Assembly (NCBI RefSeq): GCF_964204865.1
Contig: NC_135261.1
Location: 12,090,001-12,154,000 of the forward strand
DNA length: 64,000 nucleotides
DNA from: Styela clava
Taxonomy: Eukaryota
Reading direction: 5' to 3'
Shown: piece by piece, positions 1 to 64,000 of the stretch
Position numbering within the stretch: the stretch's first letter is position 1
Layout: the number at the start of each line of letters is the position of its first letter
Notes under the pieces: generated by a model
What the model saw: the letters and a program-made list of their open reading frames with translations, nothing else
Database searches by the model: none
What the model was told of the DNA's origin: nothing
Position numbers and translations under genes: made by a program

Positions 1-1353
1 GAAGATAAATAATTATATATATATATATATAAATGTGCAGTACGAAAACAGGAAACCGCCGTAATCTAGTATTTGACCGATATATATATATAAGTACAGT
101 TGACTTTGAGTTAAGAAAGTACAGTTGAACTAATTTTGCTTCAGTGGACGTCGAAGCGGCATGATTTCTTCAACGCATGACGCTATCGTCGATTCGTGGT
201 GATACTTCACATAGCCGTAAAAGATTATTATTCATGTGTATCTTGAACCGAATTTACTGTAGAACACAATGGCGAACGAATAATTTCAAGGTTACATCTG
301 CAGATTTTGTAATACAAGCTAATGTGAATGAAATTTAGGAACCATGTTTATTCGTTTTACGACAGTTTGTGATCACTAGTTTCAGCAAAGCATAACTTGC
401 TTTTGTTTTCATTCCGTAAAGTAATATTTATATTAAGGTGATAATTCTTTTTTCACTAAACATCAATATATACTGATATTTTGGTTTGAAGTTTTTCTTT
501 TCAACCCTACCGAGATATTGTTGCTACAGTGGTGTTGTAAATACTTTATATGGTAACAAAGAGGACCAAATCTATTTACTTTGAATACATTTTTCAAATG
601 TAGGAAAAATGTATAAAATCAAACAAAAACGACTACAGTTGATATAATATAGTTGTAACATCACATATATGAAAATCGCTTGAATTGTTCCAATTCAAAG
701 AGTACTTTCCATATAGGCACTGTGAATAAAATGAAGAAATGTACAATAAAACATCGGCTTCCTATTTGTTTATTTGGGCCGAGGGATTCGGTCAGTATTT
801 TGTGGCCTAAGACAGTCGTCTCAATGAAACATTTTTACATGTTTTTCACTTTATCGTCAATATATGTCGCTAAAAATAAAGCCCTGAGTCTACATCACAA
901 TTCATATATACATAACTCATATTGGATGAAATAACAAATACATTATCAATCTCTATGTTGTATACTTGGTTGAGGATCAATATTGGGTTTTAGAAATAAA
1001 TGATTATTTAAAAACGGGTGCCGCTGCACGATAACAATATTAGTTTTCCGCGTCTCCCTTCACCCTCTAATTCAAATTTCTTCCTATATAACTTAATGTA
1101 GCCTACTTTGTATGTTGTGAGTTCTTTTTCAGCATGGTAAAAAAATGAATTACTGATTACTAAAAACAACTTCGGAAAACCTTCAGGATGATTTGCAAGG
1201 TTTCATACTTTAAAAACAGAGGAAATCACTTTGCTAAATCGTTTTGTTATTCTATACATTTTTCGAAATTCATTAGTATATATATATCTATTTTCGGATA
1301 TTTAAAAATAGCTTTTTAAGTAACTCTTACAGAGTTATATTAACGACAACGAA

Positions 1354-4300
1354 ATGCAAATTCAAAATTTCTTTGAATATGTTGGATCAACCGGATATTA
1401 TCATAAACAATTATATGTGTTGGTCGGCCTAAGTTCGATACCAAACTTACTTATTGCCGTACATTTCGTTTTCACGTTCTACGAGCCAGATTTTCACTGC
1501 ATACCAACAATGGGTTGGAATTTTACACTTTCAGAAAACGTGAGTAATTAGGATAATGGAATATGTTTATCAATGTTTCGCTGAATTAGAACAAAAACAA
1601 TCCATGTCCAATAAATTTGTCTAAGTTACTGGGCACGATGGACTGGTGGTTAAAACGTTCGATTACGAACTTTAATGGGTCATTACTTAGAAGTGGTCTT
1701 GTTCGGAGTCAAAGTCGTATTTATATATCGCATAAGCAAATTGTTTGTAAATATTGTGTTATTAAAAGCAATGGTTACTTTGTAATATGCGATGTAATGA
1801 ATATGTACCGCTGATTATGATAATGTAGAAGGGAGTGATAAAATTACATTACAAATTGCAATATTACGTTTTAATTAATATATATCTATTTCAAATTTTT
1901 GTTCGCACGCTCAGTACGCGATGAATTAAATTCATATGAAACAATTTCCAGGAAAGGATGTAATAATACTTTTTTAATTTTTAAGATTTCTGAGGAATCT
2001 TTCAAGTATATGCTAAATACCTCAATACCGCTGTTACAAGATGCAACGGGAAATTTGAAGAGAAGCCAATGCCTAATGTACAACCTTACCACTCCACCCC
2101 TAGAAAATGAATCGCCGGTTTGTTGATATAGCCTGTCAGGAAATATCTAATTCTATGTTGTCATATAATGTATTCAAGGGTTTACAAAATCCATTATTCA
2201 GATATAGAGTAAATAAATAATATGCATTTTCGATTAGGACTTAACTTTGTAGATATTTATAGTTTCATTAAAACATACCAGTGAGCAAAATATATATTAC
2301 ACAATAAAAAAAACTGTTATTTTCTGATTTTTTTTAGATCGCACCTTCTCCTAACACAACTGACGTCATTCCATGTGTAAATGGATATAAATATCATTTC
2401 AAAGATTACCAAACAAGTTATCTAACGGAAGTAAGATGTGTTGTTCGTTGTGTGTATTTCTATTCCACTACTTGCAGATGTTCCAGTGTGGCCCAACAAA
2501 AACCTTTAAAAAATTCAAACATCGGTCATTAAAATAGTCAATATATTAGTAAATATGTGAAACCAACAACCTTGAATTGATGTCTAATTTTTGTAAAAAG
2601 AATATTACAAGGCACACAAACAGATCTGAAAGAACAGAAAAAACATTAATAGCATTCTTGTTTCAATAATACATTCAGAATCACTTCTATCCATATATAA
2701 CCACGGACTATATTTTATTCAATCTTTCCAAACATCGTTATATCGACCTATAGCCAACCTACTTGGTATCATTGAATAAAAAACTGTCATTTTTTTTAAA
2801 TGAGAAGGTAAATATTTTGTTCTCCGTACATAAATAAGCTTTCACTTTTTTAGTTCGACATCGTTTGTGACGACTCATGGAAAGCTCCTCTTGCTGTCTC
2901 TATATTTCATGTTGGGATGGCAGTTGGGTCCTTATGTGGATGTTTAGCTGACAAGTACGGAATAATGTAGCGTTCTAGTTATTTTATAAAAGATCATAAA
3001 TTATACAACATCCACGTCTGATTAGATTTTGACCAGCATTCCGTCAAGGGTCTAGTTTGGTACGAAATAATAATCTGAACTGAAGAATGGATTACGGTCT
3101 TTATGTAAAAAATACGCCAGTTTTTAGGTATTTTGTCACATATATATTGTAAATTGTGTTCAACATCCCAATTTAATCAAAATATAAACACCATTTGCGA
3201 ATACTCAAATTCTGAACAGTGATCATTCATTGGACAGTTGAACAGTGGATCACCCATGAAAATTATCTGAAACTTAGCATTACTTTCTAAAAAAATACCT
3301 CATGATTCTGTATTTGACATTAAAATAGCATATAATACCTGTCACATTTGTCTTAGATTCGGGCGTAGACCAGTCATTCTCTGGACCGCCATGGCACAGG
3401 TTGTTAGCATGCTCCTCATGTCATTCTCCTGGAACTACATATTTTTTGTATGTTGTATATTTGTATCAGGAGTCGCATCAATTATGAACTATGTTCCCTC
3501 CTTTACATTGAGTAAGTAATAGCAAAGCAAACACGAAAAGAGTAAACGAATGCCACATAAAGACATTCATAAATTAGAATAAAACAAGTTAGAATTGTCA
3601 TATATCTGTTTTAAAACTTGGTTTGATAAACATAGATGAAAGCAATGGGTCAAGAGACCTGGCTGTTTCAACATTACATACCCATTTTGCTAGACTCTAA
3701 AACGAGTCTATATAGATTAGGTGATGACTTCTGGTTGAATTCTGGGATAACCAAGATTCTTAAACTAAAGCAATAATCTGTCGAGCTAATAGTTCTAACT
3801 ATGAGATAATAAATATTATGTCTCCATTGAGTGCAGAGGGCCAATGCTTTAATTAAAAATATATTTCAGTGGCTGAAATGTCTGGGATTGAATGGAGAAA
3901 TTTCTTGTCAATTGGGAGTTGGTTCACATACTCCTGTGGTTATATCTTTGCTGCTGGATTTGCATATTTCTTTCAAACCTGGAGATGGCTTCTCAGAGTG
4001 ATTTCGATATTCAGTTTACTGATTTATCTGCCTTCGTTTTGGTGAAATCAATATTTTCTTTCAAATATATGCTTTCTATTTCTTACATATAGATTATAAC
4101 ATTACGCTACACAAAATGTCAAACTGATATAGGCTAATTCCCAGATTCAGTTTTGCACTATAGCTAGGAATATGTGCTTGGGATTTTTTATTATCATGTA
4201 AGATTCCTTCTATTTTTTGTTTTGATTCTAGTTTGTTGCCTGAATCGGCTCGTTGGCTACTGACTAAAGGAAAACGAGATGAAGCGAACAAAGAACTTAT

Positions 4301-7300
4301 GAAGATAGGGGCATTGAATAATAAACTATGTGATATCCAAACTATGCTGAAAGTATATATATAATTTTAATTTAACGAACACGAAAGTTTGTTCACGGGA
4401 AACATTCCTCAAGTATGCCCAGCAGGAGATTATATCAACGATTTCCACAAAATAGTCACATTATGACATTGAACGAAATATAAACGTTCACAACAATTCG
4501 TTTTTTTCGCATTTATCTTATTTCTAGGCATGATTTTCTTATAAAGCATTATTCGGAGTCTTCTTCGTCGTTTGTTACCAAGGTTTTATATTTGCACCTC
4601 AATGGTGATACCACTTTACCACATCTGGAATCACACATGAAATTTTTGGACAATTTTAATAGTGTCTTTCTGAAAATATTTTTTTTCATATAATTTGATA
4701 TTATTGTTAACAAGTCTAACCGTTTCTATCACTTATTTTCTTAATAAGGAAAATCCTATCGAAATAGATGAAGAAAAGTCAACAGGATTGTGGAAGTCAC
4801 TAAAAGTTATGTTCAGGAAAGAAATCAGGACGAGATGCTTGGTAGCGTGTTTTTCGTGGTGAGTTATAAACGTTTCGGCAATGTTTATGGTACTCCCGAA
4901 GTATGTGAACCAATATGGCGGACACCAGAACGTAATATGTGTACCAGGTTAGGGTTAGGACATAATTTCAGGTACAAATACTACGGAAGTCACTTGGCTA
5001 GTCCCCGAACACGTTATAGAACTGCAATATAGAAAATTGGAATAAAATTAGGTCCCAACCCTAACCTGGTACACATATAACGTTCCGGTGTCAGCAATCT
5101 TGGTTCACATACTTCGGGAACACCATGTTTATTACATCGTTTGCATTGTATTCAATACGACCAATCGGGAAAAAACTACTCTGACATGGAATAAATACAA
5201 CAGATATATATATATGTAATTTATTTGGTGGCTTATTGGCGATGTTGATTCTCTCTATCTCCATTGATTGCGTTGTTGCGCGTTACACATTAGTATTCAT
5301 CTTATTCATTTTAAATCAATTTTCAGTTTATAAGCAATTTTCATATTATATAAACTAAATTATTTTCAACTAAAGAGACTCACTTTATCTACCGATATCT
5401 TAATTTATAATCGTACGTACCTATGTCTTTGCATATAACGATTCCTAGCATGTCGAATTATTTCCAATTTATGTTAATTTTAATGTATATAGCCTGCCTA
5501 GTTAGTTTTAATCAAATTATTATTTAAATTATTATTTAAATTATTATTTAAATATATATTGGGAATTAGTAATATATGATATAAGATATTATCTTATATA
5601 AACTACATGTAACTTATCATACTATTACAGGTTTGTGGCATGCTTTGCGTACTTTGCAATCGCCCTGTATTCTTCATATTTCAGCCAAAATCTCATATTG
5701 AATTGCTTATTTTCTGGACTTTCTGATTTCCCTGGTTTGGCTATGGCTTACTTTCTTGTCAAATATATTGGACGTCCCAGATCAATCCTAGTCTCAATGC
5801 TAATCAGTGGAGTGTCGAGCTTTTCCCTGCCGTTTATACCAAGTGGTAAGTATATATTCCGTTGGGTGGATTCGCAGTCGCACAAATGTAATAACTGCTG
5901 TGTGAATCTAGTTATAATATATTCTGGAGTGAATGCCATAAAGGCAACCAAAAAGAATTCAGGTCTGAGATTTGAAGCTGGATAATATTCAGGATTTATA
6001 TTTGACGTTGCAACTTGGTGTTTTACCCTAAACAACGAGTGTCGCCTGAAAATAACAGAATTCCCGAATAATTAATTATCTATGCATATTGGATGCGCAG
6101 TACAAAATGAAGTGATCCCCCTATTTGTATGTTCTAAAAACTTTCATTCGTTTGAAACTCTAAAATTATGGTGAAGTTAAGGTAAGTATTATTTTTTACT
6201 ATACAGATTTGCATGTCTGGAAAACAGTAGCAGCCATGTTTGGGAAACTTGCAGTTTGTGGAATGTTTTATATTGTTTACATTACGACGGCAGAAATTGC
6301 TCCAACTCCACAAAGAGCAACAATAATGAGCTTTGCTTCGACATGTGGACGTATAGGAGGATTAACTGCACCTTTTCTTATGTATGCAAGTGAGTCTAAA
6401 TTCTCTCACAACTTTTTTTATGAATTTTATTGCAAATAAAGGTGTAATCCGGAAGGTAGTATGTAGGGCTGGGCATTTTCGAATACCTTGTGATTTCAGA
6501 ATCGAATCGAATAACTTTTTCGAATCGAATCGAATCTCGAATACTTGATAATATATAATTTTAAGCGACTTTATTATAGTAATTGATCCTCTCAACAAAT
6601 GAATTACTGAAGACATGGAATAAATCACCCAGATAGATTACTGAGCGTTCACACAGAATAACAAACACGTTTTATCAATAACTCACTACAGAAAATAGTC
6701 ATATGTTAGAATTTCGTTGAATAAATATGACTCTAAGGAAAAAAAAATTGGGAAAAATTGGGAATTCACCTCGACCATTAGCGGAAAGATAAGAACAAGA
6801 TGGCGGTGATTCGAAATTTAGCTCTGAACCGATTCGAATAATTTACTATTCGATTCGATTCGAATATTCGATTCGAAATGCCCAGCCCTAGTAGTATGTA
6901 ATTTTGTGTTGGTGTATCTTATTCAGAAAAAGGACACAAAAGTTTCTTTGCAGACTAAAAACTTCTTTGCAGTGAAATGAATTCTAAGACTAAAATACTA
7001 TTTTGAAATATAATACTTTGTTTATAAATTTTTCTCACTGCAGGTAAAATTCAAGATGTAATTCCTTACGCTGTAATGGGAATATTAGCTGTAATTTGCG
7101 GCCTATTATCAGTTTTATACATCCCGGAGACAAAAGGCGTTCCAATACCTGATACAGTTGAAGAGGCCGCAGCAAATAAAAGGTAAATGTTGATATGAAT
7201 AAATTATTTCATAGTATATTTTTATGGATAAACTCATGATTGCTGTACAATTCATTGAAATGTTTACTTTGGATAATAGTTGTTACAAGTTTCTGGTAAT

Positions 7301-7394
7301 TTTTAGATTCTACGGTTTCAGTGTTTTTAGCAGACCTGATGGAAAGTCAATCAAGACGGCTGTTGACCCTAAACAAACTGAAACACTTCTATGA
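1354..7394 (+). CDS. SLC22-family (MFS) organic ion transporter, 12 coding exons, about 564 aa
   Basis: Exons 1354-1539, 1986-2117, 2338-2430, 2854-2954, 3357-3511, 3870-4041, 4232-4352, 4749-4858, 5631-5845, 6207-6389, 7044-7182, 7307-7394. All junctions are GT-AG with consistent phases (1695 nt). Motifs: Cys-containing first extracellular loop ending in EFDIVC, ADKFGRRP, PESARWL, IGRPRS, EIAPTPQR, PETKG and a C-terminal ETLL (class I PDZ-type). Confidence 0.93.
4889..5124. mobile_element. MITE with GG..CC termini and 8-bp TSD (Merlin-like), in SLC22 intron 8
   Basis: Long imperfect TIRs (GGTACTCCCGAAGTATGTGAACCAA.. / ..TTGGTTCACATACTTCGGGAACACC), flanked by a perfect ATGTTTAT at 4881-4888 and 5125-5132. 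Superfamily inferred from termini and TSD only. Confidence 0.85.
6464..6890. mobile_element. hAT-type MITE (TAGGG termini), in SLC22 intron 10
   Basis: TIR TAGGGCTGGGCATTT / AAATGCCCAGCCCTA, subterminal (TCGAA)n motifs, and a perfect 8-bp TSD GTAGTATG at 6456-6463 and 6891-6898. Confidence 0.9.
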
Positions 7395-8153
7395 AAACTG
7401 GTGACAAAATTATATACCAGCCTTTACCTACTTTGACAAATATATTATTTCAACATCGCATAGTTTGTTATTCCAAAGTCAATCACAGGAAATTTAAAAA
7501 TACCATTTCAGTCCCAGCACAGTGAAAGCCAAACTACGACTTTTACAGCACCGGTTTCTATACAACCATATCGCCACGCCATTTTGAATTTAATCAAAGA
7601 TTTATAGTTGACACATTTGTGGCAAACTGTATGGTATCCTCAAAGTCAACCCTGTTGAAGTTGGTCACAATTCCGTCGCTTACTTAATTTTATGGGTTCC
7701 ACGCCACACGATTTTCGATTCATTGCACTGTGAATAAAGCGCTGGCATAGAAGTTGTGCCCGAGATTTTAACCTACAATGCCAACATAAAGTGCAATGCT
7801 GTAACAACTTGATGATCACTTCTAAAACTTCAGTTTGAAGCATGTTACCAGGTTCTACTAATCCCATCGAATGAGTGAGTACCTATTAACCGAGCAAATG
7901 TTGACAACAAATGTACCAATTGTACACACGGAAAAAAGGATATAAATGGGGCATTTATTAGTATATATAAGTTGGTAGTTTTTCGTCCAGGGTAAACCCA
8001 CTAGTTTGAAAAGTAAACGTTTCAGTAAATGTAGCTCGCGTTGACGTATTGCTCCAATGAGTAAAAATTGTTCACATGATTATTCAAGGCGCATATCATC
8101 GCCCGGCAAAGATTTATGCTGATTGATTACATTGTTTTTGCACTTCATGTACT

Positions 8154-11100
8154 TTACTCGTGACTAGATGGATTTTCTGCTCTCATGGAATTTGGACCTT
8201 TTATATGTTGTGAGTGTGGCTCTATCATATATGATGTGCAAAGTGCTATGGCCATGATGGTTACGTGACTGATCACAATCATTGCAAAATACAATCGCAG
8301 AAAAAATTTATCCATCATTAGAGCAATTTTCTTCCACTCGTTTTCCATTTCTGAATCAATATTCTTCTCTCTTACGTCGTTGATTACATCTTTCATTGTA
8401 TCCAAAACATCAGTTATTTTTCCGAAAATTTCAACCATGTCTGTGTCATTTTTGAGTTTCTTTTTATGAGATTGTAAATTTTCTTCACGTTTATCTGTCG
8501 TCCTGTGAGACGAGTTTCTATTTTGATCTGGGAATCGGTTACGTCTTTTTCGAAAAATAGGTGCTCTAGATTCACTATATGTACATTGTGGTATGCGAAA
8601 TAGAGATTTATCCTCGCCCGTAGGACCACCGTCTGCCCTAATTTCATTTCGATCGTATAGATATTTTCTGAAATGTTTTTTTTGCTAGAAAGAACAAAAA
8701 AGGTATTATTTGACAATGGAATAGATTCTTTTCATAGTTATCTCACAATACAAAAAATATCCTATACAAATATGAATTCAATAACATAAAAACGAGATTA
8801 TCGGTTAGAGACCGAAGACTTATCGATCGAAAGTTAGGGGATCCCCCAAAACAGCGCTCTTACTCCATAGTGACACCTTGTGTCACATCACTAATTAATT
8901 AATAACCTGCTAATTATACGACATAATTCATCCAAAATCAATAGGCTTCTGGTAAGACATATGATGAATGCACATGCAAAATCTGGAGCAGATTCAATCT
9001 CGCTTTCGTGAGATATCGCGTGCATCTAACAGACAGACAAACAAACAGACAGACAAATACCTATCAACATACTAACCGATTAAAATCGATAAGTAATTAG
9101 CCGCGTCACTTACCGGATACCGATTCATGCTTACTTGTGAACCCATTTTCAAAGGTGGAGTTATACATTCTCTGAACAGTGATCCATCACTAAGCGATCC
9201 TGGCGAAACATCATTTACACATTCATCGCATCTATTCAATCTTGCACTTCTTTTAATTGAAAATACTCTTGATCTTTGGTACGGGGGAGAAGAATGATCG
9301 CCATATAAATGCAGTTTGCTGTGTCGAAAATGGTATTCTCTCTTATTTATAATTCTACCGCCAGGTGGCGATGTGTGTTCATCTACTTCTTTCAAACACG
9401 ACAGCATGACGTTACATAAACAACTCTTTGCTACGCGCGGTCGTGGAGATTTGTCTCTATTAGTGGATTTTTTATCGGAAATTCTACCAACACCTAAAAT
9501 AAAATGAGTGGACAATAACAAGTGTAACAACAAGAAGATAAGTTTAAAAATGCTTCCAAAACGCTTTAAAATTCATTGATTACCCGTTGCTTGTTGCTTG
9601 TGGGTTGTATAGAAGTGGGCTGGTTTTGACATTTTCTAGCAGGTATTATTTATCTTTTCTAATTCTCTTCTTTATACTTTGCGCTGTTAACATTTTTAAA
9701 TTATGTGATAGAAGTATCCGTAAACATTATTCACTCTACCAGATTTCTGATCTCCCAAAAAATCTCTAAATTCTTCGAGTTGAGTAACATCAAAAAAGCA
9801 ACAACGACCAAGTTGAAACAAAAATGTTTTGATCCACGTCGGAACCGGTTTACACGGATGATAATATAACCGAAGTACAAGAACTGTCATCAACAAATTT
9901 ACCGCAAGTAGGAAGATACATATCACGTAATACGTCCCTAAAATGAAAATATATGGTATCAGTTAATCAAATTCTTTCTATAGATGATGCTTTATTCATA
10001 ACATTTTTTCGTCTTACCTAAATAAGGTCCAGTCGAAGCTGGAAACATTTCACAAACTGTTAGAAGAAATACCATAAATGTCAAAAGTATTGTAATCTGC
10101 AATCCTACTCTTTCACCGCTATCTGGAGGAAGAAAAAATCCCAGCAGAGCAATTGATGTCAAAAGGATGCTGAATAATTTAAAAATAAGGAATAATTTGT
10201 TTTTTCATTATTTTGCTTGATAGTGGCTGAATGTTTTGAGTTTGTAGGCTAGACATTGGGTTCAAGCTTTGGTTCGTCACGCCAACCTCCTCGAAAAAAA
10301 TAAATATAACAACCCGAATAGACTATCCGTGTAGTCTTTAATTAATGCTCCAATCACTTAAAATAATCATGTTTTCATCTATCAGTAGTAAATTGTTTTC
10401 CCAGAGTCTTGTTAGAAGCAAAGATGCATGCGGTTTTTATTTATGAGAGGAAATGAAATAAAATGAGCATATAAGACTTATGGTTATGGTGTTCTATTTG
10501 ATCAACATCAATATTGAGCAATTAATTATAAAATAGTTAATCACTCAAAGGGCTCTGTCACAAATTCATAAAATGTAATCGTTTTTTCTACCTTGGAAAC
10601 ATCATGCTTTGCATGTAGAAAGATGAATTTCTTCTTAGTGTAACTGTAAAAACAACTTCTGGCCAGTCAGTATAATCAGAAGCAGATTCCACCATTATGC
10701 TCGAATAATTTGCAGTCTGAACAAAACGATCGTAAATAGTAAGTACTTCAGCGATTCATTTGTTTCGAAAACTAATCTCAGAACAACCATTATTTGATAA
10801 TCAGTTAAATATAGGTTATTGTAAAATTCTCGCGAAATAAATCATGTAATCGTATAAACCTTTGAAGAATGAAAATTGAAGTAATATATATAGGTATCAT
10901 AATGTCTTTCTCTATGATATAATATGCTTGTAATAATTATTAGAATACGAAACTGAAAACCAAACAGCTAAACTGTTAAACTAAAAAAGTTTGAATAGAA
11001 ATTATAAACAATGGATAAACTAAAAAAAATATTTTGTGTAAAGCATGCCGTAATCACTTTTTAACCTCGGAATACTAATATACTTTAAATACAACGTCAA

Positions 11101-14100
11101 ATGCGTACGTTAATCATTATTAGTTAATTATATTGTCATATTCCCTTCTACCTCAATAACTTAACGACACCGTAATCCTAATAAAGTCGATTACTGCCAA
11201 AATTATTGAGTGATTTTCATGAAACAGTTTAAAGGTTAACATGCGTAAAAGTTGCTGTCGCGAATAAAACCATTTTTTCGTAAAACATGTTTATCAGAGT
11301 GACCGGATCATGAGCTTATTGATTCAATATCATTATTCATTTTATATTTCTGAAATGCAAATATATTATAATTTTAGGTGATGTTCTACAGTGTTTCTGA
11401 TATATCACCAGTAAACCAGTATACTCTCGGTCGATAAGTTGTATAAACAATACTGGGATATAAATCTCACATAACAGAAAAACTTAAATATTTTGCTTCA
11501 AGTTTCTAAACATGTTGTGGAGAGTTTGCGATAAGAATTGATTAATCCATTCTTCAAAATTATCTTTATATATTTTTTTTGCGTTACATTAATATTATAT
11601 GATCGGGACTATGAATCAGGAGTTACATAATGCCTTGCCCTATATTGTAGTCAAATGCATAAATTTGATAGCAATTATCGACCCGAATCGAAATAAAATA
11701 CCGAATACATGGAGTATTTTCTTAGACATTGAAGTAAATGTTTCCTATCTTCTAGATGCTAAAAAAGCGGCCTCAATTTTTTCCAAAACGATTTCTGATG
11801 GAATTATAATCAGAATCAATTTGATGAAACTGTCTCAAGACATCTCATCAACAAAAATGTATAAAGTTTGCCAAATGTAGACGAACTTTAGTTCCCAAAT
11901 ACTAATACGTGAGAATAAGAGAAAAATATTATTGCAAATTTTAAATATGCATGATTTTACAATTATTTTCGAAACACATTACAACATATTTAATTCCATT
12001 CTGTGTTACTCATATCATACTTTTTGATTGAAATGTTTATTTTTTACGGAGGATAAGTCCTATATGATATACTATACACGATACACTTCCCATCTTCCAC
12101 CTCATTAAGCGCATGCGTCAAACCATCAGGAATATAAATAGAGCCAATAACTCACTGTCGAAGCAAAAATTTGTATTTCGTATTCATAACAATCGCAGAT
12201 ATGTTAAATAAATTAATATACGTTATGGATTCACAGCTTGTAAAACAAAAAATTGTCAAATATTTGTCATTTACATAAGTGAGATTTGTCACATAAGCTA
12301 TACCACCCACCTGTATTTTGACTCCAACGTGTTGTAGTTTCCATTCTCCGGTATTGACAAATACTTGAATATCATTCACCATCTGCTCAGTTTTCCTCTC
12401 GGGCATGAGAGATATCTTGGATCCAGGATGAGTCCATGAACTGATTAAATATAAGTAGCGTAATATTCTAAGTTCAAGCATTTTACAAATCTTTAGGTTT
12501 CTTCAGGTTTGGCATATTAAGATTAAGTGAAGGATTCTCAAACTTTTAGTGTTGTCGAGCCCGTGGAGAGTTCGACTAATATTTACGAAGCCTCACAACA
12601 AATTTATAAAAATAAGAAAAAGCGTTTCTTTCCGATTAATTTTGCTGAGAAAATTAAAATTACTTCATTTAATCACTCGGATGTATTTGGTGCTTGTATT
12701 TAAAAAATATTCAAATTGCGATTCAATTTGTTAATAGAATTATTACAGGCTATAAATAAATCTGAATTTTGTTGATAAATGATATTAACGCTGTAAATTT
12801 GACACTCGACTAACATATCATTGGAGTAGTGTTGAAATGTGACAACAAGGCGGTAATTGAAATATGACATCATCGTTTGGTATTTGAAAATATTCAAATT
12901 GCGGTTCAATTTGTAAATGGGGTTAATACAGGCTATAAATAAATTTAAAGCCTTGTCAAGCTTAAATTTACTACACTAGTTCGACCTTTCCATAAATTGA
13001 CCGATTGCCAAAACTGAAAGATATCAGTAATACTCACACGCTTTTAAAGTAACCAAAAATCACATATAAATGATACACATTTGTCTTATTTTGTGAATTT
13101 TTTAAAATCGATCTCAACTCTAAAAAGATTCAGTATTATTACAGAAAATTAATAGATATACAGTAAAAGTATCAATAACAAAACAAGTATTGAAATTTGG
13201 AAAGATTGGTCCCTTAGTTTTGGAGAGAGGCGATCTTGTCACACTAACAAAAACAGCAATTAAGCAAAACGATCCATATATATGGCTCGTGCCAAATAAT
13301 TATAATACTGTACTCTTGAAAATTGCCATTACTTTAACCATGACTCCTCTAGGGTAATATACCTGAATGTCAGTGTACAATGCTGCACATCGAATGGGAA
13401 ATGCATTGTATTCATTGAACAAGTTGTTGTGAAAGACGTAGGTTCGTGGTACTCGACATGGCCGTCGTGATTGACTTTCACGAAAGGAAGTCTTGGGGAA
13501 TAATCTTTTGTTCCTGTTCTGAAAGAAAAATAGATTAATATAAGATGTGGTTATTTCCGAGAAACCCGAAGAAACTCGCCCGTGGCCTGAAAAGTGACGT
13601 TATTTGATAAATAGGTCGAAAAAGAATTTTGTATAAATTTAGCTTCTTTCTCTTAATACAAACCTGGTAGGAGCCAGATTTTTTTTAATTTCTGAAAATT
13701 CTGTGTTAAAATCGATGGAATGCGAGCTCCCCTAAAAACTCAATTTTGCTAAATTTAATTAAAGGAGTCGAATATCCGATCTAAAACTATCGATTCTTTC
13801 TCGAATCAAACGTTTTTATTTTCATTCTGGCCAGCCTTGACCCGGTATGAAACGCTAGACTATTCGTTATATAGATATAAGTTATAACGCTTTGTTCATA
13901 TACGGTAATAATTGATAAAATGCATGAGGGTGAAGCTCAACATCGGTGTCGGTACGGGCTTTTACCTCCGAGTTAGCTGTAATATTTTTATTCACGGACA
14001 AGCGTGACGGAGGCATTCAATGGGGTGGAATAAAAAAGTCTTCCCCTCCAATAAAAACGAGACAGCAAAATTTAGTGAATTATTGAGTTCCATAGGACCC

Positions 14101-17100
14101 AGAAAAAAAAAATAAAAATAAAGGAACAGCCTAAGATGAACAAAAACAATTGAGCAACCCCATACATAGGTCCAACATTCAGCAGCGCAGCGTTATATAT
14201 TGAAATTATTAAATTCGAATTCGAATTTTTTTGTGAAAATTAAATAAAGGTTCAGGTAGTGTCATCAGTTAAACTCGATTTTTCTATTATTACCACAGCG
14301 ATCGATAAAATGTGGACGATAGTTTGCTTAACGACAATCCTATTGATTTTCTGAAAAAGAAATACTTTAAAGTTTTACTATAATAGATTACAATCAAATT
14401 ATTCTACTATACTATACATTTTATAGCCTAAAATGGAAGTACGCTTTTCAATAAAATTGTCAAATTTTGTTCCCTTTTATCATTCGTTTAAAAAGTTAAA
14501 ATTGTTATGTCTTATTTGTTATATCTATCTATTTTATAAGAGCCGTTGAATGATCATATAGCATCGAACTAGTGAATGTTGCCCGAACTTTGACTCCAGT
14601 TACAATTATTCTCATGCTTGAACATTGAGAATTTGTTTATTTATATTTTGCTGGAGTTGACGCTTAATTAACTACTGGATATTTAAAAGGTACCGGTAGC
14701 TAACTTTAGAATAGTTTAACTCAGCTTTTCGGCACCGTTTTCTGAATCAACTAAAACTCTCCCAAAGACGATTTGACTGTGGAGTGGAATGATTAACACA
14801 TACATTTTTGACAAACAAGTAAAAACTGGAAAATGGATGTTTCCCGAGCCTCGATTCCCTTTTTTTTATTCGTAACAATTACAAATCAACAATAAGTTAT
14901 CAATGACATAGCAATTGAAATTTATGTCGCCGCTCAGACACTTCTTTGGCTCAGACAGGTAGTTTTGCGTGTTATTTTCAGTTTTTGGTTGTGTTTCCAA
15001 ATCCGTATAAACATTCATTTGAATGTTACCACCTCTCAACATTGAACTTTTATAGATGGACATGAAGTCGCATTGGATGTGACTTAAAAAATGTGAATGA
15101 GCGATTCAATTTAATTTACAAATTGATTTGTGTTCAATTTCAAACTTGATTGGAATATTCGAGCACAATGTTAGAATCGTGGTATTTGCTAAACGTTGTT
15201 TTTACTGCATTAAAATTTTCATACTTTCATAACTTTGGTTTCAATCAAATTCGGATTAAGCAATTTGCCAACGATAAATTGCGTTTCAGTTTTGACAATA
15301 TCTTCATGTTTTATCTTTGATGTATTGCCGTTAATGATGAACTTTCTAATAATTCTCGCGCCAATTTTTGACTTGATACCCATGAGACTATTGAATCGAT
15401 ATTTTATGACGTTTAAATGTCAAAATATAGAAAATAGCAATTTTATGGCATGAAATAGATTACTTTGCCGACAAGCATCGATATTTGCCACAAAATTTTT
15501 TTCGCTGTAAGAAATTGTACAAAATTCTCTGGTGTTACGATGTTATCATATTGATTGTATTTATCATTAAAATGTTGGGGGTTCAGCGTTTGGCGAACTA
15601 CAGCATTATCGCTGAAACGCGCCAAAAAGATTGATATCACATTAGAACAGGGATCACATTGTGTGAAGAGTTTACAGATAAAATTAATAGATTCATCCGT
15701 ACATAACGGATTTTAGTTCCAGCTTCATTTTTGATTCATGCAACCAAATATATCAACATCACATCACTAATAGTAGGAAATAAATTATAACAAACTCTTC
15801 TTGGAGGACGATATCTGGTCTCCAAACCGATTCAGCTGGCAGCCATAATTCTTCAAGTCCTTGATGATGTTCTGGTTCCCAACGAAGATAAATGTCTTGC
15901 CAATGCTGAAAGGATGCGTTGTAATTGTTAAATAATATGTAAATTTCATTTGAAAAATAAAACACATTTTAAACGCTTTTCTTACTACCGATGTAGACAC
16001 TGATAACAGAGGTTACATGAAGCTCAAATTTAATAACACTTCCCATTTACTCAAAAGTAATTCAGACTAATGCAATGCTTTTAGTTCCACTTCCCATTTA
16101 CTCAAAAGTAATTCAGACTAATGCAATGCTTTTAGTTGTATTCGCTGGATTTAATATCAACTCAGTGGTATATGTGAGGTATCTAAAACATTGATTTGCA
16201 GTGATTGGCGTATTATCATCTCACGGATGACAGAACGTTAGTCTGATTGCTATTTAAAACAAGTTTTTTGTGTACGGAGAGCTTTTGAATGAATACATTA
16301 AAAACGAACCTGTCTGTACCAGACTAGGCTGCTCAGAATCTGATTTTTTTCGTCCATGTCCAAAACTTGTCGATATATAACGTCAACTTCAACCTCGAGA
16401 ATGTCAGTATCATTACGTACAGGCCTCATTCCTTTGTCATACCCCGTCATTAAAAAGCGTTTCAAAGCATAAAGAGCTGTATTAGTCCCAGATAATTCGT
16501 GGACAGTATCTGTGTTTATCAAAAGAATAAATAAAGAATAAAGAAGCTGTTGAAAAAATTGGTATATTCACTTTCCAAGCGGTATTACGTGATATGTATC
16601 GCTCCGACTAATCTATTTCATATATTTATTATTATGCACAAAATAGTTGGAGGTCATGTAACTCAAAAATGATCACAAGATAATTTGTTAGTGATATACA
16701 AAACGCTGCATGTTTTTTACGGGCACCGACATCTAATTGCTGCTTGTGAAGATTTTATTTCAAATCCAGCGCATCCAATTACGAGAGCTGTCAAATACTA
16801 AAAAAAAATAGAAATCTATACATAGAAGTATTACTCGTAGTACAAAATAATATAACATCGCTTTGATGTAACTATGTCATAGTTACATTAAAAAAATTAC
16901 ATTCAAGAAAGGTTTATGGCGCCTACCGCAACTCATTCTTTTAAGCTCCGACGAAATGCAAACTGCAAAGATCCGTTTATTCAAAATCTTCTCATCGCTT
17001 AGCAATTAGGTCGGGGTGGTAATGTAAGTAAAACACCACTTATACCAAGTTCAAAAAGAGTATTGCTAGAATTTACTGTGTTGTCTAAATTTGATTCCTT

Positions 17101-17294
17101 CAATTATTCATACCTGGGTTCTTGTTTTTGTCGGATGTTCCTAAATTGTTGCTTTGCAGTTTCCCAAGTCCGGGGAGTGAACTTTTTGCGATTGATTTTC
17201 CTCCACTTGATCTTGACTTTGCACTGATTCTAATAGATCCTGTTTGAAATATTTTTATCGTAATTGTAATTAAATATAGGGAGACAATAAGCAT
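8154..17294 (-). CDS. Cation-selective Cys-loop (pentameric) ligand-gated ion channel subunit, 5-HT3-receptor-like, 10 exons, about 713 aa
   Basis: Exons in transcript order: 17114-17294, 16310-16509, 15796-15905, 13363-13518, 12311-12440, 10592-10716, 10018-10169, 9740-9937, 9135-9493, 8154-8684. Phases are consistent (2142 nt). Signal-peptide-like MLIVSLYLITITI; KGMRPVR; DEKNQILSSLVWYRQHW; WRPDIVLQE; Cys-loop CSMNTMHFPFDVQHC; FSSWTH; no vicinal CC in loop C; LPPDSGERVGLQITILL; M4 region EWKKIALMMDKFFL. Exon 1 is the least certain assignment. Confidence 0.9.
8790..9097 (+). mobile_element. Helentron/HINE-like non-autonomous element
   Basis: Subterminal inverted pair ACTTATCGAT (~8818) / ATCGATAAGT (~9085), a (GACA/AACA)n microsatellite at ~9028-9057, and a 3' imperfect hairpin TACTAACCGAT-TAAA-ATCGATAAGTA. 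No TSD seen. Confidence 0.55.
12531..12670 (+). mobile_element. Degenerate left end of the hAT MITE family seen at 35247
   Basis: GGATTCTCAAACTTTTAGTGTTGTCGAGCCC.. aligns by eye with GGGGTTCTCAAACTTTAGGTGTTGCGGAGCCC.. over about 140 bp. Confidence 0.55.
16037..16137. repeat. Perfect ~50-bp tandem duplication (intronic)
   Basis: CACTTCCCATTTACTCAAAAGTAATTCAGACTAATGCAATGCTTTTAGTT occurs twice with a period of 51. Confidence 0.95.
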
Positions 17295-20200
17295 GAAATA
17301 TTGATGTAGGTTCGTCTTTTTGTAAAACAAAAAGTCGTTACACTAGAACAATTTTAATAGGCATTTAGGACAACCATGGTCTTATAAGTAAAAAATAGTG
17401 ATTATTTAGAGTGGCAAAAGATGTAGCCCTAAATCTTTGAAAGTATATTAATTTTTGTCACAAAGTATATGGAAATTTTATTATATGATGCACTTAGTTA
17501 TGGGTAATTTGTTTTCATAATTCTTCAAGTGATACTGGATTGAGTTATTGAGTTAACCTCCATTCTGGTTTGAAATTTTGGATCTGAGGTTTTTCACAAC
17601 AAGACTTTTCAAATATCGTTTTTACTAAAGTTTCAGTAGGTTATTTGGGATGTGTTTTTTTTATAATCCTGGATCGGCCAAAGCATAAAGAAACAATTAT
17701 ATTTCAATTTTATTTCGCATTGAATATGTTTTTCTCAGAGGTAATATATTTCTTCATCTGACTAACAAGAAAATATTTGCTAGGTTGATGAATCCCAATC
17801 AAAGTATTTACTCTTACTACTAGAATTGAACCTCTGCATCAATTTGTATTGTTCTAATATTCCCATATTCTATTATTAATAAGTTTTTAATTTTATAATG
17901 AAGTTAACATTTGACACATGCAGACTATACAGCTTTTGTAGCTTCCTTCATTAATTTACTGCCAAATTTTAGTCAATTTGTACTGGTATTCGTGAACAGC
18001 GCTGATCGGTATTTTTACCGTTCCTACCCGCTTTGGTGCACTGCAATTCTCAAAATAATATACTCACCAGAAAGTATCAGAATAGTAAATATAAGAGCCT
18101 TGAATTTTCCTCTGCAAAATATTTTTCGATCTCGTACATTCTTGTCCATGTCGATTCATTATTAATAAACACACTTATTTTGTCAAAAATCAGAATATTA
18201 TTAAAATTATTAATATTAATAAAATGATCAATTTAAGAAATTAAGGCATTAGTATAAAATTAACATTACCGCTTTAGAAATTTTCTGAAATCATTTAATT
18301 AGCGCAAAGTCAAAAGACATTGACACGGAACTACTGCTAAAATTTTACAAAATGTCTTCTTTGCATGCTTTTTCTCGGAGATGCATCGACGATGAGCGCA
18401 GACTTCCATTACGGTGTAGTCATTTGACAAGTTATAAGCCCATTTCTCTGCAAACAAGGTGGTAACAACTTGAAAACGTTTATTTATTTAAGTTTTGTTT
18501 ATTAAATTTCGAGTATCGTTTTATTACGATGATATCAAACTGAAATAAATTCTTAAAGAGGGATCGGGAAAAAAAATAAAAAATTTTGTTGACCGACAGG
18601 AATTTCTAGTATCAGGCGGAATAAACATCCAAATATTTGTCAGAAATTCCTAATCTTGTAATTAATAAAAAAAACCTTCTTACCTCTACCTATCATTCAC
18701 ACACAATTGCGCCAGGACCAGGATTTCAACCTCTGCAGCATTATTTCATTGATCCTGCTCTTATACTGGACGTGGAAACCTTTTGGGATTTGATTCGACA
18801 AAATGCTATTTAAGAAAAATGTCTAAAATTTCGATCTATTCGTGACGCTTCTCGTTTAATGTGACTTATATTTTTGCAAAAAACGGTCTCAGATTAATTT
18901 AGATGAAACTAGTTTAAAATAATAATACAAAATTTGCTCAATCGAGTAAAAATCATGGGTTGCATAGCAATTGGCATAAACTTACACAGTTTTGTATCTT
19001 CAGATAAAGTGAGTGCTTGATTGGAATTTAATTTTAAAGAAGGAGCATGATTTTAAATTCATTTGTTATGAAAAGAATTATTTTTTACATTATGTGCTCT
19101 ATTTTTATATTGTACAGTGTGTTATATAAAACGGCATTCATCAAATTCCTGTTGGTATATTTTCACCGAGAATTATTTTTCAATGTATATTTGGTGGAAG
19201 TCATACATTTTTTGTTATTCTATAAATACTATTAGCAATAAAGAGTTTCGTTTCCGTGTTCTGTCTGATAGTTTATGTAGTCTGATAATCTGTGATGCTA
19301 ATTAGGTAGAGAAGATTTCTAGCCTTTAAATGATTGTGCCTTCCTGGTTGAAGATTTGCGTCGTAGGTAAAATAAACCCCTATTACGTCCTCCCAAAGTT
19401 CTTGCGTAGCGTTTAAATCCCATTACGATATAAAGTATGAACGCTACATGCTTTATATCTAAAGGGGTTTATCTTGTTTCCATAAACTGAATTATTTTGC
19501 AAAAATCGATAGCATTTGCCTGCATTAATGGATAATAATGCACCGTGAATATAATTTTTAGAAGAAATCTCGTGAGTCTCTTCTCTTTTCTATATATGTT
19601 TGATTTTTAGAGTTTTTTATTTTTAAATAGGTATGACGTATATCGATCGATTAGTGTAAGCTCTTGAAATTTGATTTACACTGTTAAACACATTGTAAAA
19701 TAGCAAGCATTTTACAAACAATCATCTTTCCTAATAACTGATTTACTTAAGGTTTTACCAAACATGGCACGAAGATGAATCATGGCTAACGACTATGAGA
19801 TAAACCATGTCAAATATATAGTTCAAGAAATATCTACTTTTATTTAGATGTTGTATATAATCTCTGCTAGGTTGGTCAAACATGTGAAAGTACCGAGTAA
19901 AACCACGTGCCATAAAAGAATATACGCTGTCTCAGGTTCCGCATTTTCAGCACCACCTTATTTGCTTTTGCGCGGTGGGTCCGTATGAAGATTGGATTGA
20001 ATCACTTCTGTGACATTTTTTAAGCGTTGTACCAAGATTTACAAAATCTTACAACGTTGCAATTAGTACCAACCAGAACCATTTTTCACTATTTCATGGT
20101 TACTTGTACCTCAGGTCGATGCTTGTGCCCTACTCACTTATAATTGCTGAATGATTAACATCTTGAAATAAGTGATTTCACCAAGAAAATGGCAGTTTTT

Positions 20201-21559
20201 GTGGGGGAGTGACGCATCAGAGGACTAGATATCCGGTCAGATGACGGAATTTTTATTATGTAATGAAGGTTTGTAATTTATCGATTTTAGCCTTTTTTCT
20301 TTTTATGATCGATATTAAATTTTTTTAGTTGTAAATACAATATGTATTAGTAGCCATTACGTGCCATACTTTTCTGCTGTGTAGGTCAAGTTTCTGATAA
20401 TGATGCCCCTATATCCTAATTCAAAAATACTTCGGGGGATAAACAAATTATGGATGTTGTTATACAGAGAATGAATGGTTTAAAAGTTTAGTAACAGAAA
20501 TGTTCAATGCTGATGAAAGATACAACTGCCCTAAATCGTGAAAAATATGAGGGATAACGCGACCTTTACGGCTTGGATATGCTGACCCCTACAGCGTTCT
20601 GCGTGGGTCGGCTTCCCCTATGGCCCTCCCCAAGACCCGATCCTGATTGTAAGCATGAGTTTACTTACTGTTGCATTTTTATTTACATAGATCACCTTTA
20701 CAATCTAATAAAAAACTCGCTTTTCAAAGCTACAAACTTCATCTCCATGCCAAAAATAGAACATTTTATTGATTGATTGTTCAAAAAGCCTTTTTGCTTT
20801 ACAATACGGTTTTGCGGGCATTTAGTGAATAATATGATTTGTGCTGAGAAATAACAGTAAATTTATTGCATTTTTACATTTGACAAATTATCATAATTAC
20901 AAAAATAGCAATTTCCTTTTTTGGGAAATGATCTGTCACTTTCAAGTGAAAACAGGGGCGTAAATCCTAAATAAGTGATTAATATTTCATAAGATGAGTG
21001 AAAGCGGCAAAGGTATCGAGAAAAATACAGATCATAGAGTAAATTCATCGATGGTTTCCCATTATTTTGTTGAATATTTATCATTGTTGACCCTAATTTG
21101 AAGGATTTTACAAGACAACGGGCTTTCTAGGGACTTTTGTGACGATTATGAGAAATTAAACGTTTAAGGTGAATACTCTGCTGATATGTTAACTCAAAAA
21201 CTGTTTTTTTTTTTGGAGATCTAATGACTTTGCCGAGGATCGTAACTCTTTTTTTATATATATATTTATCAATATATAAAACACAGTTGATCGGTACATC
21301 TACAACAATATTAATCACTCATATCAATAAATACACAATCATAATTCATCATATAAGATAATCAATTATTGTGGTTACATCTTAAAATTTTCCATTTTGG
21401 TATGCAATGTATAGTGACAATATTTCCTATTATTATATCAAACACAGTTGATCGGTAGGGTTACATCATTATTAACCATTAATCACAGGAGTTATGCATG
21501 TACAATCATATAAATACCATCATTTATGGTATCATTTATATATCTTAAAATTTTCAATT

Positions 21560-22830
21560 GTTGGTCATGTTTTATTATTTTGCCATTTTTATATGCATTG
21601 AACCGTTCAATTTCCCTCACTTCATACAGATATGAGGTAAAGACATTGAACAGTAGTTTCTTTTTCTGTATCTTCAACGATATAGATAAAACCGGGCAGC
21701 AAGAAGTATACAATTACACAATTTGTTATAAAAATTACAAACATATCCCAACATGCAATCTCTTTTGGAAAAGTTTAAATTAATTCTGTTTTTGAATATA
21801 TCCACATGTTCAGAAATTCTCAAAACTGTTGAACAACTATACAATCATAGAAAAAGTGACTAGTAGTTTCAACATTAGAATGACAGAAATCACATAACTC
21901 TGATGAAACAAGTTTAAATTTATACAATCTATCGTTTAGTGCTATGGCACCATGAAACATATTCACATAATAAGATTGCTATTTAGTACAATGAAAGATA
22001 TCCATATACAATTTATTCTAATTAAAATCACTCTTTAAAAAAATCAGATCTACCCATTTTTTTTGATTTATCATGGGATATAAATTTGATCAGGTTCAAC
22101 TTTTCAAAGATACTTTTATTTACTTTTCCTGATTCGAATGTTTCAGAAATAAAATGAGATACATTCTCTTCATGGTCACCTAATGCACTAAAATCAATAC
22201 AGTTTCCAATATTGTATAACCAATCAATCATCAGGGAAAAGTCCAGTGAGGCGATGATAATTTACATACTCTTCATCACTATATTGCATGCCATATTCTT
22301 ATGTCAACTTTCTATAAATAAACAATTTACCCACATTTGTTAAGTGTCTTACTGCTTTTATACTATGACCATACCAAGGCTTGGTAAAAAATTGTTTTCT
22401 GGAATAAGAAATACTTTTGTTGCACCATATAGGTTGATCAAAATTTGACATTTTCGTATCAAAAGGCGCATTTTTACAGAAATCCCAGTTTTAAAATACA
22501 TTTCGTATGGATGTCAAAAGCAAATACTCTACAACATATGAATTTGAGCTCAATTTTTCTTCAAGCATTGCTCGAAAACAGTATTGGTCAAGCACTTCCA
22601 TCTCAATCAATTTCCACATTAAGTGAACTTCCTCATTTAAGAGTGTTCCAGTGTATATCATTTTCTGGGCAACAACAACATTTTTATATCTATCATATTA
22701 ATACCTCTTTTTTCTTTGGTGCCGTCAAGGTATTTCGTTCGATCTGCTCCCAAGTTGAACCCCATACCCCCAACTATCGTAGCCATATCCCAAATAGTAC
22801 ACTCGGCAAATGTACTATAGTCATCTAACG
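21560..22830 (-). mobile_element. Degenerate 3' fragment of an L1/Tx1-clade non-LTR retrotransposon ORF2
   Basis: Minus-strand translation gives WEQIERNTLTAPKKK then, after a frameshift, GINMIDIK (post-RT 'PKxxGGl' motif). It also gives MFHGAIALNDRLYKFKLVSSELCDFCHSNVETTSHFFYDCIVVQQF* (zf-RVT CCHC knuckle). Many stops and frameshifts; boundaries are approximate. Confidence 0.75.
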
Positions 22831-22898
22831 GATGTAAAATATGTATTTGTGACAGATAAAAATTCTTAAAATATCAAAAATTCTCTTTACAAACATTT

Positions 22899-23717
22899 CG
22901 TCACGCTAATAACCGAATTGCGTAAGTCATTTTTAGCAGTTTTGAGAAAAACGTAAAAAACTTCCTAATGAAATTGCTATGCCATTGAGAATCAATAATT
23001 TGCCATAGTTCAATTTTTCGATCGTAGGCGGATTCAAGTTAATTTGTATGACGCAGTCAAGTGACGTCATAATGGCGCACTGTGACTTAGGCAGAAATGT
23101 GTCTATGACTAGGGGACATACGCAATTTTGCAACTTGACTATATGTACCAGTCCTGAAAACAAAACAATCCAAAAATGAATGTAATTCTTAGTATATACG
23201 ATCTCTAATCCCCAAAATAGCTAACCTGTTTCAATTACATTATTTTTTATGTTTAAAAATATATATTTCAAAAAAACACGCTCTGCACATCCACCGAAAT
23301 AAGACTAAAGTTAAATATAAAGAATAAAACAGCAATGTACCCTTATATAAAAGCCAACCAAGGTGAATTGGATTCAGACAGTGAATATCACAAGTGCACG
23401 CCTTCCTATACTGTAGTTTAAACTGAAATTTATAAGCGCTAAGCTAGAATCTGAGATGCAAAAACTCGAAAATCCTTCGCAGAGGCTATTTTGCCTTTGT
23501 GACGTCATAATAGTACCGCGTTAACAATGATAATTCATTATGACGAAACAATTAAACAAATTTGCGTATCATACAAAATCTTCATTTTTATGGGTTTCGG
23601 AATTCTTGAAATAAAATCTGAGTTAACAGACAGGTGCGCAGCATTACATAAATACCTATTTTATGAAAAACTCAAAACCGCCAAAATGACTTAGGCAATT
23701 CGGTTATTAGCGTGACG
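22899..23717. mobile_element. MITE with ~50-bp TIRs and 4-bp ATTT TSD (Sola1-like)
   Basis: CGTCACGCTAATAACCGAATTGCGTAAGTCATTTT.. / ..AAAATGACTTAGGCAATTCGGTTATTAGCGTGACG, with ATTT at 22895-22898 and 23718-23721. The Sola1 assignment is inferred from the AWWT target. Confidence 0.8.
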
Positions 23718-24422
23718 ATTTACGACTGTTACATTTTAGGAATAAGTTGATGTATTTGGGGTCACAACATTTCTGAGTAATGATTGCGAATATTTTTTTT
23801 TTTCTGATGAAACAAACACGCTGCATACGAGGTTTGTATTATTCCGGTTCATTGGTTAAGTTGCACTCTGTGACCAAATGCAGTTTTTTGTTACGCCTAC
23901 CTCGATAAATCTACTCTCTATGTTGATATGCTACACTGCCGATGGGTTATCCCACAGATATTATAAATACCAATATTTAGCAGATGTACACATTAGCAAT
24001 GTGATATCAAGATAAAGATGCCAAAATCCATTTTTATAATACGAAGCTTTATAGAGTAATAGTAATTGATTATTATATTTTGTAATACTGAGAAGGTGCA
24101 GCGTACAGTTCACAAACGTGTATTTATTGATATATTGTAGAAGCGCAAATGAGCGCGAATGGTCGACAAAATGAACAGATGTAATATTAAAAATAAATTG
24201 ATATTTAATATTGCCAAGTACTCAAAGAATCTGTCTGTGACAATCAGAGTGATTGAATTATTATTTTCAACTTTTTGCCACGCATTATCGAATTCAGCAG
24301 GCAGTCAATCTCGTATTTAAAACTTTTTTAGCATCTATCTTATTCTTTAAAGTTGCAGCTCCCAAATTGTCCAACAATTTTTAGTTAACCTCTATTATAT
24401 TTAGCAGAATATTCTGAAAACA

Positions 24423-26887
24423 ATGAATTTGAAAATCTTAATATTATTTGCTGTTATGAATTGGATAATAACTATATACGCTCATGGAGATTATGGTTCA
24501 ATTCTAGCGGAGCAATTGGATCACTATTGCAATTCACGGGAAGGATCTTCTTCCGGACAACCCCTAAGGGTTGGTAAAGCTGGCCCAAGAGGTTTACCAG
24601 GACCTCGTGGTTCGGTGAATTACACAGTTGTTGACGAAATGATCACAAGACGACTTAAAGGTTGTATTACGTTTGTATTTGTCAATTAAATTTCATATCA
24701 AATAATCTATTTTTGACATTTTTGTAATATCACTGCATTCAGTACTCTTTTCTTCAACCAATTGTGGAGTTCATTTTATTACTTTCTGTATGTACAGTGT
24801 AAACAGTGTGTTTTACCCGTGCTTTGCGATTTGATTTCGTCATGAAAGTCCCGGTCAATTTAATACCGAGCTACAGGCCAGATTGGAATTCGAACAAAAT
24901 ACCACGAGCGAATGAACCGCATCATTGATCATGCCTTCACTCAGGCCAGTTAAATGACACGACCCAAGGCATTTTCACGTGATCCAAATAAATTGAATAC
25001 GACATTTTTTTTTGCTTCATGTATCATGTTAACAGCGCATTCTAAAACAAGACGGACGAACTGCGTTCAAGTCACCAAAGATTCTGCTAAAATTAAAAAT
25101 GAAACTGGCGGAGTGTTTGATATTTATCCAGGAAAATCCGGGAGAAAGATGGAAGTTTATTGTGATCTGACTACCGATGGTGGGGGATGAACGGTAAGTA
25201 GTAAGAGATATCCCACGAGCAAGATTGAAAATTTTAGAAACTTAACAATTGCAAGAATTTAATGATAATGTCACATTGAAAACTAATAATGAGAAATATC
25301 AACTGTGATTCTAAACCTTTGCATTATTTTATTCAGGTTTTCCAGAGACGTATTGACGGAAGTCTTAATTTCAATAGAAACTGGGTAGATTATGTTGCTG
25401 GGTTTGGAAATCCTCAACATGAATTTTGGATGGGTAAGTTGATTTTGAAAAGTTCGAAAGCTAAACCAATCATATTTCATATATACCGGTATAAATATAT
25501 AATAAATGCGTAGGTTATTTGAGTTGATTCCTCTCATTTTTAATTGGATGGTGATATGAAAAAGTTACTTCAAATTGATATTTAAACCTGCAATGCTAAT
25601 TTATTATATATAACTGATTATTATATACATTCGATTAACCGTTTAGGTCTAGAGCAGTGCTCTTCAACCGGGTATACGGTATACCCAAGTGTATACCAGA
25701 CCATAAGTTGGGTATACAACTGATAAAGGGTATACGAAAGGTGTACAGCCTATAAAATATTCAATTGGATACAACAATGCAAACGCGGCGCACATGAAAT
25801 GTAAAATGTTATTAACGCTAAGAACCGACGTGAGCACGTTGTTACATCACAAATTATATAAATAATACGGGCATGTGTCGAACATTATTCCCGTCGACGC
25901 TAAGGCAGTCAGTCAAATTTATAACTTGCAGTCACTAGCCTATTAGATTGCATGATGATATTGCAGTACAATATGTGCTTAAAATTCATTGTTTATTTGA
26001 GCCTTAAATAAACATTGGTATTTGTAAGGTATACAAAGTTCTTGAAAAACTGTAAAAGGTATACTTCGATAAAAAGGTTGAAGAACACTGGTCTAGAGAA
26101 GCTACATCGTCTCACTACTCGAGGAAAATCAGAATTGCGAATCGATTTTGAAGACTGGAACGGAAGGAAGGGATATGCTTCATGTACGTAATATATATTG
26201 TCAACCATAGTTGAGTTATTTTAATCAACATAATTTAATCATTAAAGCAAATCCTAAAATTTCAGTGTTTTCATTTAATATGACAATTCTCAATGTCTCC
26301 TCAAACACCTGGAAATAATTTAAAGGCGAGGCAAAAATGAATAGCCAGAATATAAAAAAAAGTAATAATAATATTCAGTCAGCCAGTTTTGTGAGTACTT
26401 AGGAACATCTCATGCACTTAACCATTAGTTAAGAAATAATATAATTCGTTTTAATGTTCTTGTCTCCATTCGTATTGATATTATTGTATTATTGCTCACG
26501 TATAAAAATATTCGTTATCATTTATCAAAGCATAAAGCATTTACTTTCAGTATATTTTCTATTGGAGATGCGTCAACAAAATATCGACTCAACGTCGGAG
26601 GATATTCAGGCACGGCGGGAGACTCTCTTACTGCTCATACCAAGCAGAAGTTTTCCACCCCGGATCAGGATAACGATCCTCATTCATTAAATTGCGCCAG
26701 AAATCACAACAGTGCGTGGTGGTACAAGAACGGCTGCCATGTTTCCAATCTTAATGGGCAATACGTGAAATTTGTTGGCAAGTACGCTACTAGCGGTAAA
26801 GCATATGGAATCGAATGGTTCAGCTGGAATAATGCTTATTGCTATTCAATGAAATTCGTTGAAATGAAACTCCGACCATCATATTAA
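24423..26887 (+). pseudogene. Ficolin-like gene copy 1 (signal peptide, 5 Gly-X-Y triplets, fibrinogen domain), disrupted
   Basis: Exons 24423-24660, 25036-25193, 25337-25433, 25647-26187 (split by a MITE) and 26551-26887. In-frame TGA at 25188-25190 where the paralog has TGG (GGGWT). A 436-bp MITE sits 8 nt into exon 4. Confidence 0.88.
25655..26090. mobile_element. hAT (Charlie-like) MITE inserted in ficolin-1 exon 4
   Basis: TIR CAGTGCTCTTCAACC / GGTTGAAGAACACTG, with a perfect TSD GTCTAGAG at 25647-25654 and 26091-26098. The paralog shows the empty site GTCTAGAAAAG at 31036. Confidence 0.93.
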
Positions 26888-29867
26888 ACGTACACTTTCA
26901 TACTTTTCTGTCGGCATCAATATGAAACTATTAGTTTTATAATACAACGTAAATAATATTTTACATATTCGTAACACCAAACAATATTCAGCAACTGATG
27001 AACATTTTGTCATGCTATTTTATACATAATTCAACTATTAACTTACAATTATGAGACATTACGCAATTAAAGTAATGTTAAAAAATTAAACAAAAAATGG
27101 AAGCTGAAAATGTTTTTGGTGTAGCTGTTTGTAAGGTTAAAATATGAAAAAGTAACCGAGGGCGATATAGATACCACAGGATTTTCATGCATTCATACAA
27201 AATGAAATCGCAAGATTTAAAAAAATTTGAAAATCAGTGTACGCTGCGGCCTGCGAAAATTCCATGTATGTTCGACAACCGCTAATATGTTAGCCTAGAT
27301 TCCTATTAAATATCATATATATATATAATTCAAATGCTGCGCAATGAAATAACTAGTGAACGAATTTGGAAATACATAAAGGACCGATGAATACGGAAGT
27401 AATACATCGTTAACTAGATTCAGACTGACTGGCAAAGTTAAAGTTACATTTCACAGTAACGTTCAAGATTGTTAGGCGACCTAGCGACGACGCAGTTATT
27501 TTTGTATACTGTTGGTATTTATATTTTAGAATCATCACAATTGTTGTGTAGAGCAGATGAAAATAAAATAAACTTGGGTGTTAAGCAATTTTACTTGAAT
27601 AATTTAAAAAGAAAATTAAAAAAAAAAAAAGATTCTATGAGGTAATTAGGTTCTACCTATTTTCAAATGATTTTTTAAATATAATGGCAAATTAATTTTT
27701 TTCTAAAAAGGAAAAACAGGATATCATACAAAACAAAACTCGGGTCACCAAAATAATTTTCTCCTACGGTAATAATTGATGTATGAAGGTGGGTTGCTGC
27801 GTGATTATTGACAACCAGTTTGATACGTTTCTCACACAGTTTTTCAATCAAAATACAATAAAAAAAAATTTTGCATTGGGAGTGTATATAAAAAGAACGC
27901 AGAATTATTTTATGGCTTGAACACAATTTTTAGGACGCCTATACGAAACTACTTCATATACATCATTGGCACGTCTTATTTTGCAGCGACAAAGTGAATG
28001 GATATATGAATCGTCTTGCTTGTTTTTGATATAATCTTATTGGGATTTTCGTTACTATATTTTTAACATTCAATTCAAAGATATTCAATCAAAATTTCAA
28101 TATTCAAATACGCCCGAAAAATAAATAAGAAAGCCAATTGGCCCTATAAGCAGTGTATTATTTTCCACACAAACACGAGTTCCAACAAAAACTTGAAATA
28201 CTTCAGCGTTTTGGAAAAATTCGCAGACGTACAGGAAATTGGTGACTGATCAAAACATTGATCAGCCATAGCAACCAAAAAATGAATTTTGATTTGCACG
28301 ATAACAATCATTTACAGAAATATTGTTGCGATTCAGTCATGACTCGACGAAGAAACAGATAGGATTTTATACAATAAAACTATTTTTTGAAACTGAGTTG
28401 AGAAGATTTCAGAAATATATGGGAGACAAAAAGGGACAGATGTGCAATGGGATTTTCCTTGTACTATAATAAAACATTTTTTAGGACAGTTCGTTTTTTT
28501 TTTCTAGAGTACTTATAATATTTAAAAAAAATACGTCTAAAATGTTCGCCATGGCGATCTAAGGATCGTGAAGTTGACGTCCAACATCGCGTCACCGTCG
28601 GCCTAACTAGGGTAGGGTGGTGGCATTTTCGTTAACCGTCGGCCTAGCTTTTTGACTGTTAGGTTTGTTATCAAGGTTAGAGAAATTCTTTTGATTTTGC
28701 TATAGGCAAACAAGTAAGTCTAAAGAATAAAGGCAAAGAGGTCAACTCTTCCTCCTCCATCTCTGCCTGGTTTTACTTTGAAATGCTGAACAAATTAATT
28801 ATCTTCGCTAAACTCAATTCAGCAGATAAATTAAGAAACAATAAAACATTTATAATAAATGCAATATGTAAAATATTCAATCATATTTTATGTATGTTTG
28901 ACATAATTCTGTTAGTTTTCGCGGCGCATTTGGCAACTTGCCACGGCGAACCGGTTTGTAACTGCTACATTATATTGTTATTCTTTATCAGTTTTACCCT
29001 TTCATTTTTTGGTATTCTACGAGACGAGATAAAAGTGTAAGTGTTCCGTGGCCGAAAAAGTTTGGGAAACGCTGCAATATAATTTTATAAATATAATATT
29101 TAGTTTTAGATATTAATTAAATTTGATAACATATTTTCACAAGATTTCGATCTGTCAATTCCAACTATATGTATAACTAATTGAAGGATTTCTCCTGAAT
29201 TTATATTTATGCAATCGTATTATAACACACTTGAGCTCTCCTCCTTGGTATGTCATAAAAATCTAGAAATGTGTATTTTAGGATGTTAACAGTCTTTCAA
29301 ACGAATTTGAAGGACGTTTACTGATGAGACAATATAGTGATTAATATTGTAAATTAGATTGAAATTCAAGTTCACTAAGTGAAAAGAATAACATATGGTA
29401 TTCTCTTTCCATGAGATGACAAAAATATTCGTTTGGCTTTCAATAGATCATAGTTTAATTTCTCAAGACAAAATAAGATATACCTAAATCAAACAGCGAA
29501 ACTTATACTTGTTATGTCGTGGAACGAGATTTATTATTCTTATTTATCACTTTATTATAACCTCGTTTAGCATGTTTGTGGCAACAGTCTCCCATGGATA
29601 CGAAGAAGAGAGTGGATAGGGACGAGGAACCTGCATTTCAATAAGGATATTCTTGTAAATTAGTTGATAGAGCAATCTTGTGAATATATATAAATGTTTT
29701 CAGTAAACATAATCTTATATATTCATAAATTGAATCTCATACTATCTTTGTGCACACTTTCCTACTTCAACCACCCTTGATTTCCGATCCAGAGATGTTG
29801 TTGCACAAAACTAATTACGATATTTCACAACACTATAAATTAACAGATTAATATACCTAATGAGGAC

Positions 29868-32426
29868 ATGGAATTTCGCATACTGTTATGCATGTTGTAT
29901 GCTTGGTCGTCTTTTTCGTTGATTTGTGCGCATGGAGACTATGGTTCAATACTTGCGGAACAATTGAATCAGTATTGCAATGCAAGAGAAGGATCCTCTG
30001 AACAATCCCCGAGGACTGGAAAAGCTGGGCCAAGAGGTTTACCAGGACCTGCTGGACCTCCTGGTTTGGTAAACTACACCGTTGTGGAAGAAATGATAGA
30101 AGAACGACTTGAAGGTTTATATTAGTTTATTAATAAAACTACATAGAATATGTTGATCCAATATTTGCGGTTTTGACAAATGATTCTTTACTTCGCGGAA
30201 AGTCTTTAAGAACTAAAACTAGTAAATTGTACAAATTAACTTGAAATACACTTGATCTAAGTAATTTCCAGTGTGAAGTCGGAATTATGTACACATTGAA
30301 CATATATTGCATTCTCAGCGATTGTCAAAACGAGGAATTCGGACTGCGTCCATGTTAGAGAAGATTCTGCTAAAATTAGAAATGAAAGTGGTGGAGTATT
30401 TGATATTCATTCTGAAAGGTCTGGGAGAAAAATGGAAGTTTATTGTGATCTCACTACTGATGGTGGAGGATGGACGGTAAAAATTAGCAATTTGTATTAT
30501 TAATTCACATATATGGAGTGTAAAATTCAAAAATGGTCTCCGTTCAAATACTACTACATTTAGGCTTTGTAACTGCCATGCATGTAGTCTGCTGTGGAAC
30601 CTATTATTCATGAACGGAATTAAGTATCTACAACCAGTCATTTGCAGCATACTAGCCAAATATTTAGTAATAGTGAAGAACGATTGACAATATATTAGGG
30701 GAAGTCTGGATTATTCAAATTGCAATTCAAATCTTGGAACTATCCCATGGATGTGCGATATACCAACACCTTTGCATATTGTTATGTAGGTTTTCCAAAG
30801 ACGTGTTGACGGAAGTCTTAATTTCAATAGAAACTGGTTGGATTATGTTGCCGGGTTTGGAAATCTTCAACACGAATTTTGGTTAGGTAAGTTGGTTTTT
30901 CTAGAAAAAAGATGAATTTATTCAATATGTTAAAATACTGAAATGCTCTCAACGTGAAATCGTTGGCATAATTTGATGCTAAATCTAATATTGTCGCGAA
31001 TAACTTCATTAATTTAATTGGTTTTCCCTTTTAAGGTCTAGAAAAGCTACATCGTCTGACATATGAAGGGAACTTTGAATTAAGAATCGATTTAGAAGAC
31101 GGGGAAGGAAGGAAGGGATATGCTTCATACACGTAAGAAACTTTGGTGATAAGATTAGGCAAATGTCAACATTGTTGATTTTTTTCGTCGCTTTTTCAAT
31201 TATATCAATTATTTATATATGAGACTGAGTTGATGAAAGCGCTCTACGTTTAGGTGCGCAATGACTTCCAGATGTATAAAGAGAGTTGCTGTTTTCGAGT
31301 TACTATTTGTATACATGGTAATGAATTTACGGACCTCCTGAAGTATGCGCACCAAGATGGCGCACAACCCGAAATCATGTTGTTTACCAGGTTAGGGTTC
31401 AGGTTATGCGACATCTTGGTGCGCATACTTCAGGAGTACCGAATTTACTATTTGTTTACATTTCGAATAAATTTTAACCAACCTAGGTGCAAAATAAAAA
31501 AAAGTCAGAATATCATAATTTTCGCGTTTTGCTCATTTGCTTATTTATTGCAATATAATAGAAAACATCGTTTCAGAGCTACGTGTCGTACTGCATTCCA
31601 AATATTGACTCATATATTTGCTATCCATTTTCCCAAACGCTGGTATTGTAGATACTAAAATAGAATTGAACTAGAGCTGCGTGCAGCTTTAACAGGCTCC
31701 CCGCGTAAAAAAAACTGAAGACGCGTTTTGCTCACTGGAGCGTGAAAGCGTGGTCAGTCATGCATAAAATTTGCAGTTTATGATGGGGGACTTATTATCT
31801 GCATGTGATGTAAATTTCAAGTCTCTAAGTAGTGTCGTTCTCGAGAAAAAGATGAAAAGGTAAAATCCTATATTGCTCACTGGAGCGTATCGCCGAGGTC
31901 ACTCAAGCGTATCCTTGACATATCGTATCCGGAACATGTCCATTAATCATTGTTAAAAATTTCAACCCAATAGCATGTATCAATTTTGAGAAATCGCAAA
32001 AAAACTGAAAACACGTTTTGCCCACTGGAGCGTGAAAGCGTGGTCAGTCATGCATAAAATTTGCAATTTATGATGGGGGACTTATTATCTGCATGTGATG
32101 TAAATTTCAAGTCTCTAAGTAGTGTCGTTCTCGAGAAGAAGATGAAAATGTAAAATCCTTTATTGCTCACTGGAGCGTATCGCCGAGGTCACTCATGCGT
32201 ATCCTTGACATATTGTATCCGGAACATGTCCATTAATCATTGTTATGAATTTCAACCCAATAGCAAGTATCAATTTTGAGAAATCGCAAAAAAACTGAAA
32301 ACGCGTTTTGCTCACTGGAGCGTGAAAGCGTGGTCAGTCATGCATAAAATTTGCATTTTATTGCTAGCTGAGAACTTCTGCACATTTGAGGTGAATTTAA
32401 AGTTTGTAGGACCAATTTGAAAAAAA

Positions 32427-32466
<40 letters not shown>

Positions 32467-32948
32467 CACAGGAATACAATAGGTTCCCTGCTGACAAGCA
32501 GCGGGAAGCCTAATAATAGTATTTATTGGTTCAAGTTAAAAGAAAGTTCACCTTAAAATTGGCAACAACGCTATAGGATAACAATGTTATATATATACAA
32601 TATATATTGTACAGAATTTTTTCCATTGGCGACGCTTCAACAAAATATAGACTTAACGTTGGAGGATATTATGGAACAGCAGGAGATTCTCTTTCTTATC
32701 ATAACGGACTCAAATTTTCGACACCGGACCAAGATAACGATATTCATTCATCTAACTGCGCTGCGGGTCATAGAGGTGCGTGGTGGTATCACAGTTGTCA
32801 CATATCCAATCTTAATGGAGAATACGCAGCACCTGTTGGAAAGTACATTACCAAAGGTAACGCATATGGAATCGAATGGCATCGCTGGAATAATGCTTAC
32901 TACTATTCAATGAAATCTGTAGAAATGAAGTTTCGACCAGCTTATTGA
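29868..32948 (+). CDS. Ficolin-like lectin (signal peptide, 6 Gly-X-Y triplets, neck, fibrinogen C-terminal domain), about 310 aa
   Basis: Exons 29868-30114, 30319-30476, 30790-30886, 31036-31132 and 32615-32948 form an open 933-nt frame. Motifs: [70 protein letters not shown]. Confidence 0.92.
31331..31440. mobile_element. Short MITE related to the 4889 element (GG..CC termini, 8-bp TSD)
   Basis: TIR GGACCTCCTGAAGTATGCGCACCAAGATG / CATCTTGGTGCGCATACTTCAGGAGTACC, TSD GAATTTAC at 31323-31330 and 31441-31448, and an internal ACCAGGTTAGGGTT. Confidence 0.88.
31670..32513 (+). mobile_element. Helentron/HINE-like element carrying ~2.2 copies of a 290-bp tandem repeat
   Basis: Units recur at 31730, 32020 and 32310, with an (AAT)n run at ~32427-32463 and a 3' hairpin AGGTTCCCTGCTGACAAGCAGCGGGAAGCCT. 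The 5' AGGCTCCCCGC is complementary to the 3' arm. The element is absent from the paralogous intron at ~63115-63125, with no TSD. Confidence 0.75.
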
Positions 32949-33539
32949 AATTACAGTATGCCTCATTTATCATACTTTACTGAAATAGAAATAAATTTAC
33001 TGGCCAATTTTCAATTTCTACAATGTGACTATACGTAATTTGTTTTTCATCCTTTTTCACATACTCCCATGTATATCCTCGCTATTCTGTTCATAATGAG
33101 TCAAATTTCTTGTCCAATGTTCCCTTACTTTGATATCTGAAACGTCAGTGACTACGATAAGTCAAAATTGTATTTCACACTTGTGCTGTGAATAAGAAGA
33201 CAACGCAAATTAATACACGGCAGAACGCGCTGAAATTGTATCATAAAATTACCTGTAGAAATATCATGCGTAACAATACAGTGTATATACAACAAACCCA
33301 TGATGACGGTCAAATGATATAATCGTAAAATAAAAAATTATACTTCTCATTTTTGTGATTCCGTATGAGGTGGTGTCCTGGTCGTATTTATCTCAGGAAG
33401 GGTGCCGATGCCTAGAGGCTTCAATCTTCGGGGGCCTTGACATTTTGTGAACTATTTCATTTTCTAGTGCTAGAACAGGATCATTTGGTACTTTAGCCAC
33501 ATCTCTATAAATTATTCAAAAATGCAATATAATGCATGC

Positions 33540-33892
33540 ACAAGAGAGCGATGTACACAAAGGCAAAACAAAGTAGCACGGAAAATACGGAATATGTCAC
33601 ATAAGACTACCAGTACCGCAGCATTCACGACTTCGTCTGACCACCAGATGGCGAACGCGGAATCGCCGCACCGTGCGATATTTTTATTTTATTTTCAATG
33701 ATAGGAATTCCTTAGACAACACAGAAATTATTGAAAAAATTATATAATAATCAAGCTAAAAATCTTCAACCACTGAAAATTTCAAAGTAATTAGTTCCGT
33801 AGTTGATGAGAAAAACAATTTTTATAACAACAACAGCAAGAACATAAATACAAAATGACAAAACGATCTATATGTTACCTCATATCCAATAA
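33540..33892 (+). repeat. Dispersed HINE-like repeat family, copy 1
   Basis: Starts ACAAGAGAGC and shares AATCTT..ACCACT.AAAATTTCAA..GAGAAAA..(AAC)n..AAACGATC with 59101-59381 and, in reverse, ~55905-56050. Confidence 0.55.
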
Positions 33893-35006
33893 GTAATACA
33901 AAATACTTAATTTCTTCAAAACAATACAGTGTCGAATTACAACTTTCATATATATATATATATATTGTGACTTTAAGAACTTCAACATAATGACACTGAC
34001 AAATATACAAATAGTCGTCAAGTTAGAATGTCATCGTCTAATTAACAGTTAGCCTTACAAACTTTGGGATTGGAGGTCAGAATGACAAAATGCTGACGAC
34101 ATAAAAAACCATTAGAGTATTTTAAAGTGAGATGACGAACAATTCACACGTACTAAAATAATTCAAATCCGAAAATAACATTAGATAACGGAAACCTGGA
34201 GGGCATTTGGTAGTTTCAATTGAGGCTTCCTTAGATTACCACATTCGTACAACGAAACGTTTCATTGAAAAACAAGTGTAGATATATTCGAGGTTCTATT
34301 AAATAATATGCTTTTTAATGTTGCTCATATCATAAGATTCAAAGTGTCTCAAAAAACACACGATTCCTAAATTGTAGCGGGTATAATTACTAAGCTCATG
34401 CTTTTGAAACTGTATTTCCATTACGCATATAGATAATTTACAAAAAATACAAATCATCAACCACAATAACACGAACACGCAGTTTCTAACTCAAACCACA
34501 TTTTAAACCAGTACTTAAAGAATTAACTAATTTCGACTAACCCCCACACTATAACACGTTTTGTGCACACATTAGGATTCCCCGTAAAATTATATTTGCA
34601 TAAAAAGTGATGAATGAGTTATAAAAAGGATTGCTGACGATAAACGACACGATTTTATAAAGTATCGTTTATATTGAGATGTCATAATTCAGATGACGTA
34701 TTGATGCCACCTAACATATAAATAGTGCCAAAACAGCTATAGAAGAATCCAGACTCTAGCTTCTTGAGATTTATAATTTATATCGTTTATAAGAGAGAGT
34801 ATAACTATTTTGTATATATATATTAGTTATATCGGGTTTGTATTTGGGTTGTAGTTTGAGGACGGAATAACCATCTTTGCTTTATAACAAACAACCAAAC
34901 AATTACCTAGTACGAAAAATGTCACAATAGAATAATTAATATTATTTCATTTTCCGCCCGTTCGACAGTCGAAATTATTGGTGTTTAAAAAATATGACTG
35001 ATCAAA

Positions 35007-38000
35007 ATGATAGCAATCAACGAACAAGCGTAAGCAATAAAAAGTTCCCATACATCGTTAAATAGATTTCCCATGAATTGATACAAAACAGCCGAATTAG
35101 AAAGAAATAGTAAAAGCTTTTAGCGATTTTTTCGATCTGTTAGACGCTGAAAATTTGAAGTTGTTGATTCATTTGTTTTTGAGGAGAGCGCGGTATTTTT
35201 CAATAACGACTATCACTTCATGAGGAAAGACAAATATTCCCTAGACCAGGGGTTCTCAAACTTTAGGTGTTGCGGAGCCCTTGAAAAGGTTGACTATTAT
35301 TCACGGAGCCACAAAATAAATGTTAAAATTGTTACATTCGGTTTAATATTCCTGAGCAAGTTAAAAGTACTACTCAATTTAAATGCTGAACCTTTTTTAA
35401 TAGGGTTAATACAAGTCATAAATAAATCTAAATTTTAAACATAAATTATATATACTAAAGCTGTTAATTTAACACTTGACAAACATACTAATAAATTAGG
35501 GGTAGAATCTTTTCCCTTTTGACATTTTTTGAAAACTTAAAAGGCTGCTAATAATGTGCGCGCTTGCATTTTGTTACAATCGCCGATTTTTTCCCTTAGC
35601 ATGGCGTGTTTTTGAACCTTTATACATCTTTACGTCGGTGTTTATTCTCCCTAAATCAAAAATTTCCCCTGGCATATACATGAATTGTTAGACAATGACG
35701 ACCTTCATTGTTTTTTTGTTTTCGTGGGGAATTATAAGTTCAATGTGAAAAACATGTTACCATATTATAGTCATCGGCGACGAAATGCGAAACTTAAAAT
35801 GAAAGATCACAAGTTTGGTTTCAGCAGACTCACATAGAATTGAAAACGCTTTTGTAGACATTCTAAATCACAAAATTTGGTGTTATGTTAGGTTTTCATC
35901 GTAGTTAGTGCGAAACCGAAACACAGTCAATTGTGCGCGCGATGTACCTTCCCAATTTTGAAACTACCGAGCCGAATGCAATAAAATAAATTCCAATTGT
36001 TCGTATTTTGCCCAGACATTGTGATTTTTTAAACGGCGATATCTTGCTTAAAAATAATCTCAAGTGCGAAAGGACAAATCAAGTTTGACAAATCCCAAGA
36101 TCGCAAAAATACGACTCCAATTTATTTATTGTTGACAGTTTATCACATATTTTATGTTATTTTAGAATAATATTCTTTCATTTTAGTAATCCTAATAGTA
36201 ATCTCGAATCAAACGTGAGTAACGATGAGCACAACTACATTATAACGACGAGACACGTTAAATGCTCGCATCGGACATGGATTGAATATTTTACGCAACA
36301 GAAATCTCGTTATACGTTTTTTCAATCGCGAAAAATGTTGCGCGGAAATTTCCGATTCCAATTTTGAACCACCTCCCTCTTAAGAATCCTGGCTGCGCTC
36401 CTGCTTATAAATAATGCCATTTTTTAATTCCGCCATTTTGCCATATTACGAGGCTATATTGTCAGATTTTATCAAAGCTGTTATTGCGTCTTTGAACAGT
36501 TACAGAAATCTCGTTATACGTTTTTTTAATCGCGAAGAATGTTACGCGGAAATTTCCGATTCCATTTTTAAACCACCTCCCTCTTAAGAATCCTGGCTGC
36601 GCTCCTGCCTATAAATAATGCCATTTTTTAATTCCGCCACTTTGCCATATTTTGAGGCTATATTGTCAGATTTTATCAAAGCTGTTATTGCGTCTTTGAA
36701 CAGTTACAAAATTAGTCAGTATTTTGAAAAGTAATCGAATAACTCGCGGAGCCCTGGGTTTTTCTCGCGGAGCACTTTGAGAACCTATGCCCTAGACCAG
36801 GGGTTCTAAACCTGGGGTTCGCGAACCCCCAGGGGTTCACGAGAAGATTTCCAGAGGTACTTGGAAGGCAGTCGAGTTTTTGTGTGTTGTTGTTTTTATT
36901 ATCCTTTATTACAACCAAAGGAAAAAGCATGTCAATTGAAACGTAGATTTCCACTGATCTTGCGTTATTGTGATTGTGACGCAACAATGTGGAATTCACG
37001 GCTTTGTAGGCAAACTGAAATCTCTAAGACAGCGTGCAACGAGCATTAGAGAAAGTGATCTTGCTTATTAAAACTTGGAACGATTTTGAGAATTCATTAG
37101 TTAGGCAGACGACAAGGGCAATATTATCAACGCAGAGATTTAATTTAGTTACATATGGTTAATAAATTGTCTTGCAACAAATTGTTATTCAATTTATCAC
37201 AACTTTGTTCGATGCCTGATTACGGGGGTTCGCGTCGCTTGCTTCGTGACTCGGGGGGTACTTGACAGAAAAAAGGTTGAGAACCCCTGCCGCAGACGAT
37301 CTATATGTAACGCGTGTAAAATATTTCCGCTTTTATGATTTAAATAGAATAACATATATATTGTTATATTCACGTAACAATTCGGACACGATTGTTGACG
37401 AAGTATGTTAGTTTCACCTCAAAGGTAAGTACACTCTCATCGGTACTTTTTATGGTTTTATCACATTTGAACCTACGACGATTGCACGTATGATTTTCTT
37501 TTACGGATATTTGAACCCATACTAACCCGAACTCATGGGTTTTAGCACCCGAATATAGATTGAACCCGCGGTTATACACATTGGTTCAAATGTACGTGGG
37601 TTCAAATGTACGGTCACCACTTTTTATACAAGGTCTACGAAATAATAACATGCAAAATAGTCACTTTTGCCTGATTATCTAAAAAGATTGGACGATATGA
37701 TATAAATCGAAGTCTAATAATTGACCTGGTAACAAAACAAACACAAGACAAAACAAGCATATATATATATATATATATATATCATTTTTTGAACAATTCA
37801 AAATAATGTGTTAAAGTGCCATGTTTAAATATTTGCGTCAGTATAGATCTATCTTTGGTGAACAAAAATAGACTGCATATTATGTTTAGCTCAACAATAA
37901 TTTATTTTTCTACAGCATCGCTTGGGTACTACTGCTTTCCACGTTAATTCTTGTTAGTGTTGGTGAGTGAAACACATATTAAGATTTTTTCATATTTAAG

Positions 38001-41000
38001 CGGAATGATATTTCTCTGAAATGCATCTGCCATAATTGCAGTCACAAAAAGGCTAATGAAGCCTTGGAAGTTATATTCTTCACATTTTATCAGCGGGGAA
38101 AACGGTTAAACAAGCATAATAACTGAAGCATGATGTCCAAATCCGTCTTTTATAAATATTAAATATCTTACACGGCAATGCTCATAAACATTGTGCAATG
38201 AAATAACAAAATCATTAGATTTGCGTAAATTTTTATTGATACTGTACCGACGTTGTAAGCAGTTCTGATTAGTTTGTTTTGGTTGATCGAACGGTGGGAA
38301 AATGCTGGAGCTCTTCCTCGCATATTTAGTCGTTGTGTATGATATAATGTGAGCTGTGTTATATATATATATATATAATATCTGATTATGCAACAGAATG
38401 CGAGAAAAGAGAATGTTCAGATAAACTGGGCTATTGTGCACAGATCAAAGAATATTGCAATTCGACAGAATATGTTGTGTTTTTGAAAGAAAATTGTTTC
38501 AAAACATGTTTTAATTGCACAGGTAAGAAAATTCGTGCCTTCTTCAATTTTTTTCTTTTCTTGTTTTCTCCCATACCTTGTTCACTTTTCTTAGTCTTTT
38601 ACACCTTTCTACTGCTTTTCATTATTTCGTGAACAATTTTAGGACTCGATTGTGGCGATTGTGAAGATGGTTGCACCGAAAGTGATAACGGTGAAATTAC
38701 TTGCACTTGTTATCCAGGTTTCAAACTTTCTCCAGACGGAAAATCATGCCAAGGTGATATTTCGATGGTACCCTGTGATTATTGGTTATTAGCAATCAGC
38801 AGCCTACTACCCCTCTATTCATTTCATATTGTGGGTTTCAAATTTATTTACTTTTTTTTAGAAAACCCATACAATTTTGTGTCTTCAATTTCTGTGAATT
38901 GCTGTATTGTCTTTCCATCCTGTTCCACTAAAGAAGAGCAGTCAGAAACGCTGTTCTAATGTTTAGTCATTCTGCATATATTCTATTTTATTTCATGAAG
39001 TTTAAACATTTTCTTTTAGATATAAATGAATGTTCGTTGTCACCATGTTCCTCGAATATGAAGTGGTGCAAAAACTTTGTGGGAGGATTCAGCTGTCATC
39101 GTTTATCATGTTCTGAGATTTCAATTAATTACTCTTCAAAAATGCACAATCCTAACGAATGCTGCCATATTACACACGGTGACACTTCGATTTGCGTCTA
39201 CTATTTATGATAACTATTTTTTTTTAATCGGAGAACCAAAAAGTAAACCTTGAAATCAGTCTAGAAATAATTATATCAAGGCGTGTGAATTTTTATAAAA
39301 TCTCTAATTAATCATTTTAAACACTGCGTATGATGGTGTCAAAATTCTGTGAAAAATCTGAACTTTATTTTTGATGTATGATTTAATACACGTGAGCAAA
39401 TATCCACAAATAAATGACTAATTATCCCTATATCTGTGGTAATTTTCTAGGCAAATGCGGACAGGATGGTTGGACGCGATACCCCTCGTTACCACGAAGA
39501 CCGATAAACAAATGGCCGTGGACGGTACGAATTTCATATTACAGCTCAGCCAAATTCTTCAATAAGATATCAATAACTCAATTATACAGTATATATATTA
39601 TATTATATATTGGCATTTTACTATCTTACATCGCGTTTAATCAAATCATTATTTTTACAGGCTGCACTTTACACCGGGAGAAAGTTAAAATGTACAGGGG
39701 TTATTATTGATAAAAATTCGGTTGTGATTCCTACGAGTTGCGTTCGGTATGTTCTGTAATTAAGTAAATCAATATAAGTATTTTTTCCAATTATTGATAC
39801 ATGTTTGATCAACAATCGTTACAAACACTATTTATTTATAGAAGTCCAATCGGCACAGGCTAATCTTATTCTGAGGGTGATATGCCTCTCGATATTATCA
39901 TTTAAAAAAAATTCTGAATTGATTAATGCTACAAGGGTAATTCAATCCGCCTTATAAAACGAAATAATTTGAAAAATAAAAATATCTTCTTATTATGAAT
40001 TGGAATTGAGCGGCGGTGTGGCTCAACGGGCTAAGCGTTAGGAATACGCTCGCCACCGCACCTCTAGTCACTCTGCGTGGGTTCGCAGGTTCGAATACAT
40101 GCATGGATAGTTATGTGCGAGAGGATTGCTGGACTCCTCGCCGTCGTTGTGTGGTTCACGTAACCGCTGGTCGGTTACGGCTTCCTCCACCACCAAGTCC
40201 ATGCTTCCGAAAACAAACAATATAACTTATCCCATACCCGACTTGGAATGGTAACCGGACGAGAAGCCGTGGTTCGCCATATGGATAAGCCTTCTTATCG
40301 GCTTTCCTCTCCCCCTGGATAAATATGTAAATCCTATCCTATCCTATATCGGCTTTCTTCTCCCCCGGGATAAATATGTAAATCCTATCCTATCCTATAG
40401 CATAGAAATTTATTCCAATAAATGGAAATATATGTGTAGGCCTATGTGAAAGTACATTTTAAACAAATATTATGTTTCATATATTGCTACGATACATATC
40501 GACTACATTGCAGAAAAGTGGTGATCAAATCGAATCTGAAACAATTACAAGTGAAAGTTGGATTGACGGGATTCACGTCTACGCCATATTCTGTTCGACG
40601 AAATGTAATAAAAGTACGTGATGTGCAAGTTGTAATCAGATAATATGCTTCAACATGGTGCACTGTAGTATTTCATTATAAAGATTCCAGTTTAGGCATT
40701 CGGAAAACTATAATAGTTTTATTTTTAGTGTTTTTTTAAATCACTAGGTAATAACTAAACCTCCTCTATAAACGATGAATCTTACGTACCCTTCTAACAG
40801 CACCAAAAAGCCTGAAACGAGGATTACCATATTTCTCCGCGTATAATACGCACTTTCATTGTCAAACTTAGTATCACAAACATGGGGGTGCGTGTTATAT
40901 ATTGGTTTTGCAAATATCGAAAAATATTAATTCTCATTTTATGTTTCAACTGGCTATTAATTGTCACATTTATTACTTGTACTTGTTTACATCTTAGATG

Positions 41001-42604
41001 GTTTGGAGAATGTATAAATCTATTGCTTCTTCAGTGACAAATACTGTATAATACAGTATTATATACTGTCCTACAATGTATGATGCACAAAATAATTTAT
41101 CTTTACTATTGACAGTACAAGTAGGGTATTTGGACCAAATGTGGACAAGGAACTATCGGCAACTTGAATCAAACTGAAATTTCTTCTATCATTTTGAAAA
41201 CTAGACTCAAACTATTTGTCTTATAGTTACACACAATTTCTGGACATAAAAGTGCCCCGGATAAGGTTACTTTACTTCAACTCAACGAAAGCTTACCATT
41301 TTCAATGGACTTGATACATCCAGTTTGCACGTCTGGAGAAGAAAATCCTTCTATTGGCGAGACATGCGTGGCTCTGGGATTTGTAAAACGGGATTCGTTT
41401 GATGGTTTGTGTTTTGACACCTTACATATTTATTTTGATTTATATTGATTTCAATTTTCCTATAATTTTTATTATATATATTTAATATATTATGCCCATG
41501 TCTTAATATTCAGGTACATATATGAAACGTATCCGAAACACACCTACAGTTCTAATGAGTACTCATAGGGACAACGCTCACGAATCCAATTTGCTATTTT
41601 ACTATAAAATATTGATGTAATGAATATTTTCTTTGACCTTAACATTAATTTGTATTAAGGTTTATACGATTCTTTAACCGAAATACCACTGACAGTCACA
41701 AACAATTCAGAGTGCAGAACACTTGCAGATGACCACGATTATGGAATCGATGAAGACCAAGTAAAAATATGTGCTGGAAACCAGAAGTTGGATAACAAAG
41801 ATTGCTTAGGTTTGTGATGATATATTTAATGTATTTTCACTTTATGTACTTTTATATTAGATTTGACACAATCATCAGTGTACTGGCCTACCCCGCGTTT
41901 AGGTATTAACGGTATTCATGATAATAAAAGCAAAAAAAGTTTTAACAAAAGACTTAAATTTGACATGTAACAAATCCTATATAGCCTACTCGCCAATAAA
42001 GAAATGATGTGGCTCATCTAACTGGGCCGGCCTTCTAAATAATACAATGTATGGTCAATTAGCTATCAAATTACGCTGTCTTCCAGTCGAGCCGACCTTG
42101 CAAATCAAATTCATAATCATACGGATCGATAGAACCTCACATCTATAACAAGCAATGGTTGTTGTGGTAAAATCATAACATCCTTTATAAAACGTTTAAT
42201 TAATTATATTTCTACGAATAGACCCTTTGAAGGGAAATTTCGCGTTTACCTGTTTTTAAATCTGATTGTATTTTCGGCCTTCTGTTTAAAATCTAATATC
42301 AGTCGCATTAATAATTATCAATCCTTCCCTAGAAAAAATCATTGTACTTATATTTATGAGTAAAATATTAAAAAAAGCTATGTGAAGCAGATAAGTGAGG
42401 ATTTTTTATTCTTGATACAAAGGAAGTAGCGGGGGATTGTTGGTGTGCCAAAGCAAATGTAGCTGTGACTGGTATCTTGCTGGTGTGAAATATGAAGGAA
42501 AAGGCTGCGCTGGACCGCGACAAGGATACACCTCGTTTTTGAACTTGAAAACGTTCCAAACAGCAATTAATAATCTTAAGGATGACAAGAATTCTTCAGC
42601 TTAA
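35007..42604 (+). CDS. Secreted EGF + calcium-binding EGF + trypsin-fold serine protease homolog (predicted non-catalytic), about 369 aa
   Basis: Exons 35007-35029, 37916-37962, 38643-38753, 39020-39178, 39451-39524, 39661-39746, 40514-40613, 41227-41404, 41660-41809 and 42423-42604, with consistent phases (1110 nt). Motifs: signal peptide AWVLLLSTLILVSVG, CTCYPGFKLSPDGKSC, DINEC, KCG, WPW, CTGVII, IHPVC, ICAG, DCLGSSGGLLVC, WYLAGV. The 23-nt first exon is the least certain. Confidence 0.85.
35247..36789. mobile_element. hAT non-autonomous element A, with an internal 204-bp tandem duplication
   Basis: CAGGGGTTCTCAAAC.. / ..TTTGAGAACCTATG, TSD CCCTAGAC at 35239-35246 and 36790-36797. Internal repeat units begin at 36301 and 36505. 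Confidence 0.85.
36798..37289. mobile_element. hAT MITE B, directly abutting element A
   Basis: CAGGGGTTCTAAACC.. / ..GGTTGAGAACCCCTG, flanked by CCCTAGAC (36790-36797) and CCGCAGAC (37290-37297). Confidence 0.85.
37454..37618. mobile_element. Small MITE with GG..CC ends and 9-bp TSD (MULE/Merlin-like)
   Basis: GGTTTTATCACATTTGAACC / GGTTCAAATGTACGGTCACC, with ACTTTTTAT at 37445-37453 and 37619-37627. Confidence 0.75.
40010..40398 (+). mobile_element. tRNA-derived SINE with a duplicated 3' tail
   Basis: A box TGGCTCAACGG (40019-40029), B box GGTTCGAATAC (40088-40098), GC-rich body, and a ~51-bp 3' unit ending in (ATCCT)3 that occurs twice. Confidence 0.8.
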
Positions 42605-44203
42605 CATTAGGTCAATATTTCATCGATTTCTCAGAAAGAACATTTCAGAAAGATCAATTCATTTAAACTTGTTGGATGAAACAAGATCACAGCCGATATA
42701 TCAATATTTTCAAGTCGGCAACTTTATTTTATTCGAACCGTTTGTGTTAATAAAAACAAGATATTGCTATAAAACTGATTATCATTTATTTCTAATATAA
42801 CAAAAGACCAATTGTGATCCTTTTTATTTTATAAATCTAGTATATGATAGGATATAGTTTCGTGTAACAGGGAAGTAACCAGGTTTACGAACTCAATATC
42901 AAAACCGTACTTAAAATATCTCAACTGACTCACATTTGTGACAGTTGTCTTATCGAAGTAAGAACGACAAAATCATAGATTCAAGACATGAAGCATAATT
43001 TAAAATTATGAACTTTTGTATTTTTTCATTCGCATAGCATAAAAATTGCAGTGTACGAAAATTACCGATGCAAATCATTCAAAATGTTTCAAAAAGATTA
43101 GGAACGGTTCGCGTGGTTTATTTTCTTCGCGCGATCGTGGTGAGATTACTGAATTTGGTATACGAGAACTTTGACTTCAGCTCAATTTTTGCCACACCCA
43201 AGATATTTCCAGTGTTTCTAATTACTTCAAATCTTTTGCGGTTGTTATATGGTGCAGTTCCAAGTGTACACTCCAGGGCAAAACAGTTTCCAAGGTGGAC
43301 CACTCAGAAAATAGCTGATGACTTTGCCCTTCAAGTAGACGCGCGAAACACAAGTTCGTTGATAGGGCGTATGTGCTCTTTTTTCTGACCCGACTGTGAT
43401 AAAGATACTAATTGGATTGACTTCAGACTATGATTTTGAATCGAAATGATTTTTCAATCGTAATGAAATTTTATATTTTTGTGGTTACTTCTTCACATAG
43501 AATTGCGAAATGAAAAACAGACTATTTTCGACATTACCTCTTCGGATTTATAACAATACACTAAATATATAATTAAAATAAATGGGTAAAATGTGGGAAT
43601 ATTCACAATATCCGACCATTTATAATCAGTAAATAGTGGAAAGATCACATCAACATTACCCGAGATTTTTGATCTCATTACTTCTCAAAAGATGATTATA
43701 ATAAAATACGAATATATAGCATCCGATTATGGTCTTACTGTTAAAATTTGGTGAGAATCCTGCTCATAAATCACGTAGTGGCGAGGAAAACGATATTAAT
43801 CAGCAGACGGCGACAATTTTGGAGTTACATTCGAGGACCATTGTTGTAGTCTGCTGCAAAGACTTCTTGGCGAAATGAAATCGCATGATGTAGAATTTGG
43901 CGACGTAAAGCAATTTTGATCAATTTATGAGTTACACTAGCACGCAAACAATCTAAAGCGTGAAATTATTTGAACTTGACAAAGTTTCATTGTCACTACT
44001 TCCGTGTTTTATACATTGCCATGAAAAATAACCATATTTAGATTTGACATTCCTTGTAAAACGTGATAAGCTACGTTGTAGCCACTTTGTCCATCCGACA
44101 AAACAAATCAATTCATGCTAATATTTAGAGGTAGAGAAGTGTGACGTTAATAAAACATGTTAATTAAGAAAGATTTTAATCACTACATCACCCATCGGTA
44201 CCG

Positions 44204-44848
44204 GTGGCGCATAGAAGGGTGCTGGTATGGTAAACACGAGGCCAGGTGCAAGGTTGGGTTCAAATCCCACTGAGTTGAGATGTAACTAGAGAGTGAGCGT
44301 TCGTGCACCGAGGTTAAGAATAGGTCAAGAAAAAGACACGAACAGAACCAAAGTTAGAAAATGGGCAATCCGGGTTTAATCTACCGGAGGATGATTGATA
44401 GAGGACAAGAAAGAAACCAACGTAAATGGGGTCAGGTCAGAAAATGGAGCGGTCGAGAGAAGAAAATTGGAGCAAATTTAGGAAAATGACGACTGATCGA
44501 GAGTGGTACAGACAGACTGGCCCTAGAGTGGCGCAAACGGGCCACGAAAGTAAGTTACAGACCGAGAAAGAGACATCCAAGGTTAGGAGAGGGCGATCTG
44601 ACCCCGAAGTTAGTCTTGGGTAGATGATAAGAGTTGTTGGACAACTGAGATCGGTAATTTTGGTTGAGGGAAAATGGCACAGAGACCGAGATTAGAGCCC
44701 CGAGCCATGACTCGCGGGTCAAAAATGGCTCAGTAATGCAAACATTTCAGTCATTAGATTTGATGATACAAGACAGCAATGCTCAGATATAGGGACACGA
44801 AGCCCAAAACGAGGAAAGAAGGGTATGCAAACTTTCACAGTACACTAC
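44204..44848 (+). mobile_element. Putative second SINE-like insertion with Pol III boxes
   Basis: A-box-like TGGCGCATAGAAGG, B box GGTTCAAATCC and a purine-rich body, flanked by CGGTACCG at 44196-44203 and 44849-44856. Confidence 0.5.
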
Positions 44849-45338
44849 CGGTACCGCAGTGTTCTCGACTTCGCCTGGACACTGGATCGCGAACTTGGAA
44901 CTGAAACTAGGTGCGCAATTTTAATTTTGATGACGTCATCACACAGAAAAAACGAATGCCTGAAACCACACGGAAGTTTTTGAAATAAATAAAACGTCAT
45001 ACATAACAACATAATAACAAAACGATTTCGTGTCTGAAAACAGGCACTTCTCAATTTATCAATGATAGGGCCAATGCCACTACCTCCAATAATATTGATA
45101 ATACATTTATGATATAAGAATATAATTGATCTTTTTATCGCCTGCAACTTGTCATGTTACAGAGGTTTTCTTTCAGAAATGCATTAAAAGTTGGCGCAGA
45201 ATATTTTGGTGATATACGAAAACTAGTTAATACAAATTTGTGTCACCCATGTTCTATGTATGCTAATTGCTTTTTTTCATATGTTTGCTTTTTGCAAATC
45301 AAAAACGAAACGAAACTCTACTACTTTTAAACGTTCAG

Positions 45339-45466
45339 TTGATGAGATATCTTGGACTTGACAATCTTCACGTGATTCTGGGAACAGCTAATTACTGGGA
45401 AATAAAATTGACAATATTCCATCCAAAATATCATCATCTAGGTGTGAGCAACGATTTATTCTGAAA
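45339..45466 (+). pseudogene. Relic exon 3 of a GNAT (AANAT-like) paralog
   Basis: A 128-nt AG..GT-bounded exon, the same length as exon 3 of the paralogs. It reads LMRYLGLDNLHVILGTANYWEIKLTIFHPKYHHLGVSNDLF* with an in-frame TGA. Other exons were not confidently found. Confidence 0.8.
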
Positions 45467-45976
45467 GTATGTAACGATAGCATTATGAATGAAACATTTT
45501 TATAACATCACATTAACAAATAATCACATACTTAATCGGATATTGAAATTGACCAAATTTTTAGGGCCTATGTTATGTTATGACAGCCTTCATCCGTTTA
45601 CTATCGAACGTCACACTTGTCGCCATCAACTTGGATATGAGATAAGTCCCATTTACTCTAAATTTGTGTTTACCAATTGTAATGGAGCAGATCTCTTAGC
45701 AAAAAAAACTTTATATCGTTGAATTATATAGACCCCTGCTATTCAAACATAAGCAAACGTTACATCGATTACACTGAAAGACCCCCAAATACTGCCTCGA
45801 ACCAGTTGTGTGTTTTGCAACAGGGAGAATACAGTAATTTATTTGCGCAAAATACAATATACACATAAAGTATTTGAGTCTAGGCAAGCCCGATGAAGCA
45901 TATTATCACGTAACAAATGCAATTTTTTCCTCTGCCAAGGTTTAAAAATGAAGTGCCGAATACTGCGTGTCCCGAC

Positions 45977-47054
45977 CTAGATTGCCATATTGGCCCTCTC
46001 AACGCCAAATTTCACAATTTTGGCTTTTTTGAAACGCGTTTGGCGTCAGAATTTCCATTTTTTTGTTCATTCTACTGTCTATTATTAAAATAATTTAAAA
46101 TACAATACAGAAATTTATTGTGCAACAATAGAAAGCTCAGCTACTCAACATTTGAATTTTCCCTTAAACACAATCATTCAAAAAGAAGCCAACAATGACA
46201 TACATGTGCTATCGATTAGGTTGAATTTTTGCAGCCGCTCGGACAGATGTTCAAGCAGGCTTTGTTTTCATAGTTTTGCGTTACTGTGTCATTTGTCAGT
46301 TTTTATTTATGTTTTCAAAAAATAGCTGTACGCGTTAATTCAGTAATTGTTATTTTGCCTTCCGAGGAGCTTTAGTTTGTTTGCGGTAATCAAAATTCTC
46401 GTAAACGACGTGATTATCTAGGCTAGAATCATATATCAGTAGACTATCTGTGCAAGCGGCACGCGGTTAAATAATTCTAGTAAAAATGATGCCTTCAAAC
46501 ATGTGAACCAGTTTATATTCGCCAACACTTCGAAACAATCATAAAAAAATTTCAATAGTTAAAATATCGGGAAATTTTCTGAGGTATATATATCGCAAGT
46601 TCAAATTGAAACATGTACATTTATCCGTCCTAAAGCGGTTCACATGGTGTATAGTATATATCTGAATTAATAATGCTGTCCGCTTAATATTTCCTTTTTT
46701 AGCTTTTTGATGCTTTTAAATTTTTTATGTAGATGTCAGCTTGACTGCATTAAGTCGGATATATATTTCAATTCTGCCATTCAATAATTCTCCTTAGTTG
46801 TAACCCTTGATTGTGCTGAAGTGGAAATTGTCATGATAGCAACCAAAACTACAAATTTTAGTAAAATTTAGCATTTGATGTGGCTCACTAAATCACTTGT
46901 TGGCTCTAAATCAGCATATTGCGAACTGTGCAAATCCACTATTGTGCTAGGTGTTCCAATTCTGTCAAATCCTGGGGTTTTTGTACTTCTTAAAATTGCT
47001 GGCTTTTTCTGGCTTGATTCGGCTTTTTTTCATCACCGGGATCTGGCAACCCAG
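45977..47054. mobile_element. Old hAT-like non-autonomous element
   Basis: CTAGATTGCCATAT.. / ..ATCTGGCAACCCAG, with degenerate flanks GTCCCGAC and GTCTAGAA. Confidence 0.55.
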
Positions 47055-48767
47055 GTCTAGAATGACAAACGATCCTACAACAACTAATTTTAGGCAAGCG
47101 GAGAATCGCGTTTGGGTGGAAATAGTAAATTAGATACTGAAGTTTGAGCAGTCATGTAACATTCAAGTTTGAGAATATTTATTTTTCGCTGTTTGGATAA
47201 TACTTGGCCAGGTTTCTTGGAGAACACTTATTTCAACACTTACGACTAAAAATTAGGCACGTTCTTTATCTGAATTGTATGATTTAAATGAATCTTAAAT
47301 AAATAATGAAACTGTTGCTGTTAGTGTTCCAAATAATTGCATTTATTATTTTTTCAACTTTTTTCTGAAATTATCTGTCAAAAATGAACCACAATAGTTA
47401 TATATATATAAGAAATGAAAGTGTAACTACATATATTATTTAATAAAAATATCTGCCATAAGATATGCTTGATATCAAGTTCAAGTTTTGGAGAATGATG
47501 ATGACCACATAATTGACTATACTATAATTTTGAATTAATAATTAACAAACTATAATTTTATTGAAAAAAAAACACCGGTTAAAAAAGTCGTATATTTAAT
47601 TAACTATAGTAACAAAACGATCCTTTCAAATAAACCACGGATTACAGGAACCAGAACCTCAAAATTTTTTTTCAATAAAAATGATTACTTTGTACATTGC
47701 TATGCGTATTTCCATTTAGAACTACACTAAATTTAAACGAAAATGATTGCGCTTTTTGAATGTTTGCTACATGCAACGTCTTTGTGAACTTTCTCTGCAC
47801 TTGAACTGATTGATCTTCGATATTCAAGTTGATATTTTGGAGGATAATTCAGACGACATCACAATGTAGTCAGTCATGCGGTTAGTAGAGCCCAAAGCGT
47901 ATGCATGATAGAAAAAATAATAACAATGAATACTTCGCTATACAGGTTGTAGGATTAAATGCTGGTGGAGCACAAGTTTAGCATTCTAAAGTTGGATTAG
48001 CATGTACAATAGACGATAGTATTATATTTTAAAAACGAATTGTTGACTAGAATTTTATTCACCAACATATTTTCATTTTTGTGTAAGTTAGCTCTGGCAT
48101 ACTATTTCGGGTTGGCCCCCAACATGAATATCTCATCTTTTCAGGTAAGGATCAATATTAAAAATACATATAGAAACAAGCTTATGATTGAAGTTGATAT
48201 TAGATGCTTTCGTTCCCTTTTGCCTAGGTTTATTCGTTTGATATCGGAGAAACTGTGTCACCCTTCCCGTTGTTTTTGTGTTTATCGATACCTTCTTGTT
48301 GGTATTAAATTTGATAAATTGTGCGCATAAATTTATGTTTTTATTGAAAGGGGTAATTGATCTTAGGTAATTCAATTTAGGGGTAACAATATTATAAAAA
48401 GGAAACGGCCGTACTAGCTAGTAGGCGGTAGCTAGTGAATGTAGTTTTATCTACCAGAGTTCACATTATTACTTGTAGAGATGTAGACGTAATGCAAAAT
48501 TCAGATGAGATGAAGATGATTCTAAATACTTTCAACAAGCCCATTTAAAACAAGTGGAGGTGATGTGGCTGATGAATAATGCTTTTATTGCTTGTTCTGG
48601 TTCATTTTTTTTATATTCAATGGCTTTAAGGAAAAATGTGAAATACAAGTTACAGGCGGTTGTGTGCCGAAAAATATATAAAAAATAATCAATATCGAGT
48701 ATATTTCTTTAGTCAAGTAAATTTGATGTTTTATTTAATGAATAAATAATAGTTTTATTGTTTATTC

Positions 48768-48771
<4 letters not shown>

Positions 48772-48806
<35 letters not shown>
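48772..48806. repeat. (TA)n microsatellite
   Basis: Uninterrupted TA dinucleotide run. Confidence 0.95.
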
Positions 48807-48809
<3 letters not shown>

Positions 48810-48842
48810 CTTCAACCAAATGTATCGAAAGCTTTAAAAAAC

Positions 48843-51800
48843 AAATTTAAAATTCTTACTTTAAATGATGTTGAATCAGTTGGTAAACTTTTACAAGAGC
48901 ACTACACACCCAAGTTCCCTCTGCCAAAGAATCAAAAACGAAGATCTACGGAAAACATATTATTCACGTGTTGGGTTATATAATACGCATTTCCATGGTT
49001 TATTGTTTAATCAAACAAAATATATTGTGCTGTATGAATCAACTTAATGAATGAATGAACTTTCTGTAAATTTTCAAAATGAATAATAATAATTGTACGT
49101 ATCGTGTGCTCTCCATCATCATGAAATATCTTATTATTGAAAATATATTATATTGGACTGCTACAGAGTTTCCAGCGTTTTATATTTAGAGAAAGTTTGA
49201 TGCGAATGTATAGGCTTTTTTTGTTTGTTGTTGTTTTTTTGTTAGTTTGTTGTTGAACATCTAACACCACCGAAACCTAAATTTCAGTCTTCCGCTGAAC
49301 ATCAAAAACCGTAGAAACTATAAGATCGACCAGAAAGTTTAAGGCGAAAGAAAATATTGAAATCTTTTTTTTCCAGCCATTCCTGAAACAACTGAACTCA
49401 ATTGGTGCATTCAATGAATCGGGGCAGTCGGTTGCCGTTAAAGTTGATGTCAAACATGATTTAGAAGAGAATAATATTCAAAAAGACATTGAAACAACAC
49501 GAAAAGTTTCAGGCCATTCATCGGGTGAGTATGAGTCTATAGTGATAAATAATTAGAGAAACAAATGACTACTGTGCAAAGATACCACTCCATTCTCCAT
49601 ATACATTGTCGTGGCGGAAAATCCGCCAAACATACTAGGAGTTAATTGTAGCCTATATAAACATATATTCGAGCTTTCCTATTAATTACAATAACGTTAG
49701 GTTGTGCAGTACAGTATTATAAACACAGCTGCACAAAATGCATTTATTCATTTATCTGTATGTGATAAAGTTGATTCAAATGTGCTTATGAATATGCGTT
49801 TTGCTCTGACCTAAAATGAAAAATAATCCATTTAAATGAAATTGCGGTATGTAAGGGGATATATATAGAAGCTTCAACAAGTGACAGTTGTATTTATATT
49901 TCACACAATTTTACTCAAATTAATTTTATTGGACGTTGAAATTAACTTCGGGACCAGTCAAAAGTGTTTGAAATATCAAAAAGTTAAAATCTGTACGAAA
50001 CTTGTGTCAAAACTGTGCGCCGATTTTTGCGTACCATTCAATGATTTAAAACTTACCCTAAATTCAAATATTTAATTTTGATTCAATTTATGTGACAATC
50101 CTTACTCGCAATACAGACAATAGGAATATCTTAACGAAAAGTCCAAATGCTCCTATTTCATGCTTTATTGAAGTTTAGCAACTTTGGTAGTGATAACAGT
50201 ACTCTATTTCATTTGGTACTCTCCTTGGACAAAAACGCCAGAAATAGGAGAAATGTCCCTTGTCTATTGGCAGAGTTGAGAGCTATTATTCTAATTAGTC
50301 GCGTCAAATTCATTCATGATAAAAAAAAATACAAGGATAAGATTTCTATTTGCATCACAGAAAAGAAGAAAGTCGGAAAGAGAATTAATATTATAGCGAA
50401 CCACTACCTCTCGTTCTGTTTCAACTCGCATGAGTAGTTCTGTGAAAATAGTTATTCAGATATTTGTTCCATATGTCAGTATGACTGTACGTTTGATGAA
50501 TGGAGGACCAGTCGCGATAGATCGAAATTTAAATATATCACTGGCCAGTTTGCATACTAGTAGCGTAGATATTATTACCTATCAATATGGTATAGCCAGG
50601 TACGATACTGGTATCAACCAGTCTTGAAAGCATACTTTGTATTTCTTGTACGCCCTAGAAACAAGAATCCTTTATTACTGCCATTCGTGGGAATTCATGT
50701 ACCGATGAGCAGTCGGCCAAAATCTGTTAGCCTGCTATACTACTTGAGTTTTCCATCCGATTTCGTGAGTTTACAAAATTAAAAATAATTGTGTAAATAA
50801 AACAAAAGAGCGACTGAATCCATCGTCTCATCAGGCTACGATGCCGGAAGCTGGAAAATCGTCCTCTACTGTAACATTTGTCAATGGAAAATCGTCCTCT
50901 ACTGTAACATTTGTCAATGCTATTTGCGTTATTCTTATATTTTTGAAAAACGAGTTTTCAGCTTTTTTAGATAGCTTAATCACATAGCAAAAACGGCCTC
51001 CTGTTTGGGTACCAATACATGTTGGGGTATGAAAATATCAGCATCCAAATCATATATTTGGATGGACGAAAAATCAACAATCGTTCAGGTGTTTTAGCAA
51101 TTTCCTCCCAAATATTAATCCCTTAACTACGAGATTCAAAAAGGTTCCGCAAAAGATTTATATATTTCAAATCAATTCTCAGCCTCTCCAATATCTCGTA
51201 GTCAATGAATCGCCTCTCATTCTCGAAACAGCTGAATTCTGGGAAATGAAAATGACAACAGTACACGAAAAATATCGTGATTCTGGAGTGGCAACGGAGT
51301 TATTTTGGAAGTAAGAGTAACTTGTTTGATGATATACATTTCTAAAAATAGATTATTTGTCTGAATAGAAAACGAAGTTATCTGCAATTAAATAGAAAAC
51401 GAAATGATTACCATTTGCGCAAGGTCGACACTCGAATGTAATTATTCGTGATAAATAAAGTCACCTCAATCTATTGTGCACCTGCGTTATTCAACCGTAT
51501 TCCGCCACTTCAACAGGAGTTTATAAAATCGTGTAGGCTATGCCGAATCCAAAATGCTCCAAGAATTTCGAATAGTGGTTTCCTGGATCTGAATTGAAAA
51601 CACTTCATGCTGTTTAGTTGAAATGCAGCAAGTATCGTATTTTACGGATTTTAAAACCCCCTTTAAATCCCCTTTTTCTCAAAAAACGAACGTGCGCCTT
51701 CTAAGCGGAGCCGACCGATTGGCATGCTGAACATATGCACAATATAACCAAAAATTCGTTTTGATTATATGTAAAATAATTATTATGACTATTCTAGTTT

Positions 51801-52191
51801 TGCTGTTATAGTTTGACAGATATGTTTCAAGTGAATTGATCAATATCGCATTCTTAATGAGCATTATTTGATAATGTGAATCGTAATATTCGTAGTAGGT
51901 TGCAAGACCTTCTTGTTGGGATAAAAGTAACTGAACAATGGAGGTGGAATTAAAATCTTGAATATTTTCTGCAGAAGCGTTGAACACGCCAAGCGCAAGG
52001 GAATTAAAAAACTTGTCGGTTTCCAAACTTACGAACAACCACGAGAAAATCCTCGCGGGCTACATGTTATAAAGCGAATTGAACTGAGTGAATACATAGA
52101 CTCTGAAACAGGAGAAAAGTTATTTTCTGGATTGAAGCCACCGAATCATGTACAAGTTCTTTATGGATATAACGTAGATGATGACGCATAG
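48843..52191 (+). pseudogene. GNAT (insect-type AANAT-like) paralog A, probable pseudogene
   Basis: Exons ~48843-48974, 49377-49524, 51183-51310 and 51975-52191 are homologous to paralogs B and C. There is no in-frame ATG, exon 1 has an ~8-nt deletion, and exon 2 is 148 nt (frameshift). Exons 3 and 4 are still open. Confidence 0.8.
50852..50919. repeat. 33-bp perfect tandem duplication
   Basis: TGGAAAATCGTCCTCTACTGTAACATTTGTCAA occurs twice. Confidence 0.95.
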
Positions 52192-53353
52192 TTTTATTCT
52201 TTTGTTCAAACGATCGGAAAAGCATTTGAGAAAAAGGGAAAGGTTGTATAGATGTACAGATGTATCCTCACCTGCTTGTGCTTACCCCCCCCCCCTCCCC
52301 CCGTACTATTATTGGACTATGTTAGCGGAGTAAACCCCAACTGACTTCGTCAGAGGTCAATAAGCACACAATATATTGCAATGCCAATGTTCGTATACTT
52401 TGAAGTTGCGCGATCAAACAGGTATATTGAAATATATCCTTGAACCTTAATACCAGTTATGCGGTAAAAAACCAAATCAGTAATAATGCAAAAACATGAA
52501 AAACACTATATTCTCAAATCTCGAATGGTAGCCGGAAACACGTCACAGGTCGATACAAAAAATCTTTGCATAAAAAGTAAAGCGATTTACTACGATAAAC
52601 CACCATCAAATTGCTAAAATGACATATTTTCATTGAATGCAACATACTATTAATACAAAGGGGTCAAATAACAATAAAATCCATAATTACATTCCACATT
52701 CGCTACAACTGAAAATAAAGTCAAACAGAATGCTGACTTTAGGGTATTACTGTAACACGCTAGCACTAGAATTGACACTGATCACGTCTGGCGATTTGTT
52801 TGAATAAACTCACACAAGTGTACATCAGGTTACACAGATGACGAACATATTGCCAGTTGGTAATGATTAACTTCATATTGGCTGAAATCAGTATATACCT
52901 GGCACTGTACTTTTGTTCAATAAGCTATTCTGTTATTCTGTTATTTCGTTTACTATAAGTTTTCAGTAATTTATATATAATAATAATATGACAAATACTA
53001 CGTCAAACTAATAAAATTAATTTACGTTAGATTTTGTTCAGTAAAATGTATAGCGAGAGCTCCCCTCGAAGAAATGAGAGCGCGTCTTTCTGCTTTAAAT
53101 GTATATGTTGCAGTGAACTAACAAACACGTAGCTTATATAATACACGAACACGCACAGAAAGTGTCAGCAAGTAAAATTTACAATGGAATGTAGTTATTA
53201 TTAAACGCGGTCGGTATTAAAGAAAAGAAAATTGTGAACAAACTTTTATTTTAGAAGAAATGGGAAACAATATATTAGATAAACACACAAGTGGTTGTTG
53301 TTGAAAATTGTACCCGGGTTGTATCTTCGGAAAAATTGGTAATAGCTTTGAGC

Positions 53354-55765
53354 ATGAACCTCCGTTACAGAATTCTTACAATAAATGATTCGGCAGCTGT
53401 TCGTAAACTTTTGGAAGAACAGTATATTCCTACAAATCATCTTGTAAAACACATTGGAATAGGAAATGATGAACTACGGGATGAATACTATTCACGGGTC
53501 GAAGTAAATATCATTTCGCCATGGACGTTTAAATTTGTTTGAGACCACTTGCGGCCGTCTTCGGTAGCTGACATATATATGTGTGTGTGTGTGTGTTTGT
53601 TAATAACGCTGTAATTGAGCTACGACTCAAGCCCGACATAAAAACGTTGGAATTGGATGGCCCAATATTTGATGTCCAGCTTGAGTTTACAAATGTTTCT
53701 AATGCATGTGTACACTTGACCTGGGAGGCATGTAGATCAGGGCTTCCCAAACTAGGGGCCGCGGCCCTCGAAGGGGCCGCGAAACGAATTTTAGGGGCCG
53801 CAAAGAGAACACCAAATTTACACAAAGTACTCTATCTGTTGTACTTTTAAAATTCAGGTTCAGTCTCATTTTCGGATTTTGCATTCATTTTCTCATTGCA
53901 TATTTCACATATATTATTTATTCTGAATGTATTTTATTTTCTCATTATTGCAAATGATGTGTTTATGAATCAAATTCATTTTACCATTCTATGTTGTTCA
54001 CTTTCTGTTACGTAGGGTCTATTGTTGCGTAACAGAAGAGTTGCAATTTCGTAGGCTGCGGTTTATTCATTTGCTGAAGCGAGATTATCGAACATGGGTG
54101 ATTTTTTAGCATTTTAAAGAAAAACCAGGCAGGGATACGAAATAAAAGTTAACCTTTGCCTTTATTCATTAGGCCTACATGTTTATAAAACCCAAAAGGC
54201 ATAAAGTACACATTAACGACGACAAAATTGTGTTTTTTTTTTGAGGCAGCATATGTTTTGTGTAGGTGCGCCTCAAGTTTCCCTGATAATTTGACGTCGC
54301 ACAAACCGCTGCCTTGTGCTAAATTTGATCAATAAGAGTGAGTAACAATTCCGGATAAGAACCATGCCGTCGGTGGCCAGACATCGTAATTCATCATTTA
54401 GGCATGCATAAACAAACATTGAGCCACGGCTGGACTTTTTATGCAGCAAAAATCATTTGCACCCATTAACCTTAGTAAATATGTGCTTGTTTTTGTTATT
54501 GAGTAGGCCTACTTAAATTTGAGAATTAGCTGTGTCAATAAAATATTAAAAATACATATTTCGAACTGTTTAGCATTACGTGAACAAGGGCCGCGATAAA
54601 TTTCAATTTATAAAATTTATGGGAAGCCCTGATGTATGACCATTTGTGTTGGTGGACCCGTGATTTTCAATTGTTGATGAAACTGTTTATGCACTTTAGC
54701 CATTTTTGAGACAAGGAAATTCACTCGGGGCGTTCGATGAATCAGATCAATTAGTTGCAGTTGTTGTTAATGTTGAACATGAAGAAGAAAGAGAAAAACT
54801 ATTTGATGAAAAAGCGCTGAAATCACAGGAAAATAAAAATAAAAGTGCTGTTTATCGGGTAAATATAAAATAATATTTCTAACATCAAGTTCTTTCAATG
54901 CCATCAATATATATTACATACGTTACGCTAATTGCATATGTAGTCAATTTACTAGGATCTCGTGGTGTAAAAGGTTGATTTATCCAAACTTTAATTAATG
55001 ACAACAATGAATCTTCTATGAACATTATTGTTTAGAGAAAGGGAGAGATGAAATGGAAAACAATTAAAGCCTATTCATTTTATACCGATTATATTTAGTC
55101 TCGTATTTTTCACTAAAATATATTTACCGGGCATGAAGTTTATTCATATATTTTTGGATGTCTCCATAGCTAATCAAACAACTCGGAAAGGATGATCTAC
55201 CTGTCATTTTAGGAACAACTGAGTACTGGGAGCTGAAAATGGCAACAGTCCATCCAAAATATCGTCGATCGGGAGTGGTGAATGAATTGATTCGAAGGTA
55301 AGCGTATATATCATTCGTACATATTATTCACTTCTATGCAACTATAAAATTGGAAGATTATAGAAAAACAAAATTCAATCCCCTTAAACTTTGGCATTTT
55401 AGTTAGTTTTAATAATAAGAACTTGAAAAACGCAAACTACCACCGGTTTCTAGAATGTAGTTCGAAATTTTGGTTTTGGTGCTCTCATTTACATTATTGT
55501 AATTTATTTTCATTGTAGAACCATCGAACTTGCCAAGCTGAAAAATATAAAAAAACTAGTGGGTTCTCAAACTTACGAACAACCTCGAGATAATCCTCTC
55601 AGACTGTATGTTATAAAGCGGATTGAGTTGGGTGAATACATAGACTCCGTGACTGGAAAGAAGATATTTTCTGGATTGAAACCGCCGCATCATGTTCAAA
55701 TATTGTACGGATATGATGTAGAAAAAGATGATGACACTTCTATACATCACAAAAGTCACCTTTAG
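53354..55765 (+). CDS. GNAT N-acetyltransferase, insect-type AANAT-like, paralog B, about 227 aa
   Basis: Exons 53354-53503, 54700-54858, 55170-55297 and 55519-55765 form an open 684-nt frame. Acetyl-CoA motif A TVHPKYRRSGVV, SLGAFDESDQLVAV, and C-terminal EYIDSVTGKKIFSGLKPPH. Confidence 0.87.
53738..54631. mobile_element. hAT MITE in GNAT-B intron 1
   Basis: CAGGGCTTCCCAAA.. / ..TGGGAAGCCCTG, subterminal GGGCCGCG motifs, and imperfect flanks ATGTAGAT / ATGTATGA. Confidence 0.82.
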
Positions 55766-55904
55766 TTCTAATCTTACGTTATTGTTGTACTTTCCAAGGT
55801 AATCCATATCACCCGGACATCAATTACTGTTTAACTAAACGTTAGTCTCTTAACCGACCTGTGTGCTTATGACTGTGTTCGTTGTATATTATTTTACATA
55901 GTTA

Positions 55905-56050
55905 TTGATTTTGGGATTCGAAGTGGACCTATGAATTCTTTTGTTGTTGTTAGTATTCTTCTTATTGTTGGTATTGTTGTGAGAAAAATCGCTTTTTTTT
56001 TGACTACTGAACCAATTGCTTTGATTTTCAGTGATTGAAATGTGTTGTTG
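55905..56050 (-). repeat. Dispersed HINE-like repeat family, reverse-strand partial copy
   Basis: The reverse complement matches the CACTGAAAAT..CAATTG..(AAC)n block of the 33540 and 59101 copies. Confidence 0.45.
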
Positions 56051-56383
56051 TTGCTAAGAGACTATTACATTTTTAGTTCAATATTTCTTTGAGTTTCTTG
56101 GGATTGGCTTGTATGTGTGAGATAGCGTCATCAAAATTAAAAATTGAGCATCTTGTGGCGGTTCCGTGTTTGCTTTCTTTGCTATATGGCATACCGGTAT
56201 TGTTAAAGATTAGATTCCCGTACTACTTTGTTTTCATATATTTGTCGAGTTCATATATTTGAGCATTGCTTTATTGTTGTTTGTCAAACAGTGCATGTTT
56301 GTGTTCATATTTTTTGAAAGTAAACAGGTAAAATTCGTGCCACGATACATATACTGAAATACATAACTAGCTACAGTCTAGAA

Positions 56384-56526
56384 CAGTGGTTCTCAAACTT
56401 CTTTAGTCTCAGAGCAAACCTCAAAGTTGTGAAGAGCCGCACACAAACAACGCAAGTTAAAATTGCAACAAAACTAGGCACGTATTTAAAATACCAAGTC
56501 ATCGTAAGAACAACACACGTAACAAC
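56384..56526 (+). mobile_element. Left end of a hAT (CAGTG-type) element; right end not found
   Basis: Target-like GTCTAGAA followed by CAGTGGTTCTCAAACTT. Confidence 0.55.
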
Positions 56527-57940
56527 TAGGGCTGAGCAAAATTTTCGAACGAATCGAATAATAAAATATTCGAATGGCATTTCACTTACTTATGGCAGAT
56601 TTTTAACCCCGCATGATTGGTGACATGTCATTAACCATTTCTTACATGACCCGAACATAAAATTGATTAAAAATAAATGTTAAAATGAGTTTTCCGCGTT
56701 TCCTCGCGAGAAAGGCGATTGTAGGTCGTTAGAAAACTCGATTTATATGTATAGCATGGATTTAAAAATGACCAGTCAAAGTTTTTACAAAAGCTGGTAT
56801 AAGTTATCTGTATGAAAAACACGTATTAGCTTGTAACCAGATAGGAAATGTCATGTCCTACTCCATTTAAACCACATTGTATTAGCTCTTTAGGGATTCC
56901 CTCCATCCTTCGCCAAGTAATTTTTCGAATACGTAAACATTTTACTCGACCATGCATGGACGTTGAGCCAAGAGTAGATTGTAAAATCAATCGTGAATTT
57001 CGTTGTAACAATGCACACTGACTCGTTCACGAATTGTTGCGTCTATTATCATCGAAAATGATTACAATTGTTAAATTTTGAAGCATTTGGGCAGTAATAA
57101 ATAATGCATGACATAATCAAAATCATAAGGTGAAGTGCTGAATTTGCAAATTCTGTAAATAAAATTGAGCATTACTCAGTAAGTGATTTAGCTATAATAA
57201 CCGCCGGGGTGTTGTTTTGTTGAAAAAAAGTTAAAATGTGAAGGAATTAAATATAAATTTTTGTCTGACCCTCTATTAGTCACAAAGGCCTAGAAATGCC
57301 TTTATTGCCACTTTGTTTAATCGCTATTTTAAAACAACATTCAGGAGTCAAGCAATCGCAAATTTGCTAAGTTTATCTATCTAATACTAAAATAGCACGA
57401 ACACCATAGAAAAGCATGAGAAACCCAATTATAATTTTAATAAATATCTGCATCTCGGTTACCGTTCACTGTGAGCAGGCACGGTTAATTTACAAGCGGT
57501 GATAAGTAAGATCAAAGCCAAGGCCGAGGATAAAACTCAGAATAAGATTAATTTGATTTTGATCAGTCATCAGTCCTTAATATCTTCAACAGCTGTCGCT
57601 GATGTGAACGCACGGGTATACTAGAAATTTAAAACTTCGATATCCGACGACCCCGTAAATGGCGGGAATATAGAATACCAACTTTAGGATATCACCGCCG
57701 AAACGATCGCGGTGACAAAGACAAACAACGATTATGATGAAATTAACCATTAACCAGTAAAAAAAACGCTTTATTGCCGACATTTCAATGTTTCTATCAA
57801 TTTCTAAATGGAGTATTGACCTCCGACGTTTTGTACCCTGTTATGTATAAAAAAAATATATTCATTATTCGACTATCCGGTATTCGTTAAAAATATTCAA
57901 ATTATTCGATTCGAGAAAATATTCGATTTTGTCCACCCTA
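56527..57940. mobile_element. TAGGG-type hAT non-autonomous element related to the 6464 MITE
   Basis: TAGGGCTGAGCAAAATTTTCGAA.. / ..TTCGATTTTGTCCACCCTA with (TCGAA)-rich subterminal blocks. The TSD is degenerate. Confidence 0.65.
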
Positions 57941-59100
57941 ACTAACAGCCTTTTAATTTGGTTTGGTTTTCTAATAAGTCAAAATTTGTTCTAAATAAGT
58001 TCTAAATTTGTCGAAGCGAGTCGTAATTGTGGAGGATGCAAAGTGCAGTAGCTGGTTGAGATGATCGGCAGATATTTCGGGATTTTCGATTACTGAAACA
58101 AAATTAAAATGCTCCAGAAATTAAAGCAATCATTGAGTTATTTGATTTATACATATTATTTGGAAATGCGACAAAAACTGAAAAATCCACGAAACGAGCC
58201 AGTGATTACAGCCATATCTAAAATCTCTCCAAATGAAAAGTGTGTGCATGAGTGGCTTCGTGAACGCTTACTGTTGCGTCACCATTGCATCTTGTAGATT
58301 GAACGCTACGCAAATAAACACGGGGATTCCATTCGACTAACATAACTAATAGACTTTCGCATTTTAATTTCAAGTCAATGATTTAATTTCAAGTCAATGA
58401 TTATTTTTCAATGAAAAATTTCCCTTTGTAAGTAATTAATGTTTTTAGACGAGCTCTGCCGGAAGTCATCGTTTTGCAGCCAGATATTGTTTTTTCCCCT
58501 TTAATATAAATGACTAAATATCGGAGCAATCTAGTAAAGCGATCTAACAATCATGGAAAATATGCCGTACATCAGTAAGACATTTATCTGGTGCGTGTGA
58601 CATCAAACTCACTGAGCGAGACGTCCATTTGGTAGCTACTACTTTTATGCCTGCCATTGAAATAGAATTAACTCGAATATATTTGCGTATTAGTCAAAAA
58701 ATACATAATTTTGAAATTTCAATTCAAGAATAGGAAACATACGAAGTTATAGGAAATTGAAGGCAATGTAACGCGCACTTATTTACGTGTTTACTGTCTT
58801 TCTTTTATCGTTCTCGTACTCGTGTTAATTACCAAGATGCATTTCGTCACATTAAACAATCCGCTTAAATTTAATTAACCAATGAGGCTTATGGAGGCGA
58901 CTTGTCTGTCACGTGTACATTGATACGGGTTATCGAGTCCCATATGACTTGGAGTCAATTGGGTAAAAGTTATTAAGTTAATGGCAACTTCTTTCCTACT
59001 TAGGTAGCTTTCATTGATTAATGAAAAAATGATTGAAAAAAATTAATGTTTCATAAGTCGTGGACGAGACGACAAAAACTTCCCAATCAAAAGCAACAAA

Positions 59101-59381
59101 TACAAGAGAGCTATGCTCAATTATATAGACACGTCACAAGGTGTAGCTATTTTTTATTCTAACACATAAAAAACGAATCTCTTGAAGTCCACAGAAATTT
59201 TTGAAGTAAGTAAAAATAATAGCCTTCTGGCGAAACAATCAATCTTTCACCACTAAAAATTTCAAGCAATTGATCCAGTATTCGAAGAGAAAACCGATTT
59301 TATGATGACGAAGAAGAATGTCAACAAGAACAACAACATAATATCGAAACGATCGTTATGTACACTGACGCGTCCATTAAT
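59101..59381 (+). repeat. Dispersed HINE-like repeat family, copy 2
   Basis: Similar to 33540-33892 (see that entry). Confidence 0.55.
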
Positions 59382-60161
59382 AACATTTTATGAATACGAT
59401 CTACATTGGACTTTGTGTTACTGAATAAGTTCTGTCACACAGATTTTGTCGTAGTTTGCAACACAGAAATATGAAGCAAAATCAAGATATTTTGAGTACA
59501 CGATGATATATCAATTATACAAGCGGTTGCAATAAATCTCGCTGTAATCTTGTGTATGAAGAATCGAGCCGTCACTCCTAACTTTATGACCAGTCAGATT
59601 AAACTATTTATACTGACATTTATTGTACGAGCCCTAATTCTTTGTGTATGAACCAAAGGTTACTAGTTAATTTTTAACCACGATGCTTATATTCCAGTCG
59701 ATGACCGTCGTGTAGGCCTACTAGCAGTCCTCGAATCGCATTTAGTTCAAATTGAGTGGTTAAGCCGTTGTAGCATCATGAATATAATCATTACGATGGC
59801 CAATTGAGCATTACGCTAGGTCGTAGAATGATGTTCAGCGTTACCAATTACCAGTTGTGGTGAGTGCGAAATGTTATGCACATTAGTATATGAAAATAAC
59901 TAGAAATTTAGGTAGATTTGATAAAAATAGCCTGAATCCGTTAAAGACAGAAGTTGAAACGTAATACTGATATATATCAGGGCAAATAAAAAATGACTCT
60001 TAAGACTACCAAATAAATCAATAATATTTCGTTCTTCAAATATAGCACATGATTTGAAAACAAAAACTACTAAGCGCTGTGTAACGTCTGTTGTTTTATC
60101 TACGTGTGGTTGCTGTTCAAAATTGTATTTTGACTTTAGGTAACGTGAAATAGCATGAAGC

Positions 60162-61614
60162 ATGGATCTCAAATACAGAATTCTTACATTAGACGACTTG
60201 AAAGATGTTCGTCAACTTTTGGAAGACCATTATACTAACAAGTTTGCTCTCATGAAATACCTTGGAGTGGAAAATGACGATCTACGTGACACCTACTATT
60301 CGCGTGTTGGGGTTAATATTACATAGTTATATTCTTTTTACATTTTGTAGAACTATCGTGGTTGCAGAAGTTTTCTGTGCTTGCTGATTTGAGATTCTCC
60401 ATTTCCATAAAGCTTATTAATTTGAACATCATATAAAATTTGAAATCACTAATTTACAAGAGTATATATTTAGTTGGCGCATGCAATTTTTTTCCTGCCA
60501 GTCTCTGTTCTCTTACCTGGTTCAATAAAAACTGTTTACTATTGTATATAAAACATGTGTCATATTCGTGGAATAGATCCTTAAGTATTATTCTTTGTTT
60601 CGATGTCAACGTGATTTTCCACTGTTTATGAAATTATTTATAATTTAGCCATTTCTAAAACAAGAAAACTCATTTGGAGGATTTGATGAAACGAAGCAAT
60701 TACTTGCAGTTATTGTTAATGTTAAATATGAGGAAAACGAAAAAATGAATTTTGAAAAGGTGTTGAAATCACAGGGAAACAAAAAGATAGATGCAATTGT
60801 TCGGGTAAATATTAAATATTACTTCTATCATACCGCTTTTCTCCGTGCCATGTTGATAATCCCCAATAAGGTTTCACGATTTTGCCATTTACAAAGAACA
60901 GACCTGTTTAAATTTATGTAATAACTTATATCTTGTCGCCTAGAATTCGGTCAATAATATTCAGTGGTTATGATATTAATAAAACTTTTCTAACGTCTCC
61001 ATAGCTAATGAAACATCTCGGTAAAGATGAACTACCCGCCATTTTGAGAACTACTGAGTATTGGGAGATGAAGATGATAACAGTTCATCCAAAATATCGT
61101 CGCTCGGGAGTGGTAAAGGAATTGATTCGAAAGTAAGTCCAAATGCCATAGTTGTATACCATTTTATAGATCAATAAAAACAAAAGATGTCAGAAAACAA
61201 AGATGCAATTGCGTTTCAATTCGACATTACATTTTACTGCATAAGAAATCGAATGGGCATATATTCTGAAATTTACATATTAAAAAGAGCTATCTTTACT
61301 TTAGTGTTCTCTTCCATAGAAATATCATTTATTTATATTGTAGAACCATCGAACTTGCAAAGCGGAAAAATATTGAAAAACTTGTGTGTTTCCAAACTTA
61401 CGAACAACCACCAGATAATCCTCTTGGATTGTATGTTATAAAACGAATTCAACTGAGCGAATACACAGACTCCGTAACTGGGAAAAAGATATTTTCTGGA
61501 TTGAATCCACCAAACCACGTTCAAATTATGTACGGATATAATGTACAAGAAAATAATAATACCACTTCTGAACATTTCACAGATGTCACAAGTACGTCAT
61601 CTAATATTCGATAA
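60162..61614 (+). CDS. GNAT N-acetyltransferase, insect-type AANAT-like, paralog C, about 234 aa
   Basis: Exons 60162-60311, 60649-60804, 61005-61132 and 61344-61614 form an open 705-nt frame with the same intron positions as paralog B. Motifs TVHPKYRRSGVV and YTDSVTGKKIFSGLNPPNH. Confidence 0.87.
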
Positions 61615-63032
61615 ATTTACAAGAGGGCTTCGTCAATCAGATGACTAGTGGAATATTTCGTGGCGCCTTGTTAACTGGGGATGTCCGTTTTAGTAAATTG
61701 TTAAATGTCCTAATCTTGTTTCTCGCTTTATTGGTTGGTTGCACCACGAAAATAAATATCTGCACTCATTAACATTCACTTGAAATTTTAATTTTTTGTT
61801 GCACTCACTGCTCAATCGCATTAGAATGTAAGCGTATAACTAATTAGAACAAATGGCTTTTATGGCGGAACTATATTTCGCCCTTTTTTTGTTTTTATCT
61901 GTTTATATTTTTTGGGTCGTGTGTAGAATCGTGGTTTTAACAAATATATTTTTCAATTAACTAAATTTCGTTTTTCTCGGCTAAATCCGAGTACCTCTGC
62001 CAACGTGACATTGTTTAGGACTACTCCTATTTTGTTGTTGATCGGACTACTGTTAGGTTGGTCCTAATTTTTTCGTTAATTTATTCTTCTGGAATTTCTA
62101 AAAAATGAAATAGAGAATTTCAAGAAAAGTGAGGTGGTGGTTTAGAGCAAAGATAAATGCGTTGGTGAGACTATATAAAGAAATGCTATGCTGCCGATGA
62201 CATCATATGCTATAACATGAATGTCGTTTTGAATGGCATATCTGTACTTTTTCTAATTGTTTTTCGGAGTGCTCCTGGACTGCTAAAGAAGGTGAGCTAG
62301 CTTTAAAGGTGATAACTCTTCTGCCTATTATGTTTGTTTTCAAAGCTTTACTTCACATTAGTTGTTGAGTAATATGGTATCTCGTATAAAAACGAGTAGT
62401 AACTGTGATCTATCATAAAGAAGTTTAAGTTTTCTGATCCAAGGTTCGTATGAAGATAGAAGTACACGGTATAGTGACGGTACCACATTACCACACCTGA
62501 GAAATGTGAAAGATAGCTAATTAGTTATAGGTTGGTTATGGCTATAGTTCTACCTACATCTAAAATATCTTGGGTTCAAATGGCCATTCTCTCGAAAGTA
62601 AGTTGAGTACTATTACTTAGTACGAACACACAATGTACGCGATTGCAGTAAACACTCGCTGTTAAAAGTTTGTTTTGGAGTCTAATCGCCGCCCCGGGCT
62701 TGGATCAGTGCGATTTTGTTTCAAACTGATGTCTACAATGATTATTTACACTGACATTTATATTAAGTATAAGCGTCATGCCATAAGTCCAAGCTGGAAC
62801 CTTCTGGTTAATTTTTAACCATGGCTTATTTAATAAACTGCACAATTCAGTGTTGTGGTTTTTGGGTCACATCAGTCATGCTTACGGATAGTATCTACAG
62901 CGCAATGGCAGAATTAGCAAATGTTCGAGTCAAAAAATGATGTTTACGAATTAAGCAATTTTTTAAAGTGTAATATGCAACGATTAAATTTTTTTTAGCC
63001 TAGCCTCTAAAAATACGCTTTTGTGGAGAAAC

Positions 63033-63545
63033 TCGTACTGCATTCTAAATATTGACTCATATATTTTCTATCCATTTTTCAAAACGCTGGTATTGCAAAT
63101 ACTAAAATAGAATTGAGTATTAGTATTTATTGGTTTCAAGGTAAAAAAAATTTACCTTAAAATTGACAACAATTTTCATATTTGCACGAATATATATATA
63201 ATATATATATTTTACGGAATTTTTTCCATTGGCGACGCTTCACGTTGGAGGATATTATGGAACAGCAGAAGATTCTCTCTCTTATCATACCGGACAAAAA
63301 TTTTCGACACCGGACCAAGATAACGATCCCCATTCAGCTAACTGCGCTGCGCGTCATAGAGGTGCGTGGTGGTATCACAGTTGTCACATATCCAATCTTA
63401 ATGGAGAATACGCAAAAACTGTTGGAAAGTACATTACCAAAGGTAACGCATATGGAATCGAATGGCATCGCTGGAATAATGCTTACTATACTATTCAATG
63501 AAATCTGTAGAAATGAAGTTTCGACCAGCTTATTGAGAATACAGC
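63033..63545 (+). pseudogene. Displaced partial duplicate of ficolin-2 (intron 4 fragment plus last exon)
   Basis: Aligns with 31586-31669 plus 32514-32955. The acceptor AG has become GG (63216-63217), and there is a 17-nt deletion near 63242 and a 2-nt insertion near 63489. Confidence 0.9.
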
Positions 63546-63951
63546 AGGGTTCCACTTTTTGGGTACAGATTAAGCTGCGGGCTACCAGTTCAATGTACAC
63601 TTCTAAAAAAGTCAGTTGCTCGATTAAGCTTCAATTATTGATGTAATTACCGGTAATTAGTGAAGTATAGACAATAATAAACTTTAGGATTCTTCAGGAA
63701 ATCAAACGCATATCACAATGTTGCAAATGTATTTCTATCAATAACATTTGTATTTCAAAACTGAGTGTTTTTAAATTGATTTCAACACTCTGCACAAGTC
63801 TAAGATAAAATGGACTTGACAGTTGTACTATCAAATGTTGCAGAGTAGCCTATTATACTCCGACGTGTAACTTGACACTGTCACTCTGAGCGAGTCTTGC
63901 AGATTTTCATCAGTGAGGCGTGTTCCATGTTTGTTCCTGGTGGAGTGAGTC

Positions 63952-64000
63952 GCGGCGCTATGGCCCATCGTGTTAAGCGTTAGGTTCGCAGGTTCGAATC
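63952..64000 (+). mobile_element. 5' head of a SINE from the 40010 family (runs off the window)
   Basis: GCGGCGCTATGGCCCATCGTGTTAAGCGTTAGGTTCGCAGGTTCGAATC matches the 40010 head with a 39-nt internal deletion. Confidence 0.7.

What the first reader, a model, noticed from the sequence alone, without database searches (positions are those of the whole stretch)
8154..17294. A 5-HT3-receptor-like channel rather than a nicotinic subunit, in an invertebrate-type genome
Seen: the spliced protein has KGMRPVR, VDVI, DEKNQILSSLVWYRQHW, PDIVLQE, SPRLPFV..HDG.V, CS....FPFDVQHCTLTFSSWTH and FLPPDSGERV, and lacks the loop C vicinal cysteines. Known: vertebrate 5-HT3A has KGVRPVR, IDVI, DEKNQVLTTYIWYRQYW (loop D W-Y-R), PDILINE (loop A Glu), FPFDVQNCSLTFTSWLH and YLPPNSGERV, whereas nicotinic alpha subunits have a loop A Tyr and YxCC. 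Loop D W/R, loop A Glu and loop B Trp are all kept here. Loop C (NYSSIMVESASDYTDW) is longer and has Trp roughly where 5-HT3A has Tyr. Inference: an excitatory amine-gated channel that would inform the origin of 5-HT3/ZAC receptors, possibly with a ligand other than serotonin.
Basis: partly seen in the sequence, partly recalled or inferred. Interest (0 to 1): 0.75.

Follow-up and report, generated by a model that had tools for sequence, protein, structure and literature searches.

The report
Sea-squirt 5-HT3-like ion channel gene
A sea squirt gene encodes a neurotransmitter-gated ion channel subunit that most resembles the vertebrate serotonin 5-HT3 receptor and already carries that label in the public annotation, but its exact family tie and its activating chemical are still unproven.

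Summary
The minus strand carries an intact 11-exon Cys-loop receptor gene (CDS 18149-8154). It is identical to the public protein XP_039253303.2, "5-hydroxytryptamine receptor 3A-like [Styela clava]".

All quoted motifs are present. The protein is most similar to 5-HT3A: 264 bits against 204 for the best nicotinic chain. It belongs to a family found only in tunicates, where it is the earliest branch. That family lies outside 27 sampled nicotinic-type subunits (support 100/99). Forcing it next to alpha9/10-like subunits is rejected (p 0.00016).

Whether it is the sister of vertebrate 5-HT3 is not settled. With exon fragments of Styela anion channels as outgroup, that topology is best but not significant (dlnL 1.4-3.1). 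The ligand-binding domain favours 5-HT3 and the membrane domain favours nicotinic receptors.

The loop A Glu, loop D Trp/Arg and loop B Trp are kept. Two loop E tyrosines are replaced. The pore residues predict a cation channel. The agonist is unknown, and RNA evidence is thin.

Verdict: a new member of a known kind, of moderate interest.

The parts
18068..18149 (-). CDS exon 1 of the public model (Met1-Gly28 region, signal peptide)
   Evidence: Exact mapping of P0111. A unique GT..AG junction reproduces the protein. No RNA was laid here.
17114..17239 (-). CDS exon 2 (Ser/Lys/Gly-rich N-terminal stretch, conserved GK-TA-K-G motif of the tunicate family)
Evidence: aligned with paralogues.
16310..16509 (-). 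CDS exon 3: alpha1 helix to loop D (KGMRPVR ... DEKNQILSSLVWYRQ)
   Evidence: PF02931 35.7 bits. PDB best hit 5-HT3A 47.1 bits against nAChR alpha4 33.8. 100% match to P0001.
15796..15905 (-). CDS exon 4: HWQD ... WRPDIVLQE (loop A with Gln-Glu-Glu)
   Evidence: PF02931 35.9 bits. PDB best hit nAChR alpha6 33.9 bits against 5-HT3A 27.8.
13363..13518 (-). CDS exon 5: SPRLPFV, loop E, Cys-loop FPFDVQHC, TLTF
   Evidence: PF02931 44.3 bits. PDB 5-HT3A 43.7, alpha7 31.2, ZAC 24.8 bits.
12311..12440 (-). CDS exon 6: loop B SSW and loop F
   Evidence: PF02931 14.5 bits, below the cut-off. PDB 5-HT3A 17.3 against 15.0 bits.
10592..10716 (-). CDS exon 7: loop C (no vicinal Cys), pre-M1 Arg, start of M1
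   Evidence: No Pfam hit. Only weak alpha7 matches, 13.7 bits. Mapping.
10018..10169 (-). CDS exon 8: M1 end, FLPPDSGERV, M2 pore helix (-1' Glu, 0' Arg, 9' Leu, 20' Glu)
   Evidence: PF02932 40.1 bits. PDB alpha7 45.1/41.1 against 5-HT3A 36.0 bits. Site table.
9740..9937 (-). CDS exon 9: M3 and start of the intracellular loop
   Evidence: PDB hits to 5-HT3A only, 20.2 bits. Mapping.
9135..9493 (-). CDS exon 10: intracellular loop, no detectable homology
   Evidence: Part of the public model P0111. One RNA(?) contig, 9084-9252, overlaps it but runs 51 bases past the donor.
8154..8684 (-). CDS exon 11: rest of the intracellular loop, MA helix, M4, C-terminal tail, stop codon at 8156-8154
   Evidence: PF02932 17.7 bits, below the cut-off. 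PDB nAChR alpha6 23.4 bits. RNA(?) contigs at 8100-8308 and 8402-8681.

Best explanation
This is an intact gene for one subunit of a cation-selective pentameric (Cys-loop) ligand-gated channel. It is Styela clava XP_039253303.2.

It is the earliest-branching member, and in its binding loops the most 5-HT3A-like, of a family so far seen only in tunicates. Styela has 3 genes, and Ciona, Clavelina and Phallusia have others. The family lies outside the nicotinic receptors and is nearest in sequence to vertebrate 5-HT3A. I take it as most likely the tunicate counterpart of the 5-HT3 lineage, so that lineage would predate the tunicate-vertebrate split.

**Inferred working.** Five subunits form a pore. 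A cationic agonist binds between subunits against the loop B Trp, a loop C aromatic (Trp), the loop A Glu and the loop D Trp/Arg. Loop C closes and the 9' Leu gate opens. Cations pass, selected by the -1' and 20' Glu rings.

**Shown.** Gene structure, family placement outside the sampled nAChRs, and residue identities.

**Inferred.** Sisterhood with 5-HT3 (my odds about 0.55), cation selectivity, and an amine agonist. I put serotonin itself at about 0.25.
For: - **Exact 11-exon mapping.** Each junction has a unique GT..AG solution and there is no internal stop.
- **Domains.** Pfam LBD and TM domains are found exon by exon.
- **Nearest family is 5-HT3A.** Whole-protein PDB search gives 264 against 204 bits; BLASTP gives 37.9% identity and 258 bits against 231. 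4 of 8 exons score best to 5-HT3A.
- **Tunicate family is monophyletic** (100/99), with the query as sister to the other 10 rows (99/95). The split {tunicate + vertebrate 5-HT3} | {27 nAChR-like} has support 100/99.
- **Nesting is rejected.** Holding the family with deuterostome alpha9/10-like subunits costs dlnL 49.9, p-AU 0.00016.
- **Rooted comparison.** Tunicate+5-HT3 is the best of three topologies under LG (RELL 0.52) and C20 (0.60). It is also best with 5-HT3A rows only and with LBD columns only.
- **Polarised characters.** The loop A Asn->Glu change is shared by 9 of 9 tunicate and 8 of 8 5-HT3 rows and 0 of 17 nAChR-like rows; the anionic outgroup has Asn. With exact residues, characters split 3 for tunicate+5-HT3, 0 for tunicate+nAChR and 1 for 5-HT3+nAChR.
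- **Pore residues:** -1' E, 0' R, 9' L, 20' E.
- **Parsimony argument (inference).** If the tunicate family and vertebrate 5-HT3 are not counterparts, each must be an old lineage lost everywhere except in one of two sister subphyla.
Against: - The root is not resolved. Tunicate+nAChR is only 1.4 (LG) or 3.1 (C20) lnL units worse, p-AU 0.51/0.43.
- With membrane-domain columns alone, tunicate+nAChR is best and tunicate+5-HT3 is 4.3 units worse.
- With a reduced alphabet, polarised characters run 1: 5: 4 against the reading.
- The tunicate profile scores 5-HT3A at 293-313 bits, but the best nAChR-like row reaches 296.
- Exons 4, 8 and 11 score better to nAChR chains.
- The outgroup was only 15 exon fragments, covering 223 of 379 columns. 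The tree holds no alpha7, alpha1-6/beta, ZAC, 5-HT3C-E or cyclostome sequence.
- Loop E Tyr144 and Tyr154 (numbering of Rao et al.) are Lys and His, and loop A Asn is Gln.
- Expression rests on three low-depth contigs in one run whose RNA label is a guess. One of them is unspliced at exon 10's donor.
Confidence: 0.55

Rival explanations
1. The tunicate family is a separate old branch of cationic Cys-loop receptors. It would be either sister to all nicotinic receptors or a third lineage. Its 5-HT3-like binding-domain motifs would then be retained ancestral states or convergence, not shared descent with 5-HT3.
For: - The three groups meet in a near star (stems 1.82+0.08, 0.89 and 0.96).
- Tunicate+nAChR is not rejected (p-AU 0.43-0.51) and is the best topology for membrane-domain columns.
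- Reduced-alphabet characters run 5 for tunicate+nAChR against 1 for tunicate+5-HT3.
- Loop A Tyr, as in nAChRs, is present in 8 of 9 tunicate rows. Loop D Trp/Arg also occurs in most alpha9/10-like rows and in the anionic outgroup's Arg.
Against: - It needs an old lineage kept only in tunicates and a second one kept only in vertebrates, which means many losses (inference).
- Whole-protein similarity favours 5-HT3A by 60 bits.
- The LBD columns, the full data set and the 5-HT3A-only data set all prefer tunicate+5-HT3.
- The loop A Asn->Glu change is shared and derived.
Confidence: 0.3
2. It is a divergent non-alpha-type nicotinic subunit. It would sit in an nAChR subgroup that I did not sample (alpha7/8, muscle or neuronal beta types) and would be gated by ACh or act as a structural partner.
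For: - Exon 8 (M1-M2) scores best to alpha7, 45.1 against 36.0 bits. Exon 11 (MA-M4) scores best to alpha6. Exon 4 scores best to alpha6.
- Public names of the paralogues are 'alpha-9-like', 'beta-3-like' and 'acr-16-like'.
- The aromatic box is largely compatible with ACh: loop B Trp, loop C aromatics, loop D Trp.
Against: - Solved alpha7, alpha4, alpha3, alpha6, beta2, beta4 and muscle chains all score 204 bits or less, against 258-264 for 5-HT3A.
- All 27 sampled nAChR-like rows exclude the family at 100/99.
- AU rejects union with alpha9/10-like rows.
- The gene lacks the loop A Tyr and YxCC, and has Glu where all 17 nAChR-like rows have Asn or Thr.
Confidence: 0.08
3. The locus is not a working receptor gene. 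It would be a decaying copy, or a gene model that strings together exons never spliced this way.
For: - No RNA contig covers any ligand-binding or M1-M3 exon in the four runs laid.
- One contig crosses exon 10's donor unspliced.
- Exon 10 and the first half of exon 11 have no homology to anything.
- The earlier public model (594 aa) lacked M4.
Against: - The 2169-nt frame is open over 11 exons, each junction with a unique canonical GT..AG solution.
- All superfamily-invariant residues are kept: Cys-loop Cys pair, FPFD, pre-M1 Arg, M1 Pro, 9' Leu.
- Fragments at 79% and 72% identity from other assemblies suggest conserved orthologues.
- Contigs lie on the last exon and 3' end, and one has 16 loose letters where exon 10 would join.
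Confidence: 0.05

Closest known systems
Vertebrate 5-HT3A receptor subunit (HTR3A; solved structures such as 4PIR, 6DG8, 8AXD)
   Same: - It is the best hit for the whole protein: 264 bits and 37.9% identity over 335 residues to sturgeon 5-HT3A.
- Shared residues and motifs: WYRQ in loop D, loop A Glu, the SPxxP(F/Y)V motif, (S/T)-S-W in loop B without the nicotinic Gly, no vicinal Cys, GER at the pore mouth, and F-R-x-Y in M4.
   Different: - Loop E Tyr144/Tyr154 are Lys/His, loop A Asn is Gln, and loop C Tyr is Trp in a loop about 6 residues longer.
- The M2-M3 loop is two residues shorter, and pre-M1 reads RRNSS.
- The three MA-helix arginines align with Ser, Asn and Lys. Their role in limiting conductance is recalled, not tested here.
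- The intracellular loop is about 250 residues long.
- Clade membership is unresolved.
Tunicate paralogues (Styela LOC120331651 and 'alpha-9-like'; Ciona 'beta-3-like', 'acr-16-like', 'alpha-9-like'; Clavelina '5-HT3A-like' and others; Phallusia 'beta-3-like')
   Same: - They form one clade with the query at 100/99 and are 40-52% identical to it.
- Invariant features: loop A Glu, RRNSS-x-x-MQSM, FLPPDSGER, and the short M2-M3 loop PASTGPYLG.
   Different: - The aligned paralogues (P0004, P0024, P0129) carry roughly 30-45-residue inserts in loop C, which the query lacks.
- Most have loop A Tyr where the query has Gln. 5 of the other 8 rows in the table have lost the loop D Trp.
- The paralogue exons on C6 and C2 break at other places than the query's.
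Nicotinic acetylcholine receptor subunits (alpha9/alpha10-like, alpha7)
   Same: - Same fold and same cationic pore signature. The M1-M2 exon is closest to alpha7.
- The MA-M4 segment, with EWK-x-(I/V)A, is closest to nAChR chains.
   Different: - No YxCC, and no loop A Tyr-Asn.
- Excluded from the sampled clade.
- 60 bits less similar than 5-HT3A.
Zinc-activated channel (ZACN; 8YX6)
   Same: Cationic Cys-loop subunit without vicinal Cys.
   Different: Only 24.8 bits on the Cys-loop exon, against 43.7 for 5-HT3A. It is not among the best 60 chains, all 148 bits or more, for the whole protein. No ZAC sequence could be put in a tree.

Membership tests
Cys-loop / pentameric ligand-gated ion channel superfamily | Neur_chan_LBD plus Neur_chan_memb domains, a Cys-loop of two Cys 13 residues apart with FPFD, four TM helices, pre-M1 Arg | tested here: met
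   PF02931 is found on exons 3-6 (three above the cut-off) and PF02932 on exons 8 and 11. C-x13-C with FPFDVQHC, pre-M1 RR and M1 Pro are seen.
Cation-selective branch (nAChR / 5-HT3 / ZAC) | -1' Glu without the -2' Pro insertion of anion channels, and an acidic 20' ring | tested here: met
   DSGERV: -1' E, 0' R, 9' L, 20' E. The Styela anion-channel exons have one extra residue (A-P-A-R) here. Selectivity itself was not measured.
Nicotinic receptor, alpha type | Vicinal Cys-Cys in loop C and loop A Tyr | tested here: not met
   Loop C is TANYSSIMVESASDYTDWPEV with no Cys. The loop A position holds Gln.
Nicotinic receptor family (any subunit type) | Placement inside the nAChR clade | tested here: not met
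   All 27 nAChR-like rows exclude it at 100/99. AU p 0.00016 against union with alpha9/10-like rows. Caveat: alpha7, alpha1-6, beta and muscle types were not in the tree and were compared only by PDB score.
5-HT3 receptor family | Forms a clade with vertebrate HTR3 genes in a rooted tree | tested here: inconclusive
   It is the best of three topologies, but by dlnL 1.4-3.1, p-AU of the alternatives 0.16-0.51. LBD columns are for it and TMD columns against.
5-HT3 receptor family | Nearest known family by sequence | tested here: met
   264 against 204 bits and 258 against 231 bits. The margin is small in profile terms: 293-313 against up to 296.
5-HT3 receptor family | Binding-site residues of 5-HT3A: loop D Trp and Arg, loop A Glu, loop B Trp, loop C Tyr and Glu, loop E Tyr144 and Tyr154 (numbering of Rao et al. 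2023, section 18) | tested here: inconclusive
   Trp, Arg, Glu, Trp and Glu are kept. Loop C Tyr is Trp. Loop E Tyr144 is Lys and Tyr154 is His. 5-HT3B and the amphibian 3A-like rows also differ at some of these sites.
5-HT3 receptor family | Gated by serotonin and blocked by setrons | not testable with these tools
   Needs expression and electrophysiology.
5-HT3 receptor family | Exon-intron structure shared with vertebrate HTR3A | not tested
Zinc-activated channel | Closest similarity to ZACN | tested here: not met
   24.8 bits on one exon. Absent from the best 60 chains.

The most novel reading that the evidence does not exclude
The tunicate family is the true counterpart of the vertebrate 5-HT3 genes, and this least-derived member is a serotonin- or tryptamine-gated cation channel. 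Ionotropic serotonin signalling would then date from before the tunicate-vertebrate split. Its paralogues, with long loop C inserts and lost loop D Trp, would have moved to other, unknown agonists. That would make a natural series for learning how 5-HT3-type pockets change ligand.
Probability: 0.2. Interest if true: 0.6.

Novelty: new member of a known kind. Interest (0 to 1): 0.4.

Why it matters
5-HT3 receptors are the only ionotropic serotonin receptors of vertebrates and are drug targets, yet where they came from is unclear.

- A 2023 survey of 5-HT3 homologues reported no tunicate among its first BLAST hits (PMC9977066, Discussion passage).
- A 2019 nAChR study set aside Ciona hits that grouped with HTR3A/B without describing them (PMC6354393, Methods passage).

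This gene shows that tunicates carry a small family of 5-HT3-like subunits. It also picks out the member that keeps most of the 5-HT3A pocket. That gives a concrete, cheap experiment: express it and screen amines. It also gives the missing taxon for a properly rooted phylogeny.

If it proves serotonin-gated, the origin of 5-HT3 moves back to the common ancestor of tunicates and vertebrates. If not, it is one more orphan Cys-loop subunit.

Tried and rejected
1. **My first gene model.** In some searches I spliced exon 9 straight to an acceptor at 8440, giving a short intracellular loop. I rejected this because the public protein maps exactly with exon 10 and a last exon starting at 8684. An RNA(?) contig also runs unbroken across 8440.

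2. **My first guess of a short exon 1 ending after '...IFQT'.** This was wrong. The frame continues to ...NKNP.

3. **Outgroup hunting.**
   - tblastn of a 5-HT3A against plasmids found nothing.
   - The one genome-contig scan returned a single nAChR-like exon in a 'Metamycoplasmataceae MAG' contig, probably eukaryotic contamination.
   - The genome search 'relatives' is not available for this genome.
   - No Styela pLGIC exon is long enough to seed a protein search.
   - I therefore used 15 exon fragments of four Styela anion-channel genes, each as its own row.
   - MAFFT misplaced five fragments, wholly or in part. I re-placed them residue for residue on a paralogous fragment of equal length, and masked unalignable ends.

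4. **Acanthaster 'alpha-9-like' P0297.** It scored 496 bits to the tunicate profile and looked like a non-tunicate member. It is a tandem fusion of two ordinary YxCC nAChR subunits. Rejected.

5. **Profile classification.** Tunicate proteins score higher on the broad nAChR-like profile than on the narrow 5-HT3 profile, but so do the 5-HT3 sequences themselves. This test does not discriminate.

6. **Synteny.** By my recall none is a neighbour of vertebrate HTR3 genes. Dropped.

7. **A bootstrap run on the rooted data set.** It died with its script. The RELL proportions stand in its place.

8. **Rows dropped from the trees.**
   - Left out of the careful tree: Watersipora, Patella, Holothuria, P0067 and one amphioxus row (long branches), plus two near-duplicates.
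   - In one search Watersipora and Patella sat just outside tunicate+5-HT3 (SH-aLRT 90).

9. **Literature: 7 searches (and the terms within).** None found a description of a tunicate 5-HT3-like family. The following may list these Ciona sequences: the species tables of PMC9977066, the additional files of PMC6354393, and the full trees of PMC4795631 and of the octopus preprint.


Full report
**What is in the sequence.**

The minus strand between 8154 and 18149 holds a Cys-loop receptor gene.

Exon translations, searched one by one, gave these Pfam results (8 exons searched):
- Exons 3, 4 and 5 match Neur_chan_LBD above its cut-off.
- Exon 8 matches Neur_chan_memb above its cut-off.
- Exons 6 and 11 match these families below the cut-offs.
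- Exons 7 and 9 have no match.

Whole-protein analyses used a stored public protein, described next.

**Whose gene it is.**

I ran a phmmer search of exon 3 alone against 1.84 billion representative proteins. It gave 110 hits at E <= 0.001, and the best was 100% identical.

Cluster look-up names that hit XP_039253303.1, with a 722-residue successor XP_039253303.2, "5-hydroxytryptamine receptor 3A-like [Styela clava]". The 722-residue protein (P0111) maps on the window without a single mismatch in 11 pieces. Each of the ten junctions has exactly one GT..AG solution that reproduces the protein.

The CDS exons are: 18149-18068, 17239-17114, 16509-16310, 15905-15796, 13518-13363, 12440-12311, 10716-10592, 10169-10018, 9937-9740, 9493-9135 and 8684-8154. 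Together they make 2169 nt.

The window is G000:C16:12090001-12154000. The older 594-residue model lacks M4.

**Gene model and RNA.**

My own first model skipped exon 10 and began the last exon at 8440. I withdrew it.

Four runs whose RNA label is only a guess were laid on 8100-14000. One run (X1) has low-depth contigs at three places:
- 8100-8308.
- 8402-8681. This runs unbroken across 8440, and its first 16 letters are loose just where exon 10 would join at 8684.
- 9084-9252. This crosses exon 10's donor at 9135 unspliced.

No contig lies on any ligand-binding or M1-M3 exon. Expression is therefore weakly indicated and splicing is not shown.

**Similarity, exon by exon and whole.**

Bits to the best 5-HT3A chain against the best nAChR chain in PDB:

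| Exon | 5-HT3A | nAChR | Other |
|---|---|---|---|
| 3 | 47.1 | 33.8 | |
| 4 | 27.8 | 33.9 | |
| 5 | 43.7 | 31.2 | ZAC 24.8 |
| 6 | 17.3 | 15.0 | |
| 7 | none | 13.7 | |
| 8 | 36.0 | 45.1 | |
| 9 | 20.2 | none | |
| 11 | none | 23.4 | |

The stored whole protein scores 258-264 bits to the 16 distinct 5-HT3A sequences. It scores 204 bits or less to every nicotinic chain. ZAC is not among the best 60.

BLASTP gives the following:
- tunicate paralogues: 34.6-51.7% identity;
- sturgeon 5-HT3A: 37.9% over 335 residues, 258 bits;
- the best nAChR, an alpha10-like: 231 bits.

**A tunicate family.**

Word-indexed searches with the protein and with a profile of 11 family members found high-scoring relatives only in Styela, Ciona, Clavelina and Phallusia. 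Their public names are inconsistent: alpha-9-like, beta-3-like, acr-16-like, 5-HT3A-like and uncharacterized.

An Acanthaster protein that scored 496 bits is a fusion of two ordinary nAChR subunits. It is not a member.

Styela has three genes of the family: this one, and paralogues on contigs C6 and C2. Three aligned paralogues carry long loop C inserts that the query lacks.

**Unrooted phylogeny.**

The careful tree had 50 rows and 492 columns, under LG+C20 PMSF.
- The tunicate family with the query has support 100/99.
- The query is sister to the other ten rows (99/95).
- The split between {tunicate family + 12 vertebrate 5-HT3 rows} and {27 nAChR-like rows} has support 100/99.

Holding the family together with deuterostome alpha9/10-like subunits costs 49.9 lnL units, p-AU 0.00016. 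I named that group after seeing the tree.

Two limits apply. Three monophyletic groups meeting at one node say nothing about which two are sisters. The sample also lacks alpha7, alpha1-6, beta and muscle types.

**Rooting.**

No full-length outgroup protein could be obtained. I therefore took 15 exon fragments of four Styela anion-channel genes, kept as separate rows constrained to one clade. The alignment had 34 full rows and 379 columns, of which 223 carry outgroup residues.

Tunicate+5-HT3 is the best of the three topologies, but nothing is rejected:

| Topology | dlnL, LG / C20 | p-AU, LG / C20 |
|---|---|---|
| tunicate + 5-HT3 | best (RELL 0.52 / 0.60) | |
| tunicate + nAChR | 1.4 / 3.1 | 0.51 / 0.43 |
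| 5-HT3 + nAChR | 9.6 / 9.0 | 0.17 / 0.16 |

Sensitivity runs:
- With 5-HT3A rows only, the order holds, with gaps of 1.1 and 2.2.
- With ligand-binding-domain columns only, tunicate+5-HT3 leads by 4.8 and 7.8.
- With membrane-domain columns only, tunicate+nAChR leads and tunicate+5-HT3 is 4.3 behind.

Polarised site patterns, counted for tunicate+5-HT3, tunicate+nAChR and 5-HT3+nAChR in that order:
- Exact residues: 3 : 0 : 1.
- Reduced alphabet: 1 : 5 : 4.

The sister relation to 5-HT3 is therefore the best single reading, but it is not established. What tips my odds to about 0.55 is a loss-count argument. Otherwise two old lineages would each survive in only one of two sister subphyla.

**Residues and likely working.**

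The site table uses the numbering of Rao et al. 2023; I read their section 18 in full.

| Site | Query | Comparison |
|---|---|---|
| Loop D | W-Y-R | |
| Loop A | Q-E-E | Glu in 9 of 9 tunicate and 8 of 8 5-HT3 rows; 0 of 17 nAChR-like rows |
| Loop B | S-S-W | No nicotinic Gly |
| Loop F | Asp kept | |
| Loop C | Trp and Glu | 5-HT3A has Tyr235 and Glu237 |
| Loop E | Lys and His | 5-HT3A has Tyr144 and Tyr154 |

The principal face thus looks 5-HT3-like and the complementary face only partly so.

The pore has -1' Glu, 0' Arg, 9' Leu and 20' Glu, and it lacks the extra residue of anion channels. I infer a cation channel.

In the weak MA-helix alignment, the three arginines of 5-HT3A align with Ser, Asn and Lys. 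From recalled work on 5-HT3A/B conductance, this would predict a larger unitary conductance.

The agonist cannot be read from sequence. A cationic amine is the most likely class. I put serotonin at about one in four, and ACh is not excluded.

**Literature.**
- **Rao et al. 2023 (PMC9977066).** I saw the abstract, section 18 and one Discussion passage. They report 5-HT3 homologues in 11 phyla, but "no species from subphylum Urochordata" among first hits. They state that Glu130 was found only in Chordata.
- **Pedersen et al. 2019 (PMC6354393).** I saw 12 of its 22 matching passages. They excluded amphioxus and Ciona TBLASTN hits that grouped with human HTR3A/B in a neighbour-joining tree. Such sequences were therefore noticed but not described.
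- **Other papers.** I saw passages only of Jaiteh et al. 2016 (PMC4795631), the alpha9alpha10 review (PMC8634148), PMC7017327, PMC7292288, PMC6896357 and the octopus preprint. None mentions a tunicate 5-HT3-like family.
- **Searches.** These were. Supplements were closed and may list these Ciona sequences.

- The look-up of encoding contigs, so there was no vertebrate gene structure for an intron comparison.
- Structure prediction, so there is no model and no fold search.
- The Atlas for new sequences.

**Verdict.**

'5-HT3-like, not nicotinic' holds as a description and matches the existing public label. 'A member of the 5-HT3 clade' and 'amine-gated' remain open.

It is a new member of a known kind. 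It is of moderate interest because it is the most 5-HT3A-like gene of an undescribed tunicate family and is directly testable.

Noticed in passing
window 8790-9110 (intron 10 of the receptor gene): A dispersed repeat of about 308 bp. The first look found 2688 candidates in the genome, and the 40 copies scored are 93-96% identical. It is very deeply represented in the RNA(?) contigs of all four runs laid, with summed depth up to 33,535. No Rfam family matches in 7000-19000. It looks like a young SINE- or MITE-like element.
   Followed up: partly
window 26492-26887 (+) and 32607-32948 (+): Two open frames encode the C-terminal half of a fibrinogen C-terminal globular domain (PF00147, 99 and 103 bits). 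They are probably two neighbouring ficolin/FREP-like genes.
   Followed up: no
window about 1354-7186 (+): A multi-exon transporter-like gene ends 968 bases from the receptor's stop codon, tail to tail. One exon gives a weak MFS_1 match (E 0.0037). The last exon's '...PETKGVPIPDT...' tail recalls SLC22-type organic ion transporters; that resemblance is recalled, not tested.
   Followed up: partly
P0004, P0024, P0129 (tunicate paralogues), alignment A1 columns about 300-346: Paralogues of the query carry inserts of roughly 30-45 residues inside loop C, the lid of the agonist site. 5 of the 8 other tunicate rows in the site table have lost the loop D Trp. The family may have diversified in ligand.
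   Followed up: partly
P0001 against P0111: The first public model of this gene (XP_039253303.1, 594 aa) ends inside the intracellular loop and has no M4. It also differs at two residues from the window. Version .2 (722 aa) matches the window exactly.
   Followed up: yes
L001 (contig CBDHHR010001141.1, 'MAG: Metamycoplasmataceae bacterium'): A bacterial metagenome-assembled genome holds a stretch 38% identical to residues 234-340 of a 5-HT3A, that is the M1-M2 region of an animal Cys-loop receptor. This is most likely host or eukaryotic contamination of the bin.
   Followed up: no
P0297 (Acanthaster planci 'alpha-9-like', 915 aa): The public model is two complete YxCC nicotinic subunits fused head to tail. 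It is probably two tandem genes merged by the predictor.
   Followed up: partly
G000:C16:20208843-20224000 (L022, L017): Two GABA-A-type anion-channel genes lie head to head. One has YPLDEQNC (beta-like) on the minus strand and one has FPMDVHTC on the plus strand. A glycine-receptor-like gene lies at C18:6082803-6091900.
   Followed up: partly

Follow-up and report, generated by a model that had tools for sequence, protein, structure and literature searches.

A clade of acetyltransferase genes in Styela clava, which profile searches and structural models support as insect-type arylalkylamine N-acetyltransferases (AANATs) by descent and fold, is devoid of the glutamate of the Asp-Glu-Pro motif (the DEP Glu), which is regarded as the defining catalytic residue of such enzymes. 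The clade has expanded to more than 30 loci through tandem duplication and decay, and two of its members in the window (the 64,000-nucleotide stretch of DNA that was analyzed), genes B and C, are spliced genes. We give an even chance to the reading that B and C are cytosolic acyl-CoA-dependent N-acyltransferases of small amines, in which an invariant Glu on strand beta-4 is the predicted replacement for the lost base.

Organization, expression, and evolution of the array

Four units with a 128-nt exon 3 are found in the window, all on the same strand and each bounded by AG..GT (Table 1), and the matches between exons of the different copies (E = 1e-5 to 1e-62) are far beyond chance. They lie where the first-pass annotation had placed four co-oriented paralogs with a common exon 3, and its division of these into two intact genes, one frameshifted copy, and one single-exon relic agrees with B and C, copy A, and the relic, respectively. 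The protein motifs that it quoted are present at the expected places, and its size estimate of about 230 aa is close to the 227 aa of B, which is identical to RefSeq XP_077975018.1 (P0010), and the 234 aa of C, likewise a product of four exons. In copy A, there is no in-frame ATG upstream of exon 1, and exon 2 corresponds to an open reading in another RefSeq model (P0012). No further exons of the relic turned up when the window and the adjoining 39 kb downstream were scanned with a protein profile and with nhmmer.

Table 1. Exons of the acetyltransferase copies in the window
Feature	Positions	Strand	Length (nt)	Remarks
Relic, lone exon 3	45339..45466	+	128	AG..GT bounded; TGA near 3' end
Copy A exon 1	48840..48975	+		limits approximate; frameshift ~48915-48930
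Copy A exon 2	49377..49524	+	148	frameshift near 49470
Copy A exon 3	51183..51310	+	128	open
Copy A exon 4	51975..52191	+		open up to stop
Gene B exon 1	53354..53503	+	150	ATG; alpha1-alpha2 loop without Asp-Glu-Pro
Gene B exon 2	54700..54858	+	159	
Gene B exon 3	55170..55297	+	128	beta-4 Glu124, motif A
Gene B exon 4	55519..55765	+	247	to stop; Thr164-Tyr165, shortened post-beta-5 segment, Y-x-D hairpin
Gene C exon 1	60162..60311	+	150	
Gene C exon 2	60649..60804	+	156	
Gene C exon 3	61005..61132	+	128	
Gene C exon 4	61344..61614	+	271	to stop

All three introns of gene B are removed in public contigs of run X1, where the joint 53503-54700 is seen, and those of gene C are removed in contigs of run X2; a single 879-nt contig of run X3 joins all four exons of C. 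Transcription of the two genes is read from these splice joints, none of the runs being recorded as RNA. No piece among those listed from the public runs covers copy A or the relic; the slight depth of run X4 over two bins with copy A exons speaks neither for nor against transcription of this copy.

The array runs on downstream of the window with two more copies, D and E, both of which are interrupted by an in-frame stop in the assembly used. Genome-wide, the clade comprises 33 last-exon loci, of which 23 belong to one array. Residue counts below refer to its 24 intact copies, leaving aside three with stops, the frameshifted intronless copy, and seven incomplete or unmodelled groups; these 24 represent about seven lineages, 15 of the copies being near-identical. 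Two C19 models have a 141-nt exon 2, which is probably an artefact of acceptor choice in modelling. The surviving copies are under purifying selection, with a maximum-likelihood omega of 0.24 over 21 copies (three identical or short-exon models having been removed) and a dN/dS of 0.31 (bootstrap 0.20-0.46) in the comparison of B with C that had been proposed earlier. The coexistence of broken and intact copies with purifying selection on the survivors bears out the birth-and-death array described from the sequence, although tandem birth-and-death alone is ordinary. Among nine regions, omega is lowest in the helix and beta-5 that follow motif A (0.15) and in beta-4/motif A (0.16); the CoA site is thus among the most strongly constrained parts of the protein. 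The alpha1-alpha2 loop has the highest value, 0.62, which equals the maximum among 40 randomly drawn 11-codon segments, some overlapping the loop itself; as it remains below 1, positive selection was not found.

Relationship to insect-type AANATs

A profile of the Styela copies searched against PDB sequences ranks ten insect AANAT structures first (best E = 2.6e-9), and with the Glu-Pro paralogs added, the insect AANATs are recovered at E = 1e-20. A single-sequence PDB search with P0001 gave no significant match. Fold comparisons point in the same direction. The AF2 models of B (pLDDT 79) and P0002 (pLDDT 86) are predicted to adopt the GNAT fold, with GNAT chains throughout their fold-match lists, and that of B (helices 81-85, 93-107, and 113-117) aligns with insect AANAT-type chains at Z 19-22 versus Z 13.3 over 145 residues for sheep SNAT (1KUV), which shares the GNAT fold. 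The profile and fold comparisons with insect AANATs, Dat included, that had been suggested as a check placed insect AANAT-type chains at the top or level with it, and both the proposed family and its separateness from vertebrate AANAT were upheld. The Pfam model PF00583 scores above its cut-off for P0002 and P0013 and below it for B; exon-by-exon Pfam scans were uninformative.

The insect enzymes compared were aaNAT2 (4FD5) and aaNAT5b (4FD4/5YAG) of Aedes, Drosophila Dat/AANATA (3TE4), Tribolium AANAT (6V3T), and AgmNAT (5K9N). With these the clade shares a length of about 220 aa, a GNAT fold with a helical insert (TM 0.70-0.78), the Arg and Gly of motif A, Thr at Ser182, aromatics at Phe43 and Tyr64, Met at 121, an acid at 142, and a C-terminal Y-x-D hairpin. 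It differs from them in its low identity (11-23%), the absence of Glu-Pro, the replacement of most Ser186 and His220 equivalents, a bulky last P-loop residue, and a post-beta-5 helix that is shortened and, in the model of B, absent. Tied with the insect AANATs is the chlorovirus A654L polyamine acetyltransferase (3QB8), the top VIA-align fold match of B (Z 22.3, rmsd 2.2, 191 aligned; Z 23.1 against P0002), with a profile E of 1.7e-10 and 13-14% identity. The C-terminal domain of Ebony, which operates with an adenylation-carrier module, follows at Z 20.4 and 21.3, about 2 under the top rows, and the altered post-beta-5 segment adjoins the CoA site; both would suit an Ebony-like condensation, with a carrier-protein pantetheine thioester as donor instead of CoA. 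We regard this as highly improbable, given that the genes are stand-alone and single-domain with a conserved motif A and that the sequence match to Ebony (E = 0.006) is far weaker than that to AANATs (1e-20). Neither a signal-peptide-like nor a membrane segment was found in the proteins, so that, as judged from their sequences, they are unlikely to act directly outside the cell. The roles suggested in the first-pass annotation, namely catechol acetylation, matrix hardening, and detoxification, gained no support from the analysis.

The insect-type family was already known in tunicates: it was reported in Ciona, with two iaaNATs, and is separate from vertebrate AANAT (Hiragaki et al. 2015, PMC4394704). 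The Glu-Pro paralogs in the same genome and the more than 30 clade loci are additions to the first-pass annotation. These paralogs comprise six intronless ORFs on C5, C10, C13, and C17 and about 12 intron-bearing loci on C1, C3, C5, C9, C16, and C19. Glu-Pro is present in all six ORFs and in 10 of 12 intron-bearing exon-1 matches (the others having one Asp-Pro and one Gln-Pro), along with Ser/Thr at 182, mostly also at 186, and a P-x-P-H motif. The 'PP.H' signature noted earlier in the Glu-less proteins is correctly located, but its His lies one residue past the conserved His of P-x-P-H. The Ciona iaaNATs, known here from the paper rather than by sequence, are considered alongside the Glu-Pro paralogs.

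The two sets of Styela genes are alike at a profile-profile probability of 99.8% over 209 columns, and the intron-bearing Glu-Pro loci have an intron after the same motif-A helix position as the Glu-less clade. These common introns favor an origin inside the animal. The beta-4 Glu also occurs in 8 of 13 exon-3 matches of the intron-bearing Glu-Pro loci; the two acids could therefore have been present together prior to the loss of one of them. In the tree, which is unrooted, leaves out the intron-bearing Glu-Pro loci (seen exon by exon), and drew a treekit warning of meeting long branches, the Glu-less copies are all set apart from the rest by a long branch with good support. Word-seeded protein searches and a full scan of 1.84 billion representatives, the latter queried with just the 81-aa last exon, were weak, as they missed the insect AANATs and even P0002; for the Glu-less clade they returned matches in Styela clava only, apart from P0004, which is a repeat protein and was rejected. 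A bacterial or metagenomic donor found no support, none of 28 and none of 47 pattern matches being confirmed. The top Atlas feature match, a lead only, is a Bacillota cluster (0.96-0.97) tied with arthropod clusters.

A remodelled active site

With the register to Dat read from printed profile alignments, the DEP Glu is found in none of the 24 intact copies and the following Pro in two, so that the replacement of the catalytic Glu of FxxDEP claimed for the window extends to the clade. The Ser186 equivalent is Ser in four copies and Pro in B and C, and the His220 column has His in two. Nor is the Asp46-Arg153 salt bridge kept (Asp at the 46 position in 3/24, Arg in 23/24). The GNAT P-loop consensus is given as Q/R-x-x-G-x-G/A (PMC4964394); here, its Arg (Lys in one copy) and Gly are each present in 23 copies, and the last position is Met, Leu, Val, or Thr in all. 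The remodelling of the post-beta-5 segment is real: Dat carries Ser186 and Lys192 on a helix there, and the helix at 164-175 is absent in the model of B and short and of low confidence in P0002. Other positions are firmly kept, namely Trp123, Tyr/Phe24, and Tyr/Phe46 (24/24 each), Met105 (21/24), Arg135, Gly138, and Thr164 (23/24 each), and the Ser182 equivalent, which is Thr in 23 copies, B and C among them. Glu124 on beta-4, one of 29 invariant columns, is present in 24/24, in the register of the GCN5 base. Among the features of the canonical insect AANAT mechanism, the Ser182 equivalent is thus retained and the DEP Glu lost, and the alignments and models indicate that the Ser186 helix and His220 are mostly gone.

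The combined loss of the equivalents of Glu47, Pro48, Asp46, Ser186, and His220, the bulky residue at the last P-loop position, and the missing post-beta-5 helix in the model of B might also mark pseudoenzymes that retain the fold, and may still bind acyl-CoA or an amine, but no longer turn over and serve as binders, sensors, or regulators. Indeed, Glu-to-Ala replacement is reported almost to abolish four insect enzymes. We nevertheless hold this to be unlikely, as constraint on the strand and loop that bind CoA ranks among the strongest in the protein and a new invariant set (Trp123, Glu124, Met127, Tyr45) occupies the active-site strand and pocket, although binding alone could also yield both patterns.

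A predicted relocation of the catalytic base

In the proposed mechanism with a relocated base, acyl-CoA would dock at motif A, and the amine would enter the AANAT tunnel lined by the kept equivalents of Dat Phe43, Tyr64, and Met121. Glu124, at the position of Dat Asp142, would then accept a proton via a water, and the fast-changing alpha1-alpha2 loop, relieved of the base, may tune substrate choice among the copies. Dat Asp142 is described at the bottleneck of the substrate tunnel, with the Leu146 amide holding the acetyl group (PMC7427786); in TtGCN5, the acetyl group is held by Leu126, and Glu122 is described as a possible base acting through a water (PMC4964394). Glu124 would likewise lie four residues ahead of the acetyl-binding backbone amide, as does GCN5 Glu122. 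The likeness to GCN5 is a mechanistic analogy only, since GCN5 is a far weaker fold match (TM 0.45) and has no helical insert and a protein substrate. The GCN5 register of the base, together with a second tier of fold matches that includes NatA-type chains (Z about 14-15), would also accord with GCN5-like acylation of lysines or N-termini of peptides or proteins, such as defence peptides, which we consider improbable.

The relocated base has precedent: the insect enzyme AANATL2 works without the DEP Glu, its E29A mutant remaining active with a base unknown in that account (PMC6070697), and many GNATs are described as having other bases or none (PMC6070697, PMC4964394). Against it, Dat E47A is reported to have 0.23% activity though Asp142 is present (PMC3429931), which indicates that the beta-4 acid does not rescue Dat, and AgmNAT E34A to have <0.1% of kcat (PMC5647378). 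The beta-4 Glu also occurs in aaNAT2 and the Tribolium enzyme, both with the DEP Glu, and may therefore only bind substrate. The loss of most Asp46, Pro48, Ser186, and His220 equivalents besides the Glu, the bulky P-loop residue, and the lack of a helix behind beta-5 in the B model weigh on the same side, as does the fact that Glu124 is but one of 29 invariant columns in copies from about seven lineages. Catalysis without any protein base, on acceptors of low pKa or other than alkylamines (aryl amines, amino sugars, hydroxyls, or xenobiotics) that Glu124 would merely position, is a further reading, to which we assign a rather low probability. Baseless GNATs acting on low-pKa acceptors are described (PMC4964394), and copy growth with a variable pocket loop would fit a detoxifying or secondary-metabolite family; yet the retained Dat aromatic-pocket residues fit arylalkylamines equally well.

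Implications

Whereas two genes of the family were reported in Ciona, Styela clava has some 50 loci, among them a whole clade, under purifying selection and with spliced members, that lacks the DEP Glu alongside paralogs that keep it. This offers a system in which migration of a base within the GNAT fold can be tested against the turning of an enzyme family into binders. More tentatively, the active site of an insect-type AANAT may have been rebuilt in a chordate lineage, its base shifting from the alpha1 loop to the place on beta-4 that the base has in GCN5. The loop, no longer tied to this function, may then have diverged across the more than 30 copies to give a panel of acyltransferases for new acceptors, which perhaps produce or neutralise ascidian catechol and amine metabolites. 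If so, the canonical and rewired enzymes of this one genome would constitute a natural before-and-after pair.

Genomic organization of the array

The first-pass annotation described four co-oriented AANAT-like copies sharing a 128-nt exon in the window (GC 33.5%, AT-rich eukaryotic DNA), two intact, one frameshifted and one a single-exon relic, and this description holds on rechecking exons and reading frames. The four-exon genes B and C splice to stop-free products of 227 and 234 aa, the former identical to RefSeq XP_077975018.1 ("uncharacterized protein LOC120330407", Styela clava). Exons 1 and 2 of copy A are frameshifted and lack an in-frame start, the relic is a lone exon with a stop, and copies D and E, past the window, bear stops in the present assembly. 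Since an alternative RefSeq model of D (P0011) has Gln where the assembly has a stop, and the model over A (P0012) keeps exon 2 open, some lesions of A and D likely differ by individual or assembly. P0012 (XP_039253304.1), an older model, joins exons 2-4 of A to B in 494 aa; this fusion is probably an annotation artefact, because the newer model is B alone.

With the last exon of B as query, 33 genomic places were recovered. Scripted modeling gave 26 four-exon models, 23 of them stop-free, with 7 groups incomplete or unmodeled; the intact set of 24 comprises those 23 and the intronless P0003. The C19 array holds two subtypes, and two pairs of its copies, about 95-100 kb apart, are protein-identical, which may reflect recent block duplication or else an assembly artefact or uncollapsed haplotype. 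The window array itself is a case of ordinary birth-and-death. Directly past gene C, sequence inspection reveals a similar-looking, apparently broken fibrinogen C-terminal copy, with no PF00147 match in its listed ORF frame; such copies may be interleaved with the array.

Features of the window and of related loci in the Styela genome
Feature	Location	Strand	Details
Cys-loop ligand-gated ion channel subunit, last exon	window 8157-8684	-	PF02932, E 8e-7
Fibrinogen C-terminal domain exon	window 26429-26884	+	PF00147, E 2.5e-28
128-nt exons (n=4)	window, starts 45339 (relic), 51183, 55170, 61005	+	AG..GT flanks
Repeat between B and C	window 58664-59785
Apparently broken fibrinogen C-terminal-like copy	window, about 63230-63540	+
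Window array and downstream			5 last-exon loci (A, B, C; D, E past window)
C19 array	4.67-4.94 Mb (L040-L068)		23 last-exon loci over 270 kb
C5			2 last-exon loci
C16 outside window array			1 last-exon locus
C13, intronless Glu-less copies	L037:6345-6998, L039:4835-5492		2 last-exon loci; one frameshifted; early-branching
Intronless ORF adjoining two intronless Glu-Pro genes	L072:1262-2170	-	302 aa; presumably E2F-like, by motif
ORFs directly upstream of intronless Glu-Pro gene LOC120339420	L071:4810-6702	-	presumably hAT-like transposase

Transcription and selection

Splicing was read from Logan contigs, which give neither expression level nor tissue, and the RNA nature of the runs is presumed. 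All three introns of B are skipped at GT..AG in run X1, as are all three of C in X2 and two of C in X4, while a single 879-nt contig in X3 covers all four C exons. The runs with splice joints belong to two studies; in X7 and X8, whose coverage is uniform, the listed pieces read through the introns. The repeat between B and C has very high contig depth in every run mapped, RNA-like ones included; it is probably a short mobile element or a repeat both abundant and transcribed.

The comparison of B with C proposed at first pass yields an NG86 dN/dS of 0.31 (0.20-0.46). Values of 0.12-0.39 are seen in 14 of 17 pairs, the remaining three (0.51-0.65) being close pairs with wide intervals, and the ML omega is 0.24. 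Regional omega is lowest in beta-4/motif A (0.16) and the next helix and strand (0.15), and highest (0.62) in the loop from which the catalytic Glu has disappeared, a value that denotes relaxation or mild diversification and falls short of proving positive selection. The gene cluster is real, expressed and under selection. Given that the Glu-less proteins show no hydrophobic N-terminal or membrane segment, they are likely cytosolic.

Family placement and loss of the Glu

A profile of seven Styela copies against the PDB placed ten insect AANATs on top (best E 2.6e-9; first non-AANAT 0.003). With the B model (pLDDT 79), the top Foldseek rows are 14 insect AANAT chains (TM 0.72-0.78), and VIA-align returns a top group (Z 19.0-22.3) of chlorovirus A654L, Tribolium AANAT, the Drosophila reference Dat, AgmNAT, the Ebony C-terminal domain, aaNAT5b and aaNAT7, followed by a gap to 15.9, whereas sheep SNAT scores 13.3. 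The P0002 (C19) model and the Atlas model of P0009 give concordant matches. The profile search and this fold comparison, Dat included, thus bear out the earlier insect-type call: the clade is insect-type AANAT by descent and fold, and lacks the canonical catalytic motif. PMC4394704 records two such genes in Ciona and four in Saccoglossus, so their presence in tunicates was already known; literature searches, at listing level, found no publication on the Styela expansion.

P0003 and P0014 as queries led to further, more distant loci. Six intronless ORFs all retain Glu-Pro, and past beta-5 each also has S/T-S/N-x-Y/F. Intron-bearing loci, examined exon by exon, have Glu-Pro in 10 of 12 exon-1 matches and the beta-4 Glu in 8 of 13 exon-3 matches, and their exon 3 ends where that of the Glu-less genes does. 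Profiles of the Glu-less and Glu-Pro groups match with 99.8% probability across 209 columns. In an unrooted ML tree of 36 rows, built without the intron-bearing Glu-Pro loci, a branch of length 0.96 (support 100/99; present in 100% of bootstrap trees) separates all 28 Glu-less rows from the rest. The simplest reading would be a single Glu loss in a four-exon ancestor, with expansion afterwards; the six Glu-Pro genes that have no introns point to recurrent retrocopying or loss of introns within the family.

Active site and possible catalysis

Dat positions were assigned from profile alignments, and the 24 intact copies counted represent about 7 lineages. The catalytic Glu, already noted as replaced, is kept in none; its Dat equivalent, Glu47, is the base, and E47A retains 0.23% activity (PMC3429931). 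Equivalents of Asp46, Pro48, Ser186 and His220 survive in 3, 2, 4 and 2 copies. The Phe43 and Tyr64 positions are aromatic in all 24, Met121 is matched in 21 and Arg153 in 23, the Ser182 position is Thr in 23, and the last P-loop position is bulky throughout. The remodeling reported after beta-5 is equally evident: the window subclade has 4-8 residues fewer, and the B model lacks the helix. The Dat Asp142 position is Glu in 24/24 (Glu124 of B); the other invariant acid is Asp188, and only Glu124 maps to the active site. In Dat the bottleneck of the tunnel is Asp142, and the acetyl group is held by the amide of Leu146 (PMC7427786). Glu124 lies four residues ahead of the Leu146 equivalent, just as Glu122, the proposed base of Tetrahymena GCN5, precedes Leu126, the Leu146 counterpart (PMC4964394).

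Expression, constraint at the CoA site and a Glu that is invariant and stands in a known base register favor the likeliest reading, to which we give about an even chance, that these are active acyl-CoA:amine N-acyltransferases, in which Glu124 would act as base, taking the proton through a water, and the pocket loop would determine substrate range. AANATL2 is counted as a precedent (PMC6070697), and moth LTNAT, likened for its divergence, motif aside, is very divergent yet active (PMC13248844). Weakening this reading, Asp142 does not rescue Dat E47A, the beta-4 Glu also occurs in enzymes retaining the DEP Glu, and several further catalytic contacts are lost. Among the rival readings, it is unlikely that the clade consists of pseudoenzymes, and improbable that it performs base-free transfer onto low-pKa acceptors; peptide acylation appears remote, and Ebony-like condensation highly improbable. 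The clade-wide loss of a catalytic residue next to canonical paralogs provides a sharp and cheap test.
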